A stretch of DNA of 63,240 nt, the filler included, from Diploschistes diacapsis (taxonomy: Eukaryota), in assembly GCA_023645945.1 (NCBI GenBank). It is 24 parts of 24 records of this genome, joined end to end, with 100 filler letters (N's around TTAATTAATTAA, not from the genome) between each part and the next. Parts side by side here need not be neighbours in the genome. Positions count along the whole stretch, not along the records: positions 1 to 18,646 come from JALAIB010000405.1; 23 more parts are not named here. One strand, written 5' to 3'. The notes beneath the pieces are model-generated. The model saw nothing but the letters and a program-made list of their open reading frames with translations. It made no database searches and was not told the DNA's origin. The translations under genes and the position numbers were made by a program. Position 1 is the first letter of the stretch; each line of letters opens with the position of its first letter. Below are positions 1-63,240 of the stretch, in pieces.

Positions 1-2
1 CC

Positions 3-305
3 ACGGGTTCCTCCCCCCTTTCCAAAAACCCCCTCCCGAAGCCAAAGCCGTCAAAACACCACCTGGCCCCACCCCAAGACCCCACCGCCAAGCCGCTGAC
101 CTCTTTCTTCGCGAAGCCACACCAGCGCGCCGCGGCGCTCGACCGGACGCGCCGGGCGGCCGGGCGCATGCGGCTGGCGTTCGGCGTGCCGCTGCCGGAC
201 GTGCCGGAGAGCGGGGAGGAGGTCGAGTTTCGGCTGCCCGCTGGGTTCATGTCGGAGAAGGGGATGAGGGCGGCGGCCAGGCGGTGCAGGAGGGAGAGGA
301 GGTAA
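3..305 (+). CDS. 3' end of a conserved fungal hypothetical protein (5'-truncated at window edge)
   Basis: Frame +3 is open to TAA at 303-305: ...RAAALDRTRRAAGRMRLAFGVPLPDVPESGEEVEFRLPAGFMSEKGMRAAARRCRRERR*. GC-rich third positions; the C-terminus resembles a Pezizomycotina hypothetical family recalled from memory. Not in the ORF track because there is no ATG. Confidence 0.5.
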   Translation, partial: TGSSPLSKNPLPKPKPSKHHLAPPQDPTAKPLTSFFAKPHQRAAALDRTRRAAGRMRLAFGVPLPDVPESGEEVEFRLPAGFMSEKGMRAAARRCRRERR

Positions 306-1998
306 AACGGCGAGGGGGACTGGGACTGGGACGGGGATTGGGACGGAGGTTCTCATGGCCCCTGTGCTTGTAACCGTCTTTTTGCCGCATCGAAAGCAGG
401 CAGGCGGGGATGGATAGATGGGATACATATCTTCTTCCCCAGACAGATCGTCGCGCGGTTATGGGGGGCGGTCATGGGGGATGCCTGGTTTTCTCTCGAA
501 CCCCGTTTGGGAGAGGCGGGGAGACCGGGGGAAGATGGGGGAGATGACGCGATGTTTACGGCGTACAATAAGTCCAGCCTCATCACATTACTTTTACCTC
601 CCGTTCAAATGGCATCGCTTCTACTTTTTCCACCTCGAACTTGCTCGTTGCTGCTGTGATGCATGCGCGGACACGGTGGAGAGCCGGCATTATAGGCACA
701 CGGCCCAGGGCGGAAGGGGGCTGCGCGTCTTGAGGGGGGTGGAGATGGGAAATGGAGATGGAGGTAAGGCGCCCACTTGATGTGCTGAGATTTGCGGGGT
801 GCTTTTGTTTTACCCGCTGGACGTTGGAGGGGGGGATTACTTGGTGCCCGCTTTGATACAGAAGGAAGGGAGGAAGGGGCGTTGTTTTGGCACCCGCATG
901 GTTGGTTGTATACAGGATCTCCTTTCGTTTGACGACCAAGAAACTCCGTCTTTAATTGTATCAGGAATCAGGACGGGGGGTGGGGGGTGGTCGTGCTCTT
1001 TTTTGTAGGTCCCTCCCTGCCCCATCCGTCACCCACTTTATGGCTTGATCAAGAGCTCGAAGATTGGTTCAGGCTAGTAACGAAATGGATCTTGGGATGG
1101 TCGGAGCTTTTCCTGGAAACCTTGTTATGATTTATGTTGTTGTAGTTATGTTGAAGTATCTGTCGAGTTTCTCGGAAGAGGTTTTTGGTATGTTGGTATT
1201 GGTATGTTTAATATTGTATTGTTAGTATTATCGCCGATGTCGTTTCTAGGGTGATTGATACATGCCGGTTTCATGTCCTCGGGGGGTATACTATTAGGCT
1301 GAAATGTTTTCGAGCAGGTGTGGTTGTGGGTGGGTTGAGTTATTGTGCTTGCTAGAGAAGTTGCAGTGTAGTTCCTTTACCAGATAAACGTCCAAGAACT
1401 CCGTGTCGAAGTCAGGACAAGGGAGTGGTCTAGTTTGTAAGCTCCAGCGCAGCCCCAATTATTAGCATAGCCATACGGCTTGCTTATGCGGTGGGGGCCA
1501 CAAAGGGTGGACCACTAACAGCTCGACAGGGCAGGAAGCTGTATATGCCCGGTATCTGCGACGTTATAGACTCGCATTGACGTTCGCATTGCAATCCACC
1601 GACGCCGTTCAAGTGCCGCACAGTTCATTCCTAAGGTCTTACTCTAGACTTCTCCCGGTCTAGCAATGCTTTTGATTCTCATCATGTTCGAGAGGTCCGC
1701 AACATTAGAAGCAACAGTGCTACAACTACAGTATCCTCGGCGCATGCACAGCATTCCTGCAGCGTGGTTCACGCCGAACCACCGTAGTAGATGGAGTACG
1801 TTCGACAAAGCTTAATCAAACACTCAGACAAGGTGCTCTCGCTGTTAGTCCAGTCTCTCGGTCTGCTAACCCCCCGCATGATCCCAGCGTGTTGTCTTGC
1901 TTGTTTTGTTCTCGTCTCTGCCTCCTGTGGTTGTTTCTTCAGCAAGATATGTCGATGTATCCTTTCCTCCTTCCTTTCTGTTCGTTTATAGCCTCAAT

Positions 1999-3322
1999 AT
2001 GCTGCTGAGAAGGGATGGACTTACGGAGACGCACGTTCTGGGCGTGCGAGATCTGGGAATTGAGGCTGCTTTTCTGGTCATAGCTACGCTTGCCCTCGGC
2101 CTGCGCTTGTGGGCGCGGCGAATCAGCCAACGCCAGCTACGTTTTAACGACCATACGATTCTCGTTGCCTGGGTAAGACTTCTCGGACAGGCTGTTCGCA
2201 GCGCAAGCAGTCGCGGCCAGCACTGAAGACCTATAGCCCACCACTCTAGGGTTGTTCATAACCACGATTATTTGTAAGTGCCCCTGGGGTAACTCCGCGC
2301 GGGTAAAATGCTGACATTAGAAAGCCGTTGTGGACGGAGACGCCGGTAGCAACACCAACGACGTGAGCCTAACGCCTTTTGTGCAGTCTGAGAAGGTATC
2401 CGGCTGTGGTCTTTCCTCTCTTTGTTGCACTGCTCTAAGACTAGCAGACTATTGTCGCCGGCGACTACCTATGGGCCGTCGCCATTACCTTGATCAAACT
2501 CTCCATCCTCCACCTTTACATCACCCTCTTCCCAGGTCACCTGCTCCACAGAGCCTGCTACGCCATGATGGGCGTCGTCGTATGCTTCGGCATCACAGCC
2601 ATCTTCCTCACCTCCTTCATATGCACCCCTATTGCAGCACAATGGGATCCCACGGTACCCAGAACGTGCGGCGGCGAACGCACAGCGCTTCTGGTCGAGA
2701 GCATCGTCAACGCGACAATCAACCTCGTCATCATCTGCATACCAATGCCCACCCTGTGGCGGCTCCAAGTAAGAGTGAACCACAAAATCCTGCTTACTAT
2801 CGTCTTTGGCGTCGGTAGCCTGTGAGTCTCTGCCCTCTGGCCTCTCCTCCGTTCGAGTTTTACTGTCTCCTCTCATCCCCCAGTAGTTGACACACCCCGG
2901 CTCACCCCCTTGTCAGTACCTGCGCCGTAACAATCCTCCGCTTCGTCCCCGTCGCTCAAGCCTCCGCCAACGTCACCACCGCTCTCGCCCGCATGGCCCT
3001 CTGGACCCACCTAGAAGCCATGCTGGGCATCATCTGCGCCTGCCTCCCCATCGTCCGGCCCCCGCTCAGTCGACTGTGCCGGCTCGCCACGGGCCGCCCT
3101 TACAAAACATCCCCTTCGGAGCCGACACCCATGTCTCCGAGCACCGGGCCCAGGGCAAGGTACGGGAGGAGTAAAAGCATGAGCGGAAGCGAGGAGAGGA
3201 GCATGATCGGCGGGACGCGAGGGGGTAAGGGGAGGGATCTGTATCCGCTGACGGAGATTGGGGTTGAAGAGGGGGGATGGGATGATGGGGCGGAGCGGGA
3301 GAGTGGGATGGAGGGACGGTAG
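1999..3322 (+). CDS. PTH11-like / fungal rhodopsin-domain integral membrane protein (no CFEM domain), multi-exon
   Basis: Exon translations LALGLRLWARR...NDHTILVAW; IKLSILHLYITLF...FICTPIAAQWD...IICIPMPTLWRLQV...LLTIVFGVG; WTHLEAMLGIICACLP are hallmark motifs of this 7-TM family. GT-AG introns (e.g. donor 2173, donor 2822). Confidence 0.88.
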
Positions 3323-5716
3323 AGCTTGCCAGCAGGCCGAAGAGTCGAACGGAAGAGGAGAGGACGAGGCAGGAAGAGGCGGTGGAGCTGCCGGCGGTTG
3401 TGCCGGTCGGCTGGCCGGGCACGCAGGGCATAACGGTGAGGACGGAGTTTATTGTCGAGAGGGAGCGGAAATAGCGTATATACATGCTGAAATTTTTTAC
3501 GTTTCGATGATTTTTCCAGGTCCGGCGCTGAGTTTGGTGGGACCTTCAACCCTTTTTTTTTTTGCACTATTCGGTGGAGTTCTGATCACATGGCGAGATT
3601 GCGGAACGTGACCGCGTCGTCGCGAAAGGCAATGCCTGCAACTGTTCGTCTTGGGTGCTGCCGAGGCACGCAGATTGGGCATCTACATGTCCTTGGTGCT
3701 TCCGACTGGAGGTATCCTTTAGGTCTCGTCAACCGGCTGTCTGGAACCTCAACCGGTCGAGGCCAACCCGTCCGTTGTCCGTCAAAGCAGTGGCTATCCT
3801 CATCCTCGCAAATGTCGAGCTCCGAGCTGTCGAGATGGATCACGCTAACCAGGTTCTGCGTTGACTTGCGGGCGAGCCCAACCAGAAGCCCGGACATCAT
3901 GAGTCTCTTCGACTCTCATATCCACGGTCTGGAACACAGCAACGTTCCCACCATGATACAGTCAAAGACGAGACTGAAATTGATACCCATCAGAAGCTAA
4001 CTGCCATCTCGAAAGGGTCTTTGTGCTACTCGTCTATCCTATCTGGGCGGCCACCTGGATAGAGATTCTTGAACGCTGAATCCATGAGACTGGGAGACTC
4101 CGGGAGGTCAGGCATGTCGTCGAAGTGAGATAACATGGGGGGCCATGGCTTACGGAGATATGTATCAAAAGAACCAAGGGGTAACAAGCTTCGATATGGA
4201 GACTATTGCATGAATCTTCTGAATCAAATTCGAAAAGGTTACTTCGTCTCTATCCCTTCTTATATCTTCAGCCGCAAATCTTCCTTTTACAACACGTTCC
4301 GAGCATGGACTCAACCATCCGAGAGATTTCCCGCGACGAGAACGCCCAGTCCGCCGAAAGCTTCAATCCCAAACTCCGCCAGTGCCTCCAACCGCACCAC
4401 CAACCTCAAAGACCCCGCACACATCCCACGCTCTCGGTGGATAGCCACAGGGTCCCCCCCGCCCCGACAGCGCCGCCCTTCACGGCCTTTCTTCCGCGAC
4501 AACAACCCCACGCCACCCCCTTCCTTGAAGACGACGATACCCGTACAACAACAAGCCGAGCCGAGTCGAGTCGAGTCAAGTCGGCCAAGACGTCCAGAAA
4601 AACAGGCATGCTCCACCCTCGTCCCCCAGTCCAGAAACACAGCACACACAGCGCCAATCAATGACCTCGTCACTACATGCTCCGCCAATCACCTCCCTCG
4701 CCCTTAATCCAGCACAACGACCGAGGAAGGCCCTCCACGGTGCACTCAAGCCTCTCCTCCCTTCCCAACCCAATCTCTCGTCTGCAGCGGGCGGGCGCGC
4801 ACTTCGCTCAGCCGAGGCTTTTCCAAGCAGCGACCAATGTAGGCCCGTCCGCAGGCTTGGTTCGTCAACGACTGGGGTGGGGGGGATGTACATGTATGAA
4901 GCAAAGGGAAGTACTGGGGTACCCATGACCCCCCCGGACTTGGTTGTTTGGAGGCCCGTCTTTCCCTGAAGTCAAGGTAGGGGGAGGGAGCCTGGTGAAC
5001 TTGGAGGTGGGGCTACTGAGTAATAATTGCACTTCTCGGCACCGCTATGGTTTGGCAAGAACTTCGAGGAGGTAAAACGCATAGGGCTTTGTCGTCTGTA
5101 TCGTGCATCGGAATGGAGCAGGTCGTTTCTTGGCGACTGGGGAGCATCGTGGACGTTTGACTTGAGCAGGAATAACGATCTCTTTTTTTTTTGGGCATTC
5201 TTGGAGGCGGGGGTGGGTTGAGCTACTTCGGTCCGTTTGATTTTTACCTCGAGTTGGGCGGATCGTTGCTGATAGATCAATTGAATCTCGGAGAAGGGGT
5301 TGGTTGGCGCGTTCTTTTACGGGTCGATGATATATAATGACATCCATTAAAAGCCTTCGTCCAATTTTTTATTGTATTGATACTGATTCCTAAGGCGAAG
5401 CGAAAGGACTATAACATATGTTTTTATTAATATTCGAGGCAGCATCCGCAACAGCATTTCCCGCGTCATATCTAACGCAACGTGTGAAGTGACATCTCGC
5501 GCAGTTGGGACAGCCTCGGAAAGCACATATCTCGAGTACCTGGAGCAGTATCTGGGAGCCAGAAATATCGTGTGAATTGATCAACATTTCTATTTTCCCA
5601 CCTCACGTGCCTGCAACTCCTCAGGCTTTACCGAATCCTTTGAGTTTGCTACCCGGGGCCCGGGTGCATCGTACTCAAATTACCATGCTTTTGTCTTCGA
5701 CAATTGCGTGTCACGC

Positions 5717-6720
5717 CTAGGCTACAAGAGTGAGGAGGATAGTGGCATATTTTTGATCCTCGCTTAGAATAGCTTCTGTTTCTAGCCTCTAAAAGCAGAG
5801 GGCACCTTACGTTGCACCGACGCACCACAAATCGGCTGTCTTGGGTTTGCCTAACACGGCGAGAACCGTCAAGAAGGTCATCAGGATGACCGTCAACCCG
5901 CTCCTCCGACCCATCGAGCAGCGAGACAGTATACATGGGCAGAAAGAGGAGGGCGACCCATGTAGAAATCAGAACAATGTGCGCGAGGCTGTTGATCAGA
6001 GTCTGGAGGAAGATGTGGACGTTCGGATCCCGGGTGATATTGCTCCGGAAGCTCTATGGTGCTCTGTGAGCAATTCCTCCTGCAGGGAAGGGACCTTTTT
6101 TTCTTTTTTTTTGAAGATGAGCTGTAAGTCATACCTTTCCGATGACGCTGAACATCCCAGATGATGGTATCTTCAATGGGTCTCTCCAGGTGTACTGGGA
6201 TGTTGTTGCTTCTTGTCGGTGCAATGACCATGAGCTCAGTCTGGTGCTGCAGATACTCTGTCTCGTTCCGGGCCAAGCAGGCTGAGTTGTCTATCAAGTT
6301 TTGGAGGTTGCTGATGTTCTGGAGACTGGCTTCGTCGCGTGCGAGAGCCTTGTTGGTCCTACTGATAAGATTATCTTCGAGATTGAATGGACTGGTCTTT
6401 TTTCGTTTAAAGCTAACGGTAGGACATGGAAAGCCGATTCTTAGATGCCACTTACCACATACCCCTTCAATGCAACGTCCAAGCTCGCAAGGATTCCTTT
6501 CCTAGCCGTGTTTGTGTCTCGCCTCCAGCTCCCTAGAAACAAAGGCTTCGGCTCATCCATATCCAGCCTCTCCAGTTCCTTCTCGAGTACTGCGACCCTG
6601 TCCGGCTTGTATAGCAGCATCCGTACCCTTACGGTAGTAAAGCGCAGAAACACTGGGAACGACGGGTGTGTGCTAAGAAGGGTCGCGAATCCGGGGTCAC
6701 TTTTCGTGAACAAATCAATG
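5717..6720 (-). pseudogene. DUF6594-like membrane protein pseudogene
   Basis: PGFATLLSTHPSFPVFLRFTTVRVRMLLYKPDRVAVLEKELERLDMDEPKPLFLGSWRRD...; NLQNLIDNSACLARNETEYL; RDPNVHIF...; terminal TM segments LTVILMTFLTVLAVLGKPKTADLWCVGAT/YATILLTLVA*. +1 frameshift near 5897; last intron acceptor reads AA instead of AG near 5751. Confidence 0.72.
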
Positions 6721-6859
6721 TTGGCTGATTCTAATGATCAAAGACTATCCGCCTTGTTTCTTCACTGTGTTTGGAGCAGAATTATCGGAAACCGAAGCTG
6801 CTGATAAACACCCAATACATCTAATCTGATGATTCGGTATCCCGAATATCCCGAAATCA

Positions 6860-7475
6860 TGGCTTTTATGAATATCACACTAGCTTCTCCAGTACCTACG
6901 AGTTTGAAACCAACGAATAAAGAGTCACGAGCGTATTCCATGTAAACGCTTCGTCTTTTCAAGCTACTTCCCACAGCTGCAGCATTATTGGTGCTCGGTA
7001 CCCTAATTCGAAAACCAAAATCAAATACTCGTATCGTCTGATCATTCTGATCATCAGGCTGCCTTGACTGCCTGAAGGGTGCAAGGCATACCAGTTGACG
7101 TGAGAGATGAGGGGTCGCGCTTTGCAAGCTTATCAAGCATTGGCTGCGTTCTTCTTGTCTTCTGGTCTGCCTTCAGATTTGCTTGCAGGGTTGTCGAATT
7201 ATCGTCAAGCAAGAAGCTGCTGCAAGTTACTCGATCGGGGCTTATGTTCTCTGGCCAATGGCCGGATCGCGAAGAATCAGCAATTGGGCCAAAGAATTGA
7301 GAATTCTCCGGACATGAGTACTCTGACAGATGGTGATCCGTATCGATTGATGCTTTGTGTTTGAGAAAGACGGCAAAAGAAATTTCGACCCGGCCATAAA
7401 GTTCTCCTGTCGCTTCCTGGTCATCGAGCGTTTTTAGGGCCCTACTTGATTTCAACAGTGTCGCAGTTTGCAAGC
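6860..7475 (-). pseudogene. Degraded coding remnant, possibly the N-terminal part of the DUF6594-like gene
   Basis: Two overlapping frameshifted ORFs (LDDQEATGELYGRVEISFAVF...; HLSRQLVCLAPF...IRVFDFGF) lie on the same strand directly upstream of the DUF6594-like region. No family recognised with certainty. Confidence 0.35.
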
Positions 7476-7599
7476 TACATGCTTTGTACCGAAGACGGAG
7501 ACCCAGTCAATGATGGCAAGAAGTCAATGAAGGCCGGCTGAGTGCAGCTTGATCGAATATATTTAGAAGCAGTGGCAGATAGTTTTCGATTGAAGCGCC

Positions 7600-9718
7600 T
7601 CAAATGAATAAAGCGGAGGGTTCTCCATCGACTTCGATACCGTGAGAAAGTCGTGCTAAGACCACTGTTTCGAAAGCACGAGCAAATTGCGACTGATAGA
7701 TATCGTCCCTGATGATTGCCAAGTCTCCGCTCAAACACGCTCTCATAGCTTTCTCGTATTCAAAGCCCATGCCCATGCTCAGGAGAATCTGAGATCTTTG
7801 AAGAAGATATCCTCCCAATGAAGGCGACTAAATCCTCGCGGCAGCTTCTCCCAGATTCCAATCTCGAGTAGAAGCATGCGAAAAGAGTACATGTCATGCT
7901 TATTTTCGTGTTTGCTTCTCGGTGCCTGGCTTTGTTGGTCGGCGTGCCTATAGATGTCGCGCATCTCGTGGTGAGGATCTGGTTTGCGGGAAGAGTATCC
8001 ATCCTCTTCTCGAGAATGACAAAAAAGGTAGGGCTTTGGGTAGTCTACTAGCTTTATGTCGAGATCCTTGTAAAGACGTGCGATTTTTGCAATGCCAGAC
8101 CAAGGTTTAATGCAAGTTCGAACCTTTGGCCAAGGGTTGGCAGATTTGGATCATTTTTCTTGTTGGCATGTCGTCCCCTGATCGTGTACAGGGAAACAAA
8201 GCTCTGCCGTGGTCAACTCTGGTATGTGGAATTTCCTGCGGAGACGGCTCTGAGCACATTTGCGAGAGAATCCATTATCCTTAATCAGTCTTTATTAAAT
8301 GATGGATCCTTCTGTTCGTATGTCGCATGTTTTATGAAGATTGATCTATGCCCCACGTCGTCTTTGGTGATGAGACTGCTGAGGCTGACAACTGTGCGGT
8401 CCACATCAAGAAATGTAGGCTAGATTAACTGCATTAATGCCTGAGGTCGAATCTCTAGAGCCTGACCAGGCCCTATGCCTGAGATGTCCGGGGCCTGGAG
8501 CGTCTCTCGAAGCGACTCTTCGCGATAAAGAGAGGGAAAGTATAGAACCAACCGTTCCACGGTGCGTTGCAGGCCGAAAATATTAAGCTGAATGCTTGCA
8601 GAAGTGTTTGAACCGAGCCCTTTCCTTGTGCACAGTAGCAGATGAGGCCGGCTCTGCTCTAAGAAGTGATACTGATGTAATCAGTGCGTTCTTCAGTCGT
8701 GTCATAAATGTAGCCCATGCCTTTCCTGAGCTCGCTGGGATAGGACGGTGAGATAGAGACTACAGAAAAGCCATGACCGAGTTGGCGAGAAACTTTGCAC
8801 GTTCTGTGATGTCAAGGATATCTATCCCAAGAACATCTCGTAGAGCTGATTTCCATAACCAATCAGTAACCTTTTTAAGCAAGTTCTCATCACGGGTATC
8901 TCGAACGATCATTCGAAGCGACATCGACGGTACACAGTTGCTGGTGACTCCAGTCTCAAGGATTCCTGGGCTATGTTCCAGGCCATCTCGACCGAGCGGT
9001 AAGTAGATTGGACTTTCGAGGAGATTAGATCTTGCGCTCTCCATGCGGTGGCCGCCTTCTTTTGCAATGACGGACTTTTTCTCGTCGAAAAGTTCTGTAA
9101 CCACTTTCTATCCAGGCAGTCGTAAAGGAACGAGGACCTGACCGCCGCGGTTGCCGGTTCATCGCGCAAGCTACCACGATCTCTATCTCTGAAGGACAAG
9201 GCAGCGTAACAACAGTCTAGAAGCAGGACTACATCACCTTGAGCAAGCCCTGGAGCTGGTTGTATGTTGGACCAAATGGGTGTTGGGCCGCCTTGATCCT
9301 TGGCCGCCCAAACTCCCTTCTTATAATCACTCGCGCCCTCCTCGTCGCCATGGCCACCATAATGAATAATGGATAGGGATAGGGATCGACTCAAGTTGGC
9401 TGCCCGGAGAGATCAGCGGTGCGTTTGAGCAGTTTAAGCTCAGGGTTCTCGCTGATAGTGCAGAACATTGTATCCGGATCTCTTGCGGCAAAATTCTCCA
9501 AACTTGTCGGCTACATCTACGAAATCTGGATCGCTCATCTCCCGGTAAAGAAGCAGCACGACTACGAAGTCGTAACCTCGTCTTCTGTCTTTGCCGAAGT
9601 GGGCTTGAAGCTCCTGATTCAGGAGATCCTTACCACTACATGTGTTCAGTGCTGTCAGAGCTTAGTCAAAGACGTGGAGTGAAAGACTCGGACTGTTATC
9701 TCTCGCGGTTTCAAGCAT
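7600..9718 (-). pseudogene. Caspase-like (clan CD) peptidase fused to a C-terminal protein-kinase-like domain; frameshifted pseudogene
   Basis: N-terminus RGYDFVVVLLLY...SLSIIHYGGHG...VWAA...WSNIQP...DVVLLLDCCYAA gives a His-Gly/Asp-Cys dyad (about 9205-9365). Helical middle region NIFGLQRTVERLVLYFPSLYREESL. Kinase-like C-terminus PTLGQRFELALNLG...VDYPKPYL...DIYRHADQQ...HDMYSFRMLLLEIGIW...MGFEYEKAMRACLSGD...AFETVVLARL. Several frameshifts, stops and deletions. Confidence 0.75.
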
Positions 9719-10335
9719 CAGAACTGAAAAAGGATCAACGTATATTGCGCTCGGCTTGTTTGCTAATGTGCTTTGCAGGGTTCGGCCACGCTTGAAGATT
9801 ATCCCAAAGCGCACGAATGACTTCACGAATGCATATGCAATAAGAGGATATCCTTCAACCAATGCTCTGCAAGTATGATCTTGTGTAAATTAAAGCTGTG
9901 CTGTTGAAACTCTAGCAAAGCTATATCATTCTAGTCCTGTTCGATGTGGCTGCTGTGTGTCAATGGTGATCTTAAGCCGAAATTGGGTTGATGCCATTCT
10001 TGAGTGCATTCGCGCGCGCCTAGGCGTTGAACAAGGTGATTTCGGGCTGAAGACGAAGGCTGTAACCATTGACGTGAGCTTTACGTCCGATTTGTACGGT
10101 GCTGGATTCTCGGACGTTTTTTCGAAGGGCTTGAGGTTACTAGTAGGTATCAGTTCCCTTGCTAGTCATATCATGGCTATATAGATTGACGTACAGCTTG
10201 AACATACTTCGTTCTCTAATTCTTGCATAGTCTAGGCCAGAACGGTCAGTCAAGCCATCCATTCCACCTTCCTCCGTATCTCTTGGACGTCTCATCTCTC
10301 AAATCATAGGGCTGGACTCGAATTATTCTGGAGAA

Positions 10336-13300
10336 ATGACGGAGCTTCAAGTGGTCAGAGACAAACTTATACGCAAAGCTCCTCGTTTCCTTCCTGGAGA
10401 TTGCTGGAGAGGTGCATTGGGATACAGAAACTCAAGAAACGGTCCAGAGAGGCCAGCCCGACAATGAACATCTGATCTTGTTTGGCTCCGCTTCATCAAG
10501 TGAAGAAATGTTATTATATTTTCATTTGACCCTGGCTCAAGCTGGAGTCAACGTCAGAACCTTGGCCAAGACAGCGTGTACTTCGTTAGGAAGCATTCAT
10601 CCCTCAGTGGCGCGAACTTTACGCACCATATCATGTTCCGGACTTGCTCGACCAGCGCAAGCGATCCTATTTTGTCGAACATAGAGGTCTCAAATTGACG
10701 CACGATACTCCGGTAGCTTATAAGCTGCCGTACTCTCATTCACCTCAAGTCGAGATTGGTCGCCAAATCATTCAAGGGCTTGCTGCAGAGATGAGGATTC
10801 TTTGTCATCCGTCCATTAAGAACCACACGAACATTGCACGTCTATTGGGCGTTGCATGGGGTGCACAGAGAAGATATGGGTCTGTATGTCGACGGTGGGT
10901 GGGGGATTGGGGGTTGAACCGTCTGTCTGGCCAATTGTGGTCATTGAGAAAGCGACGCACGGCTCTCTGGAGGATCTGCTGAGAACCCATCATTCGAGAA
11001 ACGAATCTATTCCGCTCCTGACGAAATTCAAAAATATGCATTGCAAGCTTTACAGGTAAGGGGCCGGTTCCATCATACTTTAAACCGAAAGCTGAAACCC
11101 ATGAGACCGCCCATACTAACTAGATCTTCCACGCGGACATCAAAACCGAAAATGTTTTAATATTTACCTCTCACAAGGCACGAGTAAGAATTGGACAGCA
11201 AAGGCCTGTGATTTCAGCCATTCAAAGATGAATATTCATAGCAGCACAAAGTCTTTCCGAAAAATAGACATAATCAGAACAGAGCACTAACGTCTACTAG
11301 AGCTAGTTCCCCCTGACATTGTGATTCCTGCTTCCAGTCTCAGGTCAATTGCTGTATGGTGCTGGGGAATGCTTCTCTGGTATATGCTGTTGGGCGGCAA
11401 CCCGTACGATACGACATCCGGTGTAAGCATCCCGAAAGAGTTGATGCAAGAATACAGAGTTTCTGGAGTTCTGCATAACACTGCTCTTGAGACTTATCAG
11501 TAGATGCTCTATGGAGAACAGCATGATCACAAGCTCATAGTAGTCATCCTTGATTGTCTGTCAGGTACACTTCAGCAAGATCATCCTGGCGGTCTAGCTC
11601 AGAGGCTTTGCTACGTGACATCGCAAATGAGCTCAATTTGTACCACTCGCGCCAGAACAGTCCTTAGCTTCATTTGACGTAAAGTATTCTTGTGCATTCT
11701 GTTCACAACACTAACTCTTCACAGCTTACAAAGATGTATTGCGAATTTTGCCCTCCCCTCGTGCAGCAGCCCAAGTCACAAAGGTACTACGAGAATCTGC
11801 GAATGAACAAGTTCATGGTGAAAGTGTGAATCAGCTGGACTCAGCTGTCCAGCTGGTGCTGTGTTACATAGCTGGTTTTGGCATTGAGAGATCACAGACG
11901 AAAGCTATTGGGCTACTCTCGGAGGCTGCCCGGAGAGAAAGCTGGAAGTCGCGAGCCATTCTGCCATCGCTTTTCAAAATCACTTGATGTTGACGTTGAT
12001 GGATCGCTTCAGACCGAGCTCATAAGCTGGCAGAAACAAGCTTGTACGATGGGCTCAAGGATTACTTCACGATACCTCAGCGCTTTGAATGTTGACGGAA
12101 CGTCTCAATGCATTCCAATGCCAGAATCATGTCAAGCTGTTGAATGCGGCGACATTGAAAGTGTCGCTTTACTGCTCCGACGCGGAATTGCGCCTATGGT
12201 CCAGGGGTCAGAGCAGGATACGTCGCTCCACCGTGCTGTTCATTTACCGGCACACTTGGGCATCCAGATTACAACGACGCTTCTCGACCATGGAGTGGAT
12301 CCCTTTGATCTCCGAAGAAAACCGTCGAGTCTGGTAGCACTATCGAAATACGACTTCCTATTTAACGAAACGCCCAAAGTAGAGTCAGCACTACACTAGT
12401 CTATTATAGAGGACAATCTTCGAAAATTGATGTTCAACGCCCAAGGAATGTGATTTTTACGAATGACCACGTACTTACAGCTTGCCAGTATCTCAATCTC
12501 GAGTGCCTGAAGTACCTCCTGGGAGCAGTGGACTTTTCATAACCAAGCCCATATTGCAGCCAGAAACTTCAAGTCAGGCCATAATCCGCTCTATTACATC
12601 CTTTGGCCTAGCTTTTTTGAGCGACTGTCCAGACAGCTAATGTGAATCGACTAGATGGCTCTTCACTTTTTTCTCTTGCTCAGCAATGTCAAATGCAAAC
12701 GATAGAAACATTGCAGCAAAGCGTGTGGAGGATTGATACTGCACCCGAAAGGTCTTTTACCGCTATCCACCTGCTGGCTGCTTACGGGGAGCCGGAGCTG
12801 CTTGACATTTTTTCTGCAAGTGCCGGCTTTCTTTAGACTGATTGACGAGCCAAACAGTGAAGTTTATGGCAGGTGAGGCCGCTTCGAGGAGCAATCATCC
12901 GGGCCGAGCTGACATTTGCCGCGTTCTACTTAACTACGGAGCTGGCTACAGGCGTGTCTGTAACGGAATTCATGCCATATACGTATGCGCTCACGTCTGA
13001 GAAGCAGCATCGTACGGCATTGCAGAGTCAAACTTTGTTGCTAGGGACTCTTCCTGTTATCTTACTGAAGAGTCGGGGATTACGCTTGGAGAAGAAACAG
13101 AGGAATGGAGGGTTTGAGCTAGTAGAAGCTCAGCGCGAGAAGTCTAACAAAGCACTGCTGACCGACGCCACGCCTCTCCACTGGGGGATGCCGTAGCTTC
13201 ACAATCCATTCAGACTATTAGATTACTGCGCCGCGAGCATGCTGCGAGGGGACTGTTACTCCAAGCACTCAAGCTGGGTTATGAGCTCTGGAAGTCTCCA

Positions 13301-14263
13301 TCTGCAGTCAACTTCGTTATAAGGTCGGCGAGGTTTGGGGGGATTCCGAGTCTCAAGATCAAACTTTTCATTCACCTTCCTCCGGCTCAGAGCTTATTCT
13401 AGTCAACATTCTTATGCGAGACTGCAAACCCACCGTACTTCCCAGCTTCAATGCTCTCCACAGAATCTTCGTCGATCCCTGCTATGAGACGAGCATATAT
13501 AGTGCCGTCTACAACGGAGACTTTGAAATGACGAGAAGATTCGGGATTCCAGCAACGTCCAAGTATCTAGAGACATACTAAGGAGCCTCGTCAAGATAGC
13601 TTGGACCGCCTAAGAATAAATTGCTTTCCGGGGAAGAAAGGTTTCAGGCCGCTTGGAATACACCAAACGGGTTCTGGAATACTTGGTGCAGAAATATGAG
13701 CAGGAGTTTAATCGAGTCAAAACGCAGGTAACTTTGACGAAGATCAATACAGACAAGCAAGAGTTGGCAAATGGAGAGTGATGTCGAACGGGAGCTGGTC
13801 TGGATGGAAGTTTCATTCACTCCGGCAATTTACCTTGTTCCGGCCTTGTTGTTTTCCTGGTGCTTTTCTTATACCGCTGTTTTACTACTCTAGCGTAATA
13901 CCGTTTCCGACTTCTTGGTTGGGCCTGTCCGTTGTTCTGATCTGTCTTACCATGTCCTATCTTACTACGCTTTTGACTAGCGTATCGTCCTCTGTTTAGC
14001 TTCACCTTCCAGAACTCTGGTCTCTTGCTTTCCCGGTTACTGTCAATATTTTGATGCGCTGCTCATTGTTCCGCAAAATGGCAGCCATTCAATTGGGCTT
14101 CGCGCTCTTCATACCGCAATCAGGGATGCTGGAATACAGCTCTTGGAATCTGAGCATCCGCCTTATGGTTTGGGTGTGTATTCTGACATCGTACGTCTCT
14201 TTCAGCCGTTACAGGGCAAGGATAATTATAAGCATTATGGTCATTGTAACACTCCAAAAGTAA
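10336..14263 (+). pseudogene. Protein kinase + Sel1-like + ankyrin repeat protein with hydrophobic multi-pass C-terminus; pseudogene
   Basis: Kinase subdomains in order: LGQDSVYFV, VAYKLP, EMRILCHPSIKNHTNIARLLGVAW, IVVIEKATHGSL, HADIKTENVLI (11130), ACDFSHS, VWCWGMLLW. Sel1-like AVQLVLCYIAGFGIERS. Ankyrin-like AVECGDIESVALLLRRG, DTSLHRAV, FTAIHLLAAYG, ATPLHW. Hydrophobic in-frame stretch 13778-14263 with one stop. Many frameshifts and stops. Confidence 0.75.
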
Positions 14264-16536
14264 AAGCAGATACAGTTTCCAGTGGCGATGACCTGAGGCT
14301 GCATACTGAGGCAGTAATGTTAATTCTATAAATGCGTGAGGTGGGCCCAATTCATTTATCATAAACATTTAGATATATGATGTCTACTTCAGGAGCACCC
14401 TGGCTGCATACTGTTGCAAGCAGACTTGAAGCAGTTATTCAACTAACACCATCAAAAGCGCGATGATTGTGAAGTTTGACTTTGGCTCAAGCCCGGATTT
14501 TCTTTCCAAAAGAATTTCTTCTGCCTGTCTTCAAGGAAACAGATAGATCAATTTCGGCGGAAATTCTATAAACCAACGAATGCATTAGAGATTAGAATAA
14601 TCACAACGCGGATAAGAATAATAGCCAGAACTGCAAAGAAATATTGATATGGAAGTCCCGCCGACAACAGCTAGGAACGGCGGACTGCAACCATCTTATA
14701 CGTGATCAGGATGGCCTGGACAGAGTGCAGTCAAACGAGCACGAAATGTAGGGACCTCGTTGTTGACTATGGTCGAAACATAAACCCATTCCTATGTGAT
14801 GGCGAGCAGGCTGGACAGAGAGGAATCTGGTGCCGCCAGAACTTTGCAGGAGTGCGCACCATAAAAAGCAGGCGCCTTTGCACCAAAAAATTTCTGTGAG
14901 AGGACATGCTGAGCCAGCCTTTGTTCTGGGTGTAACTTTGTAGCTGGTGTCAACATGCTAGTGCTGACGGTCGCCATCTGGTACTGGCACATGAAGTTAC
15001 CTACCGTTCGACTTCTCGACCATCTTCTATCGACCATCGGCCTGAGAACGGAATCTTTTCCCGTGACTTATCTTATGCAGAGTGTCAAATACCGACTCGA
15101 AGCGGGATTGGTTGTGTTGGTCGATCTCTCCAATCCAAGTGTCCCTAGCTATTGAGAATAGAGGCTTTTGGGCTGACCACGCTAAAAGCCCAGCCGTGGA
15201 GATGTTGTGGTTCATTGAAGAAAGCGCTTGTATACAGTTATCCATAAGATCAAGATCCCATTGAGTCCTATCCGAATCATGAAAACCGGGCGTTGTTACT
15301 TCTTAAGAGCGTTTGGTTAGTTTGGATATTTCGCATTTCTGAATTCTTGATGTTTCTGGGTATGGTACCTAAAATCATGTTATTAGATGAAAAATTTTGC
15401 TAGTAGGTAACGTAGCCTGAGCTACCATGACTAAATGATTTCTTGATGTTCTCTCTCCTTCCGACGTAAGATGGATCATCTTAACGGAGATGCGTTCTGC
15501 ACGATCCTGCGAGTGGGGTATAGTCGCCGAGAGTGCCTCCTCTGCCGGGTAAGATATTGGCCAGTCTGAATGGAATACTGAAGAAACATTTCAATTCGAC
15601 TGTGATTTATCCTAGCCGGGTGCACAGCCCTCATGATGTTGTTGAAATGTTAGCTCGCCTCACTTCCTTTTCTGGGGATGCAGCAAAGAGTATAAATGGA
15701 GCTAACAAGTCGAACATGCCACCGATAGAAGGCTTGTAGTTAGTTAGTTAGTTAGTCAGCTGTCATCGACCTCAACGCCCAAACGCCTCGCCAAGTCTCT
15801 CTCCCTCAATTGGCCATGTTTCTCCACCATCCACCTTCTTTTCAGCTCTACATGTCTAGCTTGAAAAGCAAGTCGCCCAATCCAGCTAAACTCGAACCCA
15901 ACCTTGAAGCTGGTACCATCCCATTCCCCCCCTCTCTTTCCCACTTCAAGACCGAGTCCGAGTCCAAGTCCAAGTTCAGCTTGTTCGCTCCTCGATTCTG
16001 CACCTTTTGACGGCCCCTTCCCCCTCTGGAGCTCGGATCCCGCGCCATTCATGGCCTGTAGGGTCGGAATCGTTTCCGGTGGCCTGCACAACCTGCTTGA
16101 GATATATCGCTTGGCCTGCAGGCTGGGGCATCTAGGCAGACACGGGTTGACCGATGGGAGGATGGGATGGGGATGCTTTCGGCTTTATGCCGTGGCTTTT
16201 TGCCCCCTTCCTGCGAGATTGACAGGTCTCGAGAGGGTGGGCCCATCTACGTGATGTGATATAAACTAGTTAGGAGGAGCTTTCGTGGAGGAGCCCATGC
16301 GCTACTGGGACTAGGTGGTTCTTTTTTCTTCTTTCGTGTGCTGTTGCCCGCCGCGGTCGCGTGCTGATTGTTTCTTCTTCTACCTTTTTCCTCTTCTGCA
16401 GAAAGCACTTGTTCTTGAGCATACCAGGTTTTTTTCTTTCTTTTTTCTTTTTCGAACCGATACAACGCGCCACCATCATCGTGAATTGTTCAAAGTACCC
16501 TACGGCCAAGCATCGACAGCCACCCCTTCCGCAAAA

Positions 16537-18646
16537 ATGGAAGAGCCCCTCAACCCGCCACCCACCGGCCCAAACTCTCCTTCGCAACCCGCCGCTCCCC
16601 CTGCCGCCGCCGCACGCAGAGGCATCATCTCGCCCATCCGCTTCCAATCCTTCCGCTCGTCCTCCTTCCCCTTCGCCTCCCCCGTCGAAGCCTACACCCG
16701 CCACCAGCGCGAGGCCCACAACTCGCTCCGCCCGCCCCTTCTGCGCCCCGACTCCGTCATCCCCAAGAAGGCGCACAACGCAAACTACACCTCGGCCCAC
16801 GCCATTTCCGCGGCGGACAAGCTCGGCAACTTCCGCCGCCTGGTGGGCATCGACAGCGCGGAGGCCCACACGGTCTGGGGCAAGTACAACCGGCCGGCCG
16901 AGGTACGTCTGTTGCAACGAGTTGGGAGAGCGGTTACTTGCTTGTGTAGTTGGTTGGGATGTTGTGCTAACGGGATGATACGCTTTGCGCTAGAATGTGG
17001 GCATCTACATGCATACCGTGCGCGAGGAGGTGCACGCCAGAGCGCAGTACAAGCGGTTTTCCATCCTGATCAACTGCTCGCTGGGCTTCCAGATCATCAT
17101 CGCTGCCGCTCTGACGGCGCTGGGAGCGGGGGGCGGGCCGAGGGAGGCTGTTACGACTTTCGGAGCCATTAACACGGTACGTCCTTGAAACCCGATTCCC
17201 GAAGAGCAGAATAAGGAAGCATGCTGAAGCGAGCCCGCAGATCATGGCCGCCATCCTCACATTCCTCAAAGGTTCCGGCCTGCCGAACCGGGAGAAATAC
17301 TATTCGAACGAATGGGCAAAGCTGCGCGAGTACATCGAGCAGCGGGAACGCGACTTCGAACGCGAGGGCTGCCTGCTGGACGTGGACGAAGAAGTGCGGA
17401 AGATAGAGGCCATGTACAACGAGGTCAAGCAGGACGTCGAGGCCAACACGCCGGACGCCTACACGAGCGTTACGCAGGCGAAGAAGCTTGCGGCCGCCGC
17501 TGCTAGCCAGGCTCAGGGGCATGAAGGGGTGACGGAGAAGGGCAACATGAGCAGCAGCAGTACCAGAAATTCTGGTATGAACGGCAATAGTGGCGGCGTC
17601 GAAGGGGGCGTGCACCCCACGGCACTAGCCTCAGCCATAGGCCCGAACCTTGAAGCCGGTACCTACCCTCCTTTCACAGGCCTCGGCGCGGGTCCAGCCA
17701 GCGGTATTGGCCTCGGGTCCGGCCCCGCAGGCGGAACCACTATCCCTCCTCCTACCGCCCCCTCGACTTTGCGCCCTCAAGCTGCTTCCTACTCCAACCC
17801 CTATCCCCAGCCCCAGCAACCGCACCACGAAGGCTCCTCCCTCGGCAAATCGGCCGACGGAGCGAACGGCGGCAACACCAACACCACCGTCGGCCTCGCA
17901 GGCCTAGCAAGGAACCTAGGCAGCGACCGAGCAAGCCACGTCCTGGACTCAGTGAACCGGCTGAGCCACAAGCTGGGCGCTGACGGGCTGGTCGATTGGC
18001 TGCGGCATCTGGAGCACTCGCACCCGCACTCGCGCGACCGCGACGGTGGCGATGGGAATCTACCGAATCCAGCGCGTGCTTACGTTGCTGAAGGGGCGGC
18101 AGGTGCTGAGGTGGAAAGAGCGAGGAGTATGGGGAGGGAAGTCGGGTTTGCAGGCGAGCGCATGGTTCGCGAAACGGCTGGGTACGTGGGTGCGGAGGTT
18201 AGCAGGGAAGGAGAGAGGCTGGTGGAAGCGGAGGTTAGCAGGGAAGGGGAGAGGCTGGTGGAAGCGGGGAGGGAGGCGGAGACGAGGGCGGATCGGCTGG
18301 TGAGGGAGGCGGAAGGGCAGGCGAGATATCGGGCGAGCCAGGTACGCCAGCGAGTGGATGGTGCGCGAGGCGAGGCGAGCCAGCAAGTGGGCAGAGCGAG
18401 GGATGAAGCCTATCAGCAAGCGGATAGGATGAGAACAGAGGCGGAAAGAGTGAGGGACGAAGCGAGCCACCAAGCAGATAGGATGAGAGCGGAGGCAGAT
18501 AGGGTAAGGAGCGAAGCGGAGAGGACGCGGCACGGAGTTTCGGCCGCGCTGGGAAGAGTCAGGAGTCAGGGCGAGGGGTACTTTTCGCACGTGTCGGCCG
18601 GGTTGGAGGGCCAGGCGAGGCGATTGCGGGAGGCGGGGGCTAGGGC
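16537..18646 (+). CDS. SLATT (SMODS- and SLOG-associating 2TM effector, fungal type) domain protein with long repetitive C-terminus; 3'-truncated at gap
   Basis: Exons 16537-16902, 16994-17176 and 17241-gap, with GT-AG introns. Spliced NVGIY...YKRFSILINCSLGFQIIIAAALTALGA...VTTFGAINTIMAAILTFLKGSGLPNREKYYSNEWAKLREYIEQRERDF is the typical fungal SLATT signature. Confidence 0.88.
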
Positions 18647-18746
18647 NNNNNNNNNNNNNNNNNNNNNNNNNNNNNNNNNNNNNNNNNNNNTTAATTAATT
18701 AANNNNNNNNNNNNNNNNNNNNNNNNNNNNNNNNNNNNNNNNNNNN
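18647..18746. other. Artificial contig linker (44 N + TTAATTAATTAA + 44 N); 23 identical linkers in the window
   Basis: The same 100-bp spacer, with stop codons in all six frames, separates every contig (e.g. 19825-19924, 30416-30515, 49145-49244, 62067-62166). Confidence 0.98.
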
Positions 18747-19374
18747 AATTATAACTTATTAATCTTATAACCGTGTTTAATAAACTTTATTCGACTTATC
18801 GGACATTTTTACTTACATTTTATAACCCTTTTTTAACCTCGAATCAATTCGATTTGGATTTATTTTTATTATATAATTCTTTACCAAATACGACCGAACT
18901 GCGAAAGGCCAATAAAGAGTTTAATCAGGCGTTACGAGCCGTTCTAAAACTGGTTAACCCGATTCGACGTTATTCGAATTAAATAATCCGTATATTTAAA
19001 CCGACGTATATTAAGCTTATAACGTTTCGTAAAGAAAACCGAAAGCAAAAAACGCTTCTTAATAATCGTAAAAAACGTAAATTAGACAAACGAATCGAAT
19101 TAAAAGATCGTTTTATATTTAGCACAAACGAAATTCTTAAAATAGCAGTTCGGGCTGAATCGAATCGAATAGTTTCGAAACGACCTACAACGCGTAAAAA
19201 ACATCGTCGCGTTTCTAAAATCGAGAAGAATAAAGAAGAAGAAGATAGATTCGATTTAGATCGATTAGATTCTAATTGCGACGAACAGGTTGTATCTAAA
19301 AACCGTAGAATATTAGCAGTAGTGATTTGAGGTAGCCGGAATCTGGGGGTGGCCGAAATCCGCGTGAAACACGT
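18747..19374 (+). mobile_element. pogo/Fot1-type (Tc1/mariner) DNA transposon family F: RIP-mutated transposase C-terminus and right TIR
   Basis: Translation ...TELRKANKEFNQALR...RKENRKQKTLLNNRKKRKLDKRIELKDRFIFSTNEIL. Ends in GGTAGCCGGAATCTGGGGGTGGCCGAAATCCGCGTGAAACACGT followed by TA. Confidence 0.8.
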
Positions 19375-19520
19375 TATTATTAATAAATATTAAATAATTA
19401 TTATTGTATAATTAAACGGAAGATATAATTATAAGGTCGACTCGTTTTAAAAAACTTATTAAAAGAATTCGAGAAATTTAGTTAAACAAAGTTATCGAAG
19501 TTCAATTAATTTAATTTAAT

Positions 19521-19704
19521 TGTTGAGCAGGCAGGCAGAATGCATGGCTGGGAGGTTCAGCTGAACCCACTTGGGTTCCTGCTAATCCGGATTGGGAGTA
19601 GCGCAAGCCTGTAGGGCTTAACGGATCTCATAGGTATAAAAACTTGCATATAAGTTATTCCTTTTAAATAAATCTTTAGACTTCAATATATTCGTTATAT
19701 TAGA
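19521..19704 (+). repeat. Copia-family LTR (family A)
   Basis: Starts TGTTGAGCAGGCAGGCAGAATGCATGGCTGGGAG; homologous to LTRs at 29971, 54368-54583, 55747, 60409-60627 and 61487. Confidence 0.75.
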
Positions 19705-19924
19705 AAAAAAAAAGATATTAAGATTTAATTTAATACTAAACCTATACTTTTGAAATTACGGAAATATTTCGATATAAATTATAAAAAAACAAGTTAGATC
19801 GAAAGTTTACGTATAAATATATATNNNNNNNNNNNNNNNNNNNNNNNNNNNNNNNNNNNNNNNNNNNNTTAATTAATTAANNNNNNNNNNNNNNNNNNNN
19901 NNNNNNNNNNNNNNNNNNNNNNNN

Positions 19925-20455
19925 ATATTTATTAACGGGTAAAAGTCTTCCGGTATAAGCCGTATAAGACGTTATATTTTTTTCGGCTACCGTCCGTATT
20001 TTAAAAAGAAATCATATTAGATTTTATTATAGAATTACCTTTTAGCAAGAACGTAACAGAGGTTGTCGACGCGATCCTAATTATAATAGATGGATATACC
20101 AAAATAATAAAATATATCGTTATAATTAAATCGCTGACGTCCGACGGGTTAACGACGATTGTCTTACGAGATGTTATTTTGAAATATAGCGCCTTCGATG
20201 GCATTATATTCGATTAAAGATCGATATTAACGAGCTAATATTGATTTTAATTTTACCGTGTTATATAGACGAGATAGCGTTTAAGTACCGCTTTTTATCC
20301 GTAATTTAACGGGTAGATAGAGCGTTAAAATTAAACGTTAGAATATTATTTCCGTATATTTTGTTGCGAGGGCTAAGATGATTAATTAGAATTATTATTA
20401 TTAATAAAATTTTCGTATAATGTTACGTATAATTCGACGATTAAAATAATCTTAT
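19925..20455 (+). mobile_element. Ty3/Gypsy integrase core, RIP-degraded
   Basis: LDFIIELP...DAILIIIDGYTK...DGIIFD*RSILTS...RLSTAFYP*FNG*IER*N*TLEYY: the DDE region with stops produced by C>T/G>A changes. Confidence 0.85.
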
Positions 20456-21001
20456 TGTAAGGCCAAGCAAGGAGCATGCCAATAGTCGGACAAGCGGCAC
20501 TCAGGGTCTTGGCTTGCGGGTACTTGAAAGGGGATTTTGCCCTTCTTATTCTTTCCTTTTCTTTAGTAATAAGTCTTAGCATGAATATGCTCTGCGTATA
20601 ATCATCTTATTATATTATCGTATTTCATCCTTTATAGTTCTAATTATTCTATCTTTTTTAAGAACGACGATCTAACAAGATAACACGTTCTTCGCAACGT
20701 ACACGCAGGGCAAATTCACGCAATTAAATTAAAATAAAAGAAAGTGAAGGAAAAGAAAGAAGTGAACGATCTAAAATTATTTCATTTGATGAAAAAAATT
20801 CAGATCATATCGAGTAATAAGAACGAGACTCGTAGTCTAAAGGCAAAGTATTAGCAGGCGAGTCGTTAGAATAAAAAGATAATTTCGAATCTATATTAAG
20901 AAATATATCAGAAAGAGTGAAAAACATACTATTAAAAATGAGATAAGATATGAAATTTAAAGAAAGCTAGGTAGGAACGGCGAGAAAAGATGCTTTTGTC
21001 G
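20456..21001 (+). mobile_element. LTR family B 5' LTR (20456-20636, 181 bp) plus internal leader, inserted into a Gypsy integrase
   Basis: TGTAAGG...CTTTA(C/T)A termini. The same LTR and the same downstream sequence occur at 58981-59718. Confidence 0.82.
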
Positions 21002-21101
21002 NNNNNNNNNNNNNNNNNNNNNNNNNNNNNNNNNNNNNNNNNNNNTTAATTAATTAANNNNNNNNNNNNNNNNNNNNNNNNNNNNNNNNNNNNNNNNNNN
21101 N

Positions 21102-22178
21102 CCTCTCACCTCCCATCTTTACTAACGCCATCTTCATCTTCATTCATTACCTCCTACAATAGTAATACATTACTATTGTACTCAGCATTATTTCCCTAGT
21201 CATTACTTGCCTATTTAGTCACCACACTTCCACTTTCAACAAGTCGGAATATATTTATCTTTATAAATATCTTTAACGATTGCTCGAGATCAATCTATAT
21301 TCGTTTACTTTATCATCAGATAGCAGTCTTTTTAGAGATCAGTACAGACCTATAACCGATCTATTTCTTCTCTTTCCATACTCCTCTTCTACCAGAGACC
21401 AAACCCACCTTAATCAATACCTCGTGTCTACGTTGTAGAGATAGAGATTATAACACTAAATCCTAAATCTTTTTCTATATTTTCTTCCGAGGCTTCACTA
21501 TTTTCTTCCAACTTCGGTCCAGGTTCCGACTACAAAATATCTTTATAGGATCGCTAACAAAAGCTTTCAATCTTCTTTCAGCAAAAATTCCATTAAGGAC
21601 CGTACCATTCAGTTCGATAAACTTGTATATTAACTTTTATGATTTACGTAGGTCATCCGGTAAAAACCGAGCTATTAAAAATTCAGTAACTTTTTAAAAT
21701 AAAACGAGATAATAAAATAAAACAAAAATCTAAAACAAAATAAAGGTTTTTATTAAAAAAAAACTTATTTTTATTGCTATATAGAATAGAATGGATTTTA
21801 TTAATCGAGATGGAAGTTATTACGTAAACGATATTATTATAAAATGATATTTATAACCGGGCCGATCTTTTGGCGGCAAGAATAAGATAACTAGAAAACC
21901 GTAATGAAAATATAAAGGAAATTTTTATTAAAATAGTACGACGGAAGGGTTAAATGATCGATTTACGTTATAAAGGTATTTATACGAAGGTCTATTTCTT
22001 TTATATTAGAAATCTTGTATTATTTTATAATAATAGATATTAGAAGGATTATTCCGTATCGAGAAAGTTGAATTTTTAATAGCTCGGTTTTTACCGGATG
22101 ACCTACGTAAATCATAAAAGTTAATATACAAGTTTATCGAACTGAATGGTACGGTCCTTAATGGAATTTTTGCTGAAA
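21102..22178. mobile_element. Gypsy integrase C-terminal (GPY/F-type) remnant arranged as a fold-back
   Basis: Plus strand ...RNLVLFYNNRY*KDYSVSRKLNF**LGFYRMTY.../YKFIELNGTVLNGIFAE. Bases 22069-22178 are the exact reverse complement of 21576-21685. Confidence 0.6.
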
Positions 22179-22972
22179 NNNNNNNNNNNNNNNNNNNNNN
22201 NNNNNNNNNNNNNNNNNNNNNNTTAATTAATTAANNNNNNNNNNNNNNNNNNNNNNNNNNNNNNNNNNNNNNNNNNNNGTCTATAATCGTGGTATATTAG
22301 GATTATATAATTCTTATTACGGCAGTTTTTTGGTTCGTAAAATTCCGCGTGGTTTAGATGTTTATATTTTCTTATACGATAAGTATTATGTACGAAGTAA
22401 AACTTTGTTATTATAATAATTCTTTTTATCGTTAATGGATCTGTTTTCGTTCGTTTTTCGTTGTATATATTAACCGGATATCTTTTTGTTTTACAGTCGT
22501 ATAAGAGATGATGATTTTCGTGTTTATTGTCGCGTAACATTTTTTTGTAGTATCGTTGGAATGTTACGTTAGTAATTAATTTTCCGTAAAGGACGTATGT
22601 TAGTGTTTCGTGTTTAACGTAATCGTATCCGAAGTTTCCGTATTTGTCGAAAAGTATATAATTTAAATATTTCCGATTATTGACGATAAGAGCTTTTTTT
22701 CGAAGGTATTTTTGTTTGTTTATAATTCTTTCTGGAGTATGAAACGCGTACGCTGTTTTTTCGCTTAAGTTAGTTTTTAAAGGTCCTCGAGTATTTGGTC
22801 TGGCGTTAAGGATTGGATCGTACGTTCAAGCCGATTTTCTATATTTCGTTGCATTTAGGTTCGGAATATCGTTGTTTTTCGAAATTTACGTAGTTAATGT
22901 TATAATCTGCGAAGGCGTGGTTTCGATATTTTTATTAATTAAATCGTCGGTGTCGCCTTACCAGGTTGTGGT

Positions 22973-23355
22973 TGTTACGATCCAAGTACCAGACTTGGCA
23001 CGTCCCAGCTTTGTATATAGGTTAGTCACGGGACCAGGGGTCACGTGATGCGTTCACTGCTCGCGCTTATTCTTGTGAGCGGCGAGCGGGTTTTCGCCAT
23101 CGCTCGATAGTCGCGCTCATTCTTGTAAGCGGCGAGTTTCGAAAGCACCGCTCGTTGAATTTATAGTAAACGGCGAGCGAATTAATTATATATAAACACG
23201 ATTCTATTTTCGTGAAAAAAAACGTGTTTATTTTTATAAATATTTTTAATTATTGTTCGGGATTAATTTATATTCGTTATTTTTATTATTAAAGAGTCTT
23301 TTTTTTAAAGATAGTTTAAGATTTATAATTGTTTTACTTTTTTTTTTTATTATAT
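22973..23355 (+). repeat. LTR family C (partial; ~455 bp when complete)
   Basis: Starts TGTTACGATCCAAGTACCAGACTTGGCACGTCCCAGC; reverse copies at 56296-56750 and 62481-62936. Confidence 0.82.
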
Positions 23356-23455
23356 NNNNNNNNNNNNNNNNNNNNNNNNNNNNNNNNNNNNNNNNNNNNT
23401 TAATTAATTAANNNNNNNNNNNNNNNNNNNNNNNNNNNNNNNNNNNNNNNNNNNN

Positions 23456-23989
23456 ATCTAAATTATAACTGAAAATAAAAAATAAAAGAAAAATTTAAAA
23501 AAATATAAAAACTATAAAGATATATCGGGATAAAGGATTTATTATTAATATATTTATTTTATAAAATTATTATATACTATAATTTATAAATACCCGTGAC
23601 TTATACACCCGCGTTTTACGCGTTAAGAGACCGATACCGGCCCGTATATTAATTAATCGAAATCGTACCGATAAAATTTTCGTTTTACGACGAGTACGTG
23701 CCCGTTATCCTTCCGCGGAATTAACGGAGATATATCGGGATCTTTACGGAAGTTTTTAAAAACGTGAACAACGGTTCTAGAAATTTAAAATAAAAAAAAA
23801 TAAAAAATTATAATAGATAACTGTAATAATCTTTCGGGCGAGTGAAGGAACTCAGTTCTAGCGCCGCGCCAAGGCCGTAGGTCTATATAAGAGGAGTTTT
23901 TATAAAGGGATCTCCTCTTTTCTTCTCTAGAGATTAGTTCATGAATACTATGACCATTACTATCACACTACTGCGTTTCATCCTTTATA
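23456..23989 (+). mobile_element. LTR family E: 3' internal sequence and LTR (23822-23989)
   Basis: TGTAATAATCTTTCGGGCGAG...CCTTTATA. The LTR and ~220 bp of upstream sequence recur inverted at 25123-25475. Confidence 0.65.
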
Positions 23990-23990
23990 A

Positions 23991-24154
23991 TAATACGCGA
24001 ATTTATAAAATAAAATTTATAGCTTCTAAAGAAGATACTGATAATTAATATAATAAATTATCGTAAGAATTGATTGCGTAAATGTAATTATAACTCGTAC
24101 GAATCGAGAAGGGTATCCGCTCGCTATAAGTGTCCGCTCGCTATGCATATACGT
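23991..24154 (-). mobile_element. pogo/Fot1-type DNA transposon family G terminus
   Basis: On the minus strand TA|ACGTATATGCATAGCGAGCGGACACTTATAGCGAGCGGATAC: ACGT-start TIR with an internal direct repeat. Same end at 50991; other end at 49483. Confidence 0.78.
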
Positions 24155-24156
24155 TA

Positions 24157-24233
24157 AGGATAAAAGTTTGCAAAATAGGATAACCTCCTAGAAAGACCTC
24201 TAGACTTCAATACATCCATTACGTTGCTCAACA
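24157..24233 (+). repeat. 3' part of Copia LTR family A, interrupted by the family G transposon
   Basis: CTCTAGACTTCAATACATCCATTACGTTGCTCAACA matches the 3' end of family A LTRs. Confidence 0.72.
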
Positions 24234-24308
24234 AAACGTTTAGTTTTCGATATTCTACGTAGAATCGGAAATCTCCGTTAATCTTCTTAATAAACAATAT
24301 AAAAACAC
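24234..24308 (-). mobile_element. Short Gypsy reverse transcriptase fragment
   Basis: VFILFIKKINGDFRFYVEYRKLN is a RIP-mutated version of the SPILFVKKxxGxLRFCVDYRKLN motif. Confidence 0.7.
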
Positions 24309-24310
24309 TA

Positions 24311-24532
24311 ACGTGTTTCACGGGGATTCCGGCCACCCCCAGAGTCCGGCCACCTCAAATCATTATTTTCATCTTATATTCGATCTTTCTCAACAATAAT
24401 TACCTCGTATAATAATAATTCGATTATAATAGAATCTAATATTAACGACTTTTTATAAGTTTTAAAATTATAATAATATATTAACATTCGAGAAACTGTC
24501 CGCGCATTTAAAATATTTCGATCGATTATTAT
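24311..24532 (-). mobile_element. pogo/Fot1-type family F right end
   Basis: TA|ACGTGTTTCACGGGGATTCCGGCCACCCCCAGAGTCCGGCCACCTCAAATCA matches the terminus at 19322-19374. Confidence 0.8.
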
Positions 24533-25122
24533 NNNNNNNNNNNNNNNNNNNNNNNNNNNNNNNNNNNNNNNNNNNNTTAATTAATTAANNNNNNNNNNNN
24601 NNNNNNNNNNNNNNNNNNNNNNNNNNNNNNNNGAAATAGAAATATCTTTAGATAAATACCGCCTTTCTATCTAACTATATTTAAGAGAATAAAATATAAA
24701 AGAACGGGTCTAGAAACACGATTACGTCGAAAAAAAAATAATAAAGATAATAAACTATTAAATATTTTAGTTACCGGAAAGGTACAAAACTATATTAAGG
24801 TATAAAGATAACGAAATAAAGATTTCCTGCTAATAAAACTTATATTAAATTCGTTATAAGACAGCGAACTATTAAAGGAAAGGTCGTATATAAACATAAA
24901 AATAGGCCGTAGACTTAATAGGGGTGGTCCCTACAGAACAGCTCCATTTAAGGAAGCATACTAGATAGATCTAGACAATCAATGCATCCTACACCTCACA
25001 AAATGTCCTACTTAGATATGCTGTTGACTACGAGATCACACTACATTCCCCTACTACACCACCTACGACTATCTACCTACTACAGCAAGAGAAGTCTCCC
25101 TAGACAGCGCGCCTTGTGTTTA

Positions 25123-25475
25123 TAATAGTATTCATGAACTAATCTCTAGAAAGGAAAGTAGGAGATTTCCTTCTGAAAACTCCTTTTATATAAGCCCGCG
25201 GCCTTGACGCGGTATTAAGGCTAAGATCTTCCGCTCGCCCAGAAAACTGTTATAAATATCTATTATAAATATCTTTTTTTTTTAGTTCTAAATTTTTAAA
25301 ACCGTTACTTACGTTTATCCAAAAACTCCCGTAAAGATCTCGATATATTTCCGTTAATTCCGCGGAAGAATAACGGGTATAAATCTACCGTTAAACGGGA
25401 AATTTATCGGCACGATTTCGATTAATTAATATACGAATCGATATCGGTTCCTTAATACGCGGGACGCGGATATAA
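25123..25475 (-). mobile_element. LTR family E (partial LTR 25123-25254 plus 3' internal sequence)
   Basis: Reverse-complement similarity to 23600-23950. Confidence 0.65.
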
Positions 25476-25477
25476 GT

Positions 25478-25709
25478 TGTTTGGCAACGAAATGGATATA
25501 TTGAAGTCTAGAGGTCTTATCCTATGAAGATATCCTACTACGCAGACTTTTATACCCTACGGGATCCGCTAAGCCTTATTACCAACATTACTTTCGATCG
25601 GTTTAGTCAGGGTTTTAAAAAATTTAGCTAAATTGAACATCGGAGTTCAGCTAAACTGAACCCCCGATTAGAATTTAATTGAACTTCCAGCCATGCTTTC
25701 TATTTATCT
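25478..25709 (-). repeat. Copia LTR family A
   Basis: Reverse complement ends ...AGACTTCAATATATCCATTTCGTTGCCAAACA and contains GCATGGCTGGAAGTTCA. Confidence 0.75.
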
Positions 25710-25809
25710 NNNNNNNNNNNNNNNNNNNNNNNNNNNNNNNNNNNNNNNNNNNNTTAATTAATTAANNNNNNNNNNNNNNNNNNNNNNNNNNNNNNNNNNN
25801 NNNNNNNNN

Positions 25810-25951
25810 TGTGCCCTGCTCCCACCTAGATAGTTCCTTCTTCACCTTTTCGAATCTGAACCATTCAGCCTACAGATTGCAGCTACACGTGATCCTTCCA
25901 GATTAGGCCCAGCCCCTGGTTGTGTAGTATTCCTGTAGGGGCGTTCTAAAA
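25810..25951 (+). repeat. 3' part of LTR family D
   Basis: CCACCTAGATAGTTCCTTCTTCACCTTTTCGAATC...GGCCCAGCCCCTGG...GGCGTTCTAAAAC matches 27424-27570 (reverse), 29715-29905 and 58130-58262. Confidence 0.65.
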
Positions 25952-26656
25952 CGTATTAATCAGATATAACTATTCTTTTATCGTTTCTTTTAACGTCATA
26001 TATATAGTTTCGCAGCTGCTAAGCGCCACTATTTTTTATAAGATAAATATCTAAGAAATGGCGCTAGTCCCGATTAAAAATAAATAACCGTTAATTGATT
26101 TTCGACTTTCATAATCCTTCCTCTAATCAGAATCGCAGTAGCCTTTTAAACTATAAAAGGTCTGATTATATAATATACCGAAATTCTAGATATAATGTAA
26201 ATATTAGTAAACGCTGTTTAGCGCCGAAAAGTGATCTAGACCTAGCTTCTATATAACTCTAACGTATAGTCCTATTAGATAAATTAAATCGGGCCTAATC
26301 ATTATCGTTAAATAAATAAACGACCTTATTTATTATTAATATGTCTTGATGTCATCCGCGCTAACCTGTTCGGAATTAGGCTTCAACCTTATTCCTATTC
26401 GGCAAGGATTAGCTGCGGTTTTAATGCCTTTTTGATATTTTTCTAGGCATTGTTTGGCGTATCCTCGCTGAGTAATCGTCGTATTTTTTTCCGGTCTCGG
26501 ATAATTTCAATACCGACGTATCGACTAGCTTGGCCCATATTAATTATCTCGAATTCAGCCGTTAATTTATCGAATATATTATTAACTGTTTCTTTATTGG
26601 CTGAAAATACCAGCATGTTGTCCACATATGTTAGAATGATGACTAATATATTAACC
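25952..26656 (-). mobile_element. Ty1/Copia reverse transcriptase to RNase H, RIP-degraded
   Basis: ILTYVDNMLV (YVDD-like), MGQASRYVGIEI, IRPDL, KGYCDSD*...SRKSINGYLF, VALSSCET. Confidence 0.88.
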
Positions 26657-26658
26657 TA

Positions 26659-26886
26659 ACGTGTTTGACGGGGATTCCGGCTACCCCCAGATTCCGGCCA
26701 CTTTTGCCAAGAAATATTTTAAATCATTAATAATTCATCGAAATTAGCCGTTATTTTTGTTTTTTTTACGAAATATTGTTTTTCGACCATTTTTTATCAT
26801 AACGTGTTTGACGGTCAGCTCGGCCACCCCCAAAGCTCGGCCACTTTTGCCAGGAAATATTTTAAATCTTTAATAACTCTTCGAAT
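26659..26886 (+). mobile_element. Two nested left ends of pogo/Fot1-type family F (26659 and 26802)
   Basis: Both begin TA|ACGTGTTTGACGG and continue ...CGGCCACTTTTGCCA(A/G)GAAATATTTTAAATC. Confidence 0.8.
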
Positions 26887-26986
26887 NNNNNNNNNNNNNN
26901 NNNNNNNNNNNNNNNNNNNNNNNNNNNNNNTTAATTAATTAANNNNNNNNNNNNNNNNNNNNNNNNNNNNNNNNNNNNNNNNNNNN

Positions 26987-27420
26987 GGATAAGTAATTCT
27001 TAATTATTTATATTGTAATTAATTTTTATTAATAATATCTTTCTCGAATAACAGGTTATCCACCGTTATTTATTGTTGTTATTTAGTTATAATAAATTTA
27101 TTATAATAGCTAGTCCTGAAGTATCGGTTTCGATTCGTATTAATTAATTTAAATTATAGAATCCTAGAATAGGTATATTAACCGTCAAATTTTTAAATTT
27201 TTAAAAGGCCTGTTCTTAATTCCATATTTATTTAAAAGGTAAATCTTTTTTAATAAATTTTATTAATAGGTCTATTATTTTTAAATAATCTTTAATAAAT
27301 TATCGATTATAGTTAACGAATTTTAAAAAAGATTAAACGTCTTTTACGTTTTTTAGATTTAATTATTTAACAATCGATTGTATTTTCTTCGAATCGATTT
27401 TAACGTTTTTTCGTTTTATA
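26987..27420 (-). mobile_element. Gypsy RT connection / RNase H remnant
   Basis: KNVKDV*SFLKFVNYNR*FIKDY...EQAF*KFK...IETDTSGLA...CYSRK...NYNINN*ELLI. Confidence 0.8.
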
Positions 27421-27423
27421 ACG

Positions 27424-27797
27424 TGTTTTTGAAACGCCAGCGCAGGAAAGGATGCTACTTTACCGGGGGCTGGGCCTGATCCGGAAGGATTAGGTGTAGT
27501 TTGGGCATCTGTAGGTAAAAGGTCTCGATTCGAAAAGCTGAAGAAGAAACTATTTAGGTGAAAGGAGGGTACCGTTAAGTAATGTGGATGTCAGACTTAC
27601 CGGGATTCGGGGATTACCTATCTATATAATCATTTCCTGACCCTGCCCTGGCTTGGCAAGCCTCTAGGCACTAATCCTGCCGTGGTTTAGCAGGTACCTG
27701 GGCATTAAGCCTGCCGTGTCTTGGCAGGTATTTGGGCATTAACCCTGCCGTGGCTTGGTAGGCCCCTGGGCTGGGCTGTCTTATTACCCCCTTCTCC
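27424..27797 (-). repeat. LTR family D 3' LTR (27424-27783) with polypurine tract and four 34-bp tandem units (27641-27776)
   Basis: Minus strand GGAGAAGGGGGTAA|TAAGACAGCCCAGCCCAGGGGCC...GGCGTTTCAAAAACA. Plus-strand unit consensus is about CCTGCCGTGGCTTGGCAGGTACCTGGGCATTAA. Confidence 0.75.
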
Positions 27798-28269
27798 AGA
27801 TATTTGTGTCTCTTATAAGCGCGATACTCTTTTTTAATCAATCTTTATCTCGATCTTCACCCCTTTTTTGTAAGGCCTGCGGGGTTACACATCTGCCACC
27901 TGCTGCCACAGCCACGCACCTACATATAGTGTAATAGGGAAACAGTGCTTCGGGGTTCTTGAAAGTATTGTAGTTAGTCTTTTGGTTCAGTGGGATAGCG
28001 CTATCTATTAGGTACTTCTTTTCGCTGTTATAGTTATGCTTTCAGTTTCTAGATCGTTGGTTCNNNNNNNNNNNNNNNNNNNNNNNNNNNNNNNNNNNNN
28101 NNNNNNNTTAATTAATTAANNNNNNNNNNNNNNNNNNNNNNNNNNNNNNNNNNNNNNNNNNNNAAGTTTATAAAACTTAATAAATCCTATTAATATAAAA
28201 ACTTACATATAAACTCTTTTTTCTAATTAAAATTCTAGATATTTAGACTTCAATATATACGTTATTCAA

Positions 28270-28740
28270 AAAATTATAAACCCGGGTTAATTTACTATCC
28301 CGTCGCGTTTATATATTGAAAGTAATATTTCCGTGTAAATATCACCGTTACGATTACGAGATTTAATTACGCTATTTATTATAGATTCGGAGGCAGCCAA
28401 CAGGCTGATAGCGGAGGGTCTTCTCTGGGACAATGACATCCACGACTACGAGCCATTTCACGGAAACTGCCGAATCACGCAATGCTTTAATTACTATAAC
28501 TTTAAGCACATAACAGCCCGCTGCGAACGACCGAAGCACTACGGGTTCTACGCGGGAACGACTTACGAAACGAACGCCTACTCAATAAAAAAGTAATCTT
28601 AAGGCCACAAATACGTAAACTATAACCACAAAAATCACCCGTTATGGTCGAAATAATATCTCGTAAATCAAACGATAGCGAACCGCGTTCGCAAAAAATA
28701 TAATATAAAGCCGAAAATATTCCGAAAATAAGCCGTAACG
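28270..28740 (+). mobile_element. LINE (Tad1-like) ORF1/gag zinc-knuckle region, RIP-degraded
   Basis: AANRLIAEGLLWDNDIHDYEPFHGNCRITQCFNYYNFKHITARCERPKHYGFYAGTTYET...HKYVNYNHKNHPLWSK*Y: three CCHC knuckles with many Cys>Tyr changes. Confidence 0.8.
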
Positions 28741-29339
28741 CACTTTTCGACGATTATCATAAAATATAAAGAACGATCGTATTTTTACGTCTAATCTTCC
28801 CGTTCCTTCCCCTTAATTTCCTTTACCGTCCTAATTATTTCACCCGATTCGCTCCACTTCCCGCCTTTAGACGGCCTCCGGGACCCGATCGAAAACCCGC
28901 TTAGAACCATAATACTAACAAATCTAACGCGTATTAAACCGGAATCCAGCAAAAAAATAAAAAAAATCGTCATAAAAAACCAAAACGACAAAAATACGAA
29001 AAGAATAAAAGACACGGGTCCGGAAAAAGAACGAACGCGCGTCGATAATATAACGATAATAACCCGTTAAAAAAGCTAACCTATAACGAAACGATTATAA
29101 AAATTCGTAAAAAGTTCGGCCGATATCCGATCTTTTTAAATTAATGATCCGGAAAGCCCACGCGAGATAAGAAAAGATAACGGGAATAATATTTTCTTAA
29201 TAATTAATTTATATTAAATATTATTATTTATTAATATAANNNNNNNNNNNNNNNNNNNNNNNNNNNNNNNNNNNNNNNNNNNNTTAATTAATTAANNNNN
29301 NNNNNNNNNNNNNNNNNNNNNNNNNNNNNNNNNNNNNNN

Positions 29340-29714
29340 GAATTTATTTATATTATAATTAACTATTAACGAATCTTAAAATATATATATAAAAACGAGA
29401 ATAAGTTCGATCTATATAAGCGATCGAAATAATAACGATATAAATCGAGTTAACTATTTAATCTATTTTAATAAATAAAAAAAGGACTATAAAGATAATT
29501 CTGAAGGATTAGAATAAGAAAAAGAGAAATAATTGTAAAATCAAGTAAAGTGTATATCAATAATCGGACAAGCGGCATTCAAGGTCTTGGCTTGCGGGTA
29601 CTTAAAGGGGGATTTTGCCTTTCTTACTCTCTCCTCTTCTTTAGTAATTAGTCCTAGCATGAATCTGCTTTGCGTGCAGCCATCTTGTTATATTGTCGTA
29701 TTCCACCCTTTACA
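29340..29714 (+). mobile_element. LTR family B 3' end: internal sequence, purine tract and 3' LTR (29534-29714), inserted into an LTR D
   Basis: The same internal sequence plus LTR occurs inverted at 52300-52669; 181-bp LTR with TG...CA ends; an LTR D 3' half follows at 29715-29905. Confidence 0.8.
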
Positions 29715-29905
29715 AACCCGAACCCCGTAGGGCTGGTATTCATATACTATTTATTCCTGCCACCTTCTTATCTAAATAGTTTCTTCTCTAGCTTTTCGAA
29801 TCGAGACCTTTTACCTGCAGATGCCTAGCTACACGTAATCTCACCGGATCAGGCCCAGCCTCCGGTATTGTAGTATCCCATTCCTGCGCTGGCGTTTCAA
29901 AAACA

Positions 29906-30249
29906 ATCGATCTTAGTTGAAAAGATATTTAAATAAACTAACATGCTAGATAATTCCGTCTATAAAGAAGTGTTAAACAGGTAGACGGAAAATATGGCTA
30001 TAAGCTCGGCTTATTCCAAAAAATTTACTAAAAAACCCCGGGAAATTTAGTTCAAATGAATTTACCGAGGTTCAGTTCAGTTCAGTTTAACTAAATCTTA
30101 TGGAATCTGGTGGAATCCTGACTAGACCGATCAGGTATAGTGTGGGCAGTAGGGCTTAGCGAGTCCCGTGGGGTATAAAAGTTTGCACAGTAGGATACTT
30201 CCTAGGATAAGACCTCTAGACTTCAATATATCCATTACGTTGCCAAACA
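29906..30249 (+). mobile_element. Copia family A 3' end: RIP-mutated polypurine tract and 3' LTR (29971-30249)
   Basis: The upstream sequence matches the post-RNase H segment at 55685-55746; LTR reads TGTTAAACAGG...GTTGCCAAACA. Confidence 0.75.
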
Positions 30250-30515
30250 CTTTCTTTTATTATTTAAGTATTTTATTTAAAACTGAATCTAAATCGTTAA
30301 AAATAGATGATATCGAGTTATTTAAAATGTATATAACAGGCAATACTGGTGGCTGATTATCAAAAACGTAATTAATTTTTTTTATTTTTAAGGTATATGT
30401 GTAACAGCGGGGGTANNNNNNNNNNNNNNNNNNNNNNNNNNNNNNNNNNNNNNNNNNNNTTAATTAATTAANNNNNNNNNNNNNNNNNNNNNNNNNNNNN
30501 NNNNNNNNNNNNNNN

Positions 30516-32425
30516 CTCTTTTTCCCCCTCCCCGTCCTTCTTCCTCCCCTCCGCTTCTGAAATCTCCCTCATCACCTCTTCAGCCTCTCTTGAATACCGC
30601 TGCCTCCTCCTAATCGCGCCGCCGTACCGATAGAACAAGAACGGCGCCGGGACGCACGCCAGCGCCAGGAACGCCGGGACCGACGACGCCCAGTGGATGC
30701 CGAGGCGGGTGTACATTTGGTTGGTGAAGAGCGGGAAGGCGAAGCCGAAGAGGGAGCGCAGGACGGAGTTTGCTGCGAGCACGCTGGCGGCGTAGATAGT
30801 GTAGGCGTCGATCAGGTAGTTCATTATTGACTGTGATGAGGGGAAAAAAGGGGGTATTAGTTTTGGGGGAGCAGAAGACAGGATAGGGGAGAAAGTCGGG
30901 GTAGTTTGGCGCGCTGGATAGGGGAGTATTGGGGGGGGGGTTGTGATGGGCTGTTTGTGTTTGGAGGTACGCAATAGCGGCCAGTCGGCGTAGCAGGAGA
31001 GGAAAAGTAGAAGCACGGACGGACGCAGAAACAGGACATGCCAAAGAAAGCGAGATTGATAAAACGAAGAGAAGGAAAGCGCACCCTCAGACTAACCAAA
31101 AACACAAGCACCATCCCTGCCCCGAACGGAATTCCCGCCACCACGCTCGCCGCCCAGCTAATCTCTGGCCCGTTTGTCCACGCAAACCAGAACAGCCCCA
31201 CGGGCAACAAGACGCTGCCCGCGAGACTGATCCGCAGCCTCTCCTCCGGCGCCGCCCCGTACTCGCCCCTCGCCTTCGCCTCGTCGTTCAGCCTCGCATA
31301 CCGGCCGTTGTCCGGAATCACGTACCCTATCGCCGCCAGGAATCCGACCGCGACGCCAATGAACGCCAGCCCGCCGACGCCCTGCGACCAGCCACGCTGC
31401 TGCTGGTAAACGATCGGATAGGCCGCGAAGAGCAGGTACAGGGTGCCGTAGACGATGGCCATGTATATGGAGGTTATGGTGACGATGGGCTCGCGGAAGA
31501 GGAGGATCCAGGGGCGGGACAGGTTTGTTTTGAAGAGCTGCGATGGCGACTGTGGTGGTTTGTTGAGGTCCAGCTTCGAGACGTAGTGCTTGCCCGTCTG
31601 CTTGCTCAGGGACGCTGCGCGGGCCCGCAGGAGGACGGGCGCGTACGTCTCCGGGATTGTGAGCACGCCGAGGACCCAGGCCGCGCCCGAGAAGATGGCC
31701 AGCAGGCCCTCGAGCCAGCGCCACCCGATCGACTCGCCTACGAATCCGCCCACTATGGGGCCTAGCGCGGGACCCATGAAGGGCGCCATGGAGAACAGCG
31801 CCATGGCCAGGCCCCTCTCGTTGGCTGGAAACATGTCGGCTATCACGCCACCTGCATTGGTAAGCGGACTGCTCCCGAAGGCGCCCGCGAAAAACCGCAG
31901 TATCAGCAGAGTCTGCATGTTTTGGCTGCCTGCCGCGGCTGCGTTGAACGCCGTCAGCACCCCGTAGGTCCCAAAATATAGCACTTGCCGCCCGTACAGT
32001 TCGCTCATAGGCGCCCAGAGCAGCGGACCGATTGCGAAGCCGAGCACGAATAGCGATATGCCGAGCGTGGCGACTTGCTCGGTGCACTGGAACTGCTCGA
32101 TGACCTGCTGCACGCCGCCGGAGTAGGCGGAGGAGCTGAAGGATACGGCGAGCGTCGCGATGCCCAGGACTACGGCGATGAACCAGCGCTTAAGTTTGAA
32201 GAAAAGCATTGGATTGCGCGGGTCGTTTGGGATGAACTCCACGGAGTAAGGGTCCTCGGGGGTGCCGGAACCGGGGTAATGGTGGTAGCGGACGGCAGGG
32301 GTGACGACGGAGTGGGAGGTCAGTAGGGTGAAGTGCGAGGGTTTCTTGGAGGATAAAGAAGGATCATGGTCGCTGGTGATGCCGTTGTTGTCGAGGGTAC
32401 GGGAGGAAGAGGAGCTGGAGGCCAT
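30516..32425 (-). CDS. MFS drug:H+ antiporter, DHA1 family (Tpo1/Flu1-like); 3'-truncated at gap
   Basis: [99 protein letters not shown]. Intron 30831-31096. Confidence 0.95.
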
Positions 32426-33516
32426 GATCGAGGCAGTGGTGGAGAGTGAGCCGGAGCTCCTAAGGCAAGGTAGGGAGGGGGAAGTCACAAAACGAAGCGC
32501 AAAGTGCTGAAGGCGAAGAGGCCAAGGAGAGACGCCAAAGACAATCACAAAATGCTCATCGAGGTCTCAACATGCAGAGACGAAGAAAAATGAGAAACAC
32601 AGAGTGGGTACATCGGTGACGATGGGCGACAATCGACAATCTACAAGGGTGTGCGCTGTCTTTCAAAGATTATTGGACGATTGACCACTACTGTCGACAC
32701 TGCACACCTGGAAGCCAAACAACCAAGAGATCTATCCACCTTAATAAGAAGCAGCGAAAAAGGAAACATCATATACATACTCCGGCATTATCTGACCTGT
32801 GTGACATCTTAAAGGAGCGGGTCTCCATGACCGTGGTGAGTGCGCTAGAAGCCGCTTATCCGGCTCGGCCGCTCTGATGCTGCGCTCGTTTTCATCCTCT
32901 TGCAAAGTAGCATTGGAATGTCAAAAGTTGTGGTATCGTTCTTCCAGATGATGACATCTGCTTTGTAAAGACAAAACATCTTTCCGCACCTAGCTGAAGG
33001 TGGATGTGCGATATACAAAGCGAAAGAGATTCAATGTATGTTAAGGGGGTAATGATGGAGCGGTCACGTGCTCAGCCTACCTCGGACTTAAGATCCGTGC
33101 GGGCATGAGCGCTTTTTATATCCGATCTTCCGAATGCGGGCAGCTACCTTTGTCTTGCGTGGAAGAGGAGGAACCACAATTGAAGCCGGACAAAAGACTC
33201 GTATATGCGTTGCGTTGCCCCATGGGGCTTCCTTATATGCCCGAAAAAGCGACTCGGATATCTCGCGTGGGGTTTCCCCAGCGTTCAACCAGTAAAAGAG
33301 CCTTGATCATCAAGATAAAAAGCAGCACGAGCATCCCCAATCCCACGGCCCCGGGCACCGCATGCATGCACTTATACTTTCGCACAACACTATCCGTGCG
33401 TCTAGAAGCAGAGACCCGAGTCCAAAAACTCTAATCAAACAAGCATATTGCATCTCACTAAACCACAACATCTCCACAGCCAGATACATACATGACCAAC
33501 GAGCCTCGGCACCGCC

Positions 33517-36177
33517 TCACCACGCCTCCCCTGTGCTTATAGCGACCTCTCTAATCTTTTCCCTCTGTATAACCGGCCTCCTATCCTCGTTCCTCTCCAC
33601 GCTCTCCAGAAGACTGCCCGGTACGTACTGGCTCCGCTCCTGCAGTTCTAGCATCGGCTTCGTCGCGTCCCGATCGCCCACCGCCACGCCCCGGCCTTTC
33701 CGCCTGTCGCCCTGGCCGTCGCCGGCTTGCGCCAGCAGACCTCCCGTGAAAGCATCTTGGTATTGGTGTTCGTCCTTGAGCGTTCGGGTGCGGCGGCTGG
33801 TTGAGCGTTGCAAGCCTCCTGTACCGCTTGCTTCTTGAAGCGCATGGCTGCCGAGCATAGCGGGCGCATGTTCTGGACTGGTGTTCGTTGCGGCGGTGAC
33901 GAGACCGCCTGCTGGTACGCTGTCGAGAGCGACGCCGTGGCCTTTGTAGGACTGTTGGACGGCGACTTTTCTTTCTGCTGCGAGGTCGATCAGTGGTTTG
34001 CCGGGCAGCTCGGGGACCTTTGGGATGTCGTTGCCCTCGTCTTGACCGGCGTCCATAGCCTGGCGTTTGAGGGTGTATGTTCTTCCGAGGAGTCCGTTGG
34101 CTTTGAAGGGCTCGGGACCGAAACAGGGAGGGCGTGCGCGAGCTGTGGATGAGCTGCGTGTCCGGGACGCACTGCGTGCGCGAACTCTGTTGCTGTCGTC
34201 GTCGTTGGCGGATGCGCTTAGAGCTCGCGGAAAGGACGATGGAGGAGCGCCGCGGTTGGTGAGTGCTCTGGTAGGAGAGCGGAATTTCAGGCTTTCTGTG
34301 ACGGGGCTGCTCACAAGGTTTGTACCTGGCAAGACGCGATCCTTAGATGCGGAAGAACTGTGTGGTGGCTGGTTGCTGGAGCTTGTGGAGAAATTTCTCC
34401 CGCGGATGGCTACAACAAGGGGCTCCTTTGATTCACTGCTTGAAGGTTTTGGTTGGTCTTTGCCAAGGCCCAGGCTGTTGACGAAGTACCAACTCCGCCA
34501 GCTGTGGACGGCTTTGTACCACTCCATTGCAACGTCTTGATCTTTGGTGGAAATGAAATGGACAAAATTGGCCGCATCGAGGAACATGGCCGGCTTTTGC
34601 AGACTCTTGATAGCGAAGCAGTACTTGCGTGGGGCCTTGAGTTCCTTCATTTCTTTTCTCGTGGGCATGAAGACGTCAAAGTCGGTCATGTGGCAGATGT
34701 TCGTTGCTGGTGCTCCGGCGTGCTTTTGAACAACCACTTGACCGTCTACACGGAGAGTAATAGATCGCTTGTCCCAGACTCTGGGTCTCTGCGAATGATA
34801 CACCGTGACTGTTGTCTCCTCTGGCTGTGCTCGAGGTGCGTTGGTGTATCGAAGACTTGCACTATCCCATTCGGTCGCCGCGGACACGATATTGAACCAG
34901 TGTTGCTCGTCGCTATCCCAGCTGTTCATAACATCACGCACGCGTTCGTAGTAGCGTAAAGGTCTCTGAAGCTCCAACTGCTTGAAGTGCTCCTGGAGAA
35001 CATAACGCTGGGGATCGAAACCATATTCGAGAAGATCGTTGGCGGAGGTCAAGAGGTCAACAGGCGTGCTAGTTGGACTGACAGGTAGCTTCATCGATCT
35101 TTCTCCATACATCACCTTTACCATCCGCACTCCTGCATTCACGGCAGATTTTGGGGCATCGAAGTTGGGAACAGGAGCTTCTAGGCTCGCTTCAGTCGCA
35201 CCAGTATGTTGCCTTGACTTTGGGTTGGCGACCAGGGTGTCTGTAGAATGCGCCGACTGCGGTACTTGGTGCTTAATAAGTTTCCTACTTGGATCCATGG
35301 TAATGGAGTCATATGCTCGCTCATGCCTATGCAAAGTTTGATCGAGAGCTGGTTGTTGTACAACATGTGATGGACTGCCATGCTTAAGCCCATGCCGAGT
35401 ACCTTCATCTGGTGGCGCGTCCAGCAATTCGCGTGATTTCGACCCCTTTGCTTGGTTGCGGCTGAAATCCTGACGTGGCTGCCTCAGGTCTTGTCCATTG
35501 GTACTATGCGGTCTCTGCATATCTGCCCTTGCCTCCCGGGGGTAATATTGTTCATGTCTTTCCGTTTCAGCACGCCTCTCATCCTCTCGGATCCCCTCTG
35601 CTAGCTTCTCCACGCGTCTCTTAGCCTGAATTTGTCTCTCCACGATCTGCCTTGCCTCTTCTTGAGCGCGTCTTTCTGCATGTCGTCTGGCTTGCTCCTC
35701 TGCTTGCTTTGTTCTGGATTCATCTGCTAGCGCTTCCCTTCGCGTTCTCTCATCGTCTAGCTTCTTCTGGAGCTTAAGCTGTTGTCGATCGACCTTCCCG
35801 GTCAAGATATCGAAGGCTTCTTGCTGCGCTTGATTAAGGGTCGTTGGGCTCGTGTCTGCGCTTTGTACTTCTCTCTCTTGTACTGTGCCTTGCTCAGCGG
35901 TATTCGAGCGTAGTAGCGGCGGCATGTAAGGGTAACCACTCGGCATTGCAGGTACGCTCTGAAATCGGTCGGCTTGGCCGGGCGCCCGTACCTTCCTGTA
36001 TCTCGACATGCTCCTATCGAGCCCTGCAGACGATGCTGGCGCGGCCTGTCCCGAAGTTGGCCCATTTCGAGCCTCTTCCGCCGTAGCTCTTCTGACAGAT
36101 TTATAGCGTGAGTATTTAGGAAGATTCGCAGCAGCGTCTAGCGGTGGCTGGCTGTTGGAGTCCATTGAGGCCGACAT
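33517..36177 (-). CDS. Fungal Ras-association-like + PH domain protein (886 aa)
   Basis: Long intact ORF. Ubiquitin-like RA segment VKVMYG...LPVSPTSTPVDLL...LQRPLRYYERVRDVMNSWDSD. PH segment WDKRSITLRVDGQV...YCFAIKS...FVHFIST...EWYKAVHSWRSW. Confidence 0.85.
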   Translation of the reverse strand: MSASMDSNSQPPLDAAANLPKYSRYKSVRRATAEEARNGPTSGQAAPASSAGLDRSMSRYRKVRAPGQADRFQSVPAMPSGYPYMPPLLRSNTAEQGTVQEREVQSADTSPTTLNQAQQEAFDILTGKVDRQQLKLQKKLDDERTRREALADESRTKQAEEQARRHAERRAQEEARQIVERQIQAKRRVEKLAEGIREDERRAETERHEQYYPREARADMQRPHSTNGQDLRQPRQDFSRNQAKGSKSRELLDAPPDEGTRHGLKHGSPSHVVQQPALDQTLHRHERAYDSITMDPSRKLIKHQVPQSAHSTDTLVANPKSRQHTGATEASLEAPVPNFDAPKSAVNAGVRMVKVMYGERSMKLPVSPTSTPVDLLTSANDLLEYGFDPQRYVLQEHFKQLELQRPLRYYERVRDVMNSWDSDEQHWFNIVSAATEWDSASLRYTNAPRAQPEETTVTVYHSQRPRVWDKRSITLRVDGQVVVQKHAGAPATNICHMTDFDVFMPTRKEMKELKAPRKYCFAIKSLQKPAMFLDAANFVHFISTKDQDVAMEWYKAVHSWRSWYFVNSLGLGKDQPKPSSSESKEPLVVAIRGRNFSTSSSNQPPHSSSASKDRVLPGTNLVSSPVTESLKFRSPTRALTNRGAPPSSFPRALSASANDDDSNRVRARSASRTRSSSTARARPPCFGPEPFKANGLLGRTYTLKRQAMDAGQDEGNDIPKVPELPGKPLIDLAAERKVAVQQSYKGHGVALDSVPAGGLVTAATNTSPEHAPAMLGSHALQEASGTGGLQRSTSRRTRTLKDEHQYQDAFTGGLLAQAGDGQGDRRKGRGVAVGDRDATKPMLELQERSQYVPGSLLESVERNEDRRPVIQREKIREVAISTGEAW

Positions 36178-36682
36178 GATGTTTTGGCGACCGCTCTGTA
36201 GAGCTTTTGTAGGGAGAGCGAAACGATGAATGACAGTTAGACGAGAATTCCATCTATCTCATTTCGTTTCACGAACTGGGATAGGTGCGGCTTTGTACCG
36301 CCTGGCATGGGTAGTGGCTAGGGCCCAGCGGTACACACGCAAACAGCCTGAGCAGCAACAACCAAAGGCTTGAATACATCGTGGGGGTTACAAGGTCCGC
36401 GGTCCGTGGTCCGCTCGTCGCTTCGCTAAACAGCCTTAACTCTAGTCTACAGGCTATAGTTGGAACTCATCAATTTATAACCTATGTGGTTTGAGGAGAT
36501 GCGGGGTCGCCCTGTACTAATGGCCATTGCGTATGTCTGAGGAGGAGGCTGGGCTCGACAGCATGGAACGAAGCTGCTTCCATTCAAATCAAGAATTAAC
36601 GTAGATGTAGATGTAGATGTAACAAGGCTTGTGACATCTAGATTATCGCAATACCTTCGAGTAGCTTACAATAGCCTCCACC

Positions 36683-37669
36683 ATGGCCGCCGCTACAGTT
36701 GGGATGCGCATGGCTGGAAAAGTTGCGATCGTGACAGGTTTGCCAGCTGCTATCCGCTGCCAGAATCTACGACTACTTATCACTCGTCCAGGCGCTGCTT
36801 CAGGCTTCGGCGCGGCTATTGCACGGCGTTTTGCCCAGGAAGGCGCCAAAGTCTGCATTGCCGACCTGAACGAGTCCGGCGGCAGGGAGCTTGCTTCCAG
36901 CATGCCTGACTCTATGTCATTTCATCGCCTGAACGTTACCCAGCGCAAAGATTGGATCTCCGTGGTCGAAAAAGTGCACAGCGACTATGGGAAGGTTGAC
37001 TGTTTAGTCAATAATGCCGGGACAACCTATAGCAACAAGGTGCGTTTCCTAAAGACTCGAACCCAAACTTTGAACGTGCTGATGCACTCAGCCCACTTTG
37101 GAAGTGACCGAAGACGACTTTGACCGGTGCTTCGACGTCAACGTCAGGGGAGTCTTCCATGGTTTCCAGACTGTCATACCCTATATGCGACGAAGTCGAC
37201 GAGGTTCGTCCATCATAAATATGGCGTCGGTCGGCGCAATCCGGCCACGACCGGGCCTAGTTTGGTACAATAGCTCAAAAGGAGCGGTTTGGAACGTCAG
37301 TCTTCCCCAATGGCATTGATGCCTTGCCTTCTGATATTTCACCCGACCTAGGCAACCAAAGGCCTAGCAGCTGAATATGGCCCGGATGGCATACGTGTGA
37401 ACTCTGTCTGTCCGCTGCTCAGCGGCACTGGCTTGTGAGTATCATCGACTCTTGCGTGGCTAGGGTAGTTACCAAACGAGCATAGATTTTCCAAATTTGC
37501 TGGAGTGGAGAACACGGAAGAGAATCGAGGAAAGTTCCTATCAAATGTCCCTCTTGGGCGGCTGACTGAGCCTTCGGATGTCGCCAATGCTGTGCTCTTT
37601 CTTGCAAGCGACGAAAGCGCTTTCATCACAGGCGTTAACATGGAAATTGACGGAGGTAGGGCAATCTAG
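36683..37669 (+). CDS. Classical short-chain dehydrogenase/reductase (3-oxoacyl-ACP reductase-like), 5 exons
   Basis: GKVAIVTG/AASGFG, LVNNAG, WYNSSKGA (YxxxK), GIRVNSVCP, LGRLTEPSDVANAVLFLASD...ITGVNMEIDGGRAI*. GT-AG introns. Confidence 0.95.
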
Positions 37670-38179
37670 AGGGGGACCCAGTGCAGAGGGCGGGGCAGAA
37701 GCTTCTTCACCAAAAATACTAGACATATCATTGAGATGCTTGTGAGAGACCTATAGCCGAGGCAATGATTCAGCAACGGTGGGTATTCAGATCCTCGGCT
37801 ATAATGCCAGCTTCTCGCTCAGTTACACAATTCTATATGCAACACAGGGCAGACTCATAACCAGTTTATTGGGAAAGTGCTAGGTTAATAAGTTGAACAT
37901 TGTGATTAAAGGTATGAGATTCCACCCAAGCATGCAAAGAAGACCGAACCGTGGGATTTCTCAAAAGAACCTTAGAAAGGACATTTACTAACTTTTACCT
38001 AGCCGCGGCCCGTTGCCTCTGTCCCCCTCATATCCTAGTATACCGTGACTCTTTATGGGAAGATATCTAGCTGCTATGTGCAAGAATAGCAGCTTACTAA
38101 GAAGATCTGATGACTATGTACAGTCTGGAGAGCATCCAGTTATGGCAGACAATGGAGCAAGCTCGAGGGAGTCTCCTAA

Positions 38180-39490
38180 TCAGGCCCATTTCCGGCCAAT
38201 GTCCATCCAGTCCTGTTGGAAGCTCATTGAACCCAGGTCCAGCGCCCCATCAAGGTAGTCGAACATGCGGCCCGTTTCCTCCACCATTTCAGTGAAGCAC
38301 AACAAGCGCCTCCTTTCTGGAGACTGCTTCAGACTCTTGCACTGCTGTTGGGGCTTCAAAGCTCGTTGCTCCCTGAACTCCTTTCTTTGTTTAGATTCCT
38401 GGAGCTCAAATACCATTGCATACACTACGGGCAGGTTGTTAACTTGTGGTTTTCCGCTTTCAATCTCCGTTTCGGAGCACTCAATTGCATTCATTACTAC
38501 TTTCGTTTGGTTAATATCATGCACAGGATGAGGAATTGATTCATATTACCTTGACCATCCCCAATAATGTCTCCTCCTCCTGCTCTCCCCTCTCCACTAA
38601 CGATGTTCTGAACGTTTTCATCCTCAGAATTGGCTTCCGAAGGTTTCCAGACTTCCGTGTGTCCTTGATCATATAAAGTCGGCATCTTAGCGAAGAGCTC
38701 TCGGGTCTGGGCAGCCGCGCTTCGTTTATGCAAGGCCGCATTGGCCGCCCTGGAAATGAGCTCCAAAGTACCGTGGGTCTTTATAAGCTGACTCTGTGCC
38801 TCACCGACCCTCAGTGGCCACGGCAGCGGTGGCGTATATATATACTCTGGTAATGGCTCTAGTTGTAACCCTGAGAAAGGAACAATTTCCGCTTTCGTCA
38901 GCGGCTCAAGATGACGAGTCTCAGACGAGGTTGAGCTATCAAAGGCCCGCAGCTTCGGTACATCGGGTGATAAAGACTGCACGTCTGGTAAGGACTGTGC
39001 CAATCCACTTTGAGACGACAGATTGGAAGAGTCTGCATCGATCACCTGCAGTCGATTTCGTCCATAATTTAGGGTTGGTAAGATGGTGGGCGACCCAGCC
39101 TGTCCTCTATAGAGTTCCTGTACACAATGCAAAGAGCATGGAGTGGGGGAGGACTCTGAGCGCTGCCGGGACGGATAGTCAAGCGGCAGATCTAGGGATT
39201 GAGAGGCTTCTAGATTGAGGATTCCCAAATCCGGAAGTGGCTCCAAGTGCAGCTGCGGACCTGGCAAGCCAGGCGGATTGGAAGCAAGTGGCGCCTTACG
39301 GCGAATGGAGGATTCGCGTGAAAGATTCTTGAGTCCCTTGGTCCACAATAAAGTGCCAGCTGAAGTGGTTACTCCGATGGCTTTGCGCTTCTTCGTCTTA
39401 CAGCCTTTGTGCTTGCGAAGAGATCTAGTGGCGTTGTTATGGAATGTCAGGCGAGAAAAAAACTCTCGTACCCCAAATTTTGAGTTCATA
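38180..39490 (-). CDS. Orphan hypothetical protein (possible frameshift or intron near 38540)
   Basis: A ~330-codon open frame (MNSKFGVREFFSRL...) is continued by an overlapping 114-aa frame. No recognisable domain. Confidence 0.4.
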
Positions 39491-40105
39491 TTTACCGGTT
39501 TTGAGCGAGGTGCATGAGAGCCCAAAAGGCGTCTGAAACTCTAATGCACGAGGAAATAAACAGATCTTCGAGCTGGGAATCAGCTCACTTATGAAGCATT
39601 GAGTGGTGATCTTTCGACCTAGGAGTACATGCATTGGAGCTATTACCTTTGTCCGCCACAATGGCAATATACAATGGACAACGCCGTTGTCAACTCCTCC
39701 TGTACACTTCAAGTCTTTAATGTCCATATAAGGAGCTCGGGCTTTCATATTTTCCTTTTGGGATAAACAATGGCATGTCTCATTTGAAACTCGACCAAGC
39801 ACTATCGCGGTGAGATGAAGCCGATGGTTTCACTGACGAATCTGGTCAAGGTCGTTCGAAAAGCATTTCCGAGTTGATCAATTTCATCTTAATAGCGAGG
39901 CAAAATTGACGACCCAAAAGGTTCATTCCAATGCGCCTGACCAGAAGTCGTATCGCTTTGTGGGCCTGGGATTCATCCAAACCCGGACATACTATATTAT
40001 CTGGATTCTTTCCTAAATCGAGTTCAGGCAGCTCTAGAAGGACTGACACAAATTGTACATCATAAGATCCACCTCATAGAAACATTATCCTGTTCCTCGT
40101 CCACT

Positions 40106-43100
40106 TTAAGCCACAGAGCTTCTTCTTGAATTGGTTTGTGATCGCCATGGCCGGCTATGCAACCAGCGAGCTACCAAATAGAAGCGCGTGAAGCGACTCA
40201 ACCAACCAAGACCGTCCGTGATACGTTTTAGGAGTTGCAGCTCCGCGATCCGTTTCAACAACCGTCGCCCAATTCTATGCTTGTACATAGCTTGCCGGAT
40301 CAATATGCCAATCAAGGGACTTGGCAGGATAGGCACGAAGGTCAAGCCAATGCGAGGGCCCAAAGGTACAGGCAATAGAGTCCAAACTACAATAATCGGA
40401 GCCTAATCTGATGTTGAGCCGGCGTTCAGCTAAAGCGCAATTGAAGGTCTCACTTACGATAATTGTGCTTGATAACAAAACAAGGCGAACCACCCATCCC
40501 ACGGTTCCAAGCTTCTCCAAGAGTGTGGGCGATTCTCCGGACCAATCTTGAATTCTACCGTCTTCACCATCTGCTTTTTTCACAACAGCTAAAACAGCGC
40601 ACAAAAGCCAGATAGTGCACAACATTACCGCAAGACCAATTTTCAAGCCCAAGTCCCCACAATATAATCCCAACAGCACCGGCACTGGTACGGCTATGGT
40701 GATGACGAAGAGAAATAGACGGGGGCTGAATTCCCAAGTAGATGCAAGTACCCACGCGAATGGCGCATCTTTTCGTAAGATGAAATTGATTTGACCAAAA
40801 AGACTATAGAGAACCCAAACAATAAACGTGACTGTGGGTACTGACTGGTCTTTTCGCAGACCGCCAAATGACCTGGCGTTACTCATCACCACGTCCTTGG
40901 CATGACGGAAGATTATACTGCGAATTAGCAGACGCACACCATAAGCTAATGCGATCAGGACGGTCGAGAATTTAAGCCAAGTATGTAGCGTGACAGTGCC
41001 ATCTAGAATCTACTGAACGTTAGTCGTTCTATTCCAAAATAGAAAGAGACTGTGAACGGGTGAAATGGCAGGGCCAGTAGCTGCTTCATGTGGTATACAT
41101 TAGAAGTGAGACTGATGGTCTGGGAGACAAGTCTATGAGATTAGGATTGGCTTACATCCAGAGGCATGCTAAAAAAGCTCGCTGCAAACGAAACAGGTAT
41201 GAAGAGAAAAGCAAATTCTGTCAGTTTCGTGACACTCTCGGCTTCGGAAATTGCCCGTCTGCTTTCGAGAAGCGACATTGTCGTTCGAATTGATTCGTTA
41301 GTGTGTTCAACCGCTGATACAGTGGTCTTCATTTCTGCTTGAATCTCTCTCAGCATTCGCTGAACAGTGGCAACTTCCCCCTTCAGGGCAAAACCACGGA
41401 AAAACAAATGAACTGGACATGGATGAGGTAACTGGTGAGATTGGCTGTGTGAAGTCCAACGTTTGGTGGGCGATATGACTCCTCGGGCATCGCTTCCATA
41501 AGAGTTAACGAACTGGCTGAGTTGTTGTTCCACGTCTCTGAGAACAGCCTGGCTCTTGTTCAGCCACCATCTCCACCGGCCAAAGTTCTCTTGAACTACG
41601 TCATCATAGAACGTTGCTGATTCCATTTGGATTGTTCTTTCGCGAATGTGGAGCAGGCATTCCCTGGTATCACGACAGGCTAAGTTAAAGAGGAGACTAA
41701 GGACAGATCTATTCCGTGTGCACTCAAAGGTTTTCAAGACGGCTTGTTCCTGGAGCCATGCTACAAGGTAGTCTCTCGAAGATTCCTCTTCAGATTCCTT
41801 AGTAAGTATATATTCGCGGAGTTGCATATCCAGAGTCGTTGACCAAGTACCGCGCGACGCCATTGGTTTGAATAGTTTTGTAGATGCTTGCTTCGGAACG
41901 GGATCACAGAGAATTATAGCTACCTCAGTCAGCTTTCACCAGTCTTTGAAAAGAGATCTCTAACCGACCGGTGGGACAGCCATTGATATCAAGCTCGCAA
42001 ACGGATATGCGTTCCTTCCAGAAAGCCATCGGCCTTGCCTTTCGGTACTCCGTGAAAGGAGTCATGGACTCGTCAGCCTCGAATTCCCAGTGCTGTAGTC
42101 GACAGATTGCCGAAAACTGAGCCGACTTGTTGGGATCCGGAGAAAGGTCGTCGTTGCTAATACTTGTCCTCATATTATAAGCTTCCTCTTTTGCCTTAGG
42201 CTTGAAACTCTTTAACGGGCGGAGTTCCACTGGCCGGTACCACCAGAAGGAACGATAGCTCTTATGCATGGTGTTGATCTCAAGATGACTCGAGGACAGT
42301 GGCAACTTCCTATAGGTCAGCTCTTTCCGATCTGGATGGATGAAGTAGCGCCTCTCAAGTGCTTTTAACGCATAGCCGTTTTCGATCTTTGGGATAGATC
42401 TTGTATGAAATCTGCTTGCCCCTTTTCTGATATGATCGCTTCCTTGAAGATGGTCCGCAAAGAACTCCGGATCCAAGTCATAGCATCGCCCAAGTTCAGT
42501 AGCCAAACGGTTGCTGAGATCCTGAACTAGTACGAGTCGGAGTCTGATATCGCCCAGAACCCTCTGCTCGGCCACACATGTGAGGCGTTCATAAGCTTTG
42601 TTTGTCTCATCCGGGGTTCCCAAGTCCTCGATCTCCATCACCTGCACATGAGGCTCTTTTCCAGCACTACAGTCTATGAACGTTACGTCAATATGGTCGG
42701 ACCTGCTATGTTCAAGAATCGTCCCAAGGCCGGGAAACTTCCCCTTGTTTTGGTATAGACTCGATAGGTAGTCGGTGTAATATCGGTATACTTCCGGTGG
42801 CTGAGGCTCTGGGATCTCGTCCCTCGATGGCTGTTGATGGCTTTCTATCCCTGTGAGTTCCGGCTGGGTTGGAGGGTTCGGTGCAATAGTATCCAGCGTT
42901 GTAGATACCTGGACATTAAGAGCAGAAGCATCTGGCTGATTTCGTTGTCCTGAGCTCTGTTGTTCCGATGCCACACTCGAACTTTCGCCAGGAAGTGCTA
43001 AACCCTGCTCGCCAGCAGTGAGCTCTTCGCGCTCATTCTCATTAGGGTCCAGATCTATCAGGTCCCCCGCACCCCCAATAATGCCACTAGAAGCGCTTGA

Positions 43101-43349
43101 TGATAAGATTCCCTGCCGCCTTGGTTTGCTCGGGGAGGGATCCGCAGGAGCAGCGACTGGCTCTTCAGCCCTTGAAGAAACCGAGCGCCTTGCGGCATCA
43201 ATCGCGCTTTCTGCATGACCTAACGATGATGTGGAGTTGTTCGTTGCACTTTGTCGAGGTAGTGTAGCGAGCGGAATATGTTGCTTCGCTGTTAAATTAC
43301 GGAGACCCTGGTCGTCGGTATCCATAGCTCGCTGCGACTGCTGCTGCAT
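40106..43349 (-). CDS. Fungal CorA-like (Mg2+ transporter-like C-terminal domain) membrane protein, 4 exons
   Basis: RLVLVQDLS...LDPEFFADHL; AIILCDP after intron 1; TTMSLLESRRAISEAESVTKLTEFAFLFIPVSFAASFFSM; further TM segments in exons 3-4. Introns at about 41921-41969, 41012-41155 and 40403-40457. Confidence 0.82.
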
Positions 43350-44332
43350 ACCGTGCTTGCCTCGTACTGCAAGCTTGCACAATATGCAAATACGTGTATA
43401 TATATATCTGTGTGGAGTATAGATGAGAATACAAATATCAACTTATCCTTTCAGTCCGACTACTCTGTCCAACATATGCCTTCGAAGAAGAGCTGCATGA
43501 CGCGCTCGTGCAAAAGGCACGAAGTGTGGATTTTGCGGCTGAACCAGACGATGTTTATTTACATCAAGTCCCGGAAGCGAGACTCAACACACGTTGAATG
43601 CGACAAGCGAGGCTTGGCATCGGCCGTTCTAACGTTAATCTGGCCCTTCCAACTAGATTTCCTCCTTAATGTGTTGTTATTCGTTTCATAGATTTTATTC
43701 TCTCGAATCACAGATTTCCTATGGACCTATCCATGTAAAGGAAATGTTCCCCGATACTTTCTTATTTCTTCTTTATTGTTTGCTCTCAGGTGCGTAAATC
43801 GTATGGTGTTACAGCAGATGAGTATTGTTTGGAGCAGCTATACTATGGAAGCCATGGGTATATTGTGAAGCACTTTACCAAAGAATCATTCGTCGATATG
43901 TGAAAGCCGAATCAGCGGGCGTGTTGCTTCTATGTTCAAAGTATCCTACCGCATAACTACACTTGAATTTTTCGCGGTGTCTTTGTCTTTATTAACAGTC
44001 ATCTTTGCGGCTTGTTGCAAGTCTTTAGATTACTACATTGCAGTATTGGGATGTTTCGCTTCTCATTTTCTGGTTGTTTTGGCTAATCAGAAAGGGTATG
44101 GGCAGCTTGTCATGCATGTTCTTTCATTGCTTCCATGAAATCAGTGTGTTGGGTTGCTCTTAGCTGTGGTTCAACTACTTCGGTTGAGACTCTACTACGC
44201 CTATTCAAGATTTTCCTCCTCATTGCATTTAAATCATATGTATCTCAACTACTGCCTGATATTATCTAGAGCTCCATTTCCTTCGAAACTCAATCTCTCC
44301 CCTTGTACCCTACTATACAACAAGAAACAATC

Positions 44333-45071
44333 ATGAGCCACAACGCCATCCGCCTTGAAGCGGTCCGGGAGTGGTTTCTGATTCATTCACTAAATTGCAC
44401 GGATTTCTACGAGATGTGGGTCGCTTACGGTTGGACACTCATGTACCCCTGGGTTAGTATAGAGCTGCTCAACCAGTTAGAAGCCGAACAAGAAGAAATG
44501 GCCGAAGACTTTGGGGTCTGGATGAAAAATATTTTTGTGCCGGACAGTATGGAAGGCCTTACTTCCCGCCAGATGGCCCCGCAGGATGTTTACCAGGCAA
44601 ATTCCCTACGGAACCGTCCGAAGAACTCATGATATGACTGGGACTACGAGGCAGTGGAGTGATGAGCTGGATTATGCTATTGAGCAGAGGGAGCTTGGTA
44701 TAGAGGCTGCGCGAGATGGATACCGCGGTCCGAGGTTTGTCGATTGGATGAACACCTATGGTAGAGACCCAAACGGTGGTGGCGGAATGTATGGCAACGG
44801 TCTGTCCGGAGCTCACGCATATGGAACTCCGATACCTGGAGGTGGAACGACTCAGCCTGCAATGAACAGACCGGTCTCACAAGACGCCAATGTGGACGAA
44901 CGCAGTCGCCCTAGGGTTGTACTGGATGCTTTACTTAGGGCAGCTAAGCAAAATCCAGTACCCGCAGATGAAAACGGAGACGGGCCCAGAGATGAACTCG
45001 AAGGTGGATCTGGAGATAGACAATGTTTAATATATTTAATAAACTACCGGGAAATGATCTTTTCTACGTAA
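44333..45071 (+). pseudogene. Orphan ORF with apparent frameshift near 44580, running into an AT-rich relic
   Basis: Two overlapping protein-like frames (MSHNAIRLEAVREWF...; ...DELDYAIEQRELGIEAARDGYRGPRFVDW...). No family recognised. Confidence 0.4.
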
Positions 45072-45357
45072 AAATGTTTTTAAATTGTGTAATTATAAAA
45101 ATCGGCTGTTTAAAGTCGCGAATAATAATCTTTTACCAAAGAAAAAGCGATACGAGCACCGTAAATATTAAAATACGTGCTTTCGTTTTCAGACAAATAA
45201 AACTTAATAATCAGTTAGCAGCCGTGACCTGAAGGGGTTTAGTGCTGAAAATTAACCTAAAGGGGCCTAATCTCAACCCGGCGCCAGGATCATAATTATG
45301 CCGTCGAGGCTGCCTTTCTGGTTCACAATGGTGCATGCAATATCAAAATATATTAGG

Positions 45358-47402
45358 ATGTCTCTCAAACTACAGAATTATCTGTCGACTTGCACACTCA
45401 CTCTATCCAGATTGTATAATATAACTGCGCGTCGGTATAATCGACGGCCGATTAGCGCTACATTTGCGACTTCAATTCCATTGAAGAAAACCTCCGACGC
45501 TATGGCAATGCCTCTCCTCAGCGCCCAAGGGGCGAATGGAATCTGCATGTAGCACATATTTCCTAGCACTTACTTACAAGTGTCCTGATGTTCGTAGCAG
45601 ATAATATTTCCGAAGAGGAACTTTACGGATATACAAGGAATCGCTGGATGTATATTTGACGTATACGATTATTCGTGCTTTGCTAACTAGACAGATACAA
45701 TGAGGCTGAACAACTATCAAAAAGATACCTCAAATTTAATCTTCACGAACTCTTGAGAGCTGCAGTTGCAGCTGTCTCTAGTGATGGTGCTAAGTACTGT
45801 GTGTCTCTGCTTTGCCCTCAATCAGTTTGGACTCAGACTGACTTGTTTCGAGGCACTAGAGTTCTCAAATGTCGTGAAGGCCTGAATAATAAAGCATATC
45901 TACTTACTATGGACAATAGTTTAGAGATCTTTGCAAAGCTTCCTAATCCGATCGCAGGGCCTGCTTATTATACAACGGCGTCAGAAGTAGCTAATCGTGC
46001 TTTCGTTAGTATACGACCTAAGCTTATGAAGAGCTCCCGACCGATTTTGATCTTATTAGCTGCGGGATGCGTTGAACATTCCCATTCCTCGAATTATTGC
46101 CTGGCCTGCGCATCGAGACAATCCCGTTGGGGCTGAGTACCTACTGGAGGAAAAGGCCCAAGGTGTGCCACTCGGCGACCTCTGGGTTCAATGGCCTATG
46201 AAGTTCAAACTTCAAATGATATCACAGATTGTAGAAGTAGAGCGCCGGCTTGCTTCGACAAAACTTACGAACTCTGGCTGTATTTATTTCAAAGGTGATA
46301 TTCAAGAGGGCATGTCCATCCGTATGATCTCGACAGGCTCCCCATTGCAGCCACCGGTACTTGAACGATTCACCCTGGGACCGCTAGTATCTAGCGGGCA
46401 ATGGCGCGGCGATAGAGCTTCCATGGGTATGCATCGAGGGCCATGTGAGTCTTCTATATGATGTAAGAGGTATCTTTCTAATGGCATATAGTTAATGGGC
46501 CGCTTGAGTTCATAGAAGCTATGGCCAAAAACGAGATACAATTTATCAAAACCCATGCTCATCCTCGTATGAATTACCACCGATCCTCTAAAACGCCTGA
46601 AATCCCTGAAGAGGTGCTTGATCTCCTAGACAAGTATCTTACCCTCGCTCCATCTATGGTCCCACCTTGCGGAGAAACTGATACGCACTTATCAACGCTC
46701 TGGCACCCAGATCTCCATCTCGACAATGTATATGTCGATCCCAAGTCAAAGCGAATCACACAGATAATAGATTGGCAATCCGCTGCCATAATGCCCTTCT
46801 TTTACCAATGTGGTCTTCCTAGAATGTTTAAGCATCCAGGGACGATCGATGATGATTGGACTTTGCCTAAGCTACCAGAGGGTTGCGATAGCTTCAATCA
46901 AATCGAGAAGGCAAAGAGTGATCGTGACCGAGATAGCAAGGTCTGCCATACATATTATATGGCGGAGACGAAGAGCGAAAACCCAGCACATTGGGCGGCC
47001 CTACAGCTTGAATATGCCAACGTGCGAAGGGAGCCGTCACGCCTCGTCGTGAATGTATGGGAGGATCACGACGTCTTCTTCCTTCGGCGGGCACTCCTTG
47101 AAATCGTCGAGCAGTGGCAAAATCTTTGTCCAGGGTGTGGTGCATGCCTGGTAAGCTTCAGTGAGGAGGAACTTGCATCACATGCGGCCGAAGAAGAGAG
47201 TATGAGCAACGTTGGCGAAATACTAAGAATCTTTCGAGAAAGCTGGGGACTGCCTCCAAATGGAATGGTAGCTCCGGCTGATTTCGATAAAGTCCGGGCC
47301 GACGTAGCGGAGCTTAGGGACTCCTTTATTGAGGATGCTGAGGATAACGCAGAAAGGGAACTCTTTGCAAAGCTATGGCCGTACCAGGATGTGGATAACT
47401 AA
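45358..47402 (+). CDS. Aminoglycoside phosphotransferase-like kinase (APH/AIM9-like family), multi-exon; start uncertain
   Basis: LYGYTRNRW/YNEAEQLSKRYLKFNL; EGLNNKAYLLTMDN...FAKLPNPIAGPAYYTTASEVA; NPVGAEYLLEEKAQG; LWHPDLHLDNVYVD...IIDWQ. Confidence 0.88.
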
Positions 47403-47993
47403 AAGCTCTCGCCTCCATCAACATCCTGTCTTATTATAGCCGAAAGATATCTTGGAGCTAAGAGCCTTGTACGTTAAGAGGGCTGCACCTGCAGGTTTCA
47501 ACGGCCTCCCCTCCCCCCAAGAATAGTAGTAACATTAGCCTTACGCTGTTCTCGTGCTCTCTAGATTTGTCACCGATAGGAGCGAACAGAATGTAACCAT
47601 ACTCAGAAATATGATTCCTAAGCGAAGCGCAGGACTATATTATACAGTAGTAATGCAGGGTTTAGTTAAGGATTGTTCCTGAACTTCAGACGGTCTCTCC
47701 CAAAGCGGGAAAGGGGTCAAGTATTGCCGCTTTCGGCGTGCCCCCTTGCTTCCTGCTTCCCCGCACACTGAAAGCCGTTTGTTTTGTTTCCGGGAACTCG
47801 AAGAACGGAGAGCCTTGCATCACTCAGTTGCTGATTGGCGAGCCTGATTCATGGATCAGGAACGATTGTTGTCTGCTTTTAGACAAACAAAGAAATTTGT
47901 CTGCAGCTCAAGCTCGTGTCTTCGTTCAAGGCATGGGAGTGACTGATATTTCTGCTTCCTTGTCGGTTCGACTCGAGTTCCCCGCTACATACC

Positions 47994-49144
47994 ATGAAGT
48001 TATTCAACAGCATACGCTCCAAGGGGAAGCTTCAGAGCCGGCATAAGATACCAGAAGCAGTTGTCTATCGAAGCTACAGCGGCTCAGATGCAGCTTCGAA
48101 GCTGGAAGCCAAAATCCTCTGTAAGATATTTGCATTCATATGTCCTCATACACGCGATGATACGTACACGACTTGCGAAGAGTCCATGACAGAGGGAGGC
48201 TGCATGCTTTGCGACATGCGAGATCTTGCACACTGCAGTCTGGTATGTAAATCCTGGACGCAGGAATCTCAGCGTGCACTGTGAGTCGACCAAGGCATGA
48301 TTGACTCTACTAACATCTGAAGGCACCGCAACGTCCGTCTAGATACAGTGCATTACTGTGAGCGCGAGGATGACCTGGCGGAGAAGAGGCGGCGGAAATC
48401 CCACCACTTCGACCGCAATGGTGAACCCAAGGACCCGGCTCAGCAACGACTGGAGTTGTTCGCGTCAACGATACGAAGCAACAGACGGCTAGGTAGCCAG
48501 GTGGAGACCTTGAAAGTTCCGTACATGACCAGGGAGACCTGCAAAGCAGAGCTCGCCCGTGCTGTGTCGTTTCTTCCAAATCTTCGATATGTCGACTTAC
48601 CAGAGGGTTTGTTCTGTGATGATCCGTCATCAGTCGGCTTGAGAGAAGAGCTGCGGCAGAGCTGTCCCGACCTACGACGGATGAAGTACTCCGGCGGATC
48701 AGAAGCTAGTTTTGGGCTGCTTGCACAGAAGCATCTCTGGCACAACCTTGAGATCTTGGAGCTCACCGGGCTTGCACTCGTACCAGACGTGCTACTTTAC
48801 GGCCTCGCATCTTTTTCGGCCCTTCGCGAAGTTAGACTTCAAGATATCAAATGCCTCGGCGACGCCATCTTTGCCCCGAACCCGGACCTTCCTCTATTCC
48901 CACCACTCCCAACGCTCGTCATCGAAGGTCCTTCAAGCCTCACAGCCACCGGATTAGTCACCTATCTCTCAAGACCGCAGGTCCGCGAAGCGCTCGCAAA
49001 CCTCTGTCTGATCGAAACCAGCATCCCCATCCAAGACATGCACGAGATCCTCGCCGTCGCCACAAACCTCCACCACCTCACCGTCCACCAAACCGTCACC
49101 CGCTCTCTGCCCCCCTCCCGTCTACCGCCCCTCCTATCCTCCAC
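47994..49144 (+). CDS. F-box / LRR-like domain protein; 3'-truncated at gap
   Basis: KILCKIFAFICPHT...CMLCDMRDLAHCSLVCKSW (split F-box); intron 48281-48322; then VRLDTVHYCERE...LKVPYMTRE...LPNLRYVDLP...CPDLRRMKY and LxxLxL repeats. Confidence 0.85.
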
Positions 49145-49244
49145 NNNNNNNNNNNNNNNNNNNNNNNNNNNNNNNNNNNNNNNNNNNNTTAATTAATTAA
49201 NNNNNNNNNNNNNNNNNNNNNNNNNNNNNNNNNNNNNNNNNNNN

Positions 49245-49483
49245 ATACGACTATCGCGTTAAACAATAAGCGTTATATAAAAAACCTTATATATCTAAAA
49301 TACGCGTTTTATATTAAGATTTATGTCTTATTTAGTAATTTAAAGTGCCATTATAATTTTATTTTTAATTAAAAATGATTCCATAATCGTACGCGTAGAA
49401 AATTGATATAAAAATTGAAAGTTCATAAAATCGGATGGGAGATATCCGTTCGCTATGAGTGTCCGCTCGCTATGCATATACGT
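49245..49483 (-). mobile_element. pogo/Fot1-type family G, other terminus
   Basis: Minus strand TA|ACGTATATGCATAGCGAGCGGACACTCATAGCGAACGGATATC, with a subterminal sequence different from the ends at 24154 and 50991. Confidence 0.75.
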
Positions 49484-50419
49484 TAAAAGATATTTAAAAT
49501 GCTTTAAAAGCAGCTTAAAAACGTGCTCTTAAACCTTTTATAACCTTTTTTATGCCGTGTTCCTCCTTCGCCCATTATACTCCTCCTCCGTTTACTATGT
49601 TCTTTCTTCGTTTTTTTAATTTCCGCGTCCGGTCGTAATAATAAATAATTATAAAGTATACCCGTAACGCGTAAGAAATTATTTACAAAAATATCGTTAT
49701 TTTTTAAAAACGCTCCCTCCGTCACGATCTTATAATCGTAAATAAATCGCGTTATTTTTTTTAAATATCGATATTACGCGTAATAGGTATCGTATCGCCA
49801 TTGCCGTTTCGTTAATAACGATAGCGATAATACGTAATATTTTTTAACGTTCGATTAAACGTATAAAAGTTATTTACGTAAAATTAAAACGTATTAAAAT
49901 CCGTTACGATTATTCGAAGAATATTCGCGACGGTAAAGAAACGTCGTTTTTACGTCGAAAGATCCGTAAAGAAATTATAGAATCTTTTTGCAGTAAATAG
50001 CGGCGGTAAAAGGGTCCGAGCCCGCGTAAACTCGGCGAGAACGGCAAAAACAGGCGAATTAAAACATGATGAGGTAATAAGCGACGGGGTGGGCGAGAAA
50101 ATAATATGACGATTTAGAGTAACGGAAAAGACGTCGTAGAATATAAGATCTTTAAAACCCTGTTTAGTATTATCGGCGATTATATCGAACGTGGCCGCGG
50201 TGGCGGTCGAAAAAACGGTAGGACGCGTAGATCGAATAGGGCGAGTAAATAATAAAATCTTTATCGCGTCTAAAAAAATTAGAATGTTAAGACTTAAAAA
50301 AAAGTATATAATCGATCGTNNNNNNNNNNNNNNNNNNNNNNNNNNNNNNNNNNNNNNNNNNNNTTAATTAATTAANNNNNNNNNNNNNNNNNNNNNNNNN
50401 NNNNNNNNNNNNNNNNNNN

Positions 50420-50988
50420 CCTTCGCGATTTAATATTTAAAGATTATTACGATTATTTAGACGTGTTTAGTTACGAAAGAGTTAACGAGCTACCCCCGTA
50501 TCGACCTTAATAAAACTATAAGATCGAATTAAAGAAAGGAGCCGTGTTATTTAGATCCGAGCTTTTAAGACGAATGTCGACGGACGAATTACAGGTATTA
50601 AAAGTTTATTTAAAAGAATATTTAATAAATAAGTTCATTGCACCTAGTTTAGTTAAATATACGTCCCCGATTTTATTCGTAAAGAAGCCTAACGGGAGAG
50701 GATTAAGGGTATACGTCGATTATCGTGGATTAAATAACATCACGAAGAAGAATCGATATCTTTTATTACTGATTACTGAAACGATTGCCCGGGTGATCCG
50801 AGTAAAGATTTATATTAAGTTCGATGTTATTTAGGCATTTTACCGATTACGAATGGCCACGGATAGGGACGAGGAATTAATTATTTTTTCGACTTAGTTG
50901 GGGGTATATAAGTTTAGGCTGATATCCTTCGGATTAATAGTAGGCCTTAATTCTTATTAATAATTTATAAACGATAATTTCAACGATA
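50420..50988 (+). mobile_element. Ty3/Gypsy reverse transcriptase, RIP-degraded
   Basis: YLDVFS...LPPYRP...SPILFVKKPNGRGLRVYVDYRGLNNITKKNRY...KFDVI*AFYRLRM...SFGL. Confidence 0.9.
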
Positions 50989-50990
50989 TA

Positions 50991-51494
50991 ACGTATATGC
51001 ATAGCGAGCGGACATCCTTCTCGATTCGTACGAGTTGTAATTATATTTACGTAATCAATTCGTACGATAATTCATTATATTAATTATTAGTATCTTTTTT
51101 AGAAGTTATAGATTCTATTTCGTAAGTTCGCGCATTATACCCGGACTAATTATATTTATGATAACGTCGTACGCGTAATCCGACTTCTTTCGTACGATTT
51201 TTATATTTAAATATATTATTTTTTTATACGAATTTCGACCTTTAAAAATTATAATGCGATTATTTTTAATACGTTAAATGATTTTTTAGCTCGTACGCAC
51301 GTTTTTTTAATCTTTTTTCGTTTATTAAGTGTTTTGTTCGTCGTACGAAATATCTTGATCTCGGTTTTAAAAACTATTATTTAACGTATAATCGTTCGCG
51401 TAAATGATCTAAATAATTAAAACCTATTCTCGATTATCGGGTTATTTCATATGAGGTTTATCTTTACGATCTAAAATAATTACGACCTTTATAT
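50991..51494 (+). mobile_element. pogo/Fot1-type family G inserted at a TA in the Gypsy RT
   Basis: TA|ACGTATATGCATAGCGAGCGGACA. The internal part matches 23991-24112 and the reverse complement of 54620-55019. Confidence 0.8.
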
Positions 51495-52099
51495 NNNNNN
51501 NNNNNNNNNNNNNNNNNNNNNNNNNNNNNNNNNNNNNNTTAATTAATTAANNNNNNNNNNNNNNNNNNNNNNNNNNNNNNNNNNNNNNNNNNNNGTATAT
51601 AGTGGTTGTGTAACGTATTTTATTATTTTTTAGTTATTTTAGATTAAACGAAAACTAGCCGTCGTTTATCAAAATTCTTTAAATCTATTAATTTTAAAGA
51701 ATAAGACCATATAACGACTGTATAACGTCCAAAAAATGGTTATTCGGTAGCTAGATCTTTGTTAAACGATAGATGTATTAATAAAATAATTTCTAAAGAA
51801 CTATCTATATTTGCGAAAATTCTACACTTATACAAGAACACGCTAGCGGGCCTTGGTGAATGCTTAGCATCCCCCCTGGTAGGCTGTATAACGTCGAAAA
51901 AACGTTTTTTTAATATCTTAAATGAAGTCTACGCATGAACCCGCTTATAATGATATATTCAAAAAACATATTTTTAAATGCGTTATGACCGAATTTGAAA
52001 GATAAAATAATACGTGTTTTCGAGTCGTTAATTTTAATTCGCTTTTAAAAATTAAATTCTGACATAATCAATATGCACTTTTCGGGTATAATAAATGAT

Positions 52100-52230
52100 A
52101 AAGTTAATAATAAGATTTCGAAAAAAAATCAAAAATAACGATTAAATTCGAAGAGATATTAAAGATTTAAAATATTTCTTGGCAAAAGTGGCCGAGCTTT
52201 GGGGGTGACCGAGCTGACCGTGAAACACGT
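52100..52230 (-). mobile_element. pogo/Fot1-type family F left end
   Basis: Minus strand TA|ACGTGTTTCACGGTCAGCTCGGTCACCCCCAAAGCTCGGCCACTTTTGCCAAG; matches 26802. Confidence 0.78.
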
Positions 52231-52299
52231 TATATAATAGTATTATAAGATAAATATATTAATAATAAATCCTTTTATCCCGATATATCTTTATAGTCT

Positions 52300-52669
52300 T
52301 GTAAAGGGTGGAATACGACAATGTGGCAAGATGGCTGCACGCAGGGCAGATTCATGCTAGGACTAATTACTGAAGAAGAGGAGAGAGTAAGAAGGGCAAA
52401 ATCCCCCTTCAAGTACCCGCAAGCTAAGACCCTGAATACCGCTTGTCCGACTATTGACATGCTCCTTACTTAATCTTACAATTATTTTTCCCTTTCTTGC
52501 TCTAGTTTCCTAAAACTACCTTTATGGTCCTTTCTTTGCCTATTAAAATAGGTTAAATGATTAACTCGATCTATATCGTTATTATTTCGATCTTTAATAT
52601 AAGTCGAGCTTGTTTTCGTTTTTATATATATACTTTAATGTTCGTTAATAGTTAATTATAATATAAATG
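52300..52669 (-). mobile_element. LTR family B 3' LTR (52300-52480) and 3' internal sequence
   Basis: 181-bp LTR; reverse complement of 29340-29714. Confidence 0.8.
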
Positions 52670-52769
52670 NNNNNNNNNNNNNNNNNNNNNNNNNNNNNNN
52701 NNNNNNNNNNNNNTTAATTAATTAANNNNNNNNNNNNNNNNNNNNNNNNNNNNNNNNNNNNNNNNNNNN

Positions 52770-53816
52770 GATAATGACACACCACCCGCCCCTGCCGTCC
52801 TCCATAAACACTCACCCCCTCCCTCTCCGCCTCCCGCGCCCAAACGGCATCCATGCCCTCCCACACGCCCAAATCCAGCCAGACCATGTTCGTCTCCACC
52901 GCCCTCACCAGCCTCCCGCCGCGCTCCGCCCACATCCTGCCGACTCTGGCGGCGACCTGGTGCGAGCGCGACAGCTGGGCGCCGAAGAAGGTGTCGCGGA
53001 CGGCGACGGCGGCGGGGGCGCTGAGCAGGCCGGTCTGGCGCATGCCGCCGCCCCAGCTCTTGCGGACGTGGCGGGCGTGCTTGACGAAGGGGTGCGAGCC
53101 GGCCAGCATGCTGCCGAGCGGCGCGCCGAGGCCCTTGCTGAAGCACACGGTCACGCTGTCGAAGAGCGCGCCGTACGCGCCGAGCCCGGCCTCGAGCTTC
53201 GCGCGCAGGCTCGCCGGCCCGTCCGCGCCGCCGCCGTCGCCGACCCCGAACGTCTCCCCCCGCGCCACCAGCGCCGCCACGGCCTCCCACAGCCGCGCCC
53301 CGTCCAGGTGCGTGCGGATCCCGTGCGCGCGCGCCCAGCCCGTTATCTCCCGGCAGGCCTCCAGCGGCAGGATGGCCCCGTGGATCGTGTTCTCCAGGCA
53401 GATCAGCCGCGTCGGCGCCACGTGCTCGTCGTCCGACCCCAGCGCCACGTGCGGCAGGATGTCGGCCAGCGTCAGGTAATCCCGCCCGCTCCCCGGCGCC
53501 GGGGAGACGGCGATGGGGAAGGCCCCCGAGAGCGAGCAGATGGAGCCGGCCTCGTAGTGCATTATGTGCGAGCGCGGGTCAGCGAGGATGCTGTGCGGCG
53601 GGCCCGCGGATGGGTGTTGGGAGAGGTGCACGCGCGCCGCGAGCTGGTTGCCCATCGTGCCGCTCGAGACGAGCGTGGCCGAGACGTGGCCGAGGAGGGA
53701 GGCGAGCTGTGTTTCCAGCGCGTTGGTGGTCGGATCGGCGTGCAGGACGTCGTCGAGGAGGGTGGTGTAGGTGAGGCTGTGGAGCATGGAGAGGGTGGGG
53801 GTCGTGGAGGTGTCGC
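52770..53816 (-). CDS. GLY1: Low-specificity L-threonine aldolase (PLP-dependent), partial at both ends
   Basis: DTSTTPT...LLDDV...DPTTNALE...VSSGTMGNQLA...HIMHYEAG...PTRLICLENT...HLDGARLWEA...DSVTVCFSKGLGAPLGS...RKSWGGGMRQ...VETNMVW. The exon begins after an AG acceptor at 53817. Confidence 0.92.
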
Positions 53817-53944
53817 CTTGTTTAGGTCAGAGGCGGGGATAGTGNNNNNNNNNNNNNNNNNNNNNNNNNNNNNNNNNNNNNNNNNNNNTTAATTAATTAA
53901 NNNNNNNNNNNNNNNNNNNNNNNNNNNNNNNNNNNNNNNNNNNN

Positions 53945-54583
53945 AACTCGTAGTTAATAAGTGATTGATAAATAATACAAAAAATAATCTTTTATAATAG
54001 AAATAAAAATAATCGAGGGGTTCAGCAAGATTTAGCTAAACTTCGATATTGACGAAAAAGAAAAAAAAGTTGTTTTTCGTTGGCCTGTATAGATGATATC
54101 TAGATCTAACTACTTCTTATTTAGGCCTACCCTAAGCCAGCGTATTAAGATCCCGCGTTCTTTTAAAGTAGTATAACTTCTATCTTTAAATCAACCCACC
54201 CTAAGATCTTATAATTCAGATCCTGGGCTTTTTTAAATCTCTTCGATTTAACCTACGTTAAATAACGTAATCGGTGCCCGCGTTCGTAACCGTAACAACT
54301 ACCGAGAAACGTAATTTTAATAAACGATTAAACGTAATAAAGCAGGTACTAATCCGGGCTCATAACCTGTTTAACAATATAATAGATATATTGAAATCTA
54401 AAGGTCTACTTCAGGAGGTTATTCTATTTTACAGACTTTTATCCTCGTAAGATACGCTAAGCCCTACTATCTATACTATTCTTTAATCGGTCTAGTTGGA
54501 ATTCCAGAAGGTTCAGCTGAACTGGACCTCCCTCTGGAACTCAGTCGAACTCCCAGCCATGCCTTCTGCCTGTCTGCTCAACA
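53945..54583 (-). mobile_element. Ty1/Copia family A 5' end: 5' LTR (54368-54583), PBS (54356-54367) and leader/gag start
   Basis: On the minus strand the LTR TGTTGAGCAG...AAACA is followed directly by GGTTATGAGCCC, the usual start of fungal Copia internal regions. The same structure occurs at 61487-62066. Confidence 0.85.
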
Positions 54584-55119
54584 TATAATTTCGACGAAAC
54601 TAACTTTGTTATAAGAATATTAGGTCATATAAAGGTCGTAATTACTTTAAATCGCAAAAATAAACCTCGTACGAAGCAGCCCGGTAATCAAAAATAAAAA
54701 TTTATTATTTAGATTGTTTACGTAGACGATTATGCGTAAAATAATAAATCTTAAAACCGAGATTAAGATATTTCGTACGACGAATAAAGCATTTAACAAA
54801 CGAAAAAATTTTAAAACAACGCGCGTACGAACTACAAAATTATTTAACGTATTAAAAATAATCGCATTATAGTTTTTAAAGATTAAAATTCGTATAAAAA
54901 AGGCTGATATATCTAAAAATAAAAATAAAAATCGTACGAAAGAAATCGGATTACGCGTACGACACTATAATAAATATAATTAATCCGGGTATAATACGTA
55001 AACTTACGAAATAGAATCTNNNNNNNNNNNNNNNNNNNNNNNNNNNNNNNNNNNNNNNNNNNNTTAATTAATTAANNNNNNNNNNNNNNNNNNNNNNNNN
55101 NNNNNNNNNNNNNNNNNNN

Positions 55120-55966
55120 CTATATGCATTTAAAGGATTACTCCGTTATATTCGAAAGATTAAAAATACGAAAGTTTAATTTTTAATTAAATCTAAATCT
55201 AAACTTTTAAAATTACGAAAATATTCTAATATAGATTACGATAGAGACAAAATAGACCGAAAGTCTATATATAGATAGATATATCTTTTAATTATATAGT
55301 GACTCAATATTATAGATAAGTAAAAAACAAAATTCAGTTTTTATGTCGATAATTAAAATTGAATATATTAGATTATTATATGCCGTAAATTATGCCGTAT
55401 GATACGTATAATTTTTGAAAGATATTAAATATTTAAAACTTATAAGACCATTTCTATTTACTATTAAATTATTAAGAAACAATATAGGTTTTTTGGATCT
55501 AATAAAGCACGCGAGAATCAACGACAGGTCAAAATATATCGATATTACTTATCATTATGTACGGAACCTAATTAAACGAGGCCGTATTAATATTATTTAC
55601 ATACCCATAAACAAAATAATTGCCGACGGATTAACGAAATCACTAAACTACGCTAAACACGACATATTCGTCAAAGAACTTGAACTAGTATAAAAGACAT
55701 CCAGCTAGACCAAATAAACATGCCGATGGTTCCGCCCGTGGGGAAGTATTAAACAGGTAGGTAAAATACATAGCTAGGAAGTTCAACTAAACCTCAGGTT
55801 CAGATTCAGTTCGGCTAAACCTACTAAGGTTCCTGCTAATCCTAATCGAGAATAGTGCAAGTCTATAGAACTTAATGGATCCTAATAGTATAAGAGTTTA
55901 CATGTAGACTATTCCTTCTAGTTAGATCTCTAGATATCTAGACTTCAATACATGCGTTGCCCAAAA
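55120..55966 (+). mobile_element. Ty1/Copia family A 3' end: RNase H, polypurine tract and 3' LTR (55747-55966)
   Basis: DRSKYIDITYHYVRNLIKRGRINIIYIPINKIIADGLTKSL; GTGGGGAAG purine tract immediately before the LTR. Confidence 0.88.
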
Positions 55967-56194
55967 ATTATTTATAATCGATAAAATATTTAAATAATAT
56001 CGAATTCAATATAGATCTTAATTCGGATCACACGGGCCATCGTCTCGACGATTAGGAATAATAGGTATCGATTTTTTTTCGTGATATTATTTAATTCTCG
56101 ATAATCGACGTATATTTTTAATTTATTCTCGTTAAGTTTCTTTACGAATAAAATCGGGGACGCGTATTTTATTAAATTAAACGCAATGAACTTA
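55967..56194 (-). mobile_element. Gypsy RT fragment (same family as 50420-50988)
   Basis: SPILFVKKLNENKLKIYVDYRELNNITKKNRY...ETMARVIR. Confidence 0.8.
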
Positions 56195-56295
56195 NNNNNN
56201 NNNNNNNNNNNNNNNNNNNNNNNNNNNNNNNNNNNNNNTTAATTAATTAANNNNNNNNNNNNNNNNNNNNNNNNNNNNNNNNNNNNNNNNNNNNG

Positions 56296-56750
56296 TGTTA
56301 TGATTTCTATTTATATAAAATATACACGAATAAAATTAAAATAAGTTTAGTTTCTATTAAAAAAAGAATATAATAAAAAAAAAAGATAGAATAATTATAA
56401 GTTTTAGACTATTTTTAGTAAAAAGGTTTTAAAATAATAAAGATAACGAATATAAATTGATCTCGAGTAATAATTTAAGATATTTATAAAAATAAACATA
56501 TCTTTTTTTACGAAAATAAAGTCGTGTTTATATATAATTAACTCGCTCGCCGTTTATTATAAATCTAACGAACGATGTCCTCAAGGCTTGTCGTTTATAA
56601 GAATAAACGCGATCATCGAGCGATAACGAAAGCTCGCTCGCCGTTTATAAGAATGAACGCGAACAATAAGCGCATTACGTGACCCCTGATCCTGTGACTG
56701 ATCTATATACAAAGCTGGGACGTGCCAAGTCTAGTACTTAGATTGTAACA
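56296..56750 (-). repeat. LTR family C, complete (455 bp)
   Basis: Minus strand TGTTACAATCTAAGTAC...ATCATAACA. Confidence 0.8.
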
Positions 56751-56799
56751 TAATATTATTAGTATTACGTACTCCGAGCCGGTACTAGATTTAGTTAAC

Positions 56800-57030
56800 G
56801 ACCTTTATCGTAGACGATCTTTGCCGCCGCCGTCTATGACGATCGAAATCGACGAAGAATACGAGGTAGAACGGCTATTAGTAAAACGACGGGTACGTAA
56901 AGGACGTGGATAGAATATATAATATTTAATACGATAGCTAAGGTATAATATTATCGACGATATATAAATCATAAAACGAAAATTATAAAAACATTCGGTT
57001 AACCGGATCCTCGAGTTCAAAATAAGGCAC
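56800..57030 (+). mobile_element. Chromovirus (Gypsy) chromodomain remnant
   Basis: PPPSMTIEIDEEYEVERLLVKRRVRKGRG*NI*YLIR*LRY...DDI*: chromodomain with Trp codons RIP-mutated to stops. Confidence 0.8.
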
Positions 57031-57229
57031 GCCGGCGCTGTAAAGGTTGGATTACAAAGGGTATAACATTAGAGTTATGGTTACGTTATAGAGATAGATT
57101 GAATAAAAGAATAAAAATTGGTTTAAAGATAAGAAAAGGGAATAATATTAGATATATTATTAGAATATTTTAAAACGAATATCGAGGGTTTTATTTCGTT
57201 TATTCGGTATTTATTTAAAACATTATTTA

Positions 57230-57369
57230 ACGTGTTTGACGGGGATTCCGGCCACCCCCAGATTCCGGCCACTTTTGCCAAGAAATATATTAAATCTTCA
57301 ATAATTCTTCGAAATTAATCGTTATTTTGTTTTGTTTTCAAAGTATTACTTTTCAATCAATTATCTATC
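57230..57369 (+). mobile_element. pogo/Fot1-type family F left end
   Basis: TA|ACGTGTTTGACGGGGATTCCGGCCACCCCCAGATTCCGGCCACTTTTGCCAAG. Confidence 0.8.
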
Positions 57370-57746
57370 NNNNNNNNNNNNNNNNNNNNNNNNNNNNNNN
57401 NNNNNNNNNNNNNTTAATTAATTAANNNNNNNNNNNNNNNNNNNNNNNNNNNNNNNNNNNNNNNNNNNNTTATATTATAGATGTATTCGGGCGCGTATTG
57501 TTTCTTATTATATTAAATTATTATAATATCGCATTATCGTTATATAACCTCGTAGTTTATCGTATTAAATTTATTCGATTCGATTTATATCGTTTAAATA
57601 TTAATAATTTTAAAAAAATCGTTTGCGAAATCGCGATATCTAATATTTATCGATAAATTAAAGATTTATAATCGTGATTTCTAAATTAAAACCGAATCGA
57701 ATACGTTCGCGTTAAATTTCTTTAATTATTTTTGTTATTAACGTAG

Positions 57747-58262
57747 TGTTACGATCCGAGGTAACTAAGTAATAGTTACTCGGTACGTCACAGCTAACCG
57801 GGGCGTTCCCCGACCATCCCTTCTGTATATAAATCAACCACGGATATTAGGTCACGTGACTAACAGACTTCCGGTGACAGATATTTATCAGAAATAGATC
57901 TGTCTGGACAGGTATTTATTAATAATAGTTCTATCGCGACAGTTTTACTATCGGCGGTTAATTGTCGTTCTAAATTATATAGGAACTGTCATAACCTGAG
58001 ACAGCCCAGCCCAGGGGCCTGCCAAGCTGGGCCTGCCAAGACACGGCAGGGTCAGGGGGTGGTTGTGTAGACGGGTAGTTCCCGAACCCCGGTAGGTTTA
58101 GCATTTATACTACTTAACGGTACCTTCTTTCCACCTAGATAGTTTCTTCTTCAGCTTTTCGAATCGAGATCTTTTATTTGTAAATGCTTAGTTATACGTA
58201 ATTCTTTCGGATTAGGCTTAGTTTTCGGTAGTATAATATCCTATTCTTACGCTGGCGTTTTA
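57747..58262 (+). repeat. LTR related to family C (from 57747) interrupted by LTR family D (57997-58262)
   Basis: TGTTACGATCCGAGG...TGTATATA...GGTCACGTGA resembles LTR C; TGAGACAGCCCAGCCCAGGGGCC...GCTGGCGTTT matches LTR D. Confidence 0.7.
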
Positions 58263-58980
58263 TATTCGAAAAGTTTATTTTATTTTCGCATTCGTGACGA
58301 GAGTTTAAAACGTTAATCGAATTAAGTATTCGAGTGAGTCCACGATAATTGAACTCGAAAGTATTATTTGCCGATTTATTATAAAAAATGGCTTTTGTTG
58401 GTAAAAAGGATTAAAAGAGAAGGAGAAAATTTATAATACCTCCGATTTTTAAAGAATCAACCGAGATCCTAATGATTGAAGAATATGATTTAGAAAACGA
58501 ATCGATAGTTAAAAAATAATCTATAAGGTATCCCGCGTTACGGCNNNNNNNNNNNNNNNNNNNNNNNNNNNNNNNNNNNNNNNNNNNNTTAATTAATTAA
58601 NNNNNNNNNNNNNNNNNNNNNNNNNNNNNNNNNNNNNNNNNNNNATATATAATGTTTTAAAAATGATTATAAACGGTAATATCCCGTTAATAACTAAAAT
58701 ATATTCGATCGTAGTTACCTACTCTTGTTTTCCTTTAATAACTTTTTAATTCGAGTCTGTTCGACTCGAAACGAAGGCTTTAAAAAAAGAACTATTATTA
58801 ATATTAAAACCTAACTCGTTCATATTATAGATATATTCGGGCGCGTATTATCCTTTATTATATTAAATTATTATTACATCGAACTACCGTTATATAACCT
58901 CGTAATTTATTATATTAAATTTATTAAACTCGATTTATCTTATCTAAATATTAATAATTTTAGGAAATCGTTTACGAAAT

Positions 58981-59718
58981 TGTAAGGCCAAGCAAGGAGC
59001 ATGCCAAGAGTCGGACAAGCGGCACTCAGGGTCTTGGCTTGCGGGTACTTGAAAGGGGATTTTACCTTTCTTACTCTCTTTTTTTCTTTAGTAATTAATC
59101 CTAACATAAATCTATTCTACGTATAACCATCTTGTTACATTGTCGTATTTTCTCCTTTACAGTTTTAATTACTTTATTTTTCTTAAAGACGACGATCCGA
59201 CAAGATGACACGTTTTTTATAACGTACACGTAGAGTAAACTCACGTAATTAAATTAAAATAAAAGAAAGTAAAAGAAAGGAAAGAAATGAACGATCTAGA
59301 ATTACTTTACTTAATAAAAAGGATTTAGATCATACCGAATAGTAAGAACGAGATTCGTAATTTAAAGATAAAACATTAGCAGGCGAGTCGTTAAAGCAAG
59401 AAGATGGTTTCGAATCTGTATTAAAGGATGTATTAAAAGCAGTAAAAAACATATTATTAAAAATAAGATAAGATATGAAGCTTAAAAAAAGCCAGGTAGT
59501 AGAGGCGAGAAAAGATGTCCTCGTTAAAAAAACAAAAAGAGTTGTTATTGAAGCAGCATTAACAGCCGAGATGATGTATAAGCGATAAATAAATTAGGAT
59601 CATTTAGATGTTATGGATCGCTACCGCGATATTAAACTAAATAAACTATCATCTTTTTATAAAAAAAACTATTCAGAAACATAACCGTTGGATAATAAAT
59701 ATAAAAAATATATTTATC
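58981..59718 (+). mobile_element. LTR family B 5' LTR (58981-59161) plus leader/gag start
   Basis: Collinear with 20456-21001. Confidence 0.82.
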
Positions 59719-59818
59719 NNNNNNNNNNNNNNNNNNNNNNNNNNNNNNNNNNNNNNNNNNNNTTAATTAATTAANNNNNNNNNNNNNNNNNNNNNNNNNN
59801 NNNNNNNNNNNNNNNNNN

Positions 59819-60408
59819 GTTATAATAATATCTATATAATATACTATACATTCGTTTTAAGCTGTCGACGGTTTTTTATTTCTAAACGGACGGTCAAATC
59901 GAAAATATTAATAAAAAAATAGAACAATATTTACGAACCTTCGTTTATTATTTATAAAAAAATTAGAAACGATTGTTACTTATAATAGAATTCGTTATCA
60001 ACGCGGTTAAATCGGAATTAATAAAATGTTCGCCATTTTTCGCTACCCGGGAATGCGAATTTCGGATATCTTTTGATATCGATAGAATAATAAAACAAAA
60101 AATTATTACTCGCGAAAAATAAATAATCGAAATATTAATATTATCGCCGAAATTATATAAGATATTTAGAATTTCGTTAAAAGATATATGATATTAATAT
60201 AATAACGATAAAAACGATACGCGGACGAATACCGACGTTTCGTTAAAAAGATTAATTCCGGCAACTCGATTTAATTAAATATATATAACATTAAAATCAT
60301 CCGGGTTTATAAGAAATTAAATAATAAATAAAACGGTTTTTATAATATTTTATAAAAAATAAACGATATAGATTTCGAATTAGATCTATTAACGTTAATA
60401 AAATAATT
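59819..60408 (+). mobile_element. Gypsy integrase C-terminal half, RIP-degraded
   Basis: KLSTVFYF*TDGQIENINKKIEQYLRTFV...IEFVIN...CSPFFA. Confidence 0.8.
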
Positions 60409-60892
60409 TTTGGGCAACGCATGTATTGAAGTCTAGATATCTAGAGATCTAATTAGAAGGAATAGTCTACATACAAACTCTTATACCAATAAGATCCACT
60501 AAGCCCTATAAACTTGTACTACTCCCGATTAGGATTAACAGGAACCCCAGTAGGTTTAACCGAACTGAACCTGAACCTAAAATTCAGCTAAACTTCCCAG
60601 CCATGCATTCTACCTACCTGTTCAACACTCCCCCACGGGCGGAACCATCGGCATATTCATTTAATCCAGTTAAATACCCTTTATACTAATCCAAGTCCTT
60701 TAACGAACATGTCGTGCTTAGCATAATTCAATAATTTCGTTAATCCGTCGACAACCATCTTATCTATAAATATATAAATAACATTAATACGGCCTCGTTT
60801 AACTAAATCCCGTATATAATAATAGACAATATCGATATACTTTAACTTATCGTTGATTTTCGCGTGTTTTATTAGATCTAAAGAACCCATAT
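60409..60892 (-). mobile_element. Ty1/Copia family A 3' end: RNase H, polypurine tract and 3' LTR (60409-60627)
   Basis: KYIDIVYYYIRDLVKRGRINVIYIFIDKMVVDGLTKLL; minus strand GTGGGGGAG|TGTTGAACAGG. Confidence 0.88.
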
Positions 60893-60992
60893 NNNNNNNN
60901 NNNNNNNNNNNNNNNNNNNNNNNNNNNNNNNNNNNNTTAATTAATTAANNNNNNNNNNNNNNNNNNNNNNNNNNNNNNNNNNNNNNNNNNNN

Positions 60993-61486
60993 ATCGTTGG
61001 TTATCTCGAAGGCCAGTCGGACCTATTTTTTAAATCCCGCGAAATTTTTAAACATTTTATAATTATTTTTTTAGTTTTTTAAATATACGTCGAGATAAGG
61101 TCTTATTTATGTTAATACGCGGTCACGTATAAATCTTACGACGAAGACTGTTCGTTTCTTTTAATCGTTTATGATGTGCGAATTTTAGTAGAAGTATATT
61201 AAAAATTAAAATATTTAGTATTTTAGTTTTTTTCGGTTTTTGTAGAACGTTATTAACTTTATAGTTTTTATAATAGGTTTTTTATACGATTTATCTTCGT
61301 TAGGTTTATCGTTACTTCTAAGGTCGTCGCCTTTAGCTTCCGCAGTGTCCGTTATCGGGACATCGGTTTCACCTAATGACGTTACTGCCTTAAATGCGCG
61401 AAATGATGCGGATTTAATTATCGGTGGCGATCGCCCGGTTATACTATCTATAATATTTATTCTTAAGGATATTCAAGTGTTATAAT
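60993..61486 (-). mobile_element. Family C LTR-retrotransposon leader/gag region with the last 9 bp of its 5' LTR
   Basis: 61170-61486 is collinear with 62170-62489, where the full LTR C follows. Confidence 0.7.
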
Positions 61487-62066
61487 TGTTGAGCAGACAG
61501 GCAGAAGGCATGGCTGGGAGTCTAACTAAGTTCCAGAGGGAGGTTCAGTTCAGCTGAACTTCCTAGAATCCCAACTAAACCGGTTTAGGAATAGTATAGA
61601 TAATAAGGCTTAGCGTATTTCATAAAGATAAAAGTCTATAAAATAAAATAACCTCCTAAATAAACCTCTAAACTTCAATACATCCATTACGTTGCTAAAT
61701 AGGTTATAAGCCCGAATTAACACCTACTTTACTACGCTTAATCGTTTATTAAAATTACGTCTCCCGGCAGTTATTACGATTACGAACGCGGGTACCGATT
61801 ACGCTACTTAACGCAGATTAAATCGAAGAAATCCAAAAACCTAGGATCTAAATCATAAAACCTTAGGGTAGACTGATTCAAAAATAGAAATTATATTACT
61901 TTAAAAGAACGCGGGACCTTAATACGTTGGCCTAAGATAGGCCTAAATAAGAAATAATTAGATCTAGATATCATTTATACAAGCCAACGAAAAACAACCT
62001 TCTTCTCTTTTTCGCCAATATCGAAGTTCAGTTAAACCACGCTGAACCCTTCGATTACCTTTATTT
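61487..62066 (+). mobile_element. Ty1/Copia family A 5' LTR (61487-61701), PBS and leader, nested in LTR C
   Basis: TGTTGAGCAGACAGG...|GGTTATAAGCCC (RIP-mutated PBS); reverse-complement match to 53990-54583. Confidence 0.85.
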
Positions 62067-62166
62067 NNNNNNNNNNNNNNNNNNNNNNNNNNNNNNNNNN
62101 NNNNNNNNNNTTAATTAATTAANNNNNNNNNNNNNNNNNNNNNNNNNNNNNNNNNNNNNNNNNNNN

Positions 62167-62936
62167 GTTATTTATAATATGCGAGTTTTAGTAGAAATAT
62201 ATTAAGAATTGAAATATTTAATGTTCTAATTTTTTTCGGTTTCTATAAAACGTTATTAATTTTATAGTTTTTATAATAAATTTTTTATATAATTTATCTT
62301 CGTTAGATTTATCGTTATTTCCGAGGTCGTCGCCTTTAGCTTCCGCTGTATCTTTTATACGGATATCGGTTTTATTTAATAACGTTATTACCCTAAATGC
62401 GCGAAATGTTGCGGATTTAATTATCGATAGCGATCGCCCGGTTATATTATTAATAATACTTATTTTTAAAGATGTTTAAGTATTATAATCTTTATTTATA
62501 TAAGATATACACGAATAAAATTAAGATAAATTTAATTTCTGTTAAAAGAAGAGTATGATAAAAAAAAAAGATAGAATAATTATAGATTTTAAACTGTTTC
62601 TAAAAAGAAGGTTTTTTAAATGATAAACATAACGAATATAGATTAATACCGAATAATAATTTAAAATATTTATAAAAATGAACACGTTTTCTTTTACGAA
62701 AGTAAAATCGTGTTTATATATAATTAACTCGCTCGCCGCTTACCGTAAATTTAACGAGCGATATTCTCGAAGCTCGCCGCTTACGAGAATAAACGCGATT
62801 ATTAAGCGATGGCGAAAGCTTGCTCGCCGCTTACGAGAATAAGCGCGAGCAGTGAGCGCATCACGTGACCCCTGGTCCCGTGACTGATCTATATACAAAG
62901 CTGGGACGTGCCAAGTCTGGTACTTGGATCGTAACA
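62167..62936 (-). mobile_element. Family C 5' LTR (62481-62936) plus internal leader
   Basis: Minus strand TGTTACGATCCAAGTACCAGAC... 456 bp, followed by internal sequence shared with 61170-61477. Confidence 0.8.
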
Positions 62937-63240
62937 ATAAGTTCGATAATATGGTTCTAAAGTTTATAATTAAATAATATTCGTAAACCTATTTCTTCTT
63001 AAAAGAGGTACAGTTATTAATAATATTCTTTAAAATTTTTTAAAAGATAATCATTTCTTTTCTTATTAATATTTTTATTAATACGAGTTTTTATTTTTCG
63101 TAATTAAATTTATTAATTAAGATTTTTTTTAATTCCGGTTCGGGAAATATCGTATAATATTCTTTTTTTATTTACCGTAGTCACCGTGATTATATATAAA
63201 CAGGATATATTAATATACGTACATCCGTTTAATTTAAAAG

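What the first reader, a model, noticed from the sequence alone, without database searches (positions are those of the whole stretch)
5717..14263. Decayed gene cluster resembling a protease/kinase-controlled fungal immunity or cell-death module
Seen: three adjacent broken genes. A kinase-Sel1-ankyrin-TM gene (+) sits head-to-head, about 0.6 kb apart, with a caspase-like-peptidase/kinase-like fusion (-), followed on the same strand by a DUF6594-like membrane protein. Known: fungal allorecognition and cell-death loci often pair a repeat-domain sensor with an adjacent effector (NLR/HET-S pairs, gasdermin/protease pairs), and such loci are often gained and lost. Inference: the ankyrin kinase is a sensor, the caspase-kinase fusion a transducer and the TM protein an executor. 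I know of no description of this three-part combination. All three being disrupted fits loss of one shared pathway.
Basis: partly seen in the sequence, partly recalled or inferred. Interest (0 to 1): 0.8.

Follow-up and report, generated by a model that had tools for sequence, protein, structure and literature searches.

The report
Decayed four-gene fungal kinase-protease cluster
These broken genes are a dead copy of a four-gene set (a kinase with ankyrin repeats, a caspase-type protease fused to an inactive kinase, a tiny barrel protein and a membrane protein) that stays together in distantly related fungi and may be an undescribed self-destruct or defence switch.

Summary
The three broken genes are real, and there is a fourth: a small SH3-like ORF at 7365-7538(+). 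The breaks are not assembly errors. Of 10 distinct metagenome loci with a caspase-pseudokinase gene and at least 5 kb of flank on each side, 10 carry the SH3-like gene, 9 DUF6594, 9 a kinase and 8 ankyrins; 7 carry all, in 7 different gene orders. Of 8 caspase-like loci without pseudokinase, 0 have kinase or ankyrin, 1 has DUF6594 plus SH3-like. The same genome holds an apparently intact paralogous cluster. The fusion has a metacaspase fold with its His/Cys kept and a kinase fold without the catalytic Asp; the partner kinase keeps its catalytic residues. At two loci a CHAT protease stands where the kinase would be, and the caspase has no pseudokinase. A DUF6594 homologue is predicted to self-associate (0.47 against 0.00). 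Best reading: kinase sensor, pseudokinase-gated protease, oligomeric membrane effector. Functional unity is well supported; cell death and the order of steps are inferred. Ten library searches found no description.

The parts
5717..6731 (-). DUF6594 membrane-protein gene, at least four exons, pseudogene (frameshift near 5894, GYP motif lost); start codon not found. Proposed effector.
   Evidence: Pfam PF20237 E 2.6e-13 on 6441-6737; 45/87, 31/79 and 30/79 identities to three L042 exons; last exon read by eye
7365..7538 (+). Last exon of a small SH3-like beta-barrel protein gene, C-terminus cut short; upstream exons not recognisable. Fourth member of the cluster.
   Evidence: 42% identity, E 7.8e-12 to L042:12636-12884(-); profile E 1e-14; family matches Pfam Integrase_p58_C in 5 of 21 members, best E 0.00019
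7600..9649 (-). Caspase-like (C14) protease - helical domain - pseudokinase fusion gene, pseudogene; HYGGHG and LLDCC motifs still readable.
   Evidence: 400/678 identities to P0001, 15 frameshifts, 1 stop; P0001 has Pfam Peptidase_C14 and DUF7580; model matches metacaspase Z 20.2 and IRAK1 Z 20.2
10336..11503 (+). Protein kinase part of the kinase-Sel1-ankyrin-TM gene, pseudogene; HADIKTEN and DFS motifs readable; start codon tentative.
   Evidence: 114/333 identities to L042 kinase; L042 ORF Pfam Pkinase E 8.7e-15
11715..14263 (+). Sel1-like, ankyrin-repeat and hydrophobic C-terminal part of the same gene, pseudogene.
   Evidence: 220/685 identities to L042:15363-17792(-), score 355 against 40; L042 ORF Pfam Ank_2 E 4.7e-36; kinase and ankyrins are one gene model in P0159

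Best explanation
The region is a dead copy of a conserved four-gene signalling cassette of filamentous ascomycetes. Shown: the four genes are kept together and the protease, pseudokinase, SH3-like and DUF6594 parts diverge in step. Inferred mechanism: the ankyrin repeats of the kinase sense a foreign or damage signal; the active kinase phosphorylates or binds the pseudokinase domain of the fusion protein, as RIPK3 does with MLKL; this releases the metacaspase-fold protease; the protease cuts DUF6594 or the small SH3-like protein (a likely inhibitor or adaptor with an acidic N-terminal tail); DUF6594 then forms or opens a ring in a membrane and kills or arrests the cell compartment. In a second version a CHAT protease replaces the kinase and would activate a protease that has no pseudokinase. 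Odds: functional unit about 0.95; defence or cell-death role about 0.6; this exact order about 0.4.
For: Linkage in 10 distinct loci against 8 controls, with 7 different gene orders among the 7 complete loci (read). Apparently intact paralogue on contig C1824 with Pfam-confirmed kinase, ankyrin, DUF6594 and DUF7580 and SH3-like ORF. Pairwise identities of caspase, pseudokinase, DUF6594 and SH3-like correlate (rho 0.39-0.60, permutation p 0.0005, n 14-17); the kinase correlates weakly or not (rho -0.03 to 0.22). His101 and Asp146 invariant, Cys147/148 at least 90% in 48 sequences. Catalytic-loop Asp in 12 of 12 covered kinases, 0 of 13 covered pseudokinases, 3 of which have Glu. Pseudokinase is homologous to that of a HeLo-DUF7580 protein (probability 99.8) and its best PDB sequence hit is MLKL (E 8.3e-9, IRAK4 close behind at 1.6e-7). 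CHAT-type variants at C4066 and L112/L113. pN/pS 0.14-0.42 in all parts over 9 pairs of close loci. DUF6594 homologue P0161: three C-terminal hydrophobic helices; three copies score 0.47, best control 0.00, through family-conserved residues, one face of a copy against the other face of the next (mark reached by 21 of 30 solved pairs and 0 of 23 single chains in microbes, 17 of 29 and 0 of 30 in eukaryotes; run agreement at least 85%, pLDDT at least 62). HET-domain genes flank L049 and L061/L065. The published gasdermin clusters give the precedent of protease beside effector (PMC8851545, passages).
Against: No functional data. DUF6594 occurs on 12 contigs of this genome and only 4 have a caspase-like neighbour in the stretches fetched (window, C1824, C4066, C1112); most others sit among housekeeping genes, so it may have an ordinary role. 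Cluster-type DUF6594 has no obvious removable inhibitory domain. L046 lacks DUF6594, L056 lacks a kinase, and the L106 kinase has no ankyrins and may be unrelated. C1112 has the protease and DUF6594 with no sensor found nearby. The loci probably share one origin (weak support), so the counts are not independent events. My neighbour profiles were built from the same ORF set that they searched; Pfam confirmation was run for L005 and L042 only. The oligomer was predicted for a homologue, with three copies, outside the calibration.
Confidence: 0.55

Rival explanations
1. The cassette is a non-lethal signalling unit: the protease regulates a DUF6594 channel or membrane scaffold during stress or development, and defence is not its job.
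For: 8 of 12 DUF6594 contigs in this genome show no intact caspase-like neighbour; sensor-less trio on C1112 (SH3-like match only probability 30); pN/pS under 0.5 everywhere, no sign of positive selection in the repeats (0.42).
Against: Several paralogous versions per genome, repeated rearrangement, decay, exchangeable TPR/CHAT and ankyrin sensors and HET neighbours fit defence loci better (own knowledge of such loci).
Confidence: 0.2
2. The flow runs the other way: DUF6594 with the small protein is a membrane sensor or guarded bait, the protease activates the kinase by cutting off its ankyrin repeats, and the kinase is the toxic output, as was speculated for PCk in the bacterial SAVED-CHAT/PCaspase operon.
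For: The kinase is catalytically complete; the bacterial operon has CHAT, caspase, a small inhibitor and a probably toxic kinase (bioRxiv 2023.06.23.546230, passages).
Against: The kinase is the part that is exchanged or missing while DUF6594 stays; the pseudokinase is present with the kinase and absent with CHAT, which suggests an input.
Confidence: 0.14
3. It is an allorecognition locus or toxin-antidote element: the small protein is the antidote and presence/absence or allele mismatch between strains triggers death.
For: The small gene is present in 10 of 10 loci; the het-v locus pairs an enzyme with a Tudor plus HeLo protein (PMC9262711, passages); one locus lies beside a DUF3435 gene.
Against: Seven close JAABU loci are nearly identical (1 pair measured); no highly divergent alleles were seen; no population data.
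Confidence: 0.09
4. The genes are unrelated pseudogenes that met by chance in a decaying region.
For: All are broken here, and relatives carry further deletions.
Against: Intact linked copies in 7 gene orders, empty controls, co-divergence; the nearest relative of 4 of 4 window genes is the same locus, L042.
Confidence: 0.02

Closest known systems
Fungal gasdermin / HET-Q2-like protease clusters (Clave et al. 2022, PMC8851545; passages read)
   Same: Protease gene beside a putative membrane effector; TPR-CHAT occurs as a partner; several clusters per genome.
   Different: Effector is an all-helical three-TM DUF6594 protein; protease is a C14 metacaspase fold fused to a pseudokinase; two extra genes. 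The word kinase occurs 0 times in that paper's main text.
RIPK3-MLKL necroptosis and fungal HeLo/HELL-pseudokinase proteins (review PMC12881547; passages and section 21 read)
   Same: Active kinase paired with a pseudokinase; the pseudokinase is homologous to that of a HeLo-DUF7580 protein and has MLKL as best PDB sequence hit.
   Different: The domain in front of the pseudokinase is a protease plus helical domain, not a HeLo/four-helix bundle; the membrane protein is a separate gene. The review mentions gasdermin proteases fused to 'predicted kinase-like domains' but not this set.
Haliangium type III-B SAVED-CHAT / PCaspase / PCi / PCk operon (bioRxiv 2023.06.23.546230; passages read)
   Same: CHAT upstream of a C14 protease, a small inhibitor protein, a kinase in the same cluster.
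   Different: Bacterial, nucleotide-triggered, no membrane effector, no pseudokinase; no homology of PCi to the small protein was tested.
Podospora het-v (HET-Va methyltransferase, HET-Vb HeLo-Tudor; PMC9262711; passages read)
   Same: Clustered modifying enzyme, small beta-barrel domain and membrane-targeting part.
   Different: No protease or kinase; different effector domain.

Membership tests
Clan CD caspase-like (C14) proteases | Caspase/metacaspase fold | tested here: met
   Model of P0001 residues 27-242 against Arabidopsis metacaspase 4: Z 20.2, rmsd 3.1, 207 aligned; Pfam Peptidase_C14 above cut-off
Clan CD caspase-like (C14) proteases | His-Cys dyad | tested here: met
   His101 invariant, Cys147/148 at least 90% in 48 sequences; His motif in 25 of 26 loci, DxC in 26 of 26
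Clan CD caspase-like (C14) proteases | Proteolytic activity and substrate | not testable with these tools
   Needs an assay
Pseudokinase (MLKL-like switch) | Kinase fold without catalytic Asp and DFG | tested here: met
   IRAK1 Z 20.2, rmsd 3.3, 258 aligned; Asp in 0 of 13 covered loci, xGF in place of DFG
MLKL / HeLo-pseudokinase executioners | N-terminal HeLo or four-helix-bundle killer domain | tested here: not met
   N-terminal domain is the protease; no Pfam HeLo hit on P0001-P0011; profile match to the HeLo protein covers the pseudokinase only. The middle helical domain was not folded alone.
Gasdermin-protease clusters | Adjacent protease gene | tested here: met
Gasdermin-protease clusters | Effector is a gasdermin (beta-rich pore domain, recalled) | tested here: not met
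   DUF6594 model (pLDDT 86.7) is nearly all helix with three hydrophobic C-terminal helices; Pfam assigns DUF6594
Gasdermin-protease clusters | Effector activated by cleavage | not testable with these tools
   Needs an experiment
Fungal NLR / amyloid signalling pairs (NWD2-HET-S type) | NACHT or NB-ARC domain in the sensor | tested here: not met
   None in 26 window ORFs, L005 ORFs, L042 ORFs or P0159
Fungal NLR / amyloid signalling pairs (NWD2-HET-S type) | Amyloid motif | not tested
   No motif search run
SH3-like / Tudor-like barrels | Small beta-barrel fold | tested here: inconclusive
   Pfam Integrase_p58_C in 5 of 21 and SH3_Tf2-1 in 2 of 21 members, best E 0.00019; Atlas hits at 0.89, lead only; no structure predicted
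Known membrane channels or pores | Fold match of DUF6594 to a solved channel | tested here: inconclusive
   Best Z 9.2 over a helical hairpin only; no Foldseek hit at E 0.001
het (allorecognition) loci | Balanced, highly divergent alleles causing incompatibility | not testable with these tools
   No population or cross data

The most novel reading that the evidence does not exclude
A widespread fungal death pathway that joins necroptosis and pyroptosis logic in one cluster: a repeat-bearing kinase flips a pseudokinase switch built into a caspase-fold protease, which unlocks a new family of oligomeric membrane pores (DUF6594) held by a tiny inhibitor, with CHAT proteases as an alternative input.
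Probability: 0.35. Interest if true: 0.9.

Novelty: new variant of a known kind. Interest (0 to 1): 0.74.

Why it matters
It would give a function to two large orphan fungal families (DUF6594 and DUF7580 each have 0 papers in the library), add a third executor class beside gasdermins and HeLo proteins, and supply a protease gated by its own pseudokinase domain, a design I found no description of. Intact four-gene sets are small enough to test directly in a laboratory fungus or yeast. The copy in this window is itself dead; its value is as a pointer.

Tried and rejected
Assembly error as cause of the breaks: rejected. RIP as cause: rejected; TpA/ApT 0.65-0.73 and (CpA+TpG)/(ApC+GpT) 1.29-1.32 in the three genes, against 1.10 and 0.65 in the AT-rich stretch 19001-29000. 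Introns as cause in the caspase gene: rejected; P0001 and L042:9953-12295 are single open frames. Fold searches for DUF6594 gave no specific match, nor did PDB sequence search (best E 0.28) or the Atlas; this shows neither novelty nor absence. No RNA holder was listed, which is no evidence on expression. A search for bacterial DUF6594 relatives could not be run, because the alignments had no usable pattern: the question is open. No retropepsin-type motif was found near 14 fetched own-genome DUF6594 stretches beyond one unrelated hit. The caspase-domain tree has weak deep support and was not used for order of events. Rows dropped before the count: of 50 distinct loci from 80, 32 had under 5 kb on one side (among them L053, complete; L109 and L050, partial; L116, caspase-pseudokinase with nothing found in 10 kb upstream and 0.9 kb downstream). 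The 80 loci are the best of 262. Paper searches found no description of the set; the library lacks most subscription papers, and supplements of PMC8851545, which list protease architectures, were not read and may bear on novelty.
Full report
Setting. Window places 1-18646 are contig C3391 of a 29 Mb, 4361-contig genome; the rest of the window is other DNA joined by N. Gene content and homologues are those of a filamentous ascomycete, and the best holding run is labelled lichen metagenome.

Observation. Pfam on 26 window ORFs gave one strong hit (DUF6594, E 2.6e-13) and weak hits for Peptidase_C14, kinase, Sel1 and ankyrin in the stated places. Intact homologues settled the matter. P0001 (755 aa) aligns over 9649-7615(-) with 400 of 678 identities, 15 frameshifts and 1 stop. 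The intact genes of locus L042 align to the kinase (114/333), the repeat region (220/685; score 355 against 40 reversed) and three DUF6594 exons. A contig at depth 83 equals the window letter for letter over 5000-15000, so the breaks are in the DNA; contigs of two other runs, mostly 90-99% alike, cover the region with their own indels and share a 193-base skip over the start of the protease gene, so decay seems older than their split (tables cut, and the first run may be the source). There is no RIP signature. DUF6594 looks less decayed (1 break in 245 aligned codons, against 16 in 678); unexplained.

A fourth gene. A short ORF at 7368-7523(+) matches the ORF in the same position and orientation in L042 (42%, E 7.8e-12). 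A profile grown from it hit 37 of 21,700 ORFs, at E 2e-9 or better, nearly all beside a caspase-like or DUF6594 gene. Members weakly match SH3-fold Pfam families. Read by eye, the gene usually has three short exons: an acidic tail, a strand with an RPxV..Y-like motif, and the barrel. Pooled pN/pS is 0.26 on few changes (6 synonymous, 5 non-synonymous).

Linkage. A scan of metagenome contigs with a 48-sequence alignment kept the best 80 of 262 loci; these collapse to 50 distinct loci, 18 with at least 5 kb on both sides. Of the 10 whose caspase gene carries the pseudokinase, 10 have the small gene, 9 DUF6594, 9 a kinase, 8 ankyrins; 7 have all. Of the 8 without pseudokinase, 0 have kinase or ankyrin and 1 has DUF6594 and the small gene. 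The 7 complete loci show 7 gene orders; the window's order is an eighth, shared with L053 (read). Mean identity between loci is 29-36%. The loci probably descend from one cluster, so the argument is retention through deep divergence and repeated rearrangement, not independent origin. The profiles were built from the same ORF pool; Pfam confirmed the calls for L005 and L042. In the own genome, contig C1824 holds an apparently intact set in another order (introns judged by eye). An NCBI gene model from Gyalolechia runs kinase, ankyrins and the start of DUF6594 together, probably a merger of neighbours.

Core and exchangeable part. Identity matrices of protease, pseudokinase, DUF6594 and small protein correlate (rho 0.39-0.60, p 0.0005); those with the kinase do so weakly or not (rho -0.03 to 0.22). 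Two loci replace the kinase: C4066 has TPR-CHAT, a 743-aa C14 protease, small gene, DUF6594 and a second TPR-CHAT; L112/L113 has CHAT, a caspase-like gene without pseudokinase, DUF6594 and small gene. C1112 has protease and DUF6594 with a doubtful small ORF between them and no sensor found. Exceptions: L046 lacks DUF6594, L056 lacks a kinase, L106 has a kinase without ankyrins.

Anatomy. The AlphaFold model of P0001 (pLDDT 83.5) has a metacaspase fold at 27-242 (Z 20.2, rmsd 3.1, 207 aligned), a helical middle part, and a kinase fold at 429-748 (IRAK1 Z 20.2, rmsd 3.3, 258 aligned). His101 and Asp146 are invariant and Cys147/148 nearly so; by recalled analogy to metacaspases the Asp suggests cleavage after Arg or Lys. 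The kinase-like domain lacks the catalytic Asp in 13 of 13 covered loci and has xGF for DFG; the partner kinases keep both Asp residues in 12 of 12. The pseudokinase is homologous to that of a HeLo-DUF7580 protein of the same genome, and MLKL is its best PDB sequence hit by a small margin over IRAK4; by structure many tyrosine-kinase-like folds tie. The DUF6594 model (homologue P0161, pLDDT 86.7) is a long helical hairpin plus three hydrophobic C-terminal helices with no specific solved match. Three copies of it score 0.47 against a best control of 0.00; runs agree in at least 85% of contacts, pLDDT at least 62; the mark was reached by 21 of 30 solved pairs and 0 of 23 single chains in microbes, and by 17 of 29 and 0 of 30 in eukaryotes, but by only 1 of 7 eukaryotic pairs without an older solved relative. 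The interface uses the conserved GYPRL, RRF and R39/Q45 residues, puts one face against another as in a ring, and brings the last TM helices together. This supports self-association; it does not show a pore.

Mechanism. Shown: four linked, co-diverging genes under purifying selection (pN/pS 0.14-0.42); an intact protease dyad; an active-type kinase beside a dead-type kinase; CHAT in place of kinase where the pseudokinase is absent (2 loci). Inferred: ankyrin-kinase senses, pseudokinase gates, protease cuts, DUF6594 acts on the membrane, the small protein inhibits or adapts. Inferred more weakly: the outcome is defensive cell death; for this speak the precedent of gasdermin clusters (PMC8851545, passages), repeat-domain sensors, HET neighbours at 2 of the 16 loci scanned groups (L049, L061/L065), multiple paralogues and decay. 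Against: 8 of 12 DUF6594 contigs here have no intact protease neighbour, no removable inhibitory domain is evident, and no expression or function data exist.

Known systems and novelty. It works, if the inference holds, like a gasdermin-protease cluster with a RIPK3/MLKL-type switch in front; it is a member of neither family, nor an NLR pair (membership table). Ten library searches found no paper on DUF6594, DUF7580 or the combination (two searches were look-ups of analogues). I read passages of PMC12881547 (and its section 21), PMC8851545, PMC9262711 and bioRxiv 2023.06.23.546230; PMC8866957 and PMC8229728 were seen as listings only. Earlier AI notes of this scan report the protease, small barrel and DUF6594 trio in six other windows; I saw them after finding the trio here, and they are not independent support. 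None matched the kinase-pseudokinase form by words or sequence.

Verdict. A real, decayed copy of a conserved and apparently undescribed four-gene cassette. New variant of a known kind; interest 0.74.

Noticed in passing
L122 (own contig C3759):3165-7657: A pseudokinase gene of the same family lies head-to-head with a kinase-WD40 gene: a second kinase/pseudokinase pair with another repeat type; the N-terminal domain had no Pfam hit.
   Followed up: partly
L123 (own contig C3668):778-4557: 1260-aa HeLo - DUF7580 pseudokinase protein with a long C-terminal part that looks like a serine-protease domain by eye.
   Followed up: partly
L031/L032 (own contig C4066):420-12513: CHAT-type version of the cluster: TPR-CHAT, C14 protease, small gene, DUF6594 (many stops in the match), second TPR-CHAT.
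   Followed up: partly
L038/L039 (own contig C1):41288-43725: DUF6594, small SH3-like ORF and a short pseudokinase-like remnant: probably another eroded copy.
   Followed up: partly
L040 (own contig C3013):3395-9809: DUF6594 fragment about 2.4 kb from a NACHT-WD40 NLR gene.
   Followed up: no
window 16315-18646: Gene with a SLATT_fungal two-TM effector domain (E 8.8e-14), about 2 kb from the cluster on the same contig.
   Followed up: no
L004 (own contig C205):190-2358: Stand-alone caspase-like protein with C-terminal TPR repeats.
   Followed up: no
L112:8798-10282: The caspase-like gene of the CHAT-type locus has a long N-terminal extension with no Pfam hit.
   Followed up: no
L119:18659-21854: A second pseudokinase and kinase, head-to-head, about 5 kb from a complete cluster.
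   Followed up: no
L052:14652-15350: DUF3435 gene next to a complete cluster; such genes head large mobile elements (recalled), a possible route of spread.
   Followed up: no
window 19001-30000 and 49001-63240: AT-rich stretches (GC 0.25-0.36) with RIP-like dinucleotide ratios in the part measured; they belong to other contigs.
   Followed up: partly
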